From: an uncultured Methanosarcinales archaeon
GTDB taxonomy: Archaea; Nanobdellota; Nanobdellia; Woesearchaeales; CAZPJY01
Length of the DNA: 45,139 nt
Direction: 5' to 3'
Assembly (NCBI GenBank): GCA_964587045.1
Contig: CAZPJY010000015.1
Location: forward strand, 1 to 45,139
Shown here: piece after piece, positions 1 to 45,139 of the stretch
Position numbering within the stretch: position 1 is the first letter of the stretch
Layout: the number at the start of each line of letters is the position of its first letter
Made by a program: the position numbers and the translations under genes
The notes under the pieces: model-generated
The model's database searches: none
Told to the model about the DNA's origin: nothing
The model's input: only the letters and a program-made list of their open reading frames with translations

Positions 1-282
1 CCAGCGCACGTGTCAGTGCGACGCAGAAGGCAGCAGAACTTCCAAGCCCAGCTCAAAGAAGTGGAGTCTGCCATAGAGGAAGTCAATAAGACGTCAAAAG
101 CTTACAAGATTATCGGTAATGTTATGGTAGCCAGGTCCAAGTCCGAACTCCTAAAAGACCTCAGTAGCAAAAAGGAGATGGCCGAGCTGAGGATAAAGAC
201 CATCGAGAAGCAGGAAGAGAAGGTCAAGGAGAAGGTGCAGAAGCTTCAGGATGAAGTAATGGCAGAGATGAACAAGAAGTGA
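1..282 (+). CDS. pfdB: Prefoldin beta subunit (5'-partial)
   Basis: Coiled coil - AYKIIGNVMV hairpin - coiled coil typical of prefoldin beta; frame open from position 1; the first codons look unreliable (contig edge). Confidence 0.85.
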   Translation, partial: PAHVSVRRRRQQNFQAQLKEVESAIEEVNKTSKAYKIIGNVMVARSKSELLKDLSSKKEMAELRIKTIEKQEEKVKEKVQKLQDEVMAEMNKK

Positions 283-287
283 TCATA

Positions 288-536
288 ATGGAAGATAAGG
301 TTAAGTCGATTATAGTGGCCCTTGAGGAGCTGACTGGGGACAACACAGTACCCAGGAACGTAAGGACTAAACTCGAGAACACGATAAAGGCGCTTAAGGA
401 AGAAAGCGAGCTTTCCATTCGGATAAACAAAGCTCTGAATGAGCTCGACGAAATCTCAGATGATACTAACATCCAGCCTTACACCAGAACCCAGATTTGG
501 AACATAGTTAGTCTCCTTGAGACTGTGCTTTCCTAG
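288..536 (+). CDS. UPF0147 family archaeal protein
   Basis: D.TVPRNVR ... LDEISDD.NI..YTRTQIWNIVS.LE signature; ATG at 288. Confidence 0.9.
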   Translation: MEDKVKSIIVALEELTGDNTVPRNVRTKLENTIKALKEESELSIRINKALNELDEISDDTNIQPYTRTQIWNIVSLLETVLS

Positions 537-1056
537 GTCTCACAAGTTTCTCTTTTCTCATCCTGTCGTAAGGGACGAGCAGCTTGTCTCCGGATGCGCT
601 CTCAAGCTCGCATTCCAAAAGGCCTTTTCGCATGATGGTGCCCTCAAGCGTGCCGACGCGGACATATTCACCTACGTCCAGCCCTCCCCTGAGCAGGAGG
701 CCGGCATACCACCTCGGAAAGAAGTCAAGGAGTCCGACAAGGAACGATACGAGAATCCCCAAGGCGATGACAACCGCCGCGATGTATACCATCTTCTGCG
801 TGACCCCCAGGCTTTTTAGAACCATAAAGATTGTGTAAAGGTAGATAGCAAATGATACGAGAGTTCCAGCGGTCTTCTCAACAGCAAGCTTCCGCTTGAC
901 AGCCTTCCTGAAGAATTCATTCAGGTACAGTTCGTGGAGACCTTTTTCCACGAACTTGCCCACCACCCTGCCCACGACGAATCCTGCCATGAGTATAAAG
1001 CTTGCGACTATCAGTTTGATGTGCCATCCGCTGTAAAGGTAGGTGGGCTCGAGCAT
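508..1056 (-). CDS. Small MscS-like mechanosensitive channel membrane protein
   Basis: Three hydrophobic helices followed by the VGEYVRVGTLEGTI...LVPY beta domain motif. Confidence 0.7.
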   Translation of the reverse strand: MLEPTYLYSGWHIKLIVASFILMAGFVVGRVVGKFVEKGLHELYLNEFFRKAVKRKLAVEKTAGTLVSFAIYLYTIFMVLKSLGVTQKMVYIAAVVIALGILVSFLVGLLDFFPRWYAGLLLRGGLDVGEYVRVGTLEGTIMRKGLLECELESASGDKLLVPYDRMRKEKLVRPRKAQSQGD

Positions 1057-1061
1057 ATGTC

Positions 1062-1946
1062 CTATTCACCAGAGGAAATATTTAAATCCACCGAGTGGAG
1101 ATAGTCCTTCTTAGAAATGTGCTTCCTTGAGAGGTGGGCCAAAGCCACATGGAATCTGCTGCCGTACTGGGCCGCCCTCTTCTTCCTGTCATAGAAAGGA
1201 ATGTCGAGATCTGAAGCGAGCTCCCTCAGGACGATCTTATCCCTCCCTCCGCTACATTTCCATTTGTCAGGCATCCTGAACGACAAGTGCACCACGGATG
1301 GATGCAGAAAGGGGAAGACACCCCTCACGGAATAAGCATCTGCGATTGCGTTCTCGCGCACGATGTCCTGGTCCCAGCACTTCCTAAGGCCCCGTATGCA
1401 TTCTGCTGTCACATCCTCCGCAAGCCTGTGCCTCTGGTAGCCTGCGAAGGTTTCCTCAGCCCCAAGGCCTCCCACAATCGTGTCAAAGCCGTCCTTTTTG
1501 GCTTCGGATATCGCCGCAATCTCCACAGCCGCGACGCTCGCCTTCACCACGTCTTGCCCCACCAACTGGACCGCCTTCCTGAAAGCTTTTTCAGCCTGTG
1601 GCAGGTTCAATAGTCTGGTCTTCAGCCTGATGCCCAAGCTTTGGGCAATCCTGTCAGCGAACTCGAGGTCTTCAGGATATTTGGTAGTCTCACCTTTGAA
1701 ACCGACGCAGTATGCGGTAAACTCCCTGCCTTCCATCAACCTCGCCAGGAGGGCCGAGTCGACCCCGCCTGAGAATAGAAGGGCTGATCTTCCTTGCGGC
1801 AGCGCGGCTTTCAATGACTCCTCAAGCAATTCCTTTGCTCTCGAGAAGGATTTCAGGTCGGGAAGCTGCCCGCTCTTTAACTTGAGCTCGTCCTTCCCGA
1901 TTATCCCGAGTATCCGTTCCCATTCTTCAGGAAGAATCTCCCTCAC
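1062..1946 (-). CDS. Asparagine synthetase C-terminal-domain (PP-loop ATPase) protein
   Basis: LFSGGVDS PP-loop, GLGAEETFAGY, PFLH, DKIVLR, KKRAAQYGS; no glutaminase domain. Confidence 0.85.
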   Translation of the reverse strand: MREILPEEWERILGIIGKDELKLKSGQLPDLKSFSRAKELLEESLKAALPQGRSALLFSGGVDSALLARLMEGREFTAYCVGFKGETTKYPEDLEFADRIAQSLGIRLKTRLLNLPQAEKAFRKAVQLVGQDVVKASVAAVEIAAISEAKKDGFDTIVGGLGAEETFAGYQRHRLAEDVTAECIRGLRKCWDQDIVRENAIADAYSVRGVFPFLHPSVVHLSFRMPDKWKCSGGRDKIVLRELASDLDIPFYDRKKRAAQYGSRFHVALAHLSRKHISKKDYLHSVDLNISSGE

Positions 1947-2181
1947 CCAAAGCAGGCTTGAGCTTCTCTATCAGCCTTAGGACAGCGTCGGCCTCTTCCG
2001 CTGTTAGACGCCCGAGCTTCACGGGTGATAGTTCCCCGTCAGCCCGTTTCATGCGCCTTCCCAGCTGGATCTTCTTTTGGCCTTCTGCGTACTGCATGAC
2101 CGAGGCTACTATGACTGTCCTTTCTCCAACTTCTTCCTGTTCCTCTTTTATGGTCTTGTCTTCTTCTGGGTTGTATGGCAT
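1927..2181 (-). CDS. Small hypothetical protein, possible PC4-like ssDNA-binding fold
   Basis: SVMQY.EG.KKIQLGR...GE...KLGRLT.EE pattern; in an operon with its neighbours. Confidence 0.55.
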   Translation of the reverse strand: MPYNPEEDKTIKEEQEEVGERTVIVASVMQYAEGQKKIQLGRRMKRADGELSPVKLGRLTAEEADAVLRLIEKLKPALGEGDSS

Positions 2182-2185
2182 CTTG

Positions 2186-4084
2186 TTACCTCCTATACCT
2201 CAATAAATAGCATTCGTGGACCGCAAGAACGGACGCGAATTCTGAGACCTTATCCTTGATGGAATCAGTCCCCATCTTTCCTTCCAGCTTCTTGTCGAAA
2301 GAGACCTGCTCGAAGGTCGGCCGCTGGTGAACCGCCGCGGACCCAAGCGATGAGAAGAGATAATCTTCCGACAGCACCCATGAATCGCCGTCCGGAACGA
2401 GATATCCGAGCCGTTCCAGCTCCTCGCCGCCCTTGCCTACCCTCTTTTTTGAGAAGGCCTGCTTGAGGATGGCCAGCTGTAGAGAGCTGAGTGACTTGAG
2501 ATTGGGCAGCTTCTTGGTCTTGAACAGGTTGATGTCAGTGACGATCCTTCCTTCCACGGTCTCGACCACAACGGAGAACTGGCTGTCGCCCTTCTCGCAA
2601 TCGAGGATGAGAGCGGGCACGAGCTCGGTCCCCACCTCCTCAGTGTCGGACATCAATGCGAAATCCTTCTCTGAGAAGTTGGGCTTCAGCACGGATACCA
2701 TCTCCTCGTACTCCCTGACAGCGCCGACCGGCGACTCCAGCATGTCGACAGCATGCCCGCCGTGGAGGGATCTCCTAGGCCTGACCGCGACGATCAAAGG
2801 AGCGTCGACGACCCCTGTGACCAGTGCAGTGCCAACTGAAAGTTCCTTGATGGCGTTTTCGGTCTCTGCAGTGATCCCCTCAACGCTTGCGACCACGGCT
2901 TTCAGGTCGTTTGGGTTCGTGACCTTCAGGATTATCTGGGTGGTGCACTGGGAAAGCACTGACTTGTCGACCCTCGCGGGCCTCTGCGAAACGACGCACA
3001 GGCCAAGGCCGAACTTGCGCCCTTCAGAGGCAAGTGTGCGGAGGATCTTCGAGCATTTGGTCTCCCCAAAGGACCTTTCAGGACAGTAGTTATGGGCCTC
3101 TTCGACCACTGCGAAAAAGGGAGGTATGTCTCCACGCTTGCGGAGCTCGAAAAGGTCCTTTAGAAGCTTGTATACAATTATCTCCTGGACATCGGGAGGC
3201 ACCCCTTTGAGGTTGACCACCGTGGCGGCGCCGGGCCTAACCAGGTCGTGATATGGCGTGGCCGCCGCAGAGAATATGCTCAGCCTGTTGAGGTATTCCA
3301 CATTGTGAATGAGGGTCCATTTGGCGTTGTTCTCCTCCCTGTTAAGGTTAAGGAGCAGAGAATCGAAGTCTATGGTCTCCTCATGGCCGATTGCATTGTA
3401 CAGGATGCCCAGCTGGGACCCTGAGAGCTTGGGAAGCAGGTGGATTATCTCAGAGGACGAAAGGGCGCCCGGAAGCCGCAGGGGCTCAAGGGAAGGGTCA
3501 ATTGATATGTCCCCATACTCTTTTATGTTTTCGTAGCCCTTAGGCTCGATGCCCCAGCGAGCGAGCAGATCCTCGTCGCTGTTAGGACGCTTCATCTGGC
3601 CGTACTCCCCGTGTGGGTCGATGACCAGCAGGGGCACCTTCCTCTCCATGATCTCCTCGAGCAGAACGCCGACGGTGTACGACTTGCCTGCTCCTGACTT
3701 GGCCAGTATAGACACATGGGTTGTGAGGAGTGTGTTCAGGTTGAGGTTCACCTGTATGTCCTTGCCTTCCAGCTTTCCTATGAACGCCCCGTCCTCAAGC
3801 TTGACCACCTTTCTGATCAAGCCATCTTCAGCCTTCAGCACCTCAGAGCCCGGCTCGAAAGGCTTGAGTATGCCCCGGACGTGGCCTTGGTCGTCCGGGT
3901 AGCCTATCACGATGCATGTGGCTATGATTCCTTTCTCTGAGTGCTCAAGCTCTACAATCTGGCACAGGACGTATTCGTAGTCCTTGTGGTACACCTGGAT
4001 ATACTCAAATTTGGGCACATCTGACTCGACCCTGAACTTGAATTGCGAAGTCGTGGTCTTACCCACAATTCTGCCTAGAAGCAT
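2186..4084 (-). CDS. HerA-like (HAS barrel + DUF87) ATPase/helicase
   Basis: N-terminal GRIVG HAS barrel, Walker A AKSGAGKS, IDPHGEY, VEEAHNY, EGRKFG, SQRPA; start at ATG 4084. Confidence 0.9.
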   Translation of the reverse strand: MLLGRIVGKTTTSQFKFRVESDVPKFEYIQVYHKDYEYVLCQIVELEHSEKGIIATCIVIGYPDDQGHVRGILKPFEPGSEVLKAEDGLIRKVVKLEDGAFIGKLEGKDIQVNLNLNTLLTTHVSILAKSGAGKSYTVGVLLEEIMERKVPLLVIDPHGEYGQMKRPNSDEDLLARWGIEPKGYENIKEYGDISIDPSLEPLRLPGALSSSEIIHLLPKLSGSQLGILYNAIGHEETIDFDSLLLNLNREENNAKWTLIHNVEYLNRLSIFSAAATPYHDLVRPGAATVVNLKGVPPDVQEIIVYKLLKDLFELRKRGDIPPFFAVVEEAHNYCPERSFGETKCSKILRTLASEGRKFGLGLCVVSQRPARVDKSVLSQCTTQIILKVTNPNDLKAVVASVEGITAETENAIKELSVGTALVTGVVDAPLIVAVRPRRSLHGGHAVDMLESPVGAVREYEEMVSVLKPNFSEKDFALMSDTEEVGTELVPALILDCEKGDSQFSVVVETVEGRIVTDINLFKTKKLPNLKSLSSLQLAILKQAFSKKRVGKGGEELERLGYLVPDGDSWVLSEDYLFSSLGSAAVHQRPTFEQVSFDKKLEGKMGTDSIKDKVSEFASVLAVHECYLLRYRR

Positions 4085-4172
4085 GTTTTCCGGGGAAGCC
4101 GTCTTGCTTATTAAGCTTTCGCATCCGAAAGTAATAAAAAGGGTTGGGACTGTCCAATTGAAAGGTGATATT

Positions 4173-4409
4173 ATGGTTGATGAAAAGAACGATATGAGCA
4201 AAGAGGAGATGCTCGGCTTTCACAAGGGTTCCCTGAACACGCTTATCAAGGAGCGCCAGGAGTTGGCCAAGCTGCTTTCGATAGTCGAACAGCTCATGCA
4301 GATGCATATCAAAGCCTTAAAGGAACTCGGTTTCGATGTCGAAGCATTGAGCAAGGAAGCTGAAGAGAAGGCAAAGAAGGACGGTAAGAAGATTGAGGAC
4401 ATCGTGTGA
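4173..4409 (+). CDS. Small conserved helical hypothetical protein
   Basis: GGTGA RBS before ATG 4173; FHKGSLNTLIKERQEL helical motif; stop overlaps next gene. Confidence 0.7.
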   Translation: MVDEKNDMSKEEMLGFHKGSLNTLIKERQELAKLLSIVEQLMQMHIKALKELGFDVEALSKEAEEKAKKDGKKIEDIV

Positions 4410-5491
4410 TGTATCAGTTCTCCGCGCGCGGGCACCCGGCCACGCGTGCGACACATAAAAACACCATCGAGTTCACAAAGGACCTGCACCTGACAGTCAA
4501 GGGCGACTGCATTCTGGGGGTCGGGTCTGACTTCAGCAAGGCAGGCCTCAAAAGGCTCGTCAAATCGAAGCGCATCATGTGTGAGCTCTCGTGCGGAACG
4601 ACCAGCGACAGCTTCACCTTCTACCCGAACAGGGAGTTCAATGATGAGCACGAGGTGGTCATCAGGAGAGGCACTTTCCTATCGGAAAGGACCTACGGAA
4701 CCCGCTCCAGCAAGGCGGCACAGGACATAGACAGGAAACTCGTGGAGGCGATGCAAAAAGACTGTCAGATGAAGGTTTCCCTCAGGCCAGTAGGGCTCAA
4801 AGCTGTCCTGTTCGACTTCGATGACACCCTTGAGGACTGGAGCGGCTCGAGACCCAGAAGGTACGATGAGTGCACGCGGCTCGCCGCTGAACTCGGTCTC
4901 GAACCAGGAGAATTCATCAAGCGCTTCAAGGATATTGAGTACAGGTTCCTGACGCGGGAACGCTCGGTGGCGAAGTTCGACCGGACCCTCTGGTTTGGGG
5001 CTGCTTTGAAATCCTTCGGAATCGAAGACGGCAAGCTGGCAAGGAAGCTTTGCGACGCGTACTGGGAAGCGGCGTTGTCCTGCAAAGCCATGCCCGGGGC
5101 CCAAGAGCTGATACGTTCCCTCAAAGGGAAGTACAAACTTGGGATAATCTCGGATTCTGACGGCTCCAGAAGCATCAAGTTGAGACGTATGAAGCACCTC
5201 GGACTGTATGAGGATTTCAGAGCCGTGATCACCGGCGATGTCATAAAAGCAGTGAAGCCCGACATCAGGCTCTTCCAGCTTTCTGCCAAGCGCCTGGGCG
5301 TCAGGCCCGAGGAGATTCTAATGGTCGGAGACCATCCGGAAACTGACCTGTTGGGAGCAAAGCAGGTCGGCATGGCAACGTGCTGGATCAGGCACGGCTA
5401 CTGGAGCGACAACACAACAAAGAATTATCCTTACGTGGATTTCGTCATCGAGAGGATCGCCGATGTCAAGAAGGTGGTGAGGCTGCTATGA
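4406..5491 (+). CDS. DUF371 domain fused to HAD-family hydrolase
   Basis: N-term ARGHP..RATHKNTIEFTKD.HLT.KGDCILGV (DUF371); C-term FDFDDTL, KPD, MVGD..TD..GA (HAD motifs). Confidence 0.85.
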   Translation: MMYQFSARGHPATRATHKNTIEFTKDLHLTVKGDCILGVGSDFSKAGLKRLVKSKRIMCELSCGTTSDSFTFYPNREFNDEHEVVIRRGTFLSERTYGTRSSKAAQDIDRKLVEAMQKDCQMKVSLRPVGLKAVLFDFDDTLEDWSGSRPRRYDECTRLAAELGLEPGEFIKRFKDIEYRFLTRERSVAKFDRTLWFGAALKSFGIEDGKLARKLCDAYWEAALSCKAMPGAQELIRSLKGKYKLGIISDSDGSRSIKLRRMKHLGLYEDFRAVITGDVIKAVKPDIRLFQLSAKRLGVRPEEILMVGDHPETDLLGAKQVGMATCWIRHGYWSDNTTKNYPYVDFVIERIADVKKVVRLL

Positions 5492-5928
5492 AGAAGACAC
5501 TCCGCAAGTCAGAGGTCCGTGAACTGAACCAGGAGCTTGAGCGCTTCGGATTCGAGCTGGGCAAGAAGCAGAGGGTGGAGGTAGATGAGGGGATAATATC
5601 GGTCGACGGAACTCCAAGATTCTTCCGGCACGACAAAAAGCTTGTCCCGCTGCTCAAAGAGATGCCGGACCTGGACATGCGAAAGGTGGTGGTGGACATG
5701 CCCGCCGTCTCCTTCATGGTAAAGGGGGCAGATGTCATGAGGCCAGGCATCACCATGATAGATGACGGAATCGCGAAGGGCGATCCTGTCCTAGTCGTGG
5801 ACGAGCGGCACGGCAAGGCTCTCGCGGTCGGAATAGCGCTCTTCTCAAGCGAGGAGATGAGGTCGATGGAGAAGGGCAAGGTAATAGAGAACATCCATCA
5901 CGTCGGTGACACTCTCTGGGACGCTTAG
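5488..5928 (+). CDS. PUA-domain RNA-binding protein
   Basis: VVVDMPAV.FM.KGADVMRPGI ... KGK.IENIHHVGD.LW; ATG 5488. Confidence 0.9.
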   Translation: MKKTLRKSEVRELNQELERFGFELGKKQRVEVDEGIISVDGTPRFFRHDKKLVPLLKEMPDLDMRKVVVDMPAVSFMVKGADVMRPGITMIDDGIAKGDPVLVVDERHGKALAVGIALFSSEEMRSMEKGKVIENIHHVGDTLWDA

Positions 5929-6371
5929 TCTCTGCTCCTCACTCGCCTCTCCTTTGGCATGTAGTTGAGTATCGAGTTGGGAGTGGCCTTCCCGGTGCCG
6001 AAGAAGTCGTTCCCATGGCGGACGATGACGAACCCCAAGGTCCCCCACCTGTTGGTGATGTTCTCCCCCCTGCTGTACTCGAACATCTCCCTGTCATCGA
6101 GATCGATCACGTTCCGCTTGGCGGTGGGGCCGACCAGCTGCGAGCCCTCTATGCTCAGTCTGATCATCCCGCTGACGAGCTCTGCAAAGTACAAGCCAAA
6201 AGAGTTGGCCCTCTGGATCTGCAGGTCGAACATCTCCTTGCGGGCCAGTATTATCCTGTCCCTGTTGGTCTTCACGATAACGTCATCTGTTGAGAACTCA
6301 GAACTGAACCTCTCGTTTACCTGTTCGATGAATCGGCGGGCCTCCTTCTTGTTCAGGATAGTGTATCTCAT
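5925..6371 (-). CDS. NIP7/RsmF-C-like PUA ribosome biogenesis protein
   Basis: GLYFA....IRLSIEGSQLVGP.A.RN ... GFVIV...G.GK...LNY.PKERR. Confidence 0.8.
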   Translation of the reverse strand: MRYTILNKKEARRFIEQVNERFSSEFSTDDVIVKTNRDRIILARKEMFDLQIQRANSFGLYFAELVSGMIRLSIEGSQLVGPTAKRNVIDLDDREMFEYSRGENITNRWGTLGFVIVRHGNDFFGTGKATPNSILNYMPKERRVRSRD

Positions 6372-8141
6372 CTAAACCCCCCACAACTGGTTCTCCTTCC
6401 TCATAATCTCAGCTATCTCCTTAAGGATTTCGACCTGCTCTTTGGAAAGGAGCCGCTTCTTCTCCTTTAGCTTCCTGAACTCGTCTTCCCTTATGAAAGA
6501 GTAAAGTATGTCACCTTCTTCGACTTGCCTTCCTATGGTTACGTGGTCCATGGACGCAGCCACCTGCTTTCCACGCTGAGCTTCGGTAATGTTCTTCCCC
6601 TCGCTCTGAATGCTGTGTATCGTGCTGATGTTCTTCCCGTTCTTCATAATGGGCGTTCCCGCAAAGAGCACTCCGGAAATCACGTCGATTCCGCAGACTG
6701 CGGGGTTGCTCTGCCTGAATATGTACCCCTTCATTACCTCCAGCTTGACCGGCATGGTCACTCCCTCCAGCTCCTTGGATTCGAGCCTGATCTTGGTCTC
6801 CTCCTGCCACTTCTCGAAACCCTCCAGGAGCTTGTAGATGATGTCGCCCGTGATGACCTTAACCGTGTCCAGCCCAGATGTGTCCTCCACGTTGAAACCG
6901 ACGACAGCTGCAAGCAAGGGGGTCTTTTCGGTATTGGATTCGGCATCCATAACATCCCTCTTGGTGATAGGCCCCACGCCAGTTCGGCGTATCGGGATTC
7001 CCTTCTCGGTGAAGAGCTTTGTGACCGCTTCCACAGATCCAATCGTGTCGGCCTTGATTATGATTCCTTCATCTCCAGTCTCAATGAAGGCTTCAGTGAC
7101 GTCCCTGGTCACCTCTCTTTTGGCCTCTTCGACTTCATCGGACCCGCAAGACACGATAGGCATGCCTGCCATCACATCGTCGGTTCCGGGGGCAGATATC
7201 TTCACACCGATGGCCGCGGCAGCCTCCTTGACAGGCAGGAACTTTGCTTTGCGGTCCCTCATCTCATTGAGGGGCTTGGGCTGCAGCAGCGCCCTCACCT
7301 TCGACACTATAGGCTCCCCATCCAAGGTGCCAATCACGATGGTATCATTGCACCTGAGGATGCCGTCGTAAATGATCACATCCATTGTGGTCCCAAGGCC
7401 CTGCACGTCCTTGACCTCCAGGATAGTCCCCTTGGCGTTGGCTCCCAGGTCGCATTTGGTCTTGTCAGCGAGGAACCTCTGCGCGAGGCCTGCAATCATC
7501 ACGAGCAGCTCAGGCATGCCGGCACCGGTTTCGGCAGAGCAGGGCACTATCGCGACCTGCTTGGTGAAATCCTTCACCCTGTCGTAGCGCTCGCTCTCGA
7601 AACCGTACTCATAGACCTTGGCCACCAGCTCGTAAAGCTTGTTGTCCAGAGCCTTCTGGACGTCCTGCGCCTGTTCCTTGATGCGGGGCAAGAGGAACTG
7701 CTCTTCACGGCGCTCCCTCCATCCCGGTATCAGGTCCACCTTGTTTGCCGCGACTATGAATGGGGTCTTGAACTGCTTGAGTATCTCGATGGCCTCTATA
7801 GTTTGCGGCTTGAATCCCTCATTGATGTCGACTACAAGTATAGCAATATCAGCCAGATTGCCCCCTCTCTTCCTCAGGCTGGTAAACGCAGCGTGCCCGG
7901 GAGTGTCGATGAACAGCAGCCCGGGCATTGACAGGTCGAGCTTCATGGCTGACAGCAGCTTGCCGCAGAATTTCCTGATGGACTCTATTGGCACGATGCT
8001 GGCGCCGATTGCCTGCGTTATCCTCCCAGCTTCCCCAGAAACGATGGAGGTGCCCCTGATTCTGTCCAGAATCGAAGACTTTCCGTGATCTACGTGCCCT
8101 ACGACAACGCAGATCGGTGAGCGCTGGCAAACCTGTGTCAT
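6372..8141 (-). CDS. infB: Archaeal translation initiation factor 2 (aIF5B)
   Basis: RSPI, GHVDHGKS, ITQAIGA, DTPGH, NKVD, FRQSNPA; ATG at 8141. Confidence 0.97.
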   Translation of the reverse strand: MTQVCQRSPICVVVGHVDHGKSSILDRIRGTSIVSGEAGRITQAIGASIVPIESIRKFCGKLLSAMKLDLSMPGLLFIDTPGHAAFTSLRKRGGNLADIAILVVDINEGFKPQTIEAIEILKQFKTPFIVAANKVDLIPGWRERREEQFLLPRIKEQAQDVQKALDNKLYELVAKVYEYGFESERYDRVKDFTKQVAIVPCSAETGAGMPELLVMIAGLAQRFLADKTKCDLGANAKGTILEVKDVQGLGTTMDVIIYDGILRCNDTIVIGTLDGEPIVSKVRALLQPKPLNEMRDRKAKFLPVKEAAAAIGVKISAPGTDDVMAGMPIVSCGSDEVEEAKREVTRDVTEAFIETGDEGIIIKADTIGSVEAVTKLFTEKGIPIRRTGVGPITKRDVMDAESNTEKTPLLAAVVGFNVEDTSGLDTVKVITGDIIYKLLEGFEKWQEETKIRLESKELEGVTMPVKLEVMKGYIFRQSNPAVCGIDVISGVLFAGTPIMKNGKNISTIHSIQSEGKNITEAQRGKQVAASMDHVTIGRQVEEGDILYSFIREDEFRKLKEKKRLLSKEQVEILKEIAEIMRKENQLWGV

Positions 8142-8243
8142 AATGGTAGAGAATGGGCAGGTGTTTTTAAAATTTTTCACAGGTAAAATTTATATAGGTG
8201 CTTGACTTGTCCCTATTCAATAATAGTACTAGGAGGGGTTCCG

Positions 8244-8582
8244 ATGAAATACGCAATCTTGGCTTTCCTGCTTTTCGCAGTCGCCTTCGGGAGCATAGCC
8301 TCAGAGGAGGTCTACCAGGGGCGCGAACTCGCACTGCATGTGAACGTGGTCAATAATGGGGACAGGTCGGCACACGACCTGGCGATAAGGGCATACGTCC
8401 CCGATTTGGGGATTTTCGCCGTCAGCAGGCCCTTCGATTTGGAAAGCGACGACAGCCAGGGAAGAATGATATTCATCGACCTGCCCGCATACGAGATTGG
8501 GCCCGGCCTATACCCCGTCAGGCTCAGCGTCTCCAACGATGACTTCAGGGAGACGCGTTACACGTGGGTATACTTCAACTGA
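8244..8582 (+). CDS. Small secreted Ig-like (CARDB-like) protein
   Basis: GGAGG RBS, signal peptide, V.N.G...A ... PG.YPVR.SV Ig-like pattern. Confidence 0.65.
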   Translation: MKYAILAFLLFAVAFGSIASEEVYQGRELALHVNVVNNGDRSAHDLAIRAYVPDLGIFAVSRPFDLESDDSQGRMIFIDLPAYEIGPGLYPVRLSVSNDDFRETRYTWVYFN

Positions 8583-8583
8583 G

Positions 8584-9177
8584 ATGCTCAGCGCACTTCG
8601 CATCGGAGCGTTGCTGGGCTTAATAGAGGCAGTTGCGTTCCTCACCCTCCAAGCGCCCATAGGTCCTGTACTGGTTAGAGGCCTCATAGTCGGCGCTGTG
8701 GCTGCGCTGGCAATCGTCTTGGCCACCAGGCTTGGGATCAGGGTAAACGGAGTCAAGGTCACAAGGATCAGCACGGCCTACACGCTGGCCATGGGAGGTG
8801 CAATTCTGTTCCTGATATTCCTGTTCCAGGTGCTGGCTCCCAGACCAAGGAGCTACTTGGACATAGCGGTGCTCGGCGCAGCTTCTGCTTGCTTCGCAGG
8901 ATTGGTCGTCGTTCTCCTATTCAACGTCCTGAAGCTGCCATTCAGGCTGGTCGCTGACGGCAAGGGAGCGTCAATAACCTGGATAAGCCCAGCCATTGCC
9001 GTCTACCTCGGCCTCTACGAGGCCCTGTTCATGGTATGGCAGGAAGCAGTATCTCCCCTGACAGGGAACGTCCCTGCCGGGTTTGCCCTCTGGTTCGTCG
9101 GAGGGCTGGTTGCAGGGACCGCAGCTGTTTCTGCCATGGGGAAGACTTGGAAGCACCCTCTCATTCGAAAAGCCTAA
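8584..9177 (+). CDS. Multi-pass membrane protein of unknown function
   Basis: About six hydrophobic segments; starts 1 nt after the upstream stop. Confidence 0.65.
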   Translation: MLSALRIGALLGLIEAVAFLTLQAPIGPVLVRGLIVGAVAALAIVLATRLGIRVNGVKVTRISTAYTLAMGGAILFLIFLFQVLAPRPRSYLDIAVLGAASACFAGLVVVLLFNVLKLPFRLVADGKGASITWISPAIAVYLGLYEALFMVWQEAVSPLTGNVPAGFALWFVGGLVAGTAAVSAMGKTWKHPLIRKA

Positions 9178-9202
9178 ATAATCACCACCACCCCCTTTGG
9201 CC

Positions 9203-10249
9203 ATGGAATACATCGTCGAGGGCAAGGCCCGCATCATGGCTTCCAGGCCCAGGATTGTTGACAAGAGTATGCCTGTGTTCTACAACCCTGTGATGAAGCT
9301 AAACAGGGACCTCTCCATCCTGCTGCTGGCGGCTCTGGGTAAGGGCTTCGTGGTCGCCGATCCGCTTGCAGGCAGCGGAATAAGGACCCTGAGGTTCCTG
9401 TGCGAGCTTCCGAAAGGCCGCGTCGGGCATATATTCTCCAACGACATCAAGCCGGGTTTTTCTGCTATGATGAAAAGACTCGTCGGAGAGAACGGCGCCG
9501 ACGCCACGATGGTGACTGTGACCGAGCAGGACGCAAACGTCTTCCTCACCCGGTCGGGCGGTTTCGACTACATCGACATCGACCCGTTCGGAAGTCCCAA
9601 CCCATTCCTCGACGCTTCTCTCGAGAGGCTTTCCAGGGGAGGCGTGCTCGCGATCACTGCGACAGACACCTCCTCGCTTGCCGGCAGCTATCCGAAAGCA
9701 TGCATGCGCAAATACTGGGCGAAACCCCTGAGAAACGAGCTCAAGCATGAGGTGGGACTGCGGATCCTGATACGGAAGGCTCAGCTCGTGGGAGCCCAGT
9801 ACGACAAGGCGCTCATCCCCGTTTTCTCGTATTCGAGGGACCATTACATGCGAGTCTTCCTGCGCTGCGAGAAGAGCAAGAAGGCAGTGGACGGAGTGCT
9901 CTCCCAGCATGGAATGCTCTGGGATTCGGGCCCTTTCTGGCAGGGGCAGCTCTGGGACGGGGATGTCATATGCGGCATGCGGGAGGCTTCGGAGCTATTC
10001 TCAGGCTACACGACGGAAAAGGAGCTTTCCGGCATAAGGGATTTCCTAAGCCTGCTGGCGGACGAGGCCAGGGTTGGAGGGGTCGGCTTCCACGACCTGC
10101 ACGCGATAGCCAAGGATAAGAAGCTGGAAAGGCTCCCCAAGACCGGTGATGTGGTGGAGAGGTTGGTCTCAAGCGGACATGACGCCTCGAAGACCCATTT
10201 TTCTCCTTACGGGGTTCGGTCGGGAGCAGACATCTCCCAGTTCCTGTAG
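9203..10249 (+). CDS. trm1: tRNA (guanine-26-N2)-dimethyltransferase Trm1
   Basis: VFYNPVM.LNRD, LAGSGIR.LR, IDIDPFGSP, TATD, HEVGLRILI, THFS..G.RS. Confidence 0.95.
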   Translation: MEYIVEGKARIMASRPRIVDKSMPVFYNPVMKLNRDLSILLLAALGKGFVVADPLAGSGIRTLRFLCELPKGRVGHIFSNDIKPGFSAMMKRLVGENGADATMVTVTEQDANVFLTRSGGFDYIDIDPFGSPNPFLDASLERLSRGGVLAITATDTSSLAGSYPKACMRKYWAKPLRNELKHEVGLRILIRKAQLVGAQYDKALIPVFSYSRDHYMRVFLRCEKSKKAVDGVLSQHGMLWDSGPFWQGQLWDGDVICGMREASELFSGYTTEKELSGIRDFLSLLADEARVGGVGFHDLHAIAKDKKLERLPKTGDVVERLVSSGHDASKTHFSPYGVRSGADISQFL

Positions 10250-10298
10250 TCTTCTGGTTCTGCTTCCAGCTCTTCCTCTGTCCAGTAATCTTTCATCG

Positions 10299-10688
10299 TC
10301 AGTTGAAGGTGCATCCGCATTCCCTGCACTTGACATCTCCTTTCCGAAGGGTCGTGTTGCAGTTGTTGCACGAAGTGAAGCCGTAATGGCCCTGGTCGCA
10401 CACCGACACCGAGGTGGTCGTGTACTTCCTGTCCACTTTCTCGTAGCTTACCTTGTAGTCATCTTGGAATACCCGGTCGTAGGTCAGCTGGTTCAGCTGG
10501 TCCACCACGATCTTTACCGCCTCGTTCCGCAGCCCGCGGGTCTTCATTGCATCGCTGTTCCCTGAGTACGCCTCGATCAGGTATGTCAGCGCGTTCCTGA
10601 GATCGTCTTCGCTCCGTATTTCCAGAAGGGATTCGAGCTTGCCGGCCGCCTCCCTCAATTTCGAGATGTATCCACTTATGTCTTCCAT
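10299..10688 (-). CDS. Hypothetical protein with C-terminal zinc ribbon
   Basis: CNNC-x10-CREC at the C-terminus; ATG at 10688. Confidence 0.65.
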   Translation of the reverse strand: MEDISGYISKLREAAGKLESLLEIRSEDDLRNALTYLIEAYSGNSDAMKTRGLRNEAVKIVVDQLNQLTYDRVFQDDYKVSYEKVDRKYTTTSVSVCDQGHYGFTSCNNCNTTLRKGDVKCRECGCTFN

Positions 10689-10752
10689 AGAATATAGGAA
10701 TAGTTGTATTCGCATTAATGATTGTGGGAAAGAAAAACGCAATGATGTTGTA

Positions 10753-11031
10753 TCAGCCGACAGCCCTTCGGACATCAGTGACCTCTGCTGAGTTCACGCC
10801 CTCAAGGTCTGCGATTTTCTTCTCGAGCTCGTCAGGCGCCCCCTTGGCCTCGTCCATGACGAAGATGATGTTTATGCTCTTGAGCCCGAACGCGATGGGC
10901 TCTATGGTGGTCTTCGTGTCCCCTTCGCCAGCAAACTCCTTGATGAGCTCCAAAGACTTTGCCTCCAGCACCTGAAGGTCGGCATCCACGCCTTCCGGCA
11001 TAATTTTGATAGTGACTACAACGTTGGCCAT
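10753..11031 (-). CDS. ef1b: Archaeal elongation factor 1-beta
   Basis: KIMPEG ... EPIAFGLK ... EGV.SAEV; GAGGTGA RBS; ATG 11031. Confidence 0.95.
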   Translation of the reverse strand: MANVVVTIKIMPEGVDADLQVLEAKSLELIKEFAGEGDTKTTIEPIAFGLKSINIIFVMDEAKGAPDELEKKIADLEGVNSAEVTDVRRAVG

Positions 11032-11041
11032 AGAAATCACC

Positions 11042-11215
11042 TCAGTTCGGGCCTGTGAATCCGCATGATGGGCAGGTGTACTTGGCAGCGATCTCGCGTG
11101 CGTGCCTGCTCCGGACGATCTTCCCCTTCCCGCATTTGGGGCACATGAAAGTGACTGAGCCTGACATGTTGGCTATCTTCATGTTATGTGACGAGCAAAT
11201 TAGGTCTTCTGCCAT
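11042..11215 (-). CDS. Small zinc-finger protein (DUF1610/HVO_2753-like), 57 aa, not in the ORF track
   Basis: Manual translation MAEDLICSSHNMKIANMSGSVTFMCPKCGKGKIVRSRHAREIAAKYTCPSCGFTGPN; usual position upstream of aEF-1beta. Confidence 0.9.
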   Translation of the reverse strand: MAEDLICSSHNMKIANMSGSVTFMCPKCGKGKIVRSRHAREIAAKYTCPSCGFTGPN

Positions 11216-11239
11216 GCATTTGGAGGATTCAGAAGGTGT

Positions 11240-12949
11240 TTATAAATCTTTCCTCTTGGAGCAGGCGTTGAGGAACCCTGTGAACAAGGGATGGGGCCTC
11301 AATGGCCTGGACGTGAACTCAGGGTGGAACTGCGTGCCGATGAAGAATGGGTGGTTGGGCAGCTCCAGAATCTGCATTATCCTGTATTTCGGGGCCTTTC
11401 CTGAGAACCTCATGCCCTTTGAGACCAGTCTCTTGATGTAGGCGGGATCGACTTCGTAACGGTGCCTGAAGCGCTCGTGTATCATAGTCTTGCCGTAGAT
11501 GGCATGCGCCCTGCTCCCCTTTTTTACCAGGATATCCCTGCCGCCCAGACGCATCGTGCCTCCCAGGCCTTCGAGCTTCTTCTGCTCAGGGAGGAGGCTT
11601 ATCACCTGGTGCTTTGCCGAGGGGTCGAACTCCTCGCTCGTGGCCCCTTGTATGCCACAGGCGTTCCTCGCAAACTCTATGACGGCCATCTGGAACCCGA
11701 GACAAAGCCCCAAGTATGGGATATTGTTCTTCCTGGCGAACTCGATGCAGTTGATCTTGCCTTCCACGCCGCGCCTGCCAAAGCCCCCTGGCACGATTAT
11801 TCCGCAGACCTGTTCCAGCTCTTCTTTCAGGAGCTTGGGGTTGCCCTCCAGTTCGGACGTCTCAATCCACCTCAGCTCCACCTCGAGCCGCAGCTTCGCA
11901 GCAGAATGCTCCAACGCCTTGATGATTGATGCGTAAGCGTCCCGCAGCCAGGTGTACTTGCCAGTTATCCCGACCACCACCTTGCCCTTCGGGCTCCTCA
12001 CCTGCCTGATGAAATCCTCCCACTGGGCGAGCTCCCGCTTCTCCCTTGCCGGGCTCTTCGTCTTGAGACCGAACAGCCGCATGACTACCTTGTCTATATC
12101 AGCGTCGCGGATCATGAGGGGGATCTCGTATATGGAATCGCAGTTGTGCATCGACACCACATTGCTCATAGGAACATTGGAGAACAGGCTCAGCTTCTCC
12201 CTGACCTTCTCGGTGACCGGCTTTTCGGAACGGCAGACGACGATGTCGGGCTGGACGCCCATGGAGAGCAGGGTGCGTATGCCCTGCTGGGCTGCCTTGG
12301 ACTTCTGCTCGCCCAAGGATGTCGGCTCTAGCACGTATGTCAGGCAGCAGAAGCAGACGTTCTCCTTCCCCTCCTCGTAAGCGAGCTCGCGCATCGCCTC
12401 GATGTAATACTGGTTTTCGATATCGCCGACCGTACCGCCTATCTCGACGACGACGATGTCCGACCCCATGGCGAGTTTCCTGAGCATGCGCTTGATCTCG
12501 CCAGTCACGTGGGGCACGAACTGCACGTCACGGCCCAGGTAGGATCCCTTCCTCTCCTTGGAAAGGATGTGTGTGAACAGGCGGCCTGCGGTCATGAAAT
12601 TGGATTTCGAGAGGTCGAGGTCCAGGTATCGCTCGTAGGTGCCGAGGTCCATGTCGCATTCCAATCCGTCATCCAGGACGAATACCTCCCCGTGCCTGAA
12701 CGGGTTGAGGGTTCCGGAGTCCACATTGAGGTACCCTTCCAGCTTTATGGGCTGTATCTTGAAGCCTTTGGATTGGAGGAGTTTGGCAAGCGAGCTTGAG
12801 AATATGCCTTTGCCCAGCCCGGAAATGACCGTGCCGAATGTGATGATGTACTTGGCCTTCCCCTTTTCATAGCCGTCGGGGACAGGCGTGAAGAATTCGT
12901 GTTCTTCGGTCTTGGACGAGACCTCTTTTAGGATGTCACTTCCTGGCAT
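11240..12949 (-). CDS. pyrG: CTP synthase
   Basis: SGLGKG, HGEVFVLDDG.E.DMDLG.YER, EIGGTVGDIE, PGGFG, GLCLG, RHRYEV, QFHPE. Confidence 0.97.
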   Translation of the reverse strand: MPGSDILKEVSSKTEEHEFFTPVPDGYEKGKAKYIITFGTVISGLGKGIFSSSLAKLLQSKGFKIQPIKLEGYLNVDSGTLNPFRHGEVFVLDDGLECDMDLGTYERYLDLDLSKSNFMTAGRLFTHILSKERKGSYLGRDVQFVPHVTGEIKRMLRKLAMGSDIVVVEIGGTVGDIENQYYIEAMRELAYEEGKENVCFCCLTYVLEPTSLGEQKSKAAQQGIRTLLSMGVQPDIVVCRSEKPVTEKVREKLSLFSNVPMSNVVSMHNCDSIYEIPLMIRDADIDKVVMRLFGLKTKSPAREKRELAQWEDFIRQVRSPKGKVVVGITGKYTWLRDAYASIIKALEHSAAKLRLEVELRWIETSELEGNPKLLKEELEQVCGIIVPGGFGRRGVEGKINCIEFARKNNIPYLGLCLGFQMAVIEFARNACGIQGATSEEFDPSAKHQVISLLPEQKKLEGLGGTMRLGGRDILVKKGSRAHAIYGKTMIHERFRHRYEVDPAYIKRLVSKGMRFSGKAPKYRIMQILELPNHPFFIGTQFHPEFTSRPLRPHPLFTGFLNACSKRKDL

Positions 12950-13011
12950 TATTTTGGAATGGAAGTCCAGATATTAAAGGTTTGTTGTAAAGAAAAATGT
13001 ATCAGCGTTGA

Positions 13012-13665
13012 CTAGATCTCCCTTTTAGTGTAGCCCCTGATGCCCGCAAGGGAGGATCCGATGAGCCCTATGATGGAAGCTAGCAGCCCAAATCCTGCCC
13101 TGCGTTTAGCACTTAGGAGGTCCTCCGGCACTTCGCTGTGGTACTGGCGCGCCACAGCCTCAGCCTTGTCCGCTATCTGTAGCAGCTCCTGCCGCTCTGT
13201 TCCGAAGGTGTCGTCGTTGACCTTCTGGCCGTTGTACCTTTTGAGATTGTTTTGGTCAGGAAGACTTTCTCCAATACTGCGGAGCTCGTCGGATATCCTC
13301 GACGGCCTGTTGCTCCGTTTTAGGATGTCTTCGATATGGTCTGCAGTGGTTCTTATCTTGTCCTTTGAGTCAGAGCAGTCGGGATACCTTGCAGGATGGC
13401 GGATGGTCGTGTAGGTGGTTACTTTTCCAATCTTGTGTGGGATTGGTTGGTTCCAAGCAGGCCTGTAATCTAGATAGGACTCTGCGCTCCTAACATCGCT
13501 CTCTACGCCTTTCCACAGCTGCTCTTGCTGGTAGCTCCTGTTCATGCTGAGGTTTTCATCGGCCTCGCTAAGACTGCCGATGCTGCTGCATCCTGAATAA
13601 ACCGAGTACAAGAACACTGGTATTGATAGTTTTATCAGCCAATTCTTCAAACTGATCACCTTCAA
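13012..13665 (-). CDS. Hypothetical protein with N- and C-terminal membrane anchors
   Basis: Hydrophobic ends flanking a helical soluble region; start uncertain. Confidence 0.6.
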   Translation of the reverse strand: MKVISLKNWLIKLSIPVFLYSVYSGCSSIGSLSEADENLSMNRSYQQEQLWKGVESDVRSAESYLDYRPAWNQPIPHKIGKVTTYTTIRHPARYPDCSDSKDKIRTTADHIEDILKRSNRPSRISDELRSIGESLPDQNNLKRYNGQKVNDDTFGTERQELLQIADKAEAVARQYHSEVPEDLLSAKRRAGFGLLASIIGLIGSSLAGIRGYTKREI

Positions 13666-13718
13666 TATGACAATGTTGGTTCAAATTAAAGCATTTCCAG
13701 TGAAAAATTATGTTTTAC

Positions 13719-14297
13719 CTAGAAAAATGTCTGGATAAGTCCGCTGTAAACCTTGTAGCCGTCAAAGCCGGGAATCGGAAGCATGTTGAAGATGAACAGG
13801 AACATGTTGACCTGCTTGGTCAGGTGTATGAATATGCCCTGGTTCCTACTCAGCTTCCCCCATTTCAGGACTGCCCAGGAGCCCAGCCAGAGCACCAGGT
13901 TCACCGCAGGGCCTGCAAATGATATCAAGGAAAAATCAAGCGGAGTCCCGGTGCCGGTAATCGAAACGTACGCAGGGACGAAGAAGATGAAGCCGAAGCT
14001 CAAGAGCTTGAGCGCGACACCTACAAGCAGCCAACCCAGCGCCGCGTTGAAGGTCGCATGCATACCAAACATTAAAGCCACAAACTTGTGGCCCAGCTCA
14101 TGGAGGATTATGGCAGGTGCGACTACCATGGCGGCGTAGAGGAAGTTCTGCCAGCTGAAACCCCTGCTCTGGCGCATCAGGCTGTCGATGTCCCCAGGCG
14201 CAGCGCTCTTGGGCTTTTGGAAGACGTCGGAGAATATGAAGCCGACTATCGCTGTCATGAGGACCATGTCGAAGAGTTCGGCGAATGTTAAAAGCAT
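13719..14297 (-). CDS. Site-2 protease (M50 metallopeptidase)
   Basis: HELGH, AGP..N, FNMLPIPGFDG. Confidence 0.9.
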   Translation of the reverse strand: MLLTFAELFDMVLMTAIVGFIFSDVFQKPKSAAPGDIDSLMRQSRGFSWQNFLYAAMVVAPAIILHELGHKFVALMFGMHATFNAALGWLLVGVALKLLSFGFIFFVPAYVSITGTGTPLDFSLISFAGPAVNLVLWLGSWAVLKWGKLSRNQGIFIHLTKQVNMFLFIFNMLPIPGFDGYKVYSGLIQTFF

Positions 14298-14371
14298 GCC
14301 GTCTGGTAAACCGCGAGGTCTATATAACTTTTGTGCAAAAGCTTATCTATGAGCTCACCGTACATGAGGAC

Positions 14372-14731
14372 ATGACCGACCTCGTGGCAGTTCTATCAAC
14401 AGGCAAGGGTACTTGGAAGGCCGTCCTGGACCTCATGAAGGCTGAGGAATGGGGGCAGGTGATCCTGATAGGGCCGGACTTTGCTAAGGACAAGCTCGAC
14501 CGTCAGGACGTCCTCTTCGTGGTAATCGACAGGGACAAGCCAACCGACGCCATTGCAAAGGACATCGCAAAGGTCCTCAGGGAAGCCGTGAAGGACACTG
14601 AGGTCGCATTGAACCTCGTTAGCGGATCTGGCAAGGAGCACATGGCTGTCCTATCCGGTATAATGCTCGCCGGCCTGGGCTTCCGCATGGTGGAATCTTC
14701 AGGAAAAGGCCTGCAGACCGTCGGTTTCTAA
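14372..14731 (+). CDS. Stand-alone Rossmann-like (possibly CARF-like) protein
   Basis: LVAVLSTGKGTW ... VILIG ... EVALNLVSGSGKEHMA. Confidence 0.65.
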   Translation: MTDLVAVLSTGKGTWKAVLDLMKAEEWGQVILIGPDFAKDKLDRQDVLFVVIDRDKPTDAIAKDIAKVLREAVKDTEVALNLVSGSGKEHMAVLSGIMLAGLGFRMVESSGKGLQTVGF

Positions 14732-14815
14732 AGGGAAAACTATTTAAATGTGTAAACATTATACCTCGTATTGTTCTTTTTTTGTTATTTCGTATGAACC
14801 ATCACCCCCGTAGAG

Positions 14816-15580
14816 ATGACATTTGTGGGTCGCTTTGAAGAGTATATAAATAATGGGTATGCAGCAACGCGCGAGTGGATAGACTGGACCCACCTCAGGA
14901 GGAACGGCCACAGCGACCTGGGCCAGATAATTCTAAAGGAGATCGAGACGGTCTACCAGGAGGGACTGCTCCCGCAGCTGTTCAGGAAGCCCGACTCCAA
15001 CATCATCAAGAAAAAGGAGATCGTGGGCTGGTTCCCCAACGGAAAGCCCGACCAGATCCAATACATCGTCAACTTCAGCGAAAACGGCAACGGCACGTAC
15101 TGCTTCGGCTGCATCGAGATGACCAAACTAAGCTCTAGGGACTATCTCGCCTTGGGAATGGTAGAAAAACTCCGGGACAGGGAGCTGTACTTCATAGAAT
15201 GGGACAGCATCTCCCATAAGGGCCAGGCAGTGGAAAAGGCGATTCCCCGACTTGACGCCCTACTGGAGATTGACAAGCTGAGGAAGGAGGCAAAGGGCAT
15301 CAAAGTCATCGACATAGAGGAGCAGGTTGGAAAGATTCGGCAGAATGATTTCAATAACATGAACTTCCTCTCCAACGGCAAGACGCACTACTTAATTGAC
15401 TTCGCAAACAAGCACGACAGGCTTATGCATATAGAGGTCGCAAGCCTGTTGGCAAACGAGATCATGGCAAGAAGCAAGACCTACCACCTGATCAACCTGA
15501 ATCCTGCCGCCCGAAGCAGGGTCGAGAAGTTCTGGGGGGACGCCTCGATCCTGAATGGTATCATAATCCCCTTCCATTAG
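14816..15580 (+). CDS. Hypothetical protein with degenerate kinase-like motif
   Basis: Own TATA box (~14743); QNDFNNMNFL...YLIDFA resembles an HxDxxxxN...DF motif. Confidence 0.6.
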   Translation: MTFVGRFEEYINNGYAATREWIDWTHLRRNGHSDLGQIILKEIETVYQEGLLPQLFRKPDSNIIKKKEIVGWFPNGKPDQIQYIVNFSENGNGTYCFGCIEMTKLSSRDYLALGMVEKLRDRELYFIEWDSISHKGQAVEKAIPRLDALLEIDKLRKEAKGIKVIDIEEQVGKIRQNDFNNMNFLSNGKTHYLIDFANKHDRLMHIEVASLLANEIMARSKTYHLINLNPAARSRVEKFWGDASILNGIIIPFH

Positions 15581-17337
15581 GAATAATACAGCTTCTTTTC
15601 GTTCTTCTGCTTTTGGTCCATCTGGCTGCCTTCCTTGTTGACGCGCGGCCTGTGGCTCTCCTGATCGCGCCGCATCGTGATGTTGAGGTCGGTCAGGAAC
15701 TGGTTCATCCCTTCGGCCATGGTAAACGGGCCCTGCACGTCACCCCTTACGGCAGGCTCGCCGAAGAACACCAGCAGCCTGTCCGATAGGTAGTCGATTA
15801 CCAAAAGATCGTGGTCGACGATGAGCGCAGAGGCGCCCCGCTCCTGCATCAGGGGAGCGATGATGCTGCCCAGCTGCAGGCGCTGCTCGACATCAAGATA
15901 AGCTGAGGGCTCGTCCAACAGGTAAAGGTCAGCCTCCTGCGCCAGGCACCTTGCTATAGCAACGCGCTGCAGCTCTCCGCCTGACAGCTGAGCCAGGGTC
16001 TTGTCGTACAGGGGCTGCAGCTCGAGAGGCCGCACCAGCTGCACTTCATACTTGCCGATGACATCCTTCAACGCCTCTGTGACAGGGGTGTCGTCAGCTC
16101 CGATATACTGCGGCTTGTACGCGACAGAGGTCTCGCTCGGGATCTCCCCAGTATCGGCCTTGATCTCGCCTGCCAGAATCTTGACAAACGTCGTCTTGCC
16201 GATCCCGTTCTCTCCGAGGACTCCTACAGTGTCCTGCCTGTACAGGTCGCCGCCCTTCGCCTCGAGCGCGAAGCGGCCGAGCTTGGCTGCCACGCCCTTC
16301 CACCCTGTGAGGAGAAGGTCACGCTTGACCTCTATCGGAGGTTTGGCCATGAACCTGATGGGCTTGCTCCTGAACCTGATGTTCTCATCCCTCAGGTAGC
16401 CCTGCAGGTAGATGTTGATGCCTGCCTTGTTGGTCTTGGGTTGCGAGACTATGCCGTAGCTCCCCGGCTTTCCGTACATGATGTGCACGAGGTCGGTCAT
16501 GTAGTCCAGTATTATCAGGTCGTGTTCGACGACAAGGACTGCGGTGTCGGCATCGGCCAATGTGCGCAGGAACTTGCTCACCTTGATGCGCTGCTTGATG
16601 TCAAGGTAGGATGTCGGCTCATCGAAGATGTACAGGTTGGCCTTTCTGAGAACGCAGGCCGCAATCGCGACCCGCTGAAGCTCGCCTCCGGATATCTCGC
16701 TGACCTTGTTATCGAGGAATTTGCCTAGCTCCAGCCGCTCAACAATCTCCTTTATCCTACCTGTCTCGTCCATCTTGGACAGGAGTTCCTTCACGGTGCC
16801 CTCGGCCACTTTCGGTATCTGGTCGACCTGCTGAGGCTTGAAGCTTATGGTAATCTCACCGTCCCGCACCTTTTCGAAGAAATGCTGGGCTTCCGAGCCC
16901 TTGAAGTAATCGATGAGCCTGGAATAATCGCGCTCCGGGGCCCTTTCCCATTCGCCCAGGTTAGGGACGAGGAGACCTCCGAGGATCTGCACTGCCGTCG
17001 ACTTCCCGATGCCGTTCCTCCCCAGGATCCCGACCACCTTTCCGAACATGGGTGTTGGGAGGTTGTACAGGTGGAAACCGTTCCTCCCGAACTGGTGGAT
17101 AGGTGGCTTGTCCAGCTCCTCTGGAAGGTTGACGATGTCCAAAGCCTGCGTTGGGCACTTCTTCACGCATATGCCGCAGCCGATGCACAGCTCCTCATTG
17201 ATTATGGGCTTGACGTCCGGTCCTTTGACTATGCATTCCTTGCCCGCGCGGTTGATCGGGCATACGTCGACGCAGATCCAAGGGCATTTGGTGCCTGCGA
17301 CGCACTTATCCTTCTTTACTATGGCTATGCGTGGCAT
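15577..17337 (-). CDS. rli: Ribosome recycling ATPase ABCE1/RLI
   Basis: N-terminal 4Fe-4S CIGCGICVKKCP, two ABC domains (GRNGIGKS, GENGIGKT, SGGELQR); ATG 17337. Confidence 0.97.
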   Translation of the reverse strand: MPRIAIVKKDKCVAGTKCPWICVDVCPINRAGKECIVKGPDVKPIINEELCIGCGICVKKCPTQALDIVNLPEELDKPPIHQFGRNGFHLYNLPTPMFGKVVGILGRNGIGKSTAVQILGGLLVPNLGEWERAPERDYSRLIDYFKGSEAQHFFEKVRDGEITISFKPQQVDQIPKVAEGTVKELLSKMDETGRIKEIVERLELGKFLDNKVSEISGGELQRVAIAACVLRKANLYIFDEPTSYLDIKQRIKVSKFLRTLADADTAVLVVEHDLIILDYMTDLVHIMYGKPGSYGIVSQPKTNKAGINIYLQGYLRDENIRFRSKPIRFMAKPPIEVKRDLLLTGWKGVAAKLGRFALEAKGGDLYRQDTVGVLGENGIGKTTFVKILAGEIKADTGEIPSETSVAYKPQYIGADDTPVTEALKDVIGKYEVQLVRPLELQPLYDKTLAQLSGGELQRVAIARCLAQEADLYLLDEPSAYLDVEQRLQLGSIIAPLMQERGASALIVDHDLLVIDYLSDRLLVFFGEPAVRGDVQGPFTMAEGMNQFLTDLNITMRRDQESHRPRVNKEGSQMDQKQKNEKKLYYS

Positions 17338-17412
17338 GAGGAGGAGGGGGAGCCGGGGACTATTTAAACCTAATTGAAAAACTTTTATTCCCAACCCGAC
17401 TTCCTGAATGCC

Positions 17413-17916
17413 ATGGCGCGGTACATCATAATCCGAGGACCTTTGGGCTGCGGAAAGAGCACGATATCGAAGGCTGTTTCCAAGCGGCTCGGAGCGAGGC
17501 TCTTTCCTGTGGACAGGGTTCTGGACGAAAATGGACTCGCAGACGATTGGGAGGACGGATACATCTCGCAGGAAGCTTTCCGCAAGGCCAACTCCATCAT
17601 CGCGGGCGAGGCGAAGAGACGCCTAGAAAATGGCGAGACTGTCATCTTCGACGGCAATTTCTACTGGGAGTCCCAGATTGATGACCTGGTCAGGCGCCTT
17701 GATTACCCCCACAACATCTTCACCCTGACTGCCCCGCTCGAAGTCTGCATAGGACGGGACATGGGAAGGGAGAATCCACACGGAAAGGAAGCGGCCAAGG
17801 CCGTATACAAGAAATCGGCCTCATTTTCCCGTGGCATCCGGATAGATGTGACGAAGGAGCTGGATGCCTGCGTTGAAGAGATACTCTCATACATCGGCGA
17901 ACAAAAACAATTATAA
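17413..17916 (+). CDS. P-loop kinase (AAA_33/nucleotide kinase-like)
   Basis: IIIRGPLGCGKST, VIFDG, LTAPLEVC..R..R. Confidence 0.85.
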   Translation: MARYIIIRGPLGCGKSTISKAVSKRLGARLFPVDRVLDENGLADDWEDGYISQEAFRKANSIIAGEAKRRLENGETVIFDGNFYWESQIDDLVRRLDYPHNIFTLTAPLEVCIGRDMGRENPHGKEAAKAVYKKSASFSRGIRIDVTKELDACVEEILSYIGEQKQL

Positions 17917-17939
17917 ATCACCAGCTGTTCCTCTATTGG

Positions 17940-18098
17940 ATGAAATGCGGTGTCTGCGGCAAGAAGATTCCTGAGCTATTCCTCGGAAAAATAGACGGGA
18001 CTGTCATCAAGGACGGGAAGGGAAAGAAGAGATACGCCTGCTCGGAGTGCCAGTCCAAGGCGAAGACCAAGGAAGAGCTGCTAGCAGCGATGAAATAA
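17940..18098 (+). CDS. Small zinc-binding protein, 52 aa, not in the ORF track
   Basis: Manual translation MKCGVCGKKIPELFLGKIDGTVIKDGKGKKRYACSECQSKAKTKEELLAAMK; two CxxC motifs. Confidence 0.8.
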   Translation: MKCGVCGKKIPELFLGKIDGTVIKDGKGKKRYACSECQSKAKTKEELLAAMK

Positions 18099-18104
18099 TC
18101 TACC

Positions 18105-18177
18105 GCCCCTGTAGCTCAGTGGCTAGAGCATTCGCCTCGTAAGCGAAAGGTCGGGGGTTCAACTCCCTCCAGGGGCT
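18105..18177 (+). tRNA. tRNA-Thr (anticodon CGT)
   Basis: Full cloverleaf: GCCCCTG/CAGGGGC acceptor, GCTC/GAGC D-stem, TTCGC-CTCGTAA-GCGAA anticodon arm, TTCAA T-loop; no intron, no encoded CCA. Confidence 0.97.
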
Positions 18178-18695
18178 TTGCATGTCAACATTGAGATAAA
18201 GGCAAGGTCAAAAGAGCAAGGTAAGATAAGAGATATCCTACGCTTAAGAAATGCCGATTTCAAGGGGACCGACCGCCAAATAGACACTTATTTCAAGGCG
18301 AATTCTGGAAGGCTCAAGCTCAGGGAAGGCAACATCGAGAACTACCTAATCCATTACAACAGGGCGGATCAAGAAGGTCCGAAGTAATCCTTTACAAGTC
18401 CGAACCAGGCTCCCAATTGAAAGATATCCTCACAAAATCATTAGGGGTCCTCGTAGTGGTCGAAAAAAAGAGAGAAATATATTTCATCGACAACGTGAAA
18501 TTCCATATCGATGAGGTAAAAGGGCTTGGGACCTTCATCGAAATCGAGGCCATAGACAAGGAAGGCAATATCGGAAGAGACAAACTACTTACTCAGTGCA
18601 AGGAGTATGTGGGGCTGTTTGGTATTGAAGACAAGGACCTGGTTTCGTTCTCTTACAGCGACCTTTTACTTGGCTCTACGACTGCAAAACCTTAA
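18178..18695 (+). pseudogene. CYTH (class IV adenylate cyclase-like) pseudogene
   Basis: NIEIKAR, QIDTYF, RLKLREG in one frame ending at TAA 18385-18387; KKREIY, HIDEV.GLG.FIEIE, SYSDLL continue in another frame; no ATG start. Confidence 0.8.
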
Positions 18696-18720
18696 ATATA
18701 AACATCTTTTTGCCCGAACC

Positions 18721-19173
18721 ATGTTCAAATTGGGACTGGACCCTGTAGTTTTTTACCTCAATAAAATCGAACCTAAGGAAAACATTGATGACTTCTTTAG
18801 AAAGCTTCAGGATTTGGATCTTCCTGGAGTCAACAAGTGCGTAATCCAAAGGAGGGAAGTTCTTGTGAAGCAAGGAAGCGACATGGTGTGGACAGACCTG
18901 CCAAAGGAGCAAATCTCGATTGAAACGCTCATTCAAGAAGCCTCTCCAGACTTTTCTGCCGAGATAGTGCTGGGATTGGTCCAAATTGATTACAGCAGGC
19001 ATATCGAATGTGATTATTCATACGATCTGACGACACCTGAGCAGGAGATTTTCAGGCATGCGGGATTCTTCTGCTCGTGGGACTACAGCCCTGAGGTCGA
19101 AAGCGTATTCCACGCATCATTTGGAAAGGATTTTGAACAGTTTTACCGAATGGCACAGAAACTAAGAAAGTGA
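18721..19173 (+). CDS. Hypothetical protein
   Basis: ATG 18721 follows AAACCTTAAATA TATA-like element; 150 aa open frame. Confidence 0.6.
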   Translation: MFKLGLDPVVFYLNKIEPKENIDDFFRKLQDLDLPGVNKCVIQRREVLVKQGSDMVWTDLPKEQISIETLIQEASPDFSAEIVLGLVQIDYSRHIECDYSYDLTTPEQEIFRHAGFFCSWDYSPEVESVFHASFGKDFEQFYRMAQKLRK

Positions 19174-19223
19174 CCTGATTCTAAACAAAGGGAATAAGAG
19201 AAAAAAAGAATCCAGATAAGTGT

Positions 19224-19427
19224 TTACTCAGCGTCCGCTTTCTCCACGTTGATGGCCTTCGGTCCCCTGTCGCCTTCGACGACCTCGAACTCTACGACGT
19301 CGTTGTCGGTGATGGTGACACCCTCTTTGAGGCCTGTCTGGTGCACAAAATAATCCTTTCCGTCCTCATCTGAAGTGATGAAGCCAAATCCTTTCATGTC
19401 GTTAAAAAACTTCACTTTTCCTTTCAT
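19224..19427 (-). CDS. cspA: Cold-shock protein
   Basis: GKVKFFNDMKGFGFI (RNP1), YFVHQT (RNP2), GDRGPKA.NV. Confidence 0.95.
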   Translation of the reverse strand: MKGKVKFFNDMKGFGFITSDEDGKDYFVHQTGLKEGVTITDNDVVEFEVVEGDRGPKAINVEKADAE

Positions 19428-19797
19428 TGTACTAATCCTCGTTTTGTTAACAGAAACTAGGTTCCTGATACGGCTGGGTAATCAGTTTTCCCTTATAAAT
19501 CCTTGCTTTTGTCTGTTGAAAGAGCTGAAATTTGGGATGATACCATACCTGTGTTTTATGTCACCAAGAGCCCCTGGAACACTTATCGCATGCGAGATGG
19601 CCTCATCGACCACCCTGTCATCTGGGTCCTCCTCAATGATGAGCTCCTTAACAAGGGTTGGCACATGGGTCTTAACAAAGCTCTGAAAGTCGACGGGCAG
19701 AAGGAACGTCGCCTCCTGGCTTAGCTCGAAGCCAAGGTTTTCATTTATCTCCTTTATAGGGATTGCCGTGCATGGTATAGCCTGATTAGTTTTTTCC

Positions 19798-20529
19798 CTA
19801 ATGCGCGTGCGCCAGCAGGAAAAACATCCCGACGATCGTGCCAACGAAAATAGCAGTCTCAGCGAGCAGCATCCACTGGTTCTTCCTATGCTTGTGCAAG
19901 GAGGGCACGATATCTGACAAGGCAACATAGAGGAATCCTCCGGCAGCAAGCAATACGGCATAAGCCGACAGGCTCCTGACCGATTCGAACAGGAAGAAAC
20001 CGACAACACCCCCTATCACGGCAGACAGAGCCGAGAGGAAGTTCAGCAATAGCGCCCTGTACCGGGTGAAGCCTGAGTGCAGCAGGACTGCATAGTCACC
20101 GAACTCCTGCGGGATCTCATGGATGGCGATTGTAACTGAAGTGAAGATTCCGGTCGAAACGTCGAGCATGAAGGAGCCGGCTATCAGCAGGCCGTCCAGG
20201 AAGTTGTGGACGAAATCGCCTGTCAGTATCAAAATCCCCGCGGGCTTATCCTCGCAGCGCTCCCTGTCGCAATGGTGCCAGTGGATATAGCGCTCGATTA
20301 TGAAGAACAGTATGATGCCGCCAACGACGAAGACCAGCCCCTCCTCGACATTTATCATCTCCTCAAGTGCGTGGGGAATCAAATCGAAGAACGCGACCGC
20401 AATCAGGGTGCCTGCGGCAAAGGAGATGAAATAATGCAGCATCTTCTTGACAAATTTGTGGGAGAATATGAGGCCCACCAGGCTAATCGCGCTGATGACC
20501 AGCGTCGCGAGCAGTATCCATCCGAGCAT
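19798..20529 (-). CDS. ZIP family metal transporter
   Basis: SFAAG, HWHH, HNFLDG, HEIPQEFGD, AGGFLYVA.SD..P. Confidence 0.93.
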   Translation of the reverse strand: MLGWILLATLVISAISLVGLIFSHKFVKKMLHYFISFAAGTLIAVAFFDLIPHALEEMINVEEGLVFVVGGIILFFIIERYIHWHHCDRERCEDKPAGILILTGDFVHNFLDGLLIAGSFMLDVSTGIFTSVTIAIHEIPQEFGDYAVLLHSGFTRYRALLLNFLSALSAVIGGVVGFFLFESVRSLSAYAVLLAAGGFLYVALSDIVPSLHKHRKNQWMLLAETAIFVGTIVGMFFLLAHAH

Positions 20530-20608
20530 TGTGGTAGCGGCGATATGCAAGTATAAAAAATGTTTGGAATAAGGTATATTTATATTTAGGATATCAGTCG
20601 CTTGCCAT

Positions 20609-20947
20609 ATGGACAGGAAGCTGTGGGACATCTATGTTCCGAAGTACGCGAACGACAGAACAAAGTACCTCAAGCGCAAGGTAAAATTTTCGATTGAACA
20701 CCATCACGCCTGGGACGACTACGTAAGGAGCCTGACAGGAGGCATCACAATAATGCGGAGTGCCAAAGGACAATGGATGAGCCCTGAAGGCGAGCTCTTC
20801 CGCGACGTGATGATACCTGTGAGAATCCTCTGCAGCGAAGAGCACATTGATGACATCATCAATTTCACCCTAAAACATTATGATCAGCATGCTGTCCTGG
20901 CCTATGAGGTCAGCGACAACATCAAGCTGGTCAACAGGCAATTCTGA
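20609..20947 (+). CDS. Hypothetical protein (DUF3574-like pattern)
   Basis: GGITI...KGQW.SP.G...Y.Q.AV pattern; TATA box upstream. Confidence 0.6.
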   Translation: MDRKLWDIYVPKYANDRTKYLKRKVKFSIEHHHAWDDYVRSLTGGITIMRSAKGQWMSPEGELFRDVMIPVRILCSEEHIDDIINFTLKHYDQHAVLAYEVSDNIKLVNRQF

Positions 20948-20982
20948 AAACATTTTTATAACCAAATCCATTCCAACGGAGC

Positions 20983-22740
20983 ATGGAGCCAAGAGACCTG
21001 AAGGAACTGTATCTCAAGTTCTTCGAGAGCAAAGGCCACAAGAGGATAGAGGGAGCCTCGCTGATCCCCGAGAACGACCCTTCGGTCCTCTTCACTACGG
21101 CAGGCATGCACCCGCTGGTCCCGTTCCTGCTGGGCCAGCCGCACCCACTGGGGAAGAGGGTTGCCAACTGTCAGAAGTGCATCCGCACCGGCGATATCGA
21201 TGAGGTCGGGGACGAGGTCCATTTCTCGTTCTTCGAAATGCTTGGCAACTGGTCCTTTGGCGACTACTTCAAGGAAGAAGCAATCACTTGGAGCTTCGAG
21301 TTCCTGACAGCGGTCCTCAAGATTCCGCTCGATAGGCTTGCCATAACCTGCTTTGCTGGCGACAAGGACGCCCAAAAGGACCAGTTCTCGGCCGAAGTTT
21401 GGATGAGGATGGGAATCCCAAAGGAGCGGATCGCCTTCATGCCCAAGGCCGACAATTGGTGGGGGCCGGCAGGCAAGACCGGGCCCTGCGGCCCTGACAC
21501 GGAGATGTTCGTATGGAACGGAGAGGGCAAGGCCCCCAAGGCCTTCGACCCGAAGGACAGCCGCTGGGTCGAGGTCTGGAATGACGTGTTCATGGAGTAC
21601 AACAAGGCGGCCGACGGCAAGTACCTGCCCCTGAAGCAGAAGAACGTAGACACCGGGATGGGCCTTGAGAGGACAGCAATGATACTCCAGGGAAAGAGGA
21701 ACGTCTATGAGATTAGCACGCTGGACCCGATAGCTAAATGCATACAGGGCCTGGCAGGGCTCAAGAGGCTATCGAAACAGCAGGAGCAGTCAGTGAGGAT
21801 CATCACAGACCACCTGCGCGCGGCTGTTTTCATCCTAGGTGACGAGCGCAGCATCACTCCATCAAACATCGACCAGGGCTACATATTGAGGAGGTTCATC
21901 AGGAGGTCGCTTCGCCACCTCAGACTCCTTGGGATCGACATCTATTCCGGGGACAAGACACCTGAGATAGCCAAGGTGATAATTGACCTGTACAAGAAGG
22001 ACTACCCCCTCCTGGATTCCAAAATGGTAATTGATGAGCTGAAAAAGGAGGAGCAGAGGTTCAAGCGGACCCTCGAGAAGGGACTCAAGAATTTCGAGAG
22101 GCTGGCAAAAGAGGGAGACCTGGATGCCAAATCGGCCTTCCTCCTCTTCCAGTCCTTCGGATTCCCAATCGAGATGATTGAGGAGCTTGCGGGTGAGAAG
22201 GGGCTGAAGGTGGATGTGAAGGGCTTCCAGGAGGAGTACAGGAGGCACCAGGAGCTTTCGCGAGCAGGTGCCGAAAAGAGGTTTAAGGGAGGGCTTGCAG
22301 ACGATTCGGAAATGACCACCCGCCTCCACACGGCGACTCACCTGCTAAACGAGGCCTTGAGGAGGGTGCTCGCTGAGGACATCAGGCAGAAGGGGTCAAA
22401 CATCACTTCTGAGCGTCTGCGTTTTGATTTCAACTTCCCTCGCAAGCTGACGGATGAGGAGAAGAAGAAGGTCGAGGAGACGGTCAACAGGGCCATCAAG
22501 GAAGGCCTGCCTGTTACCCGCAAGAAGATGCCTCTGAAAGAGGCGCTCAAGTCAGGAGCCCAAGCTGAGTTCGGCGCCAAGTACCCTGATCAGGTATGGG
22601 TCTATTCTGTAGGAGACTTCTCAAAGGAGATATGCAACGGCCCGCATGTGGGAAACACCAAGATGCTGGGCACCTTCAAGATCAAAAAGGAAGAGAGTTC
22701 TGCTGCCGGCGTCCGAAGGATCAAGGCGGTCCTTAGCTAA
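20983..22740 (+). CDS. alaS: Alanyl-tRNA synthetase (compact form lacking C-Ala)
   Basis: LFTTAGM, QKCIRTGDI, FFEMLGNWSFGDYFK, GPCGP, DTGMGLER; editing motifs HTATH and CNGPHV; ends GVRRIKA. Confidence 0.97.
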   Translation: MEPRDLKELYLKFFESKGHKRIEGASLIPENDPSVLFTTAGMHPLVPFLLGQPHPLGKRVANCQKCIRTGDIDEVGDEVHFSFFEMLGNWSFGDYFKEEAITWSFEFLTAVLKIPLDRLAITCFAGDKDAQKDQFSAEVWMRMGIPKERIAFMPKADNWWGPAGKTGPCGPDTEMFVWNGEGKAPKAFDPKDSRWVEVWNDVFMEYNKAADGKYLPLKQKNVDTGMGLERTAMILQGKRNVYEISTLDPIAKCIQGLAGLKRLSKQQEQSVRIITDHLRAAVFILGDERSITPSNIDQGYILRRFIRRSLRHLRLLGIDIYSGDKTPEIAKVIIDLYKKDYPLLDSKMVIDELKKEEQRFKRTLEKGLKNFERLAKEGDLDAKSAFLLFQSFGFPIEMIEELAGEKGLKVDVKGFQEEYRRHQELSRAGAEKRFKGGLADDSEMTTRLHTATHLLNEALRRVLAEDIRQKGSNITSERLRFDFNFPRKLTDEEKKKVEETVNRAIKEGLPVTRKKMPLKEALKSGAQAEFGAKYPDQVWVYSVGDFSKEICNGPHVGNTKMLGTFKIKKEESSAAGVRRIKAVLS

Positions 22741-22773
22741 ACCTTAAAAATAAGCTTTTCTCGCCAGCATCAA

Positions 22774-23493
22774 ATGAAGCTACTCGACATGCTCCTCAAT
22801 AAGAAACCTGACAACGGGGCCTTGGTCAGGATGCTGGATGATTTCGTGAACCAGGTCTATTGGGGTGAGGACCTTGCCATCGAATCCTCCAAGAGGAACC
22901 TTGAAGACTCTGTGGTCGAGCTCAAAAGGTACGGTTTTCACTCCTCAAACGGCCTGCTGATATCCAACGACGGGTATTTCCTCACCGCCTATCATTGCGT
23001 TAGAAGGCGTGGCAGGATCCACATCCAAACCAGCGACGGCGGTACATATAGGGTAAAAAAGGTTTGTGCGGTAAGCAAATGTTTTGATATCGCCCTAGCG
23101 AAGGCTGACATGCCAGGCCCGACGACCATCAGGAGGTTCAAATTCTACACAGATGAAATCAAGAAGAATGACATGGTGGTAATTCTGACCAAATGGAAAA
23201 AGCTCCTGACTAATGGTGGCTTGGTGATCCAGACCCATAACAATTATTATTCCTTAGATAGTAAAGGGGGCTCGAAGCGCAGGTTTCTGAAGAATCACTT
23301 TTGTATAAATACTACAACAAGGCCCGGTGATTCGGGCGGTGTGGTCGTGACCATCGACGGCCGCCTTATAGGGCTCGTGAGCTGCGGAACGGGCGGTTAT
23401 GACACAACGGCAGTTAAGTTCTTCAATGCCCTGGAGCTGATTTCACATTATAGGGCGTCAAAAGCCAAATGGATTGTTCCTTTTAAGCCTTGA
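22774..23493 (+). CDS. Trypsin-like serine protease
   Basis: Catalytic triad motifs LTAYHC, DIAL, GDSGG. Confidence 0.88.
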   Translation: MKLLDMLLNKKPDNGALVRMLDDFVNQVYWGEDLAIESSKRNLEDSVVELKRYGFHSSNGLLISNDGYFLTAYHCVRRRGRIHIQTSDGGTYRVKKVCAVSKCFDIALAKADMPGPTTIRRFKFYTDEIKKNDMVVILTKWKKLLTNGGLVIQTHNNYYSLDSKGGSKRRFLKNHFCINTTTRPGDSGGVVVTIDGRLIGLVSCGTGGYDTTAVKFFNALELISHYRASKAKWIVPFKP

Positions 23494-23641
23494 TTACCTA
23501 ATCATTTTTCAGGCTTAATCTAACCTTTCCTGAATAATTTCTTTATATTTCGGATCAGATAGAGGTGTCAGGCTCAAAAAATCAGGGCAAGGTAGCAAGC
23601 CCTCAAATGTGCGGAAAATAGGCTCTAGAAGCCTTGAGAAG

Positions 23642-23651
23642 NNNNNNNNNN
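23642..23651. other. Assembly/scaffold gap (10 N)
   Basis: Run of n characters. Confidence 1.
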
Positions 23652-23696
23652 ATAGAGGCTTGCTCCCAGCCCCTGCAAAAACATGAGGTAATGATA

Positions 23697-24971
23697 ATGG
23701 CACAAGCAAACACATTAGATGAGTTGAAGAGGAAGTACAAGGCCACCACCAAGAAAAGGGAGGCACAAGAGTACGAAGAGAGCACCGAAAAGAGGTACAG
23801 GGCAGAACAGACTGTCGAGCGGATCAGCAAAGCACCGAGCGAGTCCAAAATCAGCAAGGAAAACCTCGACACTGAAATCGCACGAATCCAGATCCAACTG
23901 ACCCGAATGGCCAAGAACTACGGCACCTTGTTCAACGGTTTCGACGACCTTCTGAAAGGCGAAGGCGTCATGGGAAGATGGGACACCATCAAGTATCAAA
24001 TATATGAGAAAATAGGGATGGAAAAGAAAGCTGACCAGCTCCTTACCAAGAACGTCATCAAGCAAAAGGAGAGCCTGAATACGCTCACAGAGAAGATCGC
24101 TGAGGCGATCAACGAATCTCACCAGAAGGCCGAGAAGGGTAAGGGCCTCGCGCAGACCCTGCTCGAGACAGAGCTTATCCCTCACATGAAGTATCTCAAC
24201 AGGGATCTCGTGGAGGAACTCAGGACCGGCATCACGACAGATGAGGACTACGAGGTTGCCATGAACGAGGTCGAAAAGCTCGACAAGGAGCTCGCAGAGA
24301 TTGACAACGTCCTCGCCAAGTACGAGAAGAAGGTCTTTGCGGCCAAGAGGAAGAAGGACTTCGAGAATATCAGGAAGTTCACCAACGAGATGGACCAGGT
24401 CCTCAACATCAAGGAACAAATCCTTGACGGAAAGCTCGGTGCGGAAGGCGTCGTATCTGAGATTAGAAGAGAAATACTTGAATCCTCAGAGGCAGTCCAG
24501 TCGGCAAAGGGAGCAATCGCCATGTCATGGGTCAACTACCGCGCATTCACAGCAATCGTCGACTCGTTTTCCGAAATGGAGTTCAAGTACCGCCACCTCA
24601 GGGATCATATGGTCCCGGTGTTCAAGCAGCAGTCCCAAGCAGCGGTCATGGGCAACCAGATCCTCGAGATGGGCAAGCAGATTGAAGAAATCTCGTCAGC
24701 ATACAACGCCCTCGGCGAGTACGTGGTCAATTTGACGAACCACATGCTGGACCAGACCTTCGAAATCGTCAAGAAACCCATCTTCGAGGTAAGCAAGGCC
24801 AACGACCTCTTCACCACGATAGATCAGATCTATGCGGCGAAGAACAAGGAAAAGCTGGCCTGGGCGGATCTTCAGCAGAGGCTGGATACGCTTCCCGAAG
24901 TTGTGAAGAAAGCCGGCAAAGTCGAGAATTCGAGTGGCGTCCGCTACAGGTCTCACAGAGAGGCCAACTAA
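23697..24971 (+). CDS. Long coiled-coil protein, first gene of accessory operon
   Basis: GAGG RBS before ATG 23697; helical E/K-rich sequence. Confidence 0.8.
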   Translation: MAQANTLDELKRKYKATTKKREAQEYEESTEKRYRAEQTVERISKAPSESKISKENLDTEIARIQIQLTRMAKNYGTLFNGFDDLLKGEGVMGRWDTIKYQIYEKIGMEKKADQLLTKNVIKQKESLNTLTEKIAEAINESHQKAEKGKGLAQTLLETELIPHMKYLNRDLVEELRTGITTDEDYEVAMNEVEKLDKELAEIDNVLAKYEKKVFAAKRKKDFENIRKFTNEMDQVLNIKEQILDGKLGAEGVVSEIRREILESSEAVQSAKGAIAMSWVNYRAFTAIVDSFSEMEFKYRHLRDHMVPVFKQQSQAAVMGNQILEMGKQIEEISSAYNALGEYVVNLTNHMLDQTFEIVKKPIFEVSKANDLFTTIDQIYAAKNKEKLAWADLQQRLDTLPEVVKKAGKVENSSGVRYRSHREAN

Positions 24972-25000
24972 ATTTTTTTATAATTTTTTGATGATACGAA

Positions 25001-26122
25001 ATGAGCCAAGCTAATTCAGTGACCCTTGAAGGAGAGGAGAAGGAACTCTATCTCAAGAGCCTAGACATAGCGCTCGACGCCATCTCCAACAACTTCAGGT
25101 CCGAAACCCCACGCGACCAGTTGAGCTTCATCAAACGGTACGGCGACGAAAAAAAGTGGGACTGGGACCGGATGCGCCCACTGGACGACTCGTACAAAAA
25201 CCTGGCTTCGATGATTGACGAGGTCAGGGCTCAGTTCGCCTGGTTCTCATGGATATACACAGACGAACCGTCCCAGAACAGGGGGTACTTCAAGAAGATA
25301 GGTGTCCGGACAGACACTGGGCTTCCGCTCTTCTACGATTTCATGAACCTCGAGAAGCTCAAGGTAGATGCCGACAAAAACCTGGGGGAACTGCCGACAG
25401 AAAAAGCATGCCTTGCGGAGCTCGAAAGGATAATCATGACTGACCACTGCAAGAAGAAAGACATCGGCAATGAGATCGGTAAGATCCACGATATCATGAT
25501 GAAGAGGTCATTCATCGAGAAGCTGAAGGATTCGGAGCTCATCGGATGGCGAACCTCAGACTACAAGGTCACGGCAAAGAGGATCATACCCCTCGGAATC
25601 GAGGAGCTATGGAACATCAATGTCATCAGCTACTCAGCGGGTTTCGGTCTGTTCCACATTTATGACATCGACCTCTGGCAGGACATCAGCGATCCTGTGA
25701 TAAAAGAGATGCATGAGGGGATCTACATAGCCCCAACCTTCAAGAACATGCTTTCCTTTTCAGACAGCAACTCAGCCTGGTACATCCTCTCAGATATTGA
25801 CCAGTCCTTCGAGAGCCTTCACCCGGTGCACGCCTCCCGGGCGGTAATAGGTCCGATGGTCCATTCCCACGCCCCGATCAGAGAGCATGACAGGCGCATC
25901 GCGATACTGGACCAGCTGGCAAAAGCTGACCCTCAGGCGAGCTTCCTGCGGGCCACAGTCCAATACTCATTCGCACCTAACCAAACAATCGAGGAGGAGA
26001 CAGTAAGACAGGTCATCCACCAGCGAGACTGGGAGGATGAAATACTGGTCGTACCTCCCAGGCACGCTCAAAAAGTCTCAAGCAGCCTCTTAGGAGAGCG
26101 CATCAGAATACTCGAAAGGTGA
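25001..26122 (+). CDS. Conserved-looking hypothetical protein
   Basis: 373 aa ORF in operon; TGLPLFYD and FESLHP...IGPM motifs. Confidence 0.8.
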   Translation: MSQANSVTLEGEEKELYLKSLDIALDAISNNFRSETPRDQLSFIKRYGDEKKWDWDRMRPLDDSYKNLASMIDEVRAQFAWFSWIYTDEPSQNRGYFKKIGVRTDTGLPLFYDFMNLEKLKVDADKNLGELPTEKACLAELERIIMTDHCKKKDIGNEIGKIHDIMMKRSFIEKLKDSELIGWRTSDYKVTAKRIIPLGIEELWNINVISYSAGFGLFHIYDIDLWQDISDPVIKEMHEGIYIAPTFKNMLSFSDSNSAWYILSDIDQSFESLHPVHASRAVIGPMVHSHAPIREHDRRIAILDQLAKADPQASFLRATVQYSFAPNQTIEEETVRQVIHQRDWEDEILVVPPRHAQKVSSSLLGERIRILER

Positions 26123-26127
26123 GAATC

Positions 26128-27915
26128 ATGGATATGATAATCGACGAACAGGTCGCAGAAAACTTGAAAGCGATCAAGAACATACTCAAGAATCCCAACC
26201 TCCACGACCCCCAAAGGAAAAAGCTGGGCTTCTACAAGGCTTTGGATGACGGCATTAACAACGGGACCAGGCCGGAGAGGGAGCAAATCAGCTACCTCGA
26301 AGCGTTCGAAACAGCGCTAACTGTATTCAAAGAGGCCTCGATCAAGCTAAGGACAGAGATGGACGTTCTGACCAAGGAGAGCAGGTACGAGGCCATAAAG
26401 AAAGGCATCGCAGACCGCATAGAGGTCATCTCAAGCGAAATCGTCGAAAGCCCCCACCTGGCAAAGTACAACCTCAACAATCATGACATAAAGGTCAATC
26501 TCGAAAAGCAGCTGCAAGGGGAGATCATCAATGCAGGAAAGGATGTCACAGACAGCATAATGTTCTCGAACAGGTACGCTCTGGCCTTCGCAGGACATGT
26601 AGGACTTGCTCTGCTAGACGCCGACAGGATGGACACCGACAAGTTGGCGGATCCGGGAAGGAAGTATGACATCAGCAAGGATTCGGACAAGATAGTGTCA
26701 CTGCTTTCGGCAACGGCAGCTGACGACCTCGAACAGATAATCGCAGACAAGAAGAAGGCCAACGAGGAGGTCAACAGCGATACACTCAAAGACTCCCTGC
26801 GCTTCACCTTCACGACCTGGACCAACCAGTTGAACTGGAACACCTTCAAGGACGTGGCAGAGAAGGAAAATATAGAGAAAGAAAAGCTCAAGTACGGCAA
26901 CTTCTCCATCATCAAAGGCGACTTCTCCAGGAAGCACGACCAGCTCGATATCGACAACAAGTTCATGGATGTCCGGAAGAGCGACATAATAGGCGCTGAG
27001 GAGTACGTCAACATCATATGGCAGCACCTACTCAAACTGGGCGGATACAGGCACGAGTTCAGGGACAATGCGGCCAACCCCGCGAAGGTTATTTTCACAT
27101 ACGGTGATCCTGGCTGCGGGAAGACCTTCATCTCCCACGCCCTGATAATGGAGTTCGCTGAGCTCTGCAAGAGGAAGGGATACCCGCTCAAAGCCCTCAC
27201 CCACAGCACCACAGACTACGCGTCATCATACCAAAACGCCACTGCCAACGCCCTCAACGAGCTCGCAGCCGAGATAAACGGGTTCCCGGGGCCTGTGATC
27301 ATGTACGTCGCTGACGCAGACAACATCTTCCTTGCCAGGTCTGATCCGTCGCTCACGGCAGAGCAGCGGCAGACCATGGGAGTCTACTTCAAGATGTTCG
27401 ACGGCACGTTGATCAAGAAGAACGGCAAGTTCCTGGCGATCATGGACGCCAACTACCTGCACAAGATAGACGGCGCCACGCAGAGCAGGCTCTTCGACGA
27501 GACCCTCAAGCTGAAACGATTCGAGAAGGCCGAGGACTTCGCAAAGCTGTTTAGGAAGACCCTTGAGAAGGGCACTGAAGGCACTGGAATCAGCGACAAG
27601 GAATGGCTCAAGATAGGCAAAAATATTCTTGACTCGCCCTTCCAGAACAGGGAGATCGACCACATAGTGAACCAGCTGAGAGGGTCTTACTCTGTTGACG
27701 AATCAATCTTCGACATGACGCACCAGCAGATAATCGACTCAAGGAACGCCCACATGAAATCGATATCATACAAGACGATAATGGGGAAAATCGAAGAGAA
27801 GATCAGCACCCTTGAGGAGATATCAGAGGACTCCCGCACGAAGGAGATACTGAACATCTACGAGAACAAGTGGAAGAAGCCCCAGACTGAGGAGCACGCA
27901 CCGAAAGCAAAATGA
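26128..27915 (+). CDS. AAA+ ATPase with atypical Walker B
   Basis: Walker A GDPGCGKT; Walker B position reads IMYVADAD; AGGTGA RBS before ATG 26128. Confidence 0.85.
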   Translation: MDMIIDEQVAENLKAIKNILKNPNLHDPQRKKLGFYKALDDGINNGTRPEREQISYLEAFETALTVFKEASIKLRTEMDVLTKESRYEAIKKGIADRIEVISSEIVESPHLAKYNLNNHDIKVNLEKQLQGEIINAGKDVTDSIMFSNRYALAFAGHVGLALLDADRMDTDKLADPGRKYDISKDSDKIVSLLSATAADDLEQIIADKKKANEEVNSDTLKDSLRFTFTTWTNQLNWNTFKDVAEKENIEKEKLKYGNFSIIKGDFSRKHDQLDIDNKFMDVRKSDIIGAEEYVNIIWQHLLKLGGYRHEFRDNAANPAKVIFTYGDPGCGKTFISHALIMEFAELCKRKGYPLKALTHSTTDYASSYQNATANALNELAAEINGFPGPVIMYVADADNIFLARSDPSLTAEQRQTMGVYFKMFDGTLIKKNGKFLAIMDANYLHKIDGATQSRLFDETLKLKRFEKAEDFAKLFRKTLEKGTEGTGISDKEWLKIGKNILDSPFQNREIDHIVNQLRGSYSVDESIFDMTHQQIIDSRNAHMKSISYKTIMGKIEEKISTLEEISEDSRTKEILNIYENKWKKPQTEEHAPKAK

Positions 27916-29294
27916 GACTGACGCTTAAGAAACTGATGAAGATACAGGAACTGGAAGAGATTGCTAAAGGCAAGACTGGAACCCTAGACATCTCAAAGCT
28001 GGAATCAGACTTCCTCAAGCTCTCTGAATGCATGACCAAGAGATCGCTACTGGTAACTCCCAAGCGGCTGTACAAGCTGGAGGGCGATGAAAGAGATCAC
28101 ATGAGGAAGGTGATGGAGGCGCTGGGCGAGCCTGGAGATCTTCCCAAGAGCGTCGACTTCTCAGGGGCGTTCGACTACAGGCCGTTCTCCGATAAGCTGA
28201 TAATCTTCTCGCTAGAGCAGGCATTATCTGCAGACCACCTGATTGACACCCGCTCCTACCTCAACCCAATCCTCTTAAAGGTCTATGGGGACGGCAAGAA
28301 CATGATCAGGGATTTCGCCATTAACGAGGCACTTTTTGGATATGTCACCATAACTAGGGGGAGCCTTGAGTTGAAAGATGTCCCATTCTTCCCTGAGAAG
28401 TTTACGGAGGGTCCGTACCAGCTCAGCGTGACGATAGACTCCCCAAACAACAGCGTCATGAAGTACCGGGAAATCAAGGAGTTCCTCGCCCAAGCCTCGA
28501 AGAATCCGTATATACTAAAGGACAAGGAAGAGATGGACAAGGTCGCAAATCATGCAATCGCCCTGCGCGAGGTCCTGGGCTCGCTTTCCAGGTACGATGA
28601 AGTCAAGGACAACGCATTCCAGGCCAACACTGATTCGGTCGTGCTAAGGGATGAGAGTTCAATACTGTACTACCTGCACAATGATAAGGGGAATTTCATG
28701 GTGTACTTCGGGGAGAACCCGTTCTTCGACGAACCCAGGAATCTAACAATACTTAACGGGGAGGATTTCCATCACACTCTCAAGACGCTCATTCAAAACG
28801 AGTTCTATGTGCCGAGCCAGCCAATCCTCGAGCAGCGCATACGCGACCTGAAGCAAACCTTCCGCGACGCAGCGCGTGCCAAGGTGATAACCGACCCAAG
28901 GGAGCATGACGAGTACAAGCATCTGCTCGAGGAGCTCGAGGACACCTTGGATTTTTTCAGGGGCGTCAGGAACGGCGAGGGTAGGAAGAACTACGTAATG
29001 AGCAAGCCGCCAGAGCTCGCAGAGTTCATGGTCTATCCGAACACCGAGGACCCTGTGGTGCACGAGCTCTTACCGAGGATATCATGGAACTCCGCAGTCA
29101 GGCACTACAATGACACCAGCGGTTTCATCAAGTCATTCGAGGATTCTAACGATAAGAAGAGGAAGAAGATGCTACAGGAGGTAGTGTCAAACATCACTTT
29201 CATCAACCAGCAGAACAACGACGTCAACAGCTGGCTGTATGCTAATCACAAGAAGACCTGCGAGAAGGCAGGGCTCACGTTTGAGCTAAGATAA
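27912..29294 (+). CDS. Hypothetical protein (possibly DUF6638-related)
   Basis: 460 aa ORF overlapping the upstream stop (ATGA); family guess is from recalled similarity only. Confidence 0.7.
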   Translation: MRLTLKKLMKIQELEEIAKGKTGTLDISKLESDFLKLSECMTKRSLLVTPKRLYKLEGDERDHMRKVMEALGEPGDLPKSVDFSGAFDYRPFSDKLIIFSLEQALSADHLIDTRSYLNPILLKVYGDGKNMIRDFAINEALFGYVTITRGSLELKDVPFFPEKFTEGPYQLSVTIDSPNNSVMKYREIKEFLAQASKNPYILKDKEEMDKVANHAIALREVLGSLSRYDEVKDNAFQANTDSVVLRDESSILYYLHNDKGNFMVYFGENPFFDEPRNLTILNGEDFHHTLKTLIQNEFYVPSQPILEQRIRDLKQTFRDAARAKVITDPREHDEYKHLLEELEDTLDFFRGVRNGEGRKNYVMSKPPELAEFMVYPNTEDPVVHELLPRISWNSAVRHYNDTSGFIKSFEDSNDKKRKKMLQEVVSNITFINQQNNDVNSWLYANHKKTCEKAGLTFELR

Positions 29295-29307
29295 GGAGGA
29301 AGTCAAA

Positions 29308-31590
29308 ATGAAAAAGAAAACTCTCGAGGATTATATTCAGAACATAAAGAACGGGCAGGACCTGATCAACAGGGGGGTAGTGCCCAAGGATTCGACCAAG
29401 ATGATGGCCATCGTCACCATGGAGAGGCTGAAGGCCATCAGGGACAGGCTAAAGGCAGGTATCGACGAGCACACCCTCGGCACTTGGGTCAACGCGATAG
29501 AGTCCCACCCGTCGAATATAGGACCTGAGATAACCAATCCCAGTCTCATCAGGAACTATGCGAAAAGCGGCATGCGAATCGAAGCCACAAGGGATGTCGG
29601 AGGGGCCAAGATAACAGGCAAGAAGGGACGCATAATAAGCGTCAGTAGAGGAAGCCCACAGCCCTACCAAATAGAGTTCGACAATGCGATAAAGGGCAGG
29701 ACCGGCACCAATCTTGGAGGTAGCGCCAAGTCCGGCCACGGCTGGTCGCTCACCAAGAACGACTTCAAGCTCATACTGGACAAGCCACTTGTGGTCGAGA
29801 GCGGCTACACGCTGGCGGAGGCAGTCATTGCCGACGAGAGGCAAGGCGCCATGGTCAGGTTCTCCAAAGACTATGAGGGAGCGATGTGGGACCGAAACGG
29901 CGATCAGATATATGTCAGCAAAAGGAAAATCCCAAAGGGAACCCTCGGAAAGCTCCTCAACGAGCAGGCCGGCAACCTCCTGATCAAGCTCTCTGAGCCT
30001 GTAAAGGAGATCGGCAAGCAGGAGTACGTGCGGGTCAAGGTAAAAGACGTCTACGACACGCTGGAGGCATCCAACCTCGGTCCGCACCTCCCAAAAAATA
30101 GGGAGCTGGAGATATTCAAGGAGTCGCTGCAGCAATTCCTGCCGACAGCTGTCCTGGATTCAGACACGGCTGAGGAGATAATCGTCGCTCTCCTCGCGGG
30201 AAACAAAGACCTCGGCTTCTACGGACCTTGGGGCGGAGGCAAGTCCTTCACCGGCGAGAACATACTGGAAGTCGCCAAGGAGCAGGGGGTCCTCATCAAG
30301 GAGAAGGACTGCCAGATAAACTGCAACCCTTTCAGCATCTTCGACGAGAACTACGCGAAGCTCGTGCCTCCCTGCTCTGAGTGCATGGAGAAGTACGACA
30401 GGAACTACAAGGAGACCGGAGTGTTCCACCCGCCCAGGCCTGAGGACGTGGAGGTCCAGGTCGTCAAGCTCGACATAGGGTTCGGCATCCAGACTGCTGA
30501 AGGAACGACCAAGATGCACCGCGTCGACATGGTCGGAGTCAAGCTCCCAGATTTCAGCGGGCAGGTTAACAAGGACACAAGAAGCTTGGATGGTTTCAGG
30601 TACGGGTTCCTCCCAAAGAGCAACAACGGCTACTTCCTGATTGAGGAGGCTGACAAGCTGCGCGAGGACACGCACAAGAACCTGCTGCAGGCCCAGAACA
30701 ACCAGAGGGTCAAGCCTGACGAGACCGACTTCTACCTGCCCTCGAACCAGCTCATGATTCTCACCGCCAACGACATAGCTGCCTTCGGCCCGGCGGAAAA
30801 CGATAGGTTCGTCTTCATATACATAGGCTACCCGACAGACCCTGATGTTGCTTATGACATCACGAAGGTCAGCTACCACAAGGAGCCGAGACCCATGATG
30901 GAGCTGGACATCGAGGATCCCCACCTCAAGCAACCTAACGGCACGCGGACGGTCCAGATTCCGGTGATACTGGAAAAGGCCATAGAGGCCTTCTACATCA
31001 ACTTCGACAGCAGCTACAAGGGCGAGGGAAAGGAGGTCATATCCCGCTCGACGAGATCGAAGTTCGACGCCCACGACGCCGCAAGGTCGAAGTGGATGGT
31101 CCATAAGCAGTTCATCGATGAGACTCCTGCTTTCCCGGACGAGGAGTTCGTGATGGAAGGCATAAAGTACGCCATGTGGTGGAGGGTCCAGGACCAGGAC
31201 TGGGAGTCATGCCTCAAGGCCAAGGACGACCTTACCAAGTTCATCTTCAAGGAGTTCCCGAAATACGTCACCGAGGAGGCGAAGAAGTGGTGGTGCGACG
31301 TCAATGAGGACATCGCGACCAAGATACCCCGCTTCCCTGGGATCAAGGAGGCCTACACACAGGAGATCGCCCGTTACCACAGCAATCCTGAGTCAGCTAT
31401 CGACAGCTTCAAGGAGGTCAAACAGGCGTACCTGCACCCACATGACGCCAAGGCCAAGGAGGCCCTGATAAAGAATCCATTCATGGACCTCCTCTTCGAG
31501 AGCCAGCCCCATTTCCAAACTACATCGGTAGAACAGGTGCCGGGGCTCGTTGAGTACCTGATATCATTCCAGCCGAAGATGAACAAATGA
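29308..31590 (+). CDS. MoxR/Mg-chelatase ChlI-like AAA+ ATPase with N-terminal extension
   Basis: GPWGGGKS, CQINCNP...PPCSEC insert, G.L.KSNNG.F.IEEADKL, TAN, DRF. Confidence 0.85.
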   Translation: MKKKTLEDYIQNIKNGQDLINRGVVPKDSTKMMAIVTMERLKAIRDRLKAGIDEHTLGTWVNAIESHPSNIGPEITNPSLIRNYAKSGMRIEATRDVGGAKITGKKGRIISVSRGSPQPYQIEFDNAIKGRTGTNLGGSAKSGHGWSLTKNDFKLILDKPLVVESGYTLAEAVIADERQGAMVRFSKDYEGAMWDRNGDQIYVSKRKIPKGTLGKLLNEQAGNLLIKLSEPVKEIGKQEYVRVKVKDVYDTLEASNLGPHLPKNRELEIFKESLQQFLPTAVLDSDTAEEIIVALLAGNKDLGFYGPWGGGKSFTGENILEVAKEQGVLIKEKDCQINCNPFSIFDENYAKLVPPCSECMEKYDRNYKETGVFHPPRPEDVEVQVVKLDIGFGIQTAEGTTKMHRVDMVGVKLPDFSGQVNKDTRSLDGFRYGFLPKSNNGYFLIEEADKLREDTHKNLLQAQNNQRVKPDETDFYLPSNQLMILTANDIAAFGPAENDRFVFIYIGYPTDPDVAYDITKVSYHKEPRPMMELDIEDPHLKQPNGTRTVQIPVILEKAIEAFYINFDSSYKGEGKEVISRSTRSKFDAHDAARSKWMVHKQFIDETPAFPDEEFVMEGIKYAMWWRVQDQDWESCLKAKDDLTKFIFKEFPKYVTEEAKKWWCDVNEDIATKIPRFPGIKEAYTQEIARYHSNPESAIDSFKEVKQAYLHPHDAKAKEALIKNPFMDLLFESQPHFQTTSVEQVPGLVEYLISFQPKMNK

Positions 31591-32225
31591 TGAAGATCGA
31601 GGATTACCGGCGCGTCGACTGCAAGCTCTACCGCACTCCGCCCCTCGACTTCAGCGAAGTCACAAGGGCGGCCCGGGATGCGCTTCTGGAGGCGTGGAAG
31701 CATGAAATCTCAGCAGGCAGAGCCATCGAAGAGCTTTTAGAGGGCGATCTCGCCAAAGGTCTCGCTGAACAGATCAGGGAAAACATCGAGTTCCAGGCCA
31801 GAAACGAACAGGCACAGTTGGACACGTACTACGGAAAGCAGATCGAAGCGCTGCAGAACGGAAAGGAGAAGAAGATCGGCTCGATCGATGAGAAGTACAA
31901 GAGTCTGCTGGAAGAAAGGGAAAAAAAGATCAGCTCGGCCAAGGAGGCTGTCGAGAAGGTTGAGAGGGGCTACGACGCGAGCACCAGGAAGCTGGGCGAG
32001 CTGCAGGAAGAGCTGGCACGGAAAATCAAGGACATGGGCGGCATCGAGAAGTACAACCAGCTGCAGGAGATAAAGGACATGCTCCTCGACGACCAAAAGA
32101 AGCCGCCGAAGAAGAAGGTCAAAGAGACCATAGACACGCTGATCGTAGCAGACAAGAAGGTGCGCAAGAAGGCTGCCCGCAGCGTATGGCGCCGCATCTG
32201 GGACCACATAAGAGAGTACTGGTAA
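31587..32225 (+). CDS. Coiled-coil protein
   Basis: Translationally coupled; E/K-rich heptads; amphipathic basic C-terminus (RSVWRRIWDHIREYW). Confidence 0.75.
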   Translation: MMKIEDYRRVDCKLYRTPPLDFSEVTRAARDALLEAWKHEISAGRAIEELLEGDLAKGLAEQIRENIEFQARNEQAQLDTYYGKQIEALQNGKEKKIGSIDEKYKSLLEEREKKISSAKEAVEKVERGYDASTRKLGELQEELARKIKDMGGIEKYNQLQEIKDMLLDDQKKPPKKKVKETIDTLIVADKKVRKKAARSVWRRIWDHIREYW

Positions 32226-32227
32226 GA

Positions 32228-33580
32228 ATGGCAGACATCCTAACAAAAAGCCTGGAAGATTTCGTCAACCTGTTCGCCAGGAAGTACAAGAGGAGCAAGC
32301 TCTTCCAGAACAAGGTGCTCAATTACCTGGACATCGGTAAGATCCAAAGGCTCGACTTGGGCGTCTCGAAGAGGTTCCTGAAGGGGAGGTACCAGAAGAA
32401 GACTGATGAGATAATCAGGAACTACGCCACTCTCGTTTACAAAGACCTCAAATCCGACGACGTAATCGAGGAAAAGGCCGAAGAGCTGCAGGAGACCGCA
32501 GACACAAAGGAGGAGCACGAAAAAAAAATCGCAGAGACCAAGGAGGCCATCGAGAAGACCTCGAAGGATCTTGAGGAGTCAAAGGTCACATATGAACAGG
32601 AGAAGCTGCAGACGGAGCAGGGCTTCACCGAACGGATACAAAAATCCGAAAGTCAGAGGCTCGAGAAGAGGCAAGAGATCGCACAAAAAAACGACGTCGA
32701 GGAGATTGTCAAGAAGACATTCAAAGACCACCTGCAGTCGACAGGGCTTGTTAGTTTGAATGAGGCGGGCGAGCTTGCCTTCGACGAGCGCCAGATGATG
32801 GACGCGCTCGAGGACAGCTTCCTCGAGGAGATACTCAACGGAATAAACTCGAAGCAGAGTGGTTTTATGAGGAAACTGAAGCGTCGTTACGACGGCCTGA
32901 TCAACCACTTCGACGAGATAGAGGACCCCAACCAGATGGCTGAGGCCAACTGGACTCTTTCGTATATCAATTCAGTCTCCAGGGGGTACAGGTATCCGAC
33001 CTACCCGTTCATAGTTGTGCCGAAACGAAGCAGGCTTGATAAATGCTACCTGGACACCGCGCTTGCCATCGATTCAAGCGGCAGCATGTGGGATAACCAT
33101 CGCTGGGATGCTGCTGTGAAGGTCACCCTTGCCATGCATTCGCTTATGAGGAAGCTCAACCCCAATAACAAGACTTACCTAGCCCACTACTGTTACAGGC
33201 TTCAAGCCCTGGATACGATAACGTTTTACAAGACCATAAAGCCCGGCGGAGGAACCAGGACCAACGAGGCGCTCGAGTGGCTGCTCGAAACCCTCGACCC
33301 TCACGTCCCTTCACTAGCTATCCTCACAACAGACGGCTCTCCTGACGACGTGGACTTGGCAATAAAGGCAGCTAAAAGATTCAAGGAGAGGCCGCTGACA
33401 CTCCTAAGCATGTTCCTAATCGACGGCAACGCGAGGACTGAGAACATCACAAGGAAGCTCGGGAAGGCTGCCGGCCCGGACACGACGGTCATCCCGGTCA
33501 AGAACTACGAGTTGGCTGCAGGAGTAATACTTAACGTTCCCTCCATGCTCAAGAAGATGTATAACATCACAAATTTTTGA
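32228..33580 (+). CDS. Coiled-coil + VWA domain protein
   Basis: MIDAS motifs AIDSSGSM, GGGT.T..AL, ILTTDGSP. Confidence 0.88.
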   Translation: MADILTKSLEDFVNLFARKYKRSKLFQNKVLNYLDIGKIQRLDLGVSKRFLKGRYQKKTDEIIRNYATLVYKDLKSDDVIEEKAEELQETADTKEEHEKKIAETKEAIEKTSKDLEESKVTYEQEKLQTEQGFTERIQKSESQRLEKRQEIAQKNDVEEIVKKTFKDHLQSTGLVSLNEAGELAFDERQMMDALEDSFLEEILNGINSKQSGFMRKLKRRYDGLINHFDEIEDPNQMAEANWTLSYINSVSRGYRYPTYPFIVVPKRSRLDKCYLDTALAIDSSGSMWDNHRWDAAVKVTLAMHSLMRKLNPNNKTYLAHYCYRLQALDTITFYKTIKPGGGTRTNEALEWLLETLDPHVPSLAILTTDGSPDDVDLAIKAAKRFKERPLTLLSMFLIDGNARTENITRKLGKAAGPDTTVIPVKNYELAAGVILNVPSMLKKMYNITNF

Positions 33581-33582
33581 AA

Positions 33583-34236
33583 ATGAGAATAAAAACACTT
33601 TTAGGAATCGCGCTTGCCGGCCTGCTGGCCGCGTCCCCATTGAAGGCCCAAGACAGCCTGGAAGGCTCGCTGGATAACGCATCCACATACTTCTGGCGGG
33701 GAAAGGAGCTGCTGAAAGGATGGATGGGGCAGCCTTCTGTCACCCTCAACAGGGAGAGCCTGTCGACTGGCCTGTGGGCCAACTACGACTACAAGACAGG
33801 CAAAATAACTGAGATCGACTACAGCCTGGGGACTGAAAGGGAGCTGAGAGACATGGCAGTCGCCGGAGGCTTCACCCTGTACGGCTACCCTGACGACACT
33901 CCCAGCACCTTGGAGGTTAATGCCGGGCTTACTGCTGCATTGCTGCTGAGCCCGTCAATTCGCCTGTATCATGACTTCATGCTCGGGTCTTACGCAGAGC
34001 TATCTGCCAAGCACAGCTTCGGTCTGCTTAGGCTCGAAGTCACTCCTTCAGCCCTGGTAGGATACAACCACTACTACGACTGCGATATCAGCGGATTCTC
34101 GCACTGCGAGCTTTCCCTTAGCTGGGACGTGCCGTTCTTCTTCGGGACGAGCGTCAGCCACAGGCTAGCCCACTCCTTCCCAATCAGTGAAGGCTTCGAC
34201 AGGAAGACATACGTAACAGTCGGGCTAAATCTTTAG
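33583..34236 (+). CDS. Secreted beta-barrel-like protein (TorF/Gcw_chp TIGR02001-like)
   Basis: Signal peptide ending LKA; STYFWRG, QPSV, GLWAN, EIDYSLG; alternating beta strands. Confidence 0.7.
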   Translation: MRIKTLLGIALAGLLAASPLKAQDSLEGSLDNASTYFWRGKELLKGWMGQPSVTLNRESLSTGLWANYDYKTGKITEIDYSLGTERELRDMAVAGGFTLYGYPDDTPSTLEVNAGLTAALLLSPSIRLYHDFMLGSYAELSAKHSFGLLRLEVTPSALVGYNHYYDCDISGFSHCELSLSWDVPFFFGTSVSHRLAHSFPISEGFDRKTYVTVGLNL

Positions 34237-34440
34237 CCTGTTGATCTCATAAAACCCTAAAATCTTTACTCTTGGATGGAAGTGTTTTTCCTTGATCTTG
34301 TCCAAGTAGTCGTCGATGTGCTTCCTGGCCCGCTTCTCCGTGGTGCTCTTGAAGGTATGGGTGTGGTGCTCGCCGAAGGGCTCGTAGTTCAAGTAGTACC
34401 CGTTAATTATGTAATCCAACAGGTATTCCATGAAGGACAT
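34225..34440 (-). CDS. Small hypothetical protein
   Basis: 71 aa ORF filling an intergenic gap. Confidence 0.5.
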   Translation of the reverse strand: MSFMEYLLDYIINGYYLNYEPFGEHHTHTFKSTTEKRARKHIDDYLDKIKEKHFHPRVKILGFYEINRLKI

Positions 34441-34484
34441 AAAGAGATGTAGGAAAGATAAGTATTCCTGCGCCGATTTTTACC

Positions 34485-34757
34485 TCAGCGTAGCCGTACC
34501 ATCCAGTCCAACGCGTAAGGCAGGTCGATGGAATAAGGGCATGAAACGCCCTTATAGCCCGAAGCGTCACACCTCCCTCCGTGGGAGCCGCCGTTGTGCG
34601 GGCATCCTTCGACGTGGAGACTGATGCTTTGGTAGTTGTCAGGGCACTGGCTTACTAATACCATTACGTCGACAGCATCCTCGAGAATCTCTTCCATCGA
34701 AGGGCTTCTGCCCTTGCACTTGATGGGGAACCTGGCTTCTATGTATTCCTGTCCCAT
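34485..34757 (-). CDS. Small Cys-rich hypothetical protein
   Basis: CPHN.G..G.RC.AS....CPYS.DLPY; TATA-like element upstream. Confidence 0.6.
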   Translation of the reverse strand: MGQEYIEARFPIKCKGRSPSMEEILEDAVDVMVLVSQCPDNYQSISLHVEGCPHNGGSHGGRCDASGYKGVSCPYSIDLPYALDWMVRLR

Positions 34758-34829
34758 ATCAGGTGCAAGAAGCCCGTATATATAATTGTTACCATTAGAT
34801 TATTATACTTGTCCTGCGCAGATTGGTCT

Positions 34830-35060
34830 ATGGGGATAATCCAGGTCAAGAAGGTGGGCTACTTCACAGTCACCATAGAGACTGAAGACGGGACGCTCCG
34901 CAAGGTCTACAAGGGCCGCTTCCTCCGCTGGTTAAAGAAGATCAAGCTTTATGCAAACGAGATTGACATCTACAGGCTCATGAGGAGGGAGATAAAGCAG
35001 GAGAAGAGGGAGCAAAAGAAGGCTGAGAAGATACAGGAAGAACCTGCCCAGAAGCCCTGA
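34830..35060 (+). CDS. Small hypothetical protein
   Basis: ATG 34830 downstream of a TATATA element. Confidence 0.55.
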   Translation: MGIIQVKKVGYFTVTIETEDGTLRKVYKGRFLRWLKKIKLYANEIDIYRLMRREIKQEKREQKKAEKIQEEPAQKP

Positions 35061-35096
35061 GAATGCTGAATTCTGCCGTTTTAGACCGTGAAAAAT

Positions 35097-35111
35097 AGAA
35101 AGATTTATATA
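35097..35111 (+). promoter_or_regulatory. Archaeal BRE/TATA promoter of the kinase pair
   Basis: AGAAAGATTTATATA about 60 nt upstream of ATG 35173. Confidence 0.6.
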
Positions 35112-35172
35112 CCATTATGTATTGTCACTATTTAGTGATTAATAGGTGGTATAGATTCCTGACTCTGAAGAC

Positions 35173-36918
35173 ATGAAAAGCCTACCCGTAAGGTCAGAGG
35201 ACATAGATCCGACCAGAATCGTTGATACCTCCAGGTACGACCTATTCAGCCTGGTAGGGGAAGGCAGCTGGGGGATAGTGTGGAAGGCATGGGACAAGCG
35301 CCAGCACCAGGATGTCGCGATAAAGATCATCTCTCCCACGGATGAGGCCGCGGCCCAGATGGCCCTCCGCAACCTGACCTACGCAAAAGCGGTGCAGAAG
35401 GAGACAGGCAAGCTCGCCGCGTGCTCGCACGTAGTCCCCAGAAGGGAAGAGACCTCGCCCGAGGGCGTCCCCTACCTGGTAATGCCATTCTACTCCAGCA
35501 ACTTCGCACAGCATATTGAAACAGAGAGGAAGCAAAACGAAAAAGTGACATACTATGACAAAACCAAGACTGGACTTCTGCTCAAGGACATAATAGACTG
35601 GTTCAGCGACATCGCCGCAGGCATATCAGAGATACACTCAGAATACCACAGGGCGCACGGGGACATCAAGGAGGACAACATCCTCGTGGACAATAAAGGC
35701 AAGTTGCTGCTGGGAGACCTGGGTACCTCAACCTGCGCGACCGTAGGCCGCTCGGTGTCCCCAAGGCACCACATGGGACACGTTCTGACCAGGGACCCGA
35801 GGATGTTTGCAGACGGAGCCCATCCGGATTTCAAGTCTGACTACTTCGCATTCGCAAGCCTCATGTACAAGATGTTTTCCGGCAAGCACCTGCTCGAGGA
35901 AGAGATAGGGGCGGCTGGTCCCAGGGGCATAGACGGCCTGATGCATTCTTTTACTGATGAGGAAGGGGACCTAAACTCTAAATTCCACTCTCTCCTCGAG
36001 GAACGGGTAGGCAAATCTGAGATGCCCGACGAGTTCAAGGACCTGATAATGATGATGTACGGCAGCAAAAGTACTGAGACGCTCGAGCTTTCCCTCTTCG
36101 AAAAATTCGACCTGGACAAGTGCTACAGGAGAGCTGTCAGCGCATACCAAGACAGGATGTCCAGGACCGCGGGCAAAAGGGAGCTGATTAGCAAGATGAA
36201 GAGGTGGGGGCGCAATATCGCATTGGCTACATTCATCGGGGCAAGCATTATTGCAGGATGCCAGTGGATGAATTACCTTTCGCCTCCTGACACCTTCGGC
36301 CGCGAGGAGATAGAGTACCGCCTCACCAAGAGAATGGCAGCCGATGCGGACATCATCCTAGAGACCGAGAAGGTGTACGAGCCTTACATGAAAGCAGAAT
36401 TCGTAGGACCTGTCCCGTTCAAGGATCTGCTGGACTACCACCTCAAGAAGATGGTCCCGCACTCAGTGGTGGATGAGATGATCAAAGTGTGGCTTGAGAC
36501 GTGCAACGAGACTGGCATCGACGCGCTTCCTCGCAACATGAGGCAAAGGGAGATGGCCATGCCGCCGCAGCTCATGGGAGTACCTGAAACCGAATACAAA
36601 GCTGAATACCAGACGCTTAGTGACAGGCTCAAGGATATGCTGCCTGTGTTCCTTGGAGCCTGCCAAAAGGATCCCTTCTCGAAAGTTATCGACCTGGAGG
36701 ACGCTATCGTGCTCTGCCTCGAAGGGCCCCAGAAACTGAGGTACCTGAAGAGCTCGTCTGAGAGCACTGATTTCGGCGCATACAAGGACGCGCGGGATTC
36801 TCACGGCAATCAGATGCTGTATTTTACGTACGCACCGTTCATACAGCAGTTCATTTACAACATCCAGCAAAACGAGATGCTAGGCAAGCTGGTCCGCGTA
36901 AAGGGGGCGGAAGGATGA
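35173..36918 (+). CDS. Hanks-type Ser/Thr protein kinase with TM helix and C-terminal domain
   Basis: GEGSWGIV, VAIK, HGDIKEDN, DLG; TM IALATFIGASIIAGC. Confidence 0.9.
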   Translation: MKSLPVRSEDIDPTRIVDTSRYDLFSLVGEGSWGIVWKAWDKRQHQDVAIKIISPTDEAAAQMALRNLTYAKAVQKETGKLAACSHVVPRREETSPEGVPYLVMPFYSSNFAQHIETERKQNEKVTYYDKTKTGLLLKDIIDWFSDIAAGISEIHSEYHRAHGDIKEDNILVDNKGKLLLGDLGTSTCATVGRSVSPRHHMGHVLTRDPRMFADGAHPDFKSDYFAFASLMYKMFSGKHLLEEEIGAAGPRGIDGLMHSFTDEEGDLNSKFHSLLEERVGKSEMPDEFKDLIMMMYGSKSTETLELSLFEKFDLDKCYRRAVSAYQDRMSRTAGKRELISKMKRWGRNIALATFIGASIIAGCQWMNYLSPPDTFGREEIEYRLTKRMAADADIILETEKVYEPYMKAEFVGPVPFKDLLDYHLKKMVPHSVVDEMIKVWLETCNETGIDALPRNMRQREMAMPPQLMGVPETEYKAEYQTLSDRLKDMLPVFLGACQKDPFSKVIDLEDAIVLCLEGPQKLRYLKSSSESTDFGAYKDARDSHGNQMLYFTYAPFIQQFIYNIQQNEMLGKLVRVKGAEG

Positions 36919-38447
36919 GCATCAAGATAAAGCTTCCAATCAGCGCGTATGATATCCAGAAAGCCTTGGGCAAGGAGACATGGAAAGGCGTCGTCCTAGG
37001 CAGGAAAAAGACCGACGGCTCATCATGGGCCCTGAAGTTCTACGAGCCCAGCGAGACAGCGAGGAAACAGGCAGAGGAGCGCAGCCTCACCCTCGAGGAG
37101 TTCTGGCGAAAGGAGGTGCTGGGGGGACTCAACCGCGGCTACACCAACCTTGCCTTCAACACCTTGGAGAGGGCTGACAACGGCACGGTGTTCCTAGCTG
37201 AGGAATACATCGACCGTTTCCTTTCCGACTATCTGGAAGTCCAGCCGTCCCTAACCCGGGATGAGGTGCTTTCGGTTGCCAAAGGGCTCGCTCAAGGACT
37301 GGCTGACATGCACAGGCACGGCTTCACCCACGGGGACCTGAAGCCTGAGAACATAGGCTACACACTTGACGAAATAGTGAAGATTTCTGATTACGGCACG
37401 TCCAGCGTGTTCTCCAAGGAGCAGAAGAACAGGCGCGACAACATGGGACACCTCCAGACACGCGCCCCTGAGAACTTCAGAGAAGGCAGCAAGCCGACAC
37501 CCAGTAGCGATGTGTGGTCGTTCGGCGCCATGATATACCGGCTCATCACAGGGGAGTATCCCTTCGAAGAAGAGCTGAAGAATAATCCTGACTACTTCAA
37601 AGGCATCAACGAAGGGAGTCTGCAAAAAAACACCATCTCCTCCAGATTGAAGCAACTGCAGCAGAAAGGAACAAGCCAAGAGCTGCAATGCCTAATCGAG
37701 GACTGCCTGCAGCCCGACCCCAGAGCCCGTCCAAGCGACGGAAGCGAAGTGGTCAAGAGGCTAACACAATTGATGCCAAAGGAGCCGTTCATGGTTACGT
37801 TAGGCAAGTCCTTCAAGAGACATCTGGGCTGGCTTGTGCCTGTCGCAGCGCTTTCGCTCTCTTGGTACGCAGCTGCGACGCACGAGCCGAGCAAGCTAGC
37901 CTGGCCCGAAGCGGAGCAGGTGGGGCCAATGGAAATGTCTTCAGAAAAAGAATATCAGGTGAAGCGGGAAAACCTAGGGCAGGAACCGATAACCTGCTTC
38001 ATAGGTTTTGACCAGCTCTCGGTCAAGTGCGCGACCAACGACAAGCGCGTCGCCTACTTACTTCAGACCCATGACCAGGCCTGGCACTACCTCGGGGTAC
38101 TGAGATCCCCGGAGAGGAAAAACAACGCTCAGATAAGCATGTGGTGCACTTACACCCCTCAAGGAGAAAGGTTTCCTGGAGATGGAGGGAACGATTACAG
38201 GGTCATCGCAAAGGCGATCGAGGTCGGCCTATCAGAGGGCATGTCGGAGGACGGAGCGCTGGATCTTGAGGACGCCTTGACCATCTCACGGGTCGGTGTC
38301 AAAACGCTCAGGCAGGCGCAGAAGGCCGCAAACAGCTTTGAATTTATGGATTACATCGCAGCCAGGAACAGCAGCGGAGAATACATCATCCCAGAAAAGG
38401 AGCAGCGGTTCATCAAGACCTGGCTTCGGCTGACCTTCATTGACTAG
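36915..38447 (+). CDS. Second Hanks-type Ser/Thr protein kinase with TM helix and C-terminal domain
   Basis: WALK, HGDLKPEN, DYG, RAPE, SDVWSFG; TM LGWLVPVAALSLSWYAAA. Confidence 0.9.
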   Translation: MSIKIKLPISAYDIQKALGKETWKGVVLGRKKTDGSSWALKFYEPSETARKQAEERSLTLEEFWRKEVLGGLNRGYTNLAFNTLERADNGTVFLAEEYIDRFLSDYLEVQPSLTRDEVLSVAKGLAQGLADMHRHGFTHGDLKPENIGYTLDEIVKISDYGTSSVFSKEQKNRRDNMGHLQTRAPENFREGSKPTPSSDVWSFGAMIYRLITGEYPFEEELKNNPDYFKGINEGSLQKNTISSRLKQLQQKGTSQELQCLIEDCLQPDPRARPSDGSEVVKRLTQLMPKEPFMVTLGKSFKRHLGWLVPVAALSLSWYAAATHEPSKLAWPEAEQVGPMEMSSEKEYQVKRENLGQEPITCFIGFDQLSVKCATNDKRVAYLLQTHDQAWHYLGVLRSPERKNNAQISMWCTYTPQGERFPGDGGNDYRVIAKAIEVGLSEGMSEDGALDLEDALTISRVGVKTLRQAQKAANSFEFMDYIAARNSSGEYIIPEKEQRFIKTWLRLTFID

Positions 38448-39357
38448 TCTTCTCGACTATCCGCGAGAGTATCGGGCTCGCTCCCACCTGGATGAGGCGG
38501 TATAACTCCCTGATTTGGGAGAGCAGGATTGTCTGGTCGCCCTTGCCCTTTGCCATCGAGTCCAGCAGCCCTCCGAAATGGTATTTCCTGCGGAGGCTAT
38601 TCAGCCTGTGTATACTGGAGATATCCTCCTTGGTGAAAGCCTGGTAGAACAGTTCATAATAGCCTTTCAGTCCGGCCAGGTATTCGTTCACTTCAGCGCC
38701 GGGCTTGATCTTTCTGTCAAGCGCTGTCTTATATATATAGTAATAGGAATGCTGGAAGTGCATCAGGAAGGTCAGGAGCTCCCAGTCAAGCACCGGGTTG
38801 TGCTCGTACTTCTCCCTGATCAGGACACGCCTGCAGAACAGCACGAACCTGTCCTGCTGCGTCCTAAGAGTCGATACCGCTCCCATGCGTTCGAGCCTGC
38901 TGGAGGTGAAGTCCTCTGTAACCACGTTGTGCATCTCCTTTACCATGAGGAAGATCCGGCGGAGCAGGGCGTCGTACTTCTCGTCTGTCGGCTCTGAAAT
39001 GTTCTCTATCGTACACCCTCCGGGTGTCCTGTCGGTCACCTCGAATCCTAATAGGGACTCTGCTGTGAATTTTTCGATGCGTCCGATCCCGGGCTCATCC
39101 AGGCCGATTATCCTTACAGAGTCCATACCATTCCTGTACATGTGGGACAGCAGTGTCTCCAGGTCAGCACGGTTTTGGTCCGTTACCTCGATTGTCGCCT
39201 CCTTTCTCTGCCTGACAGCGGTGCCGACTATGAGGTTGACGCCGTCGTCGGATATCTCGACCTCCTCTCCGGAAGACAACCCTTTCCTGTCGATCCACTT
39301 CTTGGGCAGGTATATAGTGAATCCTCCTCCGCCCTGCTTAATAAGCTTCCTTCTCAT
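38437..39357 (-). CDS. Archaeal AbrB-PhoU-type transcriptional regulator
   Basis: N-term RKLIKQG....IYLPKKWI...L..G.EV (AbrB), Y..G.D.V.I, GFEV, helical PhoU-like C-terminus. Confidence 0.85.
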   Translation of the reverse strand: MRRKLIKQGGGGFTIYLPKKWIDRKGLSSGEEVEISDDGVNLIVGTAVRQRKEATIEVTDQNRADLETLLSHMYRNGMDSVRIIGLDEPGIGRIEKFTAESLLGFEVTDRTPGGCTIENISEPTDEKYDALLRRIFLMVKEMHNVVTEDFTSSRLERMGAVSTLRTQQDRFVLFCRRVLIREKYEHNPVLDWELLTFLMHFQHSYYYIYKTALDRKIKPGAEVNEYLAGLKGYYELFYQAFTKEDISSIHRLNSLRRKYHFGGLLDSMAKGKGDQTILLSQIRELYRLIQVGASPILSRIVEKTSQ

Positions 39358-39377
39358 GGCGCCGTGTGAGGCCTTTG

Positions 39378-39394
39378 TATATTTAACCTTTTCG
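39378..39394 (-). promoter_or_regulatory. BRE/TATA promoter of the regulator gene
   Basis: Minus strand reads CGAAAAGGTTAAATATA about 20 nt upstream of the ATG (leaderless-type spacing). Confidence 0.7.
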
Positions 39395-39397
39395 TTT

Positions 39398-39437
39398 TTA
39401 ATATCAGTGATATGATTAATATCAGTTAGATATTAGT
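39398..39437. repeat. Direct repeats in the divergent promoter
   Basis: TTAATATCAGT at 39398-39408 and 39416-39426; degenerate GATATTAGT at 39429-39437. Confidence 0.65.
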
Positions 39438-39482
39438 AATAAAAAGTATCACTTAGTAGTAATAACATCATAAGGAGTTGAT

Positions 39483-40928
39483 ATGATGGATGAAACATCA
39501 TGGAAAGAGAAGGCCCTGAAGGCCATGAAGATTCTAGAAACATTGTCCCAGCCCCCCCTCCAGCTGGCAACGGTAGTGGGCGTCGACGAGAAGACGGTCG
39601 AAATCGGCATGCCTTCCGGGGCGCAGTACATCGTCCATTACGACCCGCGCCTGAAAGGAAAGCTCAAGCTGGGCCAGGACGTGCGAATATCGCCCGAGTC
39701 CTACGCAGTGGTGAGCATAGAAGGCAAGGTGAGGACCCACTCCGCAGCAGTTGTTGAAGACGTCCTCAAGGACGGAAGGGTCAAGATATCCTCGCCGAAA
39801 GGGGAAAAGGTGATCCAGACCGCAGTCGAGGTCAAGGCAGGCGAAAACGTCATCGTCGACAACAGCTTCAGCGTCGTCCTGGAGAACCTGGGCAACAGCA
39901 GCAAGGCATACAGCATAGAGAAGGTGCCCAAAGTCCCCTGGAAAAGCATAGGCGGGCTTGAACAGACCATATGCAAGATAAAGGAGACAGTCGAGCAGCC
40001 ATTCCTCTACAAAGAAGTGTATTCGAAGTTCCCGACTAGGCAGCCCCCGAAGGGCGTGCTGATCTTCGGACCGCCCGGATGCGGAAAGACCATGATAGGA
40101 AAGGCTATAGCCTACAACCTGGCAGTCCGCATGCGAGAGAAGGAGAACAAGGACGTGAACGGATACTTCCTCTACGTGGCAGGACCGGAATTCCTGCAGC
40201 GCTTCGTCGGAGTCGGCGAGGCCAAGGTCAGGGAGCTCTTCGGCAATGCGCGGGAGACCGCCGCGCAGAACGGTGACCCGGTCGTCATCTTCGTCGACGA
40301 GCCTGAAGCAGTGCTCAGACAGAGGGGCACGGGCAAGTCATCGGACGCCCACGACTCGATAGTCAACCAGTTCCTGGTGGAGATGGACGGGCTCAACTCG
40401 CTGGAGAATGTGATGGTACTCCTGGCGACCAACAGGCACGAGCTCCTGGACTCAGCGGTCGTGAGGCCAGGAAGGATAGACAAGAAGATCTATGTCCCGA
40501 GACCCGACCAGCAGGGAGCAGAGTCCATATTCTCAATCTACCTAAAGGACCTGCCGCTGCACAGGAAGGGCTTCAACAGCAAGCCTGTCAAGCAGTACGC
40601 CCAACACGCAGCTTCACAGGTGTTCGAAAAGCCAAGGCCGGTGCTGGAAGTGAAGTACATGGACGGCAACAGCGACACTATCCACTACAAGAGCATGTTC
40701 AGCGGCGCAAGCGTGGTGTCCATAGTCAACAGGGCCATAGACTTCGCCATCAACAGAGGCATCAAGGGGAAAAGCTCAGAGATAGTTCTGGATGACCTGA
40801 CCGACGCAGTCGAGATGGAGTACGAGGAGAACAGGGCGCTGCACAACCAGTTCACGCCGAATGATATGCGGGACGTCGTGGGTGACAATTTCAAGCAGAT
40901 CGTGGAAGTCACAGCTGCCTACAGGTGA
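39483..40928 (+). CDS. arc: Proteasome-associated ATPase ARC/Mpa
   Basis: LSQPP then tandem OB-like region; GPPGCGKT; YFL...GPE; RGTGKSSD; RPGRID; ARC-specific LEVKY.DG...SGA.V.SIV.RA...AI and E..EN..L....P.D. Confidence 0.92.
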   Translation: MMDETSWKEKALKAMKILETLSQPPLQLATVVGVDEKTVEIGMPSGAQYIVHYDPRLKGKLKLGQDVRISPESYAVVSIEGKVRTHSAAVVEDVLKDGRVKISSPKGEKVIQTAVEVKAGENVIVDNSFSVVLENLGNSSKAYSIEKVPKVPWKSIGGLEQTICKIKETVEQPFLYKEVYSKFPTRQPPKGVLIFGPPGCGKTMIGKAIAYNLAVRMREKENKDVNGYFLYVAGPEFLQRFVGVGEAKVRELFGNARETAAQNGDPVVIFVDEPEAVLRQRGTGKSSDAHDSIVNQFLVEMDGLNSLENVMVLLATNRHELLDSAVVRPGRIDKKIYVPRPDQQGAESIFSIYLKDLPLHRKGFNSKPVKQYAQHAASQVFEKPRPVLEVKYMDGNSDTIHYKSMFSGASVVSIVNRAIDFAINRGIKGKSSEIVLDDLTDAVEMEYEENRALHNQFTPNDMRDVVGDNFKQIVEVTAAYR

Positions 40929-40935
40929 GGCGAAG

Positions 40936-42732
40936 ATGGCTATGAAGCGAATAATGGGGACTGAGACAGAGTACGGCATAGTCGGAGGTGACGCGCACGC
41001 GGTCGTCCGCGCCTACCAAGGCAGGAAAGCGTCCCACGAGAATTTCCAAAGCACCAACCAATCCGCAGTCCCAGGATTCACCGACATCGGCGGCCACGTC
41101 GGAGGCGACTACGGCAGCGTCGAGGACCAGCTTTCCGAGCTGTACGGAGAAGGATATTACCCGCAGAGCTCCCAGCATAGCATTCCTAGGATAAGCTACC
41201 AGCCACCAGGCTACAGCATACCTGATGATATTATCGACAACGGATCCCGGTTCTACGTGGACATGGGACACCCTGAGATGAGCATCGCAGAGACCTCCAA
41301 CCCGAGGGACGCTGTCATCTGGGACAAGGCAGGTGAGCTCATCGTCCTGGGTTCAGCAAAGCGTGCAGGTCAGATCAAGATCTACAAGAACAACTGTGAC
41401 GGCAAAGGCACAAGCTACGGCTGCCACGAGAACTACCTGCTAAAGAGGATCAGCCCAAAAAAGTTCGAAGAGGGGCTGACCAAGGCGCTTCTCCCTTTCT
41501 TCATCACCAGGCAGATCTACTGCGGGACCGGAAAGGTCGGGATAGAGAGTCCATCAAGCTATTCAGGCGTCTACTACTACGGCAAGGCTGTGAAGACCGA
41601 CCCTTACAAAGAGCAGATGGACAAAGCCAAGCAGGCCATATCAGATCTTGAGAGGTATTTCCTGGACACTCCTGACTTCAAGGAGGTCGCAAAGGTCCTG
41701 GCCAGATTCGCAAAGATCAGGGAGGACAGTGGCGAGCAGGAGGTCTACCAGCTCTCGCAGAGGGCTGATTTCATGGAATCGGTCATAGGGCTGCAGACCA
41801 CCCAGAACAGGCCCATCATGAACACCCGCGACGAGCCTCACGCCAACAGGGACAAGTACATGAGGCTGCACGTCATCTGCGGCGACGCCAATATGAGCGA
41901 AGTCGCACATTACCTCAAGATGGGGACCACATCGCTCGTGCTGGACCTGATTGAGGACAAATTGGCGCCTAACATTGAGGTGGTCAAGCCGGTGAGACAG
42001 GTGCAAAGGATCTCCTGGGACCTGCAGAGGAAGTGGCCTGTCGAGATTTCAGGAAACAAGACTATCTCAGCGGTCGACATCCAGAGGCTGTACCTGAAAG
42101 CTGCGCAGGACGCGTACACTGGAAAGGATAAGCTCACAGACGACATCCTGGGCCGCTGGGAGCACACCCTTGACACGCTGGAGCGCGACCCCATGGAGCT
42201 CTCGGGCACGATAGACTGGGTGATCAAGCTGAACTTGCTGACCCATCTGATGGACAAGCACGGCGTGGGGATGAACGACCAGGTAATCAAGAACGCCGCG
42301 CTGCAGTACCACGATGTGGACAGGGAAGCGAGCCTTTTCTACTACCTGCAAAAAGCCGGAGCGGTCGAAAGGATTGTGACAGACGAGGAGATAGCCTTCG
42401 CTGTGCTGAACCCACCTAGCGACACCAGGGCTTACCTGCGCGCAAAAGTCGGCGGGTTAAAGGCCGTCGACGATGTCGACTGGGGCGGATTTCGCATCCG
42501 CGTTGGAGATGAGCGCAAGCAAATTGATCTCGATGAGCCTTTCGCCGGAACAGAGGAGCAGGTAGGAGCGCTAGTGAATAATTACCCAGGACCAAAGCAG
42601 TTCGTAAAGGCCCTGGAAGCGATAGACGGGATAAAGGTGTCAACATACACGCCCCGTGTCTACACTCAGTCAAGAATCATCCAATATCAGTACGGCAAAA
42701 GGCCGAAAAACAAGAACCGGAGGTTTTGGTAA
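40936..42732 (+). CDS. dop: Pup deamidase/depupylase Dop
   Basis: RIMGTETEYGI, long Dop-loop insert, NGSRFYVDMGHPEMS, YKNNCDGKG.SYGCHENYL, SQRADF, RPIMNTRDEPHA, RLHVICGDANMSE, LQYHD. Confidence 0.88.
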   Translation: MAMKRIMGTETEYGIVGGDAHAVVRAYQGRKASHENFQSTNQSAVPGFTDIGGHVGGDYGSVEDQLSELYGEGYYPQSSQHSIPRISYQPPGYSIPDDIIDNGSRFYVDMGHPEMSIAETSNPRDAVIWDKAGELIVLGSAKRAGQIKIYKNNCDGKGTSYGCHENYLLKRISPKKFEEGLTKALLPFFITRQIYCGTGKVGIESPSSYSGVYYYGKAVKTDPYKEQMDKAKQAISDLERYFLDTPDFKEVAKVLARFAKIREDSGEQEVYQLSQRADFMESVIGLQTTQNRPIMNTRDEPHANRDKYMRLHVICGDANMSEVAHYLKMGTTSLVLDLIEDKLAPNIEVVKPVRQVQRISWDLQRKWPVEISGNKTISAVDIQRLYLKAAQDAYTGKDKLTDDILGRWEHTLDTLERDPMELSGTIDWVIKLNLLTHLMDKHGVGMNDQVIKNAALQYHDVDREASLFYYLQKAGAVERIVTDEEIAFAVLNPPSDTRAYLRAKVGGLKAVDDVDWGGFRIRVGDERKQIDLDEPFAGTEEQVGALVNNYPGPKQFVKALEAIDGIKVSTYTPRVYTQSRIIQYQYGKRPKNKNRRFW

Positions 42733-42733
42733 G

Positions 42734-42916
42734 ATGGAAGACCAAAAACAAATTTACCAACCGGGCGAAGAGCCCAACAAGGAACTGTACACAGGCAAGA
42801 AGAAGCTAGACCAGGTTAAGAAGCTCAAGAATGAAAATAGCCTTCTGGACGGGCTTGATAAGTTGGTCTCGAAAGGCAACCTTGCCGACCAGTACAAGCA
42901 GCAGGGCGGCCAGTGA
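42734..42916 (+). CDS. pup: Prokaryotic ubiquitin-like protein Pup (60 aa, C-terminal GGQ)
   Basis: ATG 1 nt after the dop stop; MEDQKQ...NSLLDGLDKLVSKGNLADQYKQQGGQ matches the Pup C-terminal pattern LLDEID.VL......YVQKGGQ. Confidence 0.9.
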   Translation: MEDQKQIYQPGEEPNKELYTGKKKLDQVKKLKNENSLLDGLDKLVSKGNLADQYKQQGGQ

Positions 42917-42918
42917 GG

Positions 42919-44661
42919 ATGGATCCCATCTTCACTTTCGTTCCTTCTTATGGAAGGAAACGGATATTCGGGACGGAGAACGAGTATGGGGTAGGTGGAA
43001 GGACTCGGGGCCTGCCTGGTTTCATCGCAAACGGCGGAAAGATCTACTCAGACTGTGGCCATATCGAGTACGCGACGCCCGAGTGCAGCAACCCGCTAGA
43101 AGCGGTGATCTACAACAAGGCAGGCGAGCTGCTGGCGCAGAAGTATGCAGACAAGATATACAAAAACAACGTCGACTCGAGGGGCAATACCTTCGGGGCT
43201 CACGAGAACTATTTCACAAAAGCCAGCTTTAAACGACTCAGGACCGTAATTCCTTTTCTGGTAACGAGGCAAATCTATGCCGGAACAGGAAAGCAAATGC
43301 GATACGGATTCAGCATAAGCCAAAGGTCATGTCACATTGAAAAAAATGAAAATAGTACTTCTTCAGATCACCGTGCGATTCTTTGCACCAAGAAGGAGAG
43401 TCTTGCAAACGATTCCGAATGGATGAGATTGCATCTAATACTTGGTGATGCCAACATGTCAGAGGTCGCTGAGTTCCTGAAAATCGGGACTACAGGTCTG
43501 GTTCTTGACCTCGTGGAGGACGGGTTGGAACCACGATTAGAATACAACAATATTTACTCAGTACAAGATCTGCACTCAATCTCAGAATCTACCTCAGACT
43601 GGCAAATTCGTCAGGGAGAAAAAGCCACAGACATCCAAAGGGGATACTTAAAAGCCGCAAAGAAGCACTACAAGGGACGCGACGAGATAACAGACACCAT
43701 CCTCGCCCTGTGGCAAGACACCCTAGACAAGCTCGACCGAGACCCTTCAGCGTTAATAGGCCGCGTGGACTGGATCACCAAGAAAGCCTTGATTGATCAG
43801 TACGCACAAGCCAATAATCTGGATATGACAAGTCTGATTCTCAGAAATATCGACCTGCAGTACCACGACACGGACCGAGAAAGGGGCCTGTTCTACGCGC
43901 TGCAAAAACAGGGCAAAGTGGAGCGGCTAGCAACAGACGAGATGATAAAGCATGCTATGCACGTGCCGCCCAATGACACTAGGGCTTCTCTTAGGGGTGC
44001 ACTCGCTAAGCAGAGTGATATATATAGAATTGAGTGGTATTCATTTCATCTGAAGAATTTGGTTATTCAATTAGCCGACCCATTCCAAGCAGAACTAAGT
44101 GAAGAACAAAAAGAGAGGGTAGCAAACATCAGAACTGACCTCCCAAAAGATTACCTTAAGAAGCTGGACCGGCTACCTAAGGACTGTCTCAATCTCATAA
44201 CGCAGGATATTCTCAAATTTATTGTAATAAAAAATTCGTACTCTCAGAAGTATGTGTACCAACACTTGTATCCAGCCGAGGATAAGCTTCCAAAACCTTA
44301 TATGATAATCCAGGTAGAAAGGAACCTTGGCAAAGAGATAGGCAGCATGCCGGATAGATACTTTTACGGTGGTACTTTAGACCAAGTCCCACTCAAAACC
44401 AAAGGGATAATCAACCGTGTTGAAAATGGATGGTTCCATAACAAAATAGAGGCAATTTTGGAAAACGGTCGTACTTGGGCTCTGGAGGGAGAGGAGGTAG
44501 CGCTCTTCTGCATCGATAAAAATATCAAAGACTTGGTTGAAGACCTAACCTCCCACGACATCTCTTTCAAAAAACAGATAGACGAAGTAATCCACGATAA
44601 AGTTCTCATAACAGCAGTCAACAACAGAGACGTTTTCAGGAGGATGTGGGAAGATGAGTGA
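42919..44661 (+). CDS. pafA: Pup--protein ligase PafA-like with ~190 aa C-terminal extension
   Basis: RIFGTENEYG, NGGKIYSDCGHIEYATPEC (no Dop loop), KNN.DSRGNTFGAHENY, PFLVTRQ, RLHLILGDANMSE, DLQYHD, PP.DTRA.LRG. Confidence 0.85.
   Translation: MDPIFTFVPSYGRKRIFGTENEYGVGGRTRGLPGFIANGGKIYSDCGHIEYATPECSNPLEAVIYNKAGELLAQKYADKIYKNNVDSRGNTFGAHENYFTKASFKRLRTVIPFLVTRQIYAGTGKQMRYGFSISQRSCHIEKNENSTSSDHRAILCTKKESLANDSEWMRLHLILGDANMSEVAEFLKIGTTGLVLDLVEDGLEPRLEYNNIYSVQDLHSISESTSDWQIRQGEKATDIQRGYLKAAKKHYKGRDEITDTILALWQDTLDKLDRDPSALIGRVDWITKKALIDQYAQANNLDMTSLILRNIDLQYHDTDRERGLFYALQKQGKVERLATDEMIKHAMHVPPNDTRASLRGALAKQSDIYRIEWYSFHLKNLVIQLADPFQAELSEEQKERVANIRTDLPKDYLKKLDRLPKDCLNLITQDILKFIVIKNSYSQKYVYQHLYPAEDKLPKPYMIIQVERNLGKEIGSMPDRYFYGGTLDQVPLKTKGIINRVENGWFHNKIEAILENGRTWALEGEEVALFCIDKNIKDLVEDLTSHDISFKKQIDEVIHDKVLITAVNNRDVFRRMWEDE
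43043..43127 (+). repeat. 85-bp repeat copy 1 (within pafA-1)
   Basis: 84/85 identical to 44787-44871 by manual comparison. Confidence 0.9.
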
Positions 44662-45139
44662 GCCATTGTTCACATCGGTTCCCAAGTACGGGCGGCAGAG
44701 AATATTCGGAACAGAGAACGAGTACGGAGTAAAAGACTGGGACGGACATCTCGAGGAAAGAGAATTCATATGGAATGGTGCGCGACTCTACTCAGACTGT
44801 GGCCATATCGAGTACGCGACGCCCGAGTGCAGCAACCCGCTGGAAGCGGTGATCTACAACAAGGCAGGCGAACTTATCGCGCAGAGATATGCAGGTAAGG
44901 TCTACAAGAATAATCTGGACTGGAAAGGGAACGCCTTCGGAGCGCATGAGAACTACTCAGGTAATGCTAATGCCAGAAATATTCTCAAGGCACTCCCCTT
45001 CTTGGTGACCAGGCAGATATTTGCCGGCTCAGGCTGGCTTTTGTCAAACGGAGAGTTCCACGTATCCCAACGCAGTCACCTTATGGAATATTTATATAAT
45101 GGTCTGTCCATGTGTGATAGGAGCATCTATAATATTAAG
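44654..45139 (+). CDS. pafA: Second PafA-like paralogue (3'-partial, not in the ORF track)
   Basis: Manual translation MSEPLFTSVPKYGRQRIFGTENEYG...NGARLYSDCGHIEYATPECSNP...KNNLDWKGNAFGAHENY...LPFLVTRQIFAGSG...SQRS; open to the window end. Confidence 0.88.
   Translation, partial: MSEPLFTSVPKYGRQRIFGTENEYGVKDWDGHLEEREFIWNGARLYSDCGHIEYATPECSNPLEAVIYNKAGELIAQRYAGKVYKNNLDWKGNAFGAHENYSGNANARNILKALPFLVTRQIFAGSGWLLSNGEFHVSQRSHLMEYLYNGLSMCDRSIYNIK
44787..44871 (+). repeat. 85-bp repeat copy 2 (within pafA-2)
   Basis: 84/85 identical to 43043-43127. Confidence 0.9.

Follow-up and report, generated by a model that had tools for sequence, protein, structure and literature searches.

The window, that is, the whole analyzed stretch of 45,139 nucleotides, carries seven tightly packed genes at positions 23697–33580, all on the plus strand (as are the motifs and the eighth ORF described below) and separated in the ORF list by gaps of 29, -4, -4, 13, -4 and -40 nt. 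This layout agrees with the first-pass annotation, which had described a run of seven co-directional genes with overlapping or near-adjacent ends. Gene 1 (23697..24971) encodes 424 aa from the chosen ATG, and its open frame extends upstream to 23634, through a run of 10 N at 23642–23651. It is followed by gene 2 (25001..26122, 373 aa), gene 3 (26119..27915, 598 aa), gene 4 (27912..29294, 460 aa), gene 5 (29308..31590, 760 aa), gene 6 (31587..32225, 212 aa) and gene 7 (32186..33580, 464 aa). Orthologues of each gene, at 23–50% identity, were found in all 11 other non-redundant loci, and the seven are therefore considered real genes rather than chance ORFs. Hydropathy analysis detected no TM-like segment in any of the seven proteins, so we read the system as soluble. 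An adjacent eighth ORF (33577..34236, 219 aa), whose product has an N-terminus resembling a signal peptide, shares 4 nt with the end of gene 7; it had no match in a Pfam search and no homologue beside the other clusters, and probably lies outside the seven-gene system. Further downstream in the window are the kinase genes (35173–38447) and the Pup genes (from 39483 onward) to whose proximity the annotation had drawn attention; they are indeed located there, but this neighbourhood is not conserved at the other loci.

Genes 1–4, hereafter module 1, encode two proteins of mixed or helical composition, an ATPase and a DUF6638-like protein. The gene 1 product is all-helical and coiled-coil-like; alignment of 14 orthologues gave no Pfam match consistent across all 14 members, no PDB sequence relative was found at E<=0.1, and comparison with the Snf7, PspA and TelA families returned a single weak TelA match among 25 proteins. 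The gene 2 product has a helical N-terminal half, a β-rich C-terminal half and an LHP..GP motif, in which H274, P275, H277, G284 and P285 are invariant across 22 sequences. Its AlphaFold2 model (pLDDT 89.8, pTM 0.89) had no Foldseek match in PDB or BFVD at E<=1e-3; VIA-align gave a best Z of 5.7–6.3. Gene 4 is, by profile comparison, a divergent member of the DUF6638 superfamily. Foldseek found no PDB match at E<=1e-3 for its AlphaFold2 model (pLDDT 89.2, pTM 0.84), and VIA-align matched only a helical hairpin at residues 300–355 (Z<=7.5).

The gene 3 product is a predicted classical-clade AAA ATPase whose N-domain of ~300 aa is unassigned. It matches Pfam AAA (PF00004) at 2.2e-9 with 38.3 bits against a cut-off of 21.2, and its profile matches Afg2, VAT, Cdc48, Msp1 and katanin at 1e-8 to 1e-5; Pfam identified neither an MIT nor a Cdc48-N family. 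The Walker A motif GDPGCGKT (residues 329–336, 27103..27126) was located by alignment, with G329, P331, G332, G334, K335 and T336 invariant in 14 sequences. The Walker B motif, YVADAD (residues 396–401, 27304..27321), is non-canonical: in the HMMER alignment to Afg2, A398-D399 stand opposite the D-E pair, giving Ala-Asp in place of the classical Asp-Glu. All 14 gene 3 copies of the window type (type A) have (A/S)D(A/V)D here, versus DD(I/L/V)D in sister and bacterial copies. Because the canonical Asp-Glu is absent, gene 3 may bind ATP without hydrolyzing it, or may work as a switch instead of a motor.

Genes 5–7 (module 2) fit the description, already given by the annotation, of a ChlI/MoxR-type AAA+ ATPase, a coiled coil and a VWA protein. 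Profile evidence assigns gene 5 to the ChlI/BchI-like AAA+ ATPases, with N- and C-terminal extensions: the family profile matches BchI (1g8p) at 4.2e-12, followed by ChlI, Lon and MCM, and among 33 family members Pfam detected Mg_chelatase in 29, AAA_5 in 24, AAA_PrkA in 21 (best 4.1e-10) and AAA_3 in 4, with bpMoxR weak in 2. The window copy itself matched no Pfam family at E<=0.01. The Walker A motif GPWGGGKS (residues 306–313, 30223..30246) was located by alignment, and G306, G311 and K312 are invariant in the 33 sequences; together with the PF00004 match of gene 3, this P-loop and the BchI match substantiate the earlier call of two AAA+ ATPases. Equally invariant are N488, D499, R500 and R583, which we take to be the sensor-1 Asn and arginine-finger positions. 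The profile also indicates an SH3-like region at about residues 85–165 (29560..29802): profile positions ~90–170 match repeated stretches of unrelated proteins carrying the Pfam family SH3_12, and SH3_12 was matched in 3 of the 33 family members. Between Walker A and Walker B lies an insert with four cysteines (C335, C339, C356 and C359; 30310..30384), all kept in >=90% of the 33 sequences; it is a putative zinc ribbon and may bind metal.

In the gene 6 product a conserved N-domain of ~75 aa leads into a coiled coil, which a variable linker joins to a short hydrophobic/basic tail. C12, L14, R16, P18, A36 and W37 are invariant in the 12 aligned orthologues, several of which carry the tail KKVWxVLNYKLW. 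The gene 7 product starts with a conserved N-region, continues as a coiled coil and ends in a VWA domain with a complete MIDAS site. The window protein matches Pfam VWA at 3.8e-4 and 21.2 bits, under the cut-off of 23.8; VWA_2 was found in 5 of 12 family members (best 6e-8), and VWA matches were also obtained in PDB. The DxSxS residues D296, S298 and S300 (33071..33085), with T357 and D383 downstream, are invariant in all 12 orthologues.

To assess the genomic context, 12 non-redundant loci with enough flank, from Woesearchaeota/Nanoarchaeota-type genomes and metagenome contigs, were compared. All seven genes occur together in every one of them, as the first-pass annotation had required for its reading, and they are the only families common to the 12 loci; the flanks are otherwise not conserved. 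Modules 1 and 2 are always adjacent, in the order 1234567 in five loci and 5671234 in seven. In the gene 3 tree L047 and L049 form a sister pair with 100/100 support and their orders differ, which forces at least two order changes. In a sample of 401 genomes of the phylum, strong gene 5 and gene 4 matches coincide in the same five genomes, so that the type-A modules co-occur one-to-one (5/5) and neither was seen alone. The five belong to five different families, a patchy distribution, and one family (f75) is represented by a genome of each kind, type A (G197) and sister type (G325). At a further locus, L066, there is a lone gene 4 fragment with no other system gene within 10 kb. This fragment and the patchy distribution are equally compatible with a dispensable accessory system and with a housekeeping one. 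Around the 11 other loci the genes are for the most part metabolic and housekeeping, which points to a cellular rather than a mobile context. In L060 an IS200-type transposase sits immediately upstream, and an AbiEii gene was seen 4 kb off in one of the 11 loci. No paper on the seven-gene system was found in the literature.

Module 1 is a divergent copy of an uncharacterized cassette of bacteria and archaea, which encodes, in the same order, a helical protein, an LHP..GP protein, a classical AAA ATPase and a DUF6638 (PF20343) protein. The resemblance, which the annotation had proposed for genes 1–4 as a whole, holds for genes 2–4 by way of intermediates. The gene 4 profile aligns by hhalign with DUF6638-bearing archaeal proteins (probability 97.6%, E 4.6e-12, 357 columns) and the gene 2 profile with gene 2 of the sister cassettes, the neighbours of DUF6638 (96.8%, E 2.1e-10); the gene 2 and gene 3 HMMs match cassette proteins of Vibrio parahaemolyticus (plasmid NZ_CP062152.1) and Sinorhizobium meliloti (CP090106.1), at 5e-13 and 2e-10, and 6e-26 and 4e-23. 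Gene 4 of the window, however, is too diverged for a direct PF20343 match, the Walker B motif of gene 3 differs as described above, and no homology could be detected between gene 1 and its helical counterpart in the sister cassettes (hhalign probability 0.3%). The partner differs as well. Sister cassettes within the same archaeal order have other genes where the window has module 2: proteins of ~290 aa and ~600 aa are encoded downstream of DUF6638 in G325, G225, G340, G209 and G008. In S. meliloti the partner position is taken by a DUF2333 protein. Neither arrangement has the AAA+/coiled-coil/VWA triad of the window. Two of the four ~600-aa proteins tested carry a TM-like segment at the N-terminus; no membrane segment was detected in the ~290-aa proteins at the hydropathy threshold used.

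AAA+ ATPases work with VWA/MIDAS proteins in several characterized systems, namely BchI-BchD (Mg chelatase), CbbQ-CbbO, NorQ-NorD, RavA-ViaA and Rea1/midasin. As in these, a ChlI/MoxR-kind AAA+ gene here adjoins a VWA gene with a complete MIDAS motif. Module 2 differs from them in the ~290 extra N-terminal residues (including the SH3-like regions), the four-cysteine insert and the ~240 extra C-terminal residues of gene 5, in the long coiled coil ahead of the VWA domain of gene 7, and in having a separate coiled-coil protein (gene 6) at every locus; no gene for a known client accompanies them. The PrkA AAA domain is likewise linked with a VWA-like neighbour (PrkA/YeaG with YeaH), and the AAA_PrkA domain, detected in gene 5 relatives, has a long insert after Walker A, as gene 5 does. 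However, no PrkA C-terminal domain match and no SpoVR-like gene was found, and window gene 5 itself does not match AAA_PrkA. A classical-clade AAA gene beside a gene for an all-helical protein is also the arrangement of Vps4/CdvC with ESCRT-III and of Cdc48/VAT with their adaptors, and the best solved relatives of gene 3 are Afg2, VAT, Cdc48 and Msp1. In contrast to these systems, gene 3 has only one AAA domain, matches neither MIT nor Cdc48-N and carries a non-canonical Walker B. Since gene 1 lacks homology to the sister helical gene, Snf7, PspA and TelA, the Vps4/ESCRT-III analogy is one of position and composition only.

The seven genes constitute one conserved two-module unit, and our preferred reading, with somewhat less than even confidence, is that they would build a soluble, two-motor protein-remodelling complex. 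By analogy with BchI-BchD, CbbQ-CbbO, NorQ-NorD or Rea1, the ChlI-like ring of gene 5 would use ATP to pull on a target gripped, via an acidic residue, by the MIDAS site of gene 7, and genes 6 and 7 might form a stalk by pairing of their coiled coils. Gene 3, the classical AAA ATPase, would have the helical protein or a client as its substrate, and proteins 2 and 4 could serve as adaptors. Module 2 would stand in, within the cytoplasm, for the membrane-linked partners that elsewhere provide anchoring or engage a client.

Several other roles have to be weighed against a remodelling complex. We consider it unlikely that the cluster is an NTP-dependent conflict system, directed against viruses or mobile elements and combining a conserved core with a swappable module; the corresponding scenario, in which an infection signal triggers assembly or remodelling so that the invader or the cell is stopped, appears doubtful too. 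The patchy occurrence, the presence of both cassette types in family f75, the replacement of the partner module between cassette versions, the decayed remnant at L066 and the transposase at L060 would all suit such a role. MoxR-vWA pairs with a variable third component have been described as conflict systems (Kaur, Burroughs, Iyer and Aravind 2020, PMC7159879), and these ternary systems share with our cluster the AAA+, vWA and further conserved components and a mobile-looking neighbourhood. Compared with those systems, though, no VMAP, iSTAND, FtsH or β-propeller component was detected here beyond the weak bpMoxR matches, the gene 5 AAA+ is nearer to ChlI than to MoxR, and the vWA domain is C-terminal with no effector fused after it. 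Pfam searches of genes 1–7 revealed no effector domain, whether nuclease, protease, TIR or another kind; PADLOC returned weak AAA-domain matches only (TRIP13 1.3e-4, IetA 2.3e-4) and none for the other genes; IMG/VR viral contigs, searched with two profiles, held no relative, and PHROGs gave one AAA-domain match and nothing else. The largely metabolic and housekeeping flanks argue in the same direction, with AbiEii in a single locus.

Remodelling of membranes or the envelope, of the Vps4/ESCRT-III or PspA kind, would have a helical polymer recycled by the AAA ATPase and module 2 as its tether. The TM-like segments encoded after DUF6638 in sister cassettes, the presence of Msp1 and katanin-type AAA proteins among the nearest solved relatives of gene 3, and the hydrophobic/basic tail of several gene 6 orthologues are consistent with it, but it seems improbable to us: all seven proteins lack TM-like segments, neither gene 3 nor gene 1 matches MIT, Snf7 or PspA, no relationship between gene 1 and the sister helical gene could be detected, and the membrane-linked partners are exactly what the window version is without. 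A AAA+ ATPase with a VWA/MIDAS protein is a chelatase-type pair, and module 2 might accordingly insert a metal or cofactor into a module 1 or cellular protein, as a metallocentre-maturation unit of the BchI-BchD, CobS-CobT, NorQ-NorD or CoxD-CoxE kind. BchI as the best solved relative of gene 5 favours this role, as does the invariant HPxH of gene 2 in a β domain weakly resembling T-fold enzymes. We nevertheless regard it as quite improbable: neither the cluster nor its surroundings include a conserved gene for a ChlH/CobN-like large subunit or a metalloenzyme, a coiled coil in gene 7 takes the place of the AAA-like domain of BchD/ChlD, the Vibrio homologue has Glu instead of the second His of HPxH, and the T-fold rows (residues ~200–348) reach only Z 4–4.6, under the noise guide of VIA-align. 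Finally, that two independent systems merely lie side by side, with no joint function, is very hard to credit. The module order is swappable, and in the order 5671234 the gene 7–gene 1 junction is wider (63–188 nt, and as much as 1375 nt in L060), where module 1 may therefore be transcribed from a promoter of its own. Against this, the modules are adjacent in all 12 loci even though their order has changed at least twice, they occur one-to-one, and the gene 4–gene 5 junction is tight in the order 1234567, at -8 to 13 nt.

The seven genes recur together as a unit made of two modules, genes 1–4 and genes 5–7, whose co-occurrence is strict. When a gene-4 profile was run over genome and metagenome contigs, 10 and 16 loci were recovered, respectively, and after removal of duplicates 12 complete clusters remained, the window included. 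All-against-all ORF clustering of these loci identified only the seven families as common to all; the further shared ORF groups were antisense shadows or pairs. The unity of the operon proposed in the first-pass annotation is thus borne out by 12 non-redundant loci. The modules occur in two arrangements, with the order 1234567 found in five loci (the window, L044, L049, L057 and L061) and 5671234 in seven (L048, L055, L053, L047, L052, L058 and L060). Shorter contigs carry consistent parts of the cluster, with L066 as the one exception. A lone frame of that contig (9983–10792, + strand) encodes the C-terminal half of gene 4 only (HMM positions 203–463, E 1.6e-98), and the remaining six genes are missing from the surrounding 10 kb; the frame looks like the relic of a lost cluster.

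Single-protein queries with gene 5 returned only gene 5 itself or nothing, so profiles were needed to follow its distribution. The first search, covering 41 relatives, found a full-length homologue in genome G004 only, whose locus contains all seven genes in the window's order. Across 401 genomes of the phylum, the gene-5 profile gave full-length matches in five (the window's genome G000, G004, G197, G411 and G245), each belonging to another family; the remaining 60 matches at E ≤ 1e-8 were MoxR-like proteins of ~300–400 aa that cover part of the ATPase core only. Strong matches to the gene-4 profile (E ≤ 8e-144) fell in exactly the same five of these genomes, plus seven weaker ones, and as such surveys are samples of one phylum, absence holds for the genomes searched. 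One of the seven weaker matches comes from G263; this genome is unpublished and no claim is based on it. The carriers of the cluster are labelled Woesearchaeota or Nanoarchaeota, except for three bins labelled Methanosarcinales or Acidobacteriota, one of which, G245, is assigned to the same order as the window.

The window itself is archaeal, encoding an aIF5B-type GTPase, an ABCE1-type Fer4/ABC protein, Trm1, a HerA-type ATPase and a PUA protein, and comes from a genome of 1.6 Mb scored as 100% complete. Its operon (23697–33580, + strand) comprises ORFs of 424, 373, 598, 460, 760, 212 and 464 aa, separated by gaps of 29, -4, -4, 13, -4 and -40 nt. Upstream of the first ATG of gene 1 there is an intergenic run of 10 N (23642–23651) and a TTTATAT stretch near 23553. 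Scans with sigma-70 promoter and intrinsic-terminator models, which are not suited to archaea, scored at chance level. An eighth ORF of 219 aa (33577–34236, + strand) overlaps the stop of gene 7; its signal-peptide-like N-terminus and beta-rich appearance are unexpected in an archaeon that lacks an outer membrane, and it has no Pfam match and no counterpart at the other clusters. A soluble helical gene of ~216–239 aa, unrelated to this ORF, directly follows gene 7 in two of the five loci of the 1234567 order (L044, 15830–16480; L049, 16502–17221).

Directly upstream of the operon lies a trypsin-like peptidase gene (22774–23493, + strand; PF13365, 2e-13), which was not found beside the other 11 clusters. 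It is preceded by an alanyl-tRNA synthetase ORF (20983–22740, + strand) of only 585 aa (tRNA-synt_2c and tRNA_SAD); a homologue of 592 aa with 58% identity is present in L053, and the ORF is apparently a short or split AlaRS retained in the lineage. On the downstream side, two tandem Ser/Thr protein kinase genes (35173–38447, + strand) are followed by an AAA ATPase gene and three Pup-ligase-family genes (39483–45139, + strand). The idea that the kinases and the Pup system form part of a shared context did not hold, as they are not found beside the other clusters, except for one kinase 4.6 kb away in L048. Among the other loci, L052 has one AbiEii gene 4 kb from the cluster, and in L060 gene 5 is immediately preceded by an IS200-type transposase gene (158–607), and gene 7 is separated from gene 1 by an unusual gap of 1375 nt (3762–5138).

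An exhaustive search of 1.84 billion representative proteins with the gene-5 profile yielded 116 matches at E ≤ 1e-3, among them 44 that reached E ≤ 3.5e-112; 42 of the 44 are 658–863 aa long. The second tier consists of ~450–560-aa proteins that share the ATPase core and part of the C-terminus only, match the Pfam families AAA_PrkA, Mg_chelatase, Sigma54_activat and AAA_5, and in some sources carry names such as 'Mg-chelatase subunit ChlI' and 'ATP-binding protein [Thermoplasmata archaeon]'. By itself, the window's gene 5 has no Pfam match at E ≤ 0.01, and PF01078 (Mg_chelatase) is found in 29 of 33 family members (best 2e-9). Against the PDB, the family profile retrieves BchI (1g8p) at 4.2e-12, followed by ChlI, Lon and MCM. 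By these sequence relationships gene 5 is identified as a ChlI-type ATPase. Checked for MoxR affinity, the family shows AAA_3 (PF07726) in four of 33 members (best 2.9e-4), and ordinary MoxR-like genes of the phylum (~340 aa) match only profile positions ~440–535, at 1e-9 to 1e-13. Across 33 sequences G306, G311, K312, N488, D499, R500 and R583 do not vary; we take N488 to be the sensor-1 asparagine and R500 the arginine finger. The acidic Walker B pair has the family consensus D-E, and the window copy reads E446-E447. Between the Walker A and Walker B motifs lie four cysteines, kept in at least 90% of members and read as a putative zinc ribbon, and positions ~90–170 match repeats in proteins with the Pfam domain SH3_12.

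Gene 6 consists of a conserved N-domain of ~75 aa, a coiled coil and a variable linker. Gene 7 combines a conserved N-region, a coiled coil of ~150 aa and a C-terminal VWA domain. The window copy of gene 7 scores 21.2 bits against Pfam VWA, below the cut-off of 23.8; among 12 orthologues, VWA_2 is matched in five (best 6e-8) and VWA in four at E ≤ 0.01, and PDB profile matches to VWA domains range from 1.3e-4 to 3e-3. The MIDAS residues D296, S298, S300, T357 and D383 are invariant in 12/12 copies, and gene 7 is accordingly classed as a MIDAS-VWA protein. The earlier description of the last three genes as a MoxR/ChlI-like ATPase, a coiled coil and a VWA protein therefore stands, given the PF01078 matches of gene 5 and the five MIDAS residues of gene 7.

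Gene 3 is a classical-clade AAA protein, with a match to PF00004 over residues 327–461 (38.3 bits against a cut-off of 21.2; E 2.2e-9) and profile matches to Afg2, VAT, Cdc48, Msp1 and katanin at 1e-8 to 1e-5. Its Walker A motif, GDPGCGKT, fits GxxGxGK[ST], and G329, P331, G332, G334, K335 and T336 are invariant in 14 sequences. The canonical Walker B hhhhDE is missing: Ala-Asp aligns with the Asp-Glu of Afg2, and all 14 copies from the seven-gene form read (A/S)D(A/V)D, an alteration that leaves the role of gene 3 as a motor in doubt. N445 and R457, checked as the sensor-1 asparagine and one of the second-region-of-homology arginines, are invariant; the first arginine position is Lys or Gln-Ser in the seven-gene form (ATKSR) and Arg in the related cassettes of the same order and of bacteria. 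For the N-domain, the ESM Atlas gave TRIP13_N as a lead (score 0.76).

Weak relatives of gene 4 in other genomes of the order sit in sister clusters. These begin with a ~370-aa helical protein and a second protein of ~370 aa, matched by the gene-2 HMM in G325 (1.7e-7) and in a variant in G216 (8.7e-17). An AAA protein of 616–694 aa and a ~430-aa protein matching DUF6638 (1.4e-32 in G325; 4.3e-23 in G225) follow, and then a ~290-aa and a ~600-aa protein. PF20343 (DUF6638) was detected in eight of the 401 genomes, six above the cut-off and none among the five with the seven-gene form. Family f75 carries both versions, the seven-gene form in G197 and the sister type in G325. In bacteria, a tblastn search with a DUF6638 query retrieved 10 records from the plasmid collection (Sinorhizobium, Shinella, Rhizobium, Vibrio); in the annotated regions the four core genes recur in this order, followed in S. 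meliloti by a DUF2333 protein. The gene-2 and gene-3 HMMs match the bacterial cassette proteins, whose AAA member has the Walker B motif DD(I/V)D. The downstream partner of the DUF6638 cassette has been replaced between these versions. No DUF6638 relative turned up in the phage collection, and no paper in the literature searched mentions the family; a lead connecting DUF2333 with a type VI secretion system was set aside as unrelated, judging by the title of the paper.

Genes 1, 2 and 4 match no Pfam, NCBIfam or PADLOC family, and for gene 4 direct comparison with PF20343 gave nothing at E ≤ 10 (window and G004 copies), nor was the family detected anywhere in genome G000. Profile–profile alignment (hhalign) linked gene 4 to the DUF6638-bearing sister proteins with a probability of 97.6% (E 4.6e-12, 357 columns); at least two of the latter match PF20343 directly, those of G325 and G225 above, and all five of their genomes pass the PF20343 cut-off in the genome search. 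The position of gene 4 agrees: it lies directly after the AAA gene in the 12 loci of the seven-gene form, the sister loci and Vibrio, and in S. meliloti too, apart from an IS insertion. Gene 2 aligned with the second gene of the sister cassettes (probability 96.8%, E 2.1e-10), and gene 1 showed no link to their helical gene (0.3%). The suggested likeness of the first four genes to an uncharacterised DUF6638 cluster is thus upheld by profile for genes 2–4, which are kin of that cassette; gene 1 stays unlinked and gene 4 has no direct match to the domain family.

AlphaFold2 models based on 22-sequence alignments were confident for gene 2 (pLDDT 89.8, pTM 0.89) and gene 4 (pLDDT 89.2, pTM 0.84). 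Foldseek searches with the whole-protein models found no match at E ≤ 1e-3 in the PDB for either gene, or in BFVD for gene 2, where levivirus maturation-protein rows (3e-3) were dismissed as noise with a TM of ~0.08. VIA-align, in its wide and second-look runs, returned helical hairpins only (Z ≤ 7.5) for both, and weak T-fold rows (Z 4–4.6) for the beta domain of gene 2. As whole models were searched, no absence of known folds is claimed domain by domain. PDB sequence profiles of genes 1, 2 and 4 gave nothing meaningful, and the ESM Atlas no usable match for gene 4. A word-indexed database added seven proteins for gene 4 and 10 for gene 2, all unnamed or 'hypothetical' and without Pfam domains.

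AAA+/VWA pairs work through a MIDAS site, which holds an acidic residue of the client, and an ATPase ring, which remodels that client. By analogy with such pairs, client engagement would fall to module 2 of the cluster, and the classical AAA protein of gene 3 with proteins 1, 2 and 4 would form a second remodelling stage. We offer this two-stage mechanism tentatively, as a reading with somewhat less than an even chance of being right. The opposite view, that two independent modules merely happen to be adjacent, is very improbable: in the gene-3 tree the sole strongly supported pair (100/100) joins one 5671234 locus to one 1234567 locus, the rest being poorly resolved, so the order must have changed at least twice, and since the modules are adjacent in both orders they have stayed together through repeated rearrangement. 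The ChlI-like ATPase with a VWA partner also brings to mind a chelatase-like maturation unit. In the Mg and Co chelatases (ChlI-ChlD-ChlH, CobS-CobT-CobN), however, the VWA domain is joined to a ChlD-type AAA-like domain, whereas gene 7 carries a coiled coil and lacks an AAA-like N-domain; no gene for a large ChlH/CobN subunit is common to the 12 loci, and we consider this option quite improbable.

A conflict system, of which the MoxR-vWA ternary systems would be the nearest model, appears unlikely. The third component of those systems is VMAP, iSTAND, FtsH or a beta-propeller, whereas the seven proteins match no such Pfam family (E ≤ 0.01), and their effectors are fused C-terminally to the vWA domain, whereas gene 7 ends with its VWA; the seven-gene cluster thus differs from the systems described in PMC7159879 in third component and vWA architecture. 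PADLOC, NCBIfam and PHROGs produced AAA-domain-level matches only, and searches of IMG/VR viral contigs with the profiles of genes 4 and 5 recovered no relative. In the other 11 loci the cluster is flanked by genes for enolase, phosphoglycerate mutase, enzymes of purine and lysine biosynthesis, tRNA synthetases, NUDIX proteins and transporters. A membrane-directed, ESCRT/PspA-like system seems doubtful as well. Several gene-6 orthologues end in a short hydrophobic/basic tail; TM-like segments are found in none of the seven proteins, a sequence-level check for an ESCRT-III-type pair gave no MIT, Snf7 or PspA_IM30 match, and no sequence relative of gene 1 was found in the PDB.

Going beyond the two-stage mechanism, we speculate, with low confidence, that the cluster could be a new kind of two-motor cytoplasmic machine, in which a ChlI-like AAA+ ring with a MIDAS gripper would have taken the place of the membrane-linked partners of the DUF6638 cassette. 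If so, this would be the first version of the cassette with a recognisable client-engaging part, and its client and function could therefore be found by pulling on gene 7. Such a machine might serve a lineage-specific purpose in these host-dependent archaea, for example in virus conflict or the handling of host-derived proteins. The literature searched held no paper joining Woesearchaeota, AAA and von Willebrand. The four-gene DUF6638 cassette is widespread in bacteria, including culturable Sinorhizobium and Vibrio, and unstudied; the archaeal seven-gene form shows that its downstream partner is exchangeable and in one lineage is an AAA+/VWA-MIDAS unit. How such a device works in general is understood: it takes hold of an acidic residue and pulls on it. 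The MIDAS site of gene 7 would therefore be a concrete handle on what the whole cassette acts upon, and genes 2 and 4 add two confidently folded proteins without a solved-structure match in these searches. Were the cluster only a lineage-specific accessory complex, it would still be a well-defined target of moderate interest.

Two outlying loci extend the range of arrangements. In L070 (G216:C1), ten tandem paralogues of 195–247 aa (3114–9441, - strand) directly follow a divergent core cassette. Their N-termini resemble those of signal peptides or lipoproteins, their linkers are rich in Thr and Pro, and at the C-terminus they share the motif 'DGHVDGIIELG..EY..PE'; two AAA_14 ATPase genes come next. 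L071 (G332:C91), from a genome of the same class, encodes a 648-aa protein (7992–9938, - strand); two separate parts of it match the gene-4 profile (E 2.8e-23), and it matches DUF6638 weakly. The adjoining ORFs have no gene-3 HMM match, and the locus may represent a further variant of the cassette.

Follow-up and report, generated by a model that had tools for sequence, protein, structure and literature searches.

Pup tagging has so far been described in bacteria only. The locus analyzed here, from a small (1.6 Mb) genome of the Nanoarchaeia/Woesearchaeota type, raises the question of whether an intact gene set for such tagging is present in an uncultured archaeon. From the sequences, we consider it likely that this is a genuine, intact Pup-type tagging operon in a DPANN archaeal chromosome, and that it works as proposed below. 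Literature searches returned no paper on archaeal pupylation; the databases already hold automatically annotated homologs. The window, by which we mean the whole stretch of DNA analyzed (45,139 nucleotides), is an entire scaffold with a 10-N gap at 23642–23651. The features at its right end are as follows:

38437–39357, minus strand: divergent regulator (306 aa) with an AbrB/SpoVT-like N-terminus
39358–39482, no strand: AT-rich divergent intergenic region with repeats and an AGGAG motif, a possible operator and ribosome-binding site
39483–40928, plus strand: ARC/Mpa-like AAA+ ATPase (481 aa)
40936–42732, plus strand: Dop-like enzyme (598 aa), predicted deamidase/depupylase
42734–42916, plus strand: Pup-like tag (60 aa, C-terminal GGQ)
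42919–44661, plus strand: PafL1, Pup_ligase-family paralog 1 (580 aa from the ATG)
44299–44508, plus strand: SH3-like small beta-barrel domain inside the C-terminal extension of PafL1
44654–45139, plus strand: PafL2, paralog 2, N-terminal 162 aa, cut by the contig end

All five tightly coupled reading frames on the plus strand between 39483 and 45139 were confirmed; the first four are separated by gaps of 7, 1, and 2 nt, and the last two overlap by 8 nt. A preliminary description had named them as an ARC-type ATPase, a Dop-like enzyme, a 60-aa GGQ-ended protein and two ligases of a Pup system, and the set is indeed a real one of Pup type. The Dop-like enzyme, PafL1, and PafL2 match Pup_ligase (PF03136) at 451.8, 337.3, and 117.0 bits, respectively, and two further matches on contig C23 reach 283 and 182 bits, all five exceeding the gathering score of 25 bits. 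E-values of the operon family matches range from 1e-33 to 1e-135 and are therefore far beyond chance. The operon does not end at position 45139, as first described. PafL2 appears to continue on contig C23, whose reverse complement opens, without a change of codon phase, with the C-terminal portion of a Pup_ligase protein (profile 223–439, as against 70–212 for PafL2); a search for sequence overlap between the ends of the window contig (C15) and C23 found none. After this fragment come two unassigned reading frames (226 and 129 aa) and a 434-aa third ligase paralog (PafL3). The genome therefore has a single Dop-like gene, and its ligase-like paralogs number at least three, not two.

The ATPase matches Pfam AAA at 111.8 bits, and its best NCBIfam family is TIGR03689 pup_AAA (381.6 bits, profile positions 29–509 of 512), compared to 221 bits for the PAN subfamily and 187 bits for CDC48. 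The pup_AAA score lies below the equivalog cut-off of 504.75 bits, and weak Prot_ATP_ID_OB matches are both under cut-off. Its architecture comprises a short N-terminal helix, two OB-like domains, the AAA module, and an AAYR end. Phylogenetically, it forms a clade with the Pup-linked ATPase of a relative, G394 (SH-aLRT 96).

The next gene, which starts at the ATG at 40936 rather than at 40933 or 40861, encodes a protein that scores 413.2 bits on TIGR03688 (Dop) and 331.0 bits on TIGR03686 (PafA). Dop is thus still the best family, at a score under its equivalog cut-off of 492.3 bits. Among PDB entries, Dop 5LRT (E 1.1e-94) likewise scores ahead of PafA 4B0T (E 8.1e-66). The Dop-loop, in the sections of Cui (2021; PMC8599861) drawn on here, is a conserved insert of 40–65 residues before strand beta-2 that occurs in all Dop orthologs and in no PafA homolog. 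At the same place, between the GhExE motif and the catalytic-Asp strand, the archaeal enzyme has an insert of ~85 residues with its own conserved residues across 23 homologs. GhExE and the catalytic Asp are invariant in 23 aligned sequences, and at Hecht positions 25, 26, 29, and 30 the alpha-loop has the residues typical of Dop (F, E, G, and L).

The signature of Pup, as given in the part of Iyer (2008; PMC2588565) used here, is a protein of 50–90 aa with a C-terminal G-[EQ] and an adjacent PafA-family gene. The archaeal tag agrees in size and C-terminus, and its gene lies 1 nt downstream of the Dop-like gene and 2 nt upstream of PafL1, a position matched in G394, L031, and L033. It has no match to PF05639 at E values up to 10, nor to any Pfam or NCBIfam model; the counterpart in L031 matches Pfam Pup with E 0.0093 (17.3 bits, cut-off 27). 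An HMM built from the three positional counterparts matches this frame alone among 36,091 six-frame genome ORFs (E 4.5e-7), and an actinobacterial Pup HMM ranks the tag counterparts as its top 4 among 38,913 frames (E 0.03–2.5). The link to Pup is transitive only, running from the actinobacterial HMM through the counterparts in relatives to this tag. A predicted complex of the tag with PafL1 scored 0.80 (best control, 0.01), a level that 116 of the 157 solved complexes attain, compared with 2 of the 215 mismatched pairs; the runs agreed in no fewer than 76% of contacts, with partner pLDDT of at least 55. In this model the last 25 tag residues occupy a groove, with the C-terminus extending to the residues that surround the catalytic Asp. 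Because solved PafA–Pup and Dop–Pup complexes exist, the prediction is to be read as likeness only.

Each step of the mechanism that we propose is read from family membership. The 60-aa disordered tag would be made with a C-terminal Gln, which the Dop-like enzyme would deamidate to Glu; the same enzyme probably also strips the tag from substrates. The loop-less PafL1, PafL2, and PafL3 would use ATP to phosphorylate the tag Glu and then join it to target lysines, and their differing C-terminal extensions, including the SH3-like barrel of PafL1, may choose targets or partners. The ARC-like hexameric ATPase would use the short coiled coil at its N-terminus to bind the tag, and would unfold the tagged protein, which would most likely be passed to the archaeal 20S proteasome of the cell, encoded elsewhere. 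Control of the operon probably rests with the divergent AbrB-type regulator.

The fate of the tagged proteins may be different. Tag and ATPase could serve regulation or remodeling (tag-dependent unfolding, disassembly, or reversible modification) and feed nothing to the 20S, a reading that we find doubtful, but the most serious of those considered. A search for proteasome subunit genes (PF00227) found none in the operon, elsewhere in the window, or in the 15.5 kb of C23 that was covered, which extends the absence first described between pup and ligase genes to the downstream contig. A PAN-like ATPase and Cdc48, encoded elsewhere in the genome, are already available to the 20S. Against this, the genome does encode a native 20S, with alpha and beta genes on contigs C14 and C38, and a distant relative (G225) has a proteasome subunit gene directly downstream of its pup gene. 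The ATPase itself ends in Ala-Tyr-Arg, with a penultimate Tyr, which we take to resemble proteasome-docking tails. In its 11 closest homologs the Tyr is followed by 1–10 residues, so docking to the 20S is without support from conservation of position; bacterial matches have GQYL-type tails. Also in favor of tagging without degradation, proteasome-free Pup loci are described in Plesiocystis and Rhodopirellula in the portion of Iyer (2008; PMC2588565) used here. Overall, we favor delivery to the 20S as the probable fate of tagged proteins.

A second alternative concerns the PafL paralogs, which may be extra depupylases or deamidases or altered tag-binders, with ligation carried out by the Dop-like enzyme or absent. 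PafL1 (582 aa if the alternative GTG start at 42913 is used) has a C-terminal extension of ~185 aa, and its AlphaFold2 (AF2) model has pLDDT >90 over residues 1–410. As anticipated in the preliminary description, it adopts the glutamine-synthetase fold common to Dop and PafA, with Foldseek matches to Dop 4B0R (E 8.1e-32, TMt 0.76) and PafA 4BJR (E 4.8e-30, TMt 0.70). The GhExE motif, the catalytic Asp, and a HENY motif are invariant in 29 aligned PafL homologs. For every PafL copy the score on the Dop model slightly exceeds that on the PafA model (PafL1, 277.8 vs. 262.6 bits, with a PafA equivalog cut-off of 551.3; PafL3, 245.1 vs. 209.9 bits). The alpha-loop of the family is not PafA-like, most members having Dop-like residues at several positions (compared with Table 1 of Hecht, 2020), and the INTRDEPHAD stretch conserved in Dop and PafA is altered. 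Free trees do not group PafL with PafA, and in a cleaned tree the PafL clade joins the archaeal Dop-like sequences rather than bacterial PafA (SH-aLRT 99). On the other hand, the PafL proteins lack the Dop-loop that Cui (2021) ascribes to every Dop, residue 37 of PafL1 aligning to Dop residue 84 and PafA residue 54, and removal of this loop helps to convert Dop into a ligase (Hecht, 2020). A Gln-ended tag with a dedicated Dop-like enzyme is sensible only with a ligating partner, and an AU test does not reject a single clade of PafL and actinobacterial PafA (p 0.58), although it does not support orthology with PafA either. Given the Dop-leaning scores and the alpha-loop, we infer ligase activity chiefly from the absence of the Dop-loop and from the requirement for a ligase. 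We judge it improbable that PafL proteins are something other than ligases, and treat them as predicted enzymes that conjugate the tag to lysines. The "two PafA-like ligases" first proposed are members of the Pup_ligase family; their number was too low, and they belong to a separate archaeal clade.

That the right part of the scaffold (23652–45139) and C23 are bacterial, and the archaeal assignment of the operon an assembly or binning artifact, is very improbable on the evidence of composition, relatives, and coverage. The N gap does stand between the archaeal markers in the left half (aIF5B-, Trm1-, and ABCE1-type genes; a HerA-type gene is also on the scaffold) and the operon, no contig of three public runs spans it, and a few close homologs bear bacterial MAG labels (Planctomycetota: P0026, P0271, P0277; Taylorbacteria: P0266). 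However, in tetranucleotide composition the right half correlates with the rest of the genome at 0.954 and the left half at 0.961 (mean of 49 equal-sized chunks, 0.907), the operon scores 0.84 (mean of 250 equal-size chunks, 0.825), and depth in run X1 is similarly low on both sides of the gap. Six paralogs of the adjacent regulator lie on other contigs of the same genome, and it has homologs in genomes of the same order. G394 repeats the gene order arc-dopL-pup-pafL on an unbroken 16-kb contig without N, with genes for a prefoldin, a DRG-type GTPase, and a diphthamide synthase as neighbors. The closest named database homologs are labeled Nanoarchaeia, Nanoarchaeota, Pacearchaeota, or Woesearchaeota. 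Pup_ligase genes were detected in 9 of the 401 phylum members sampled (~2%), all with completeness of 90% or more and contamination of 5% or less. The small-genome archaeal host proposed initially is supported.

The proposal that the operon was horizontally acquired found no support. In trees, the archaeal Pup_ligase sequences are not nested in Actinomycetota or Armatimonadota, the composition of the operon is that of the genome, and the loci of relatives with the same system range in GC from 0.36 to 0.66. Judging by these sequences, the system is a rare archaeal branch of the Pup family, and by the curated cut-offs its enzymes are not one-to-one orthologs of actinobacterial Dop and PafA.

The regulator and the ATPase also lead to a different kind of operon in sister genomes. 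The regulator matches Pfam MazE_antitoxin below cut-off (E 0.0016; 18.8 vs. 24.7 bits), and in G280 and G117 full-length homologs (27% identity, E 1e-35 to 1e-39) stand upstream of ARC-like ATPase genes in divergent orientation, as at the Pup operon; in G335 a homolog stands beside a Pup_ligase remnant. The intergenic region contains a 16-nt direct repeat in two copies (39398–39413 and 39416–39431, starts 18 nt apart, 88% identity), two imperfect inverted repeats, and an AGGAG 6 nt upstream of the ATPase ATG. The ATPase is a member of a DPANN-wide ARC-like family that is elsewhere coupled to Ubl/JAB/E1 operons: in G280, G117, and G277, homologous ATPases (~38–39% identity) precede such operons in place of Pup genes, which is new here. 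Also new is the recurrence there of the SH3-like barrel of PafL1. A search of representative sequences gave six remote matches sharing ~80 aa (E 8e-8 to 6e-4), and an HMM of the segment matches the N-termini of three paralogs in the G117 operon (E 6e-23 to 4e-22) and, in the G280 operon, a 616-aa protein (E 6e-9). The AF2 model of the domain has five strands (pLDDT 86.5), and its top structural matches (PetP, KOW, Mib/HERC2, CPH, and Tudor; Z up to 8.0) show, at the level of the model, a common fold only. The tags of G280 and G117 (~140 aa, with a GG motif and 2–3 residues at the end) are unlike the 60-aa GGQ tag, and the sister operons encode a ThiF-type E1 and a JAB peptidase as enzymes but no protein of the Pup_ligase family. 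A brief literature search found no published description of ARC-Ubl/JAB/E1 operons.

Compared with the actinobacterial Pup-proteasome system (Mpa/ARC, Dop, Pup, PrcB, PrcA, PafA), the archaeal locus has the same families, with Pup_ligase enzymes, an OB-domain ARC ATPase, and a GGQ tag beside a ligase-family gene. The 5' order arc-dop-pup is identical, and here too a long insert at the Dop-loop position is present in the Dop-like enzyme and in none of the other paralogs. In contrast, the host is archaeal, and prcB and prcA, which lie between pup and pafA in Actinobacteria, are not in the operon. There are at least three ligase-like paralogs instead of one PafA, which is called the sole Pup ligase in the part of the literature consulted, and PafL1 and PafL2 have long C-terminal extensions. 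All archaeal scores fall below the equivalog cut-offs given above (381.6/504.75, 413.2/492.3, and 262.6/551.3 bits). The ATPase is shorter by ~130 aa, its coiled coil is much reduced in length, and its tail is AAYR rather than of the GQYL type; in the insert at the Dop-loop position we do not see the conserved Trp and acidic motif reported in the sections of Cui (2021; PMC8599861) used here.

Non-actinobacterial Pup-like loci (Armatimonadota/Chthonomonadaceae, Bipolaricaulota, Fraserbacteria, Nitrospinota) hold the nearest bacterial relatives of the Dop-like gene (33–37% identity), and their two paralogs are likewise weakly separable by the Dop and PafA models (e.g., 317.7 vs. 303.9 bits). These loci are bacterial and fall on the bacterial side of the main split in trees, have two paralogs per examined locus, and differ from the archaeal one in the ATPase tail.

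Finally, this archaeon also possesses genes of the archaeal PAN-20S and Cdc48-20S systems with SAMP/Urm1 tags, namely those for a PAN-like ATPase, Cdc48, the 20S, and ThiF-type E1s, and the Pup system therefore adds to the usual archaeal machinery rather than replacing it. The two kinds of tagging differ in the tag (disordered Pup vs. a beta-grasp fold), in chemistry (a ligase forming gamma-glutamyl phosphate vs. E1 adenylation), and in the ATPase, which belongs to a different clade from PAN.

A real, intact Pup-type system is encoded by a DPANN archaeon. Our analysis establishes which genes it comprises and to which families they belong, the fold, the conservation of catalytic residues and the archaeal context. 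ORF reading places five tightly packed genes on the same strand in the final 5.7 kb of the window.

Genes of the Pup-type operon in the window
39483-40928, + strand: AAA ATPase, 481 aa
40936-42732, + strand: Dop-like gene, 598 aa; Pup_ligase 451.8 bits (Pfam)
42734-42916, + strand: small ORF with GGQ end (candidate tag), 60 aa; no Pfam match
42919 (or GTG at 42913)-44661, + strand: PafL1, 580 or 582 aa; Pup_ligase 337.3 bits (Pfam)
44654 to contig end 45139, + strand: PafL2, 162 aa, truncated; Pup_ligase 117.0 bits (Pfam)

The window is the whole of scaffold C15 of genome G000, an assembly of 1.6 Mb in 50 contigs with a completeness of 100% and a contamination of 0.53%. Among the contigs of this genome, C23 has two further Pup_ligase matches (Pfam) at one of its ends. 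Its reverse complement opens with the C-terminal two-thirds of a ligase, in the codon phase found at the end of C15, and continues with ORFs of 226 and 129 aa and with PafL3, a complete third paralogue of 434 aa. Comparison of the two contig ends gave no nucleotide overlap, and we therefore only infer, from coding sequence and phase, that the junction is continuous through PafL2. The 226- and 129-aa ORFs, which lie between and after the ligase paralogues (locus L030 on C23, 9908-10904 and 13113-14179), have no family match. The same locus includes three tandem paralogous small ORFs of 104-120 aa that have an N-terminal motif in common, also with no family match, and that may encode accessory proteins or substrates.

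Two neighboring genes for eukaryotic-type Ser/Thr protein kinases (581 and 510 aa; 35173-38447) lie directly upstream of the divergent AbrB-type regulator and the Pup locus. To the right of a gap in the scaffold, eight tightly coupled + strand ORFs of 219-760 aa occupy 23634-34236. Seven of the eight are without a Pfam match, and the eighth encodes an AAA ATPase (26119-27915) with weak TRIP13/IetA-like similarity only (PADLOC). For the ten genes upstream of the operon, PADLOC returned generic kinase and AAA similarities only.

The Dop-like enzyme scores 413.2 bits with the NCBIfam Dop model and 331.0 bits with the PafA model, and aligns with solved Dop at E 1e-94 and with PafA at 8e-66. It has an insert of ~85 residues at the Dop-loop site. 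At the nine alpha-loop positions listed in Table 1 of Hecht 2020, four of its residues are Dop-type and none is PafA-type. PafL1 to PafL3 are without the insert, and residue 37 of PafL1 aligns to Dop 84 and PafA 54. Their ATP-binding and catalytic motifs are kept and are invariant across 29 homologues. The PafL1 model has the Dop/PafA fold, with pLDDT >90 over residues 1-410, and Foldseek retrieves Dop (E 8e-32) and PafA (5e-30), then YbdK, glutamate-cysteine ligases and glutamine synthetases. The preliminary description had spoken of two PafA-like ligases; with PafL3 there are at least three such paralogues. Pup_ligase membership, fold and motifs support the family assignment, but a particular affinity to PafA is not supported, as all three PafL proteins score slightly higher with the Dop model than with the PafA model and form their own clade. 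The ATPase, the Dop-like enzyme and the PafL proteins all fall under the curated equivalog thresholds.

The clade unites the PafL copies with the paralogue from G394, a genome of the same order (SH-aLRT 97-100), and the window's copies are closest to each other, which points to a lineage-specific expansion. The free tree splits all archaeal from all bacterial Pup_ligase sequences (SH-aLRT 99). A single clade of PafL and actinobacterial PafA is not rejected by an AU test (p 0.58), and orthology of PafL with PafA or Dop is settled neither way by two quick trees and this one test.

The C-terminal extension of PafL1 gave results only with a domain-level HMM and a separate domain fold. In the full-length AF2 model it has pLDDT <50, the ESM Atlas provided no usable match for it, and the C-terminal extensions of paralogues and homologues had no mutual BLAST match at E 0.01. 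A segment of ~70 aa within the extension has six remote matches among 1.84 billion representatives, and its HMM strongly matches the N-termini of accessory proteins in E1/JAB operons of two other genomes (E 1e-22 in G117, 6e-9 in G280). Modelled separately, the segment forms an SH3-like barrel of five strands (pLDDT 86.5). A Foldseek search with this barrel found no match at E <=0.001, and VIA-align paired it with KOW, Tudor, CPH, Mib/HERC2 and PetP at Z up to 8.0; these matches are generic and reflect a common fold only.

For the candidate tag there was no direct Pup match in Pfam up to E 10 or in NCBIfam up to E 0.1. With an HMM of 15 actinobacterial Pups drawn from retrieved loci, the four best of 38,913 frames (E 0.03-2.5) were the small ORFs that lie 3' of the Dop-like gene at four archaeal loci. 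With an HMM of three of these archaeal counterparts, a single frame of the 36,091 in G000 matched, and this was the candidate (E 4.5e-7). One archaeal counterpart matches Pfam Pup itself (E 0.0093). The predicted complex of PafL1 and the tag scored 0.80 (best control, 0.01), a mark attained by 116 of 157 solved complexes and by 2 of 215 mismatched pairs. At least 76% of the contacts agree between runs, the partner pLDDT is at least 55, and the last 25 tag residues lie in the groove with the C-terminus at the catalytic center. Because solved PafA-Pup and Dop-Pup complexes exist, we take this prediction as likeness and not as binding.

The ATPase that opens the operon matches TIGR03689 with 381.6 bits over almost the entire model, below the equivalog cut-off of 504.75; the PAN-subfamily and CDC48 models give 221 and 187 bits. 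By these profile scores it is of the ARC/Mpa type and not of the PAN type. Pfam gives AAA at 111.8 bits, and the matches to the proteasomal-ATPase OB domain are sub-threshold. Ahead of the OB region there is a short N-terminal helix only, and the C-terminus is AAYR. We rejected an HbYX-type docking tail as a conserved trait, the position of the Tyr varying among the closest homologues. The ATPase tree has four clades with good support for each: the window with G394, the Pup-linked ATPases of Pacearchaeota, those linked to E1/JAB, and bacterial ARC. The order in which these clades branch is not well supported. A quick tree rooted on PAN places the bacterial ARC clade among the archaeal clades (support 88-91), and ARC and Pup may therefore have an archaeal origin.

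Another explanation of the operon is that it is an artefact of assembly or binning and consists of bacterial DNA. The preliminary description had itself raised the chance of a chimeric scaffold. In favor of a chimera, the scaffold is broken by 10 N at 23642-23651, a gap bridged by no public contig, and the clear archaeal markers all lie to the left of it: among 30 ORFs scanned there are genes for an aIF5B-type IF2, Trm1, an ABCE1-type ABC protein with Fe-S domains, HerA, KTI12 and alanyl-tRNA synthetase. A few near homologues also bear Planctomycetota or Taylorbacteria MAG labels. Three salt-marsh metagenome runs contain parts of the stretch (shares 0.33, 0.15 and 0.06), and their contigs, mostly of a few hundred bases, include none across the gap and leave the bin 23335-24001 uncovered; the public sequencing runs listed as containing the stretch include no RNA run.

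Composition, regulator paralogues, the G394 locus and named homologues nevertheless speak against a chimera. Tetranucleotide frequencies of the right half correlate with those of the remaining genome at 0.954 and those of the left half at 0.961, where 49 equal-sized chunks average 0.907; the operon alone reaches 0.84, and 250 chunks average 0.825 (sd 0.147). Six paralogues of the regulator lie on other contigs of the genome, and genomes of the same order contain homologues. In G394, a 16-kb contig with zero N (GC 0.39) carries the same succession of ATPase, Dop-like gene, small ORF with a GGQ end and ligase paralogue, flanked by archaeal/eukaryotic-type genes for prefoldin, a DRG-type GTPase (MMR_HSR1_Xtn + TGS) and diphthamide synthase. 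The nearest named database homologues are labelled as from a Candidatus Nanoarchaeia, Nanoarchaeota, Pacearchaeota or Woesearchaeota archaeon, and among the 80 species-representative loci kept the nearest three have archaeal titles, the remaining 77 being bacterial. We thus consider an artefact highly improbable and the host archaeal.

Of the 41 genomes in the order sample, 2 have Pup_ligase genes, as do 9 of the 401 in the phylum sample, with the window's own genome counted. Among the nine, a Dop-like gene and a second paralogue are found together only in G000, G394 and G225; four have a single copy, and two have fragments with internal stops. The G225 locus (L022, C21 7343-13464; GC 0.57) encodes a ligase paralogue, ARC, a Dop-like gene and an SGQ-ended small ORF, then a proteasome subunit gene, and its ATPase falls inside the bacterial ARC clade. 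It appears to have been acquired separately, in a bacterial-like form, or else to lie on a contig that was binned wrongly (the stretch includes 69 N). In G256 (L024, C11 7312-8904) and G042 (L026, C7 7388-8918), a lone Pup_ligase gene precedes a small ORF with SGE or SAE at its C-terminus, with neither a Dop-like gene nor an ATPase adjoining; these minimal loci may represent a deamidase-free, proteasome-independent form. The genes of G009 (L028, C2 7229-8748) and G335 (L029, C65 5226-5423; adjoining a regulator homologue) are broken by TAG or TAA stops and, as read from the sequence, are evidence of loss of the system in some lineages. At a Pacearchaeota locus (L033, 8004-9690), the Dop-like gene is present as two overlapping ORFs of 415 and 148 aa, which could reflect a frameshift, a sequencing error or a split gene.

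Four more genomes (G117, G277, G280 and G004), all without a Pup_ligase match, have ARC-like ATPases that score as well as that of the window. The family survey scored three candidates per genome and missed at least the G394 ATPase, and its count of 5/401 is a lower bound.

Loci with an ARC-like ATPase and E1/JAB genes
L123 (G280, C11): 1843-9311
L124 (G117, C1): 1744-10170
L125 (G277, C57): 1477-7650

At the loci of the sister genomes G280 and G117, a divergently oriented homologue of the window's AbrB-type regulator lies ahead of the ATPase gene. On the 3' side of that gene are genes for a ~140-aa protein whose end carries GG and 2-3 further residues, for a Prok-JAB peptidase and for a ThiF E1 in two parts. 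A ThiF-type E1 is also present at the G277 locus. Together these loci resemble an operon for ubiquitin-like tagging in DPANN, assembled around the ATPase family found in the window. Many of the ATPases P0142-P0183, in the E1/JAB-linked clade, end in a conserved GG-Lys-type tail (e.g., GGKTK, GGK). G000 itself has two clusters with ThiF-type E1-like genes (468 and 475 aa), at C11:16201-21288 and C6:11817-18726. The cluster on C11 also encodes a protein with a JAB domain and one of 168 aa with an internal GG close to the C-terminus; the cluster on C6 also encodes an AAA protein. The cell thus appears to combine tagging of the Pup type with tagging of the E1 type.

As the preliminary description had noted, no proteasome subunit genes lie between pup and the ligase genes; prcBA is missing from the operon across the window and 15.5 kb of C23, and the 20S alpha and beta genes of G000 are on C14 and C38. 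The genome also encodes a PAN-like ATPase (488.8 bits, just below the cut-off) and Cdc48 (1075 bits). In the pathway that we propose, the Dop-like enzyme would deamidate the terminal Gln of the tag and probably remove tags too, and lysines would receive the tag through the PafL enzymes, whose extensions may act as adaptors. The ARC-like ATPase would bind the tag and unfold substrates for degradation by the native 20S. The hand-over to the 20S is the weakest link; the penultimate Tyr, present here, is not conserved in position in the closest homologues.

A wider scenario, offered tentatively and in our view doubtful, is that DPANN archaea have their own old branch of Pup and not a recent loan from Actinobacteria. 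A single ARC-like unfoldase family would act as receiver for two unrelated tags, either a disordered Pup with GS-fold ligases or a beta-grasp-type Ubl with E1/JAB, the modules being exchanged behind the ATPase. The PafL set would take the place of the lone bacterial PafA and, with its variable SH3-like adaptors, would choose targets in an E3-like manner and feed the archaeal 20S.

The available portions of Iyer 2008 (PMC2588565), Hecht 2020, Cui 2021 (PMC8599861) and the 2025 'Pupdates' review name bacterial phyla only for Pup systems, and those of the first two treat pupylation as bacterial. Our literature search, covering sources other than subscription journals, found nothing on archaeal pupylation; none of the papers listed connects pupylation, Pup or PafA to DPANN or to Woesearchaeota, Nanoarchaeota or Pacearchaeota, and the searched portion of Cavalier-Smith 2020 held no match. 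Public databases already list homologues under automatically assigned names (e.g., 'PafA2 family protein [Candidatus Nanoarchaeia archaeon]'), so the sequences are not new; the reading appears to be.

In an intact archaeal system, a degradation tag of bacterial type would encounter the ancestral proteasome beside native PAN, Cdc48 and 20S. Several putative Pup ligases with different appended domains would offer a natural case that bears on the specificity of target choice in pupylation, and the link of the ATPase family to Ubl/E1/JAB provides a testable model of tag-system swapping on a common unfoldase. The compact enzymes, from source organisms of wide GC range, could widen the toolbox for pupylation-based proximity labelling. 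The closest known counterpart is the actinobacterial Pup-proteasome pathway, and the archaeal system would work alike; it differs in an operon without prcBA, in several ligase paralogues, in their appended domains and in its archaeal host.

Follow-up and report, generated by a model that had tools for sequence, protein, structure and literature searches.

The window analysed here, a stretch of 45,139 nt, is a complete contig (C15) of a 1.6-Mb archaeal genome (G000) rated 100% complete, which we assign to a DPANN archaeon, probably of the Woesearchaeales. Its final 5.7 kb is an operon of the order ARC-Dop-Pup(GGQ)-PafA1-PafA2 (Table 1). Since C15 ends at the window edge, PafA2 is interrupted by the assembly and runs out without a stop codon.

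Table 1. Features of the locus (positions in the window unless a contig is named)
Feature	Position (nt)	Strand	Basis or remark
Two tandem Ser/Thr kinase genes	35173..38447	+	Pfam PF00069
Regulator-like gene, divergent	38437..39357	-	PF04014, E 0.0016, below cut-off
ARC/Mpa-type AAA+ ATPase, 481 aa	39483..40928	+	TIGR03689, 381.6 bits, best NCBIfam match
Dop-type deamidase/depupylase, 598 aa	40936..42732	+	Pfam PF03136, 451.8 bits
Pup-like tag, 60 aa, C-terminal Gly-Gly-Gln	42734..42916	+	Position, alignment, model
PafA1, 580 aa from ATG	42919..44661	+	Frame opens at GTG 42913; core aa 1–389 plus 191-aa tail
PafA1 target-contact (alpha/extended) loop, aa 137–168	43327..43422	+	Between R185 and R219 equivalents
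PafA1 C-terminal extension: helices, SH3-fold domain, helices	44086..44658	+	AlphaFold model
SH3-fold domain, ~70 aa, aa 458–528, absent from Pfam	44290..44502	+	Homologue search, model, fold matches
PafA2, first 162 codons, open at window end	44654..45139	+	Truncated by contig end
Probable PafA2 second half, 443 aa, ending in a 200-aa tail	G000:C23 29493-28162	-	Genome search

The ARC-type ATPase scored below the TIGR03689 cut-off (504.75 bits), has a short N-terminal helix (~20 aa) and ends in Ala-Tyr-Arg, which we take to be an HbYX-like motif. The Dop protein retains a long Dop-loop region (GLQTT..RP..NTRDEPHA, with an 87-aa spacer after GxExE) and clusters in trees with the Dop-position genes of the metagenome locus L092 and of genome G236. 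The 60-aa Pup-like protein had no match in Pfam and NCBIfam searches; it aligns with small genes in the same position at four other loci (23–52% identity), and the genome search revealed a single copy of its gene and no further one. The divergent gene upstream, presumably a PhoU-type regulator, bears a weak MazE/AbrB-type resemblance at its N-terminus and is syntenic, with homologues adjoining the Pup locus in L092, G236 and G326. The kinase position is also conserved: L092 has one kinase there, and G326 has a kinase-like gene. Archaeal 20S proteasome alpha and beta genes are present on other contigs of the genome, and nothing in it closely resembled the bacterial-type proteasome genes that two relatives carry. 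A sigma-70 promoter scan, with a model ill-suited to archaea, gave hits at chance level only.

A preliminary description of this DNA had claimed more than one ligase-type gene in tandem, and both window genes proved to be real. Two further ligase matches, both near the end of contig C23, were obtained by searching the genome. On its minus strand, C23 begins with an in-frame stretch of 443 residues, which starts about 4 codons past the PafA2 break on the PafA1 scale, and the genes are arranged as the 443-aa PafA2 half, two genes of 226 and 129 aa, PafA3 (434 aa) and orfX (100 aa). The PafA2 halves are non-overlapping and in frame, and they are the sole orphan N-half and C-half in the genome. 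L092 was the one useful locus among the matches listed in the collection scan, which were mostly bacterial; another was the genome's own C23. Its order is kinase, regulator, arc, dop, pup, one pafA and orfX, and the orfX after this single pafA shares 48–50% identity with the gene after PafA3. Since the orphan halves are complementary and orfX is syntenic with that of L092, C15 and C23 very probably lie next to each other. An overlap of 20–40 nt between the C15 end and other contigs was looked for and none was found, and four public sequencing runs yielded short operon pieces, mostly at least 99% alike, none spanning the C15 end; as there is no bridging read, the join is drawn from complementarity and synteny. 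Looking beyond the contig for more paralogues, as the preliminary description had proposed, added through this inferred join the second half of PafA2 and a third copy. Copy 2 was not found to be a pseudogene, as it contains no stop and has a matching second half. The genome thus probably contains three ligase-type copies compared with the usual one, and the ligase gene has very probably been multiplied within a conserved syntenic frame.

All copies belong to the Pup_ligase family (PF03136, cut-off 25 bits), with scores of 337 for PafA1, 117 and 155 for the N- and C-halves of PafA2 (the latter as P0057) and 283 for PafA3. The actinobacterial reference structures were 4B0T and 4BJR for PafA and 4B0R for Dop; the PafA1 fold matches 4BJR (Foldseek E 1.6e-31) and is of the glutamine-synthetase type. 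Mapping of the active site, also proposed earlier, showed that metal, ATP and catalytic residues are kept in all copies: the equivalents of E16, E18, Y62, D64, H68, E70, H130, R185, R219, H221, R418 and W440, which vary little or not at all across 129 bacterial rows, are retained in PafA1, PafA3 and the joint PafA2 halves, R185 of PafA2 being taken from a separate alignment. The GhExE motif is present in the copies, with Lys at the R60 position in PafA1. The Dop-loop is absent, the spacer being 13, 15 and 16 aa in the three copies versus 87 aa in the genome's own Dop. In three trees, the copies formed one clade with single-copy ligases, the one of L092 among them, outside the Dop clades, with an SH-aLRT support of 100 in the whole-gene tree (27 rows) and 97/91 in the N-half tree (26 rows); fragments and three near-duplicates were omitted from the whole-gene tree, and P0022 and P0023 from the C-half tree. 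No copy grouped with Dop, a possibility that the preliminary description had raised. In the whole-gene tree this clade stands by itself, and any grouping with actinobacterial PafA would be tentative. Within the clade, monophyly of the three G000 copies is compatible with the data (p-AU 0.51 for the C-half and 0.59 for the N-half), and a quick whole-gene tree placed the PafA2 C-half with P0006/P0019.

The copies are nevertheless atypical. PafA1 and PafA3 scored 262.6 and 209.9 bits with the PafA equivalog TIGR03686 (cut-off 551.3) and the Dop model TIGR03688 gave 277.8 bits on the ligase copies (cut-off 492.3); in all copies the Dop-model score exceeded the PafA-model score, each being below its cut-off. 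As judged by eye with the signatures of PMC7947786 Table 1, PafA1 has two of the nine alpha-loop residues of PafA (H188 and S195 of H188, W190, E191, G192, S194, S195, A196, R199 and S200) and one of the nine of Dop. The V65 insertion of PafA, L63-D64-V65-G66-S67, and A72-T73-A74 are not found in the copies, all three of which read D-C-G-H, i.e. of Dop length but without the His95-Ala96 of Dop, and A-T-P. At the position of R227, which is essential in Dop according to PMC10465538, they have Lys or no residue. The spacer, measured in 24 of 26 rows of the clade, is 12–23 residues long, compared with a median of 36 for actinobacterial-type PafA, and leaves no room for helix alpha-1 in the clade ligases. 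We read the three copies as ligase-type, though as unorthodox PafA proteins; the higher Dop-model scores and the lack of most PafA signature residues (PMC7947786 Table 1) weigh against assigning them the target-selective ligase activity considered below.

PafA1 and PafA2 share 60% identity over 160 aa, including a common stretch of 169 nt (43043-43211 and 44787-44955, 85%), and core identity among the copies is 61–69%. Five pair comparisons gave dN/dS of about 0.07–0.21 with dS near saturation, and no stop occurs in any copy; the near-saturated synonymous sites and low dN/dS suggest that the copies are old and have been retained by purifying selection. The leader noted earlier in the two window copies is indeed shared by them, GTENEYG included, but it is not peculiar to them: a P-x-Y-x-R-x-R-I-F-G-like lead-in was seen by eye in the majority of the 26 rows from the clade, the single L092 ligase among them, and 4 rows with short or different N-termini did not match. 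CTKKESLA of copy 1 does lie at the position of NTRDEPHA in Dop, and RSIYNIK does end copy 2 at the contig edge; as a mark of paralogue diversification, however, the change at NTRDEPHA fails, because it is clade-wide and extends to single-copy ligases.

That the copies diverge was borne out, most strongly in the loop that in bacterial PafA is the target-contact element (PMC10465538 and bioRxiv 10.64898/2026.04.10.717840). Among 39 modelled Pup-contact residues, 32 in PafA2 and 32 in PafA3 are the same as in PafA1 (~82%), compared with 183 and 179 of the 279 residues in the remaining core and with 7/29 and 6/32 in the target-contact loop (overall loop identity 19–29%). In the PafA1-Pup model, Pup residues 35–60 are docked in the groove and active site of PafA1, with a score of 0.84 (best control 0.00), 89% contact agreement and a partner pLDDT of at least 58; the score mark was reached by 116 of 157 solved pairs and 2 of 215 mismatched pairs. 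Since a like complex (4BJR) has already been solved, this pass shows likeness rather than binding. A kept Pup surface next to a divergent target loop is what would be expected if the ligase copies had different target ranges while sharing one Pup, a reading to which we give about even chances.

Several properties of the loop count against this reading. Bacterial PafA reportedly conserves the loop strictly, and R201A and R207A nearly abolish pupylation (bioRxiv 10.64898/2026.04.10.717840). PafA1 and PafA2 have Arg and Lys at the R201 and R207 equivalents, respectively; the Lys is a trait of the clade as a whole, present in the single PafA of L092 as well, and is also found in 8 of the 129 bacterial rows. 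The loop of PafA3 has 8 residues fewer and neither of the two equivalents. Moreover, mean loop identity among the 26 clade rows was 0.32–0.33 at core identities of 0.4–0.7, whereas four bacterial groups had 0.52–0.93 at core 0.5–0.7 and 0.42–0.53 at core 0.4–0.5 (a comparison binned by core identity, in which groups were mixed and some Dop-length rows lay within the PafA group). Even between PafA1 and the single L092 ligase only 11 of 32 loop residues are identical. As the variability is clade-wide and not paralogue-specific, relaxed constraint also accounts for the divergence. Such relaxation is part of another reading, in which the locus is an unstable accessory one whose duplicates drift and are lost and whose tails are chance fusions without a targeting role. 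We consider it unlikely: the age and retention of the copies indicated by dS, dN/dS and the lack of stops argue against it, as does the equivalent loop in the neighbouring Dop genes, which is kept at 0.71 identity.

The low loop identity (0.33, against 0.52–0.93 in the bacterial groups at core 0.5–0.7) would also suit a conflict system in which viral or host-cell proteins are tagged and the turnover of loops and tails reflects an arms race, and the patchy distribution, repeated duplication and domain gain described below point the same way. A conflict or defence role had been proposed in the preliminary description. PADLOC 2.0.0, however, run on PafA1, the C-half of PafA2 and the four small genes of C23, returned 0 families for these proteins, the neighbourhood shows generic kinase and AAA matches only, and the chromosomal position of the locus is fixed in three lineages, so that such a role appears very unlikely.

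The extension of copy 1 past LADPF, put at about 190 aa in the preliminary description, measures 191 aa and contains a folded SH3-type domain. The tail was unfolded in the initial AlphaFold model (pLDDT <50); when refolded with a domain alignment, aa 393–580 reached a mean pLDDT of 67.6, with 45–61 in the helices and 80–95 in the SH3 block. Among 1.84 billion representatives, 7 other proteins matched the last 188 residues of PafA1 (E<=0.001), all of them over one 70-residue stretch. Within the order, 12 of 401 genomes carried the module (two weak matches, one of these with stops), single or repeated, in unknown proteins and radical-SAM proteins. Judged from this distribution of related sequences, the SH3-fold domain is a mobile module among related archaea. 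The PafA1 domain itself had no Pfam match, and SH3_15 (PF18346) matched 3 of 8 module relatives weakly (best E 0.001). A fold search placed 4TSE (Mind bomb 1 repeat) at the top, with Z 7.2 and an rmsd of 2.7 over 65 residues, tied with the unrelated PetP; in Foldseek, the CUL7 CPH domain ranked first (E 0.023). In the ESM Atlas, the PafA1 tail had no usable match and a tail relative gave only leads below 0.9, one with SH3_15 on 29% of its members.

The REP repeat of Mind bomb binds substrate. The tail domain has an SH3-type barrel in common with the REP/SH3_15 domain of Mind bomb (MIB1) and the CPH domain of eukaryotic E3 ligases, Mind bomb being an E3 ligase by its PDB title, but it shares 12% identity with the Mind bomb repeat at Z <8. 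The modelled resemblance is suggestive and reflects fold likeness, not homology; that the SH3 fold has many uses counts against a targeting role, and the occurrence of the module in many unrelated proteins also fits chance fusion at an unstable locus. For the tail of PafA2, no homologue besides itself was found among 630 candidates. Its 200 residues scored 3.5 bits against the SH3 module, exceeding all 300 shuffles, with an hhalign probability of 14.5% (1.5% for the P0026 tail), and by eye it may be weakly 'SH3-like'. PafA3 has no tail. The sole ligase of G781 carries a tail of 242 aa, so tails need no paralogues.

Pup-ligase-family genes were found in 10/401 genomes of the order, 5/401 of the class and 9/401 of the phylum (overlapping sets), and in 1/4, 1/7 and 1/114 genomes within three families. 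This patchy presence is in keeping with an unstable locus, as are the pafA remnant, the only trace of the gene, at the syntenic position in G326, the internal stop interrupting the ligase-family gene of G009, and the GC3 of the pafA genes (0.53–0.62), which is below that of arc and dop (0.73–0.77). The order dop-pup-pafA was seen at five loci: G000 with three copies, G236 with two, L092 and G781 with one each, and G392, where the contig ends within pafA. Ligases bearing the SH3 module come from three genomes or contigs that are separate from one another, which speaks against chance fusion; one of them is P0004 (E about 1e-7), which has an intact active site. The C-half tree pairs P0004 with P0014 as sisters (96/81), their contigs both being 115,820 nt long, and the N-half tree does not; P0005 and P0016 do not pair in the C-half tree. 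In the best 80 of 597 bacterial loci (up to about 21 kb each), two family genes of at least 330 aa were present in 49 and one in 31, and more than two in none.

The two G236 copies are a sister pair (support 99; 98/90 in the C-half and 100/98 in the N-half tree) outside the G000 clade, indicating a separate duplication. The first copy, of 699 aa, has lost the equivalents of E18, D64, H68, E70, R185, R201 and R219, bearing out the earlier suggestion that some copies could be inactive. It retains an open frame and the same SH3 module as PafA1 (E 1.7e-10) and adjoins an intact copy of 540 aa. That the SH3-bearing copy is the catalytically dead one is a difficulty for the view that the domain directs ligation. 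It fits, rather, a situation with one general ligase (PafA1, perhaps also PafA2), the other copies binding Pup and ATP while ligating poorly or not at all and acting as regulators, Pup sinks or adaptors, possibly in heterodimers. PafA3, which lacks the loop arginines and 8 loop residues and yet keeps 32 of the 39 Pup-interface residues, would suit such a role, and bioRxiv 10.64898/2026.04.10.717840 describes domain-swapped dimers of bacterial PafA that block the active site. On the other hand, PafA2 and PafA3 retain all metal ligands and the catalytic Asp. The dead G236 copy keeps only 11 of the 39 residues of the PafA1 interface (20 in its intact sister) and thus may not bind Pup, and the dN/dS of the pair, about 0.54, also fits decay. 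Helper copies of this kind seem less likely than copies with different target ranges, though likelier than drift or conflict.

Returning to copies with different target ranges, we propose that Dop would deamidate the single Pup(Gln), and that each ligase copy would bind the same Pup, activate it with ATP and join it to a target lysine. The copies would differ in the targets accepted, a difference set by their divergent target-contact loops and, in two of them, by add-on domains; these C-terminal add-ons may be unrelated or distantly related, and the SH3 fold might recruit a partner. ARC would then unfold the tagged proteins and may feed them to the host's archaeal 20S proteasome. That the copies ligate and have different targets, that the SH3 domain recruits a partner and that the system is coupled to the 20S is what we infer from genes and models, PafA1 being the copy most likely to be active and PafA3 the least. 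A broader picture, possible but held with less than even confidence, is that of an archaeal multi-ligase Pup system with a single tag and a single eraser, in which a rapidly changing loop and appended SH3-type domains set the targets and dead copies serve as adaptors, resembling E3 ligases yet independent of ubiquitin.

The actinobacterial Pup-proteasome system (Mpa/ARC, Dop, Pup, PafA, PrcBA) has the same gene set in the order arc-dop-pup-pafA, the same Gly-Gly-Gln end of Pup, and the same fold, metal and catalytic residues. The present system differs in its archaeal host with archaeal 20S genes only, in the absence of the helix alpha-1 region from its PafA copies, in the Lys at R207 of PafA1 and PafA2, in a hypervariable loop that is strictly kept in bacteria, and in its C-terminal add-on domains and short ARC N-terminal helix. 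The UBact system is said to have been reported by Lehmann et al. 2017 from Nitrospirota, Armatimonadota, Poribacteria and others, in a paper that reportedly mentions one archaeon. UBact is alike in having a tag outside the Pfam Pup model and a ligase loop D-x-G-H of Dop length, whereas the ligases described here form a separate clade in the tree.

Three ligase-type genes here contrast with the single ligase of the actinobacterial system (PMC12288473), and Pup systems are described with one ligase each in the available text of PMC12288473 and bioRxiv 10.64898/2026.04.10.717840. The phyla listed for pupylation in the text available from PMC2588565 and PMC7947786 are bacterial only. A search of the main texts of openly accessible papers turned up no account of pupylation in DPANN archaea or of multiple Pup ligases. 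How a single PafA selects hundreds of targets is stated as an open question in the same two sources (PMC12288473; bioRxiv 10.64898/2026.04.10.717840). Although the reach of the system is limited by its rarity and its occurrence in uncultured archaea, three natural copies with one Pup and differing loops and add-ons would allow the rules of target choice to be tested directly by exchanging loops and domains between them. A ligase that lacks the alpha-1 region would represent a smaller working core, and ligases of narrower range could be derived from the copies for Pup-based proximity labelling. For the organism itself, the copies hint at a division of labour among Pup ligases like that of eukaryotic E3 ligases.

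Between the ligase copies, DNA identity reaches 77–94% in patches, where synonymous distance is low, suggesting that gene conversion has acted in the conserved parts of these copies. Downstream, pafA is followed by orfX, which has no Pfam match, not only in the source genome but also in the single-pafA metagenome locus L092 (50%) and in G326 (27%), which retains a pafA remnant at the syntenic place. This gene is a candidate dedicated partner or target.

Features of the Pup loci and related regions
Feature	Location	Strand	Remarks
Ligase-copy identity patches	window 43043-43211 and 44787-44955		plus matching parts of contig C23
orfX	G000:C23 25814-25515 (= L001 15815-15516)	minus	100 aa
Three short tandem genes, downstream	G000:C23 24903-23907	minus	common start motif AYDMPNG or similar
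Six-gene run	window 23634-33580	plus	
ARC stretch before OB domains	window 39483-39560		about 20 residues only
Dop of G236	L200 8221-11271		1016 aa; C-terminal leucine-rich-repeat extension
Adjacent SH3-type module genes (L216, L226, L231)	G237:C1 20543-23823		
Second kind of Pup operon (G156)	L202 7343-14250		

The upstream run encodes a coiled-coil protein, an unknown protein, an AAA ATPase, another unknown protein, an ATPase-like protein of 760 aa with parts that resemble SH3, a coiled-coil protein and a vWA protein. It resembles a MoxR-vWA-type module, and is absent from the other Pup loci compared. The SH3-type module of the PafA1 tail, which matches no Pfam family, opens each of three adjacent genes in G237, and is present as two repeats in protein P0123 and as three in P0124.

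Within the same taxonomic order, G156 and G354 (L203) have another type of Pup operon, which includes proteasome genes of its own that look bacterial, and in which the ligase is divergently oriented; G354 carries a third Pup-ligase-family gene on another contig. Single family genes were found in L205 (G042), L206 (G368), L208 (G094) and L212 (G684); neither a clear Pup nor a clear ARC lies close to them within the retrieved stretches.

In G236, which has two ligase copies, Pup ends in Ser-Ala-Glu. The short ARC lead of the window is matched in L092, whereas G236 and the single-ligase G781 have longer leaders, which are coiled coils. The way in which ARC recognises Pup may differ.
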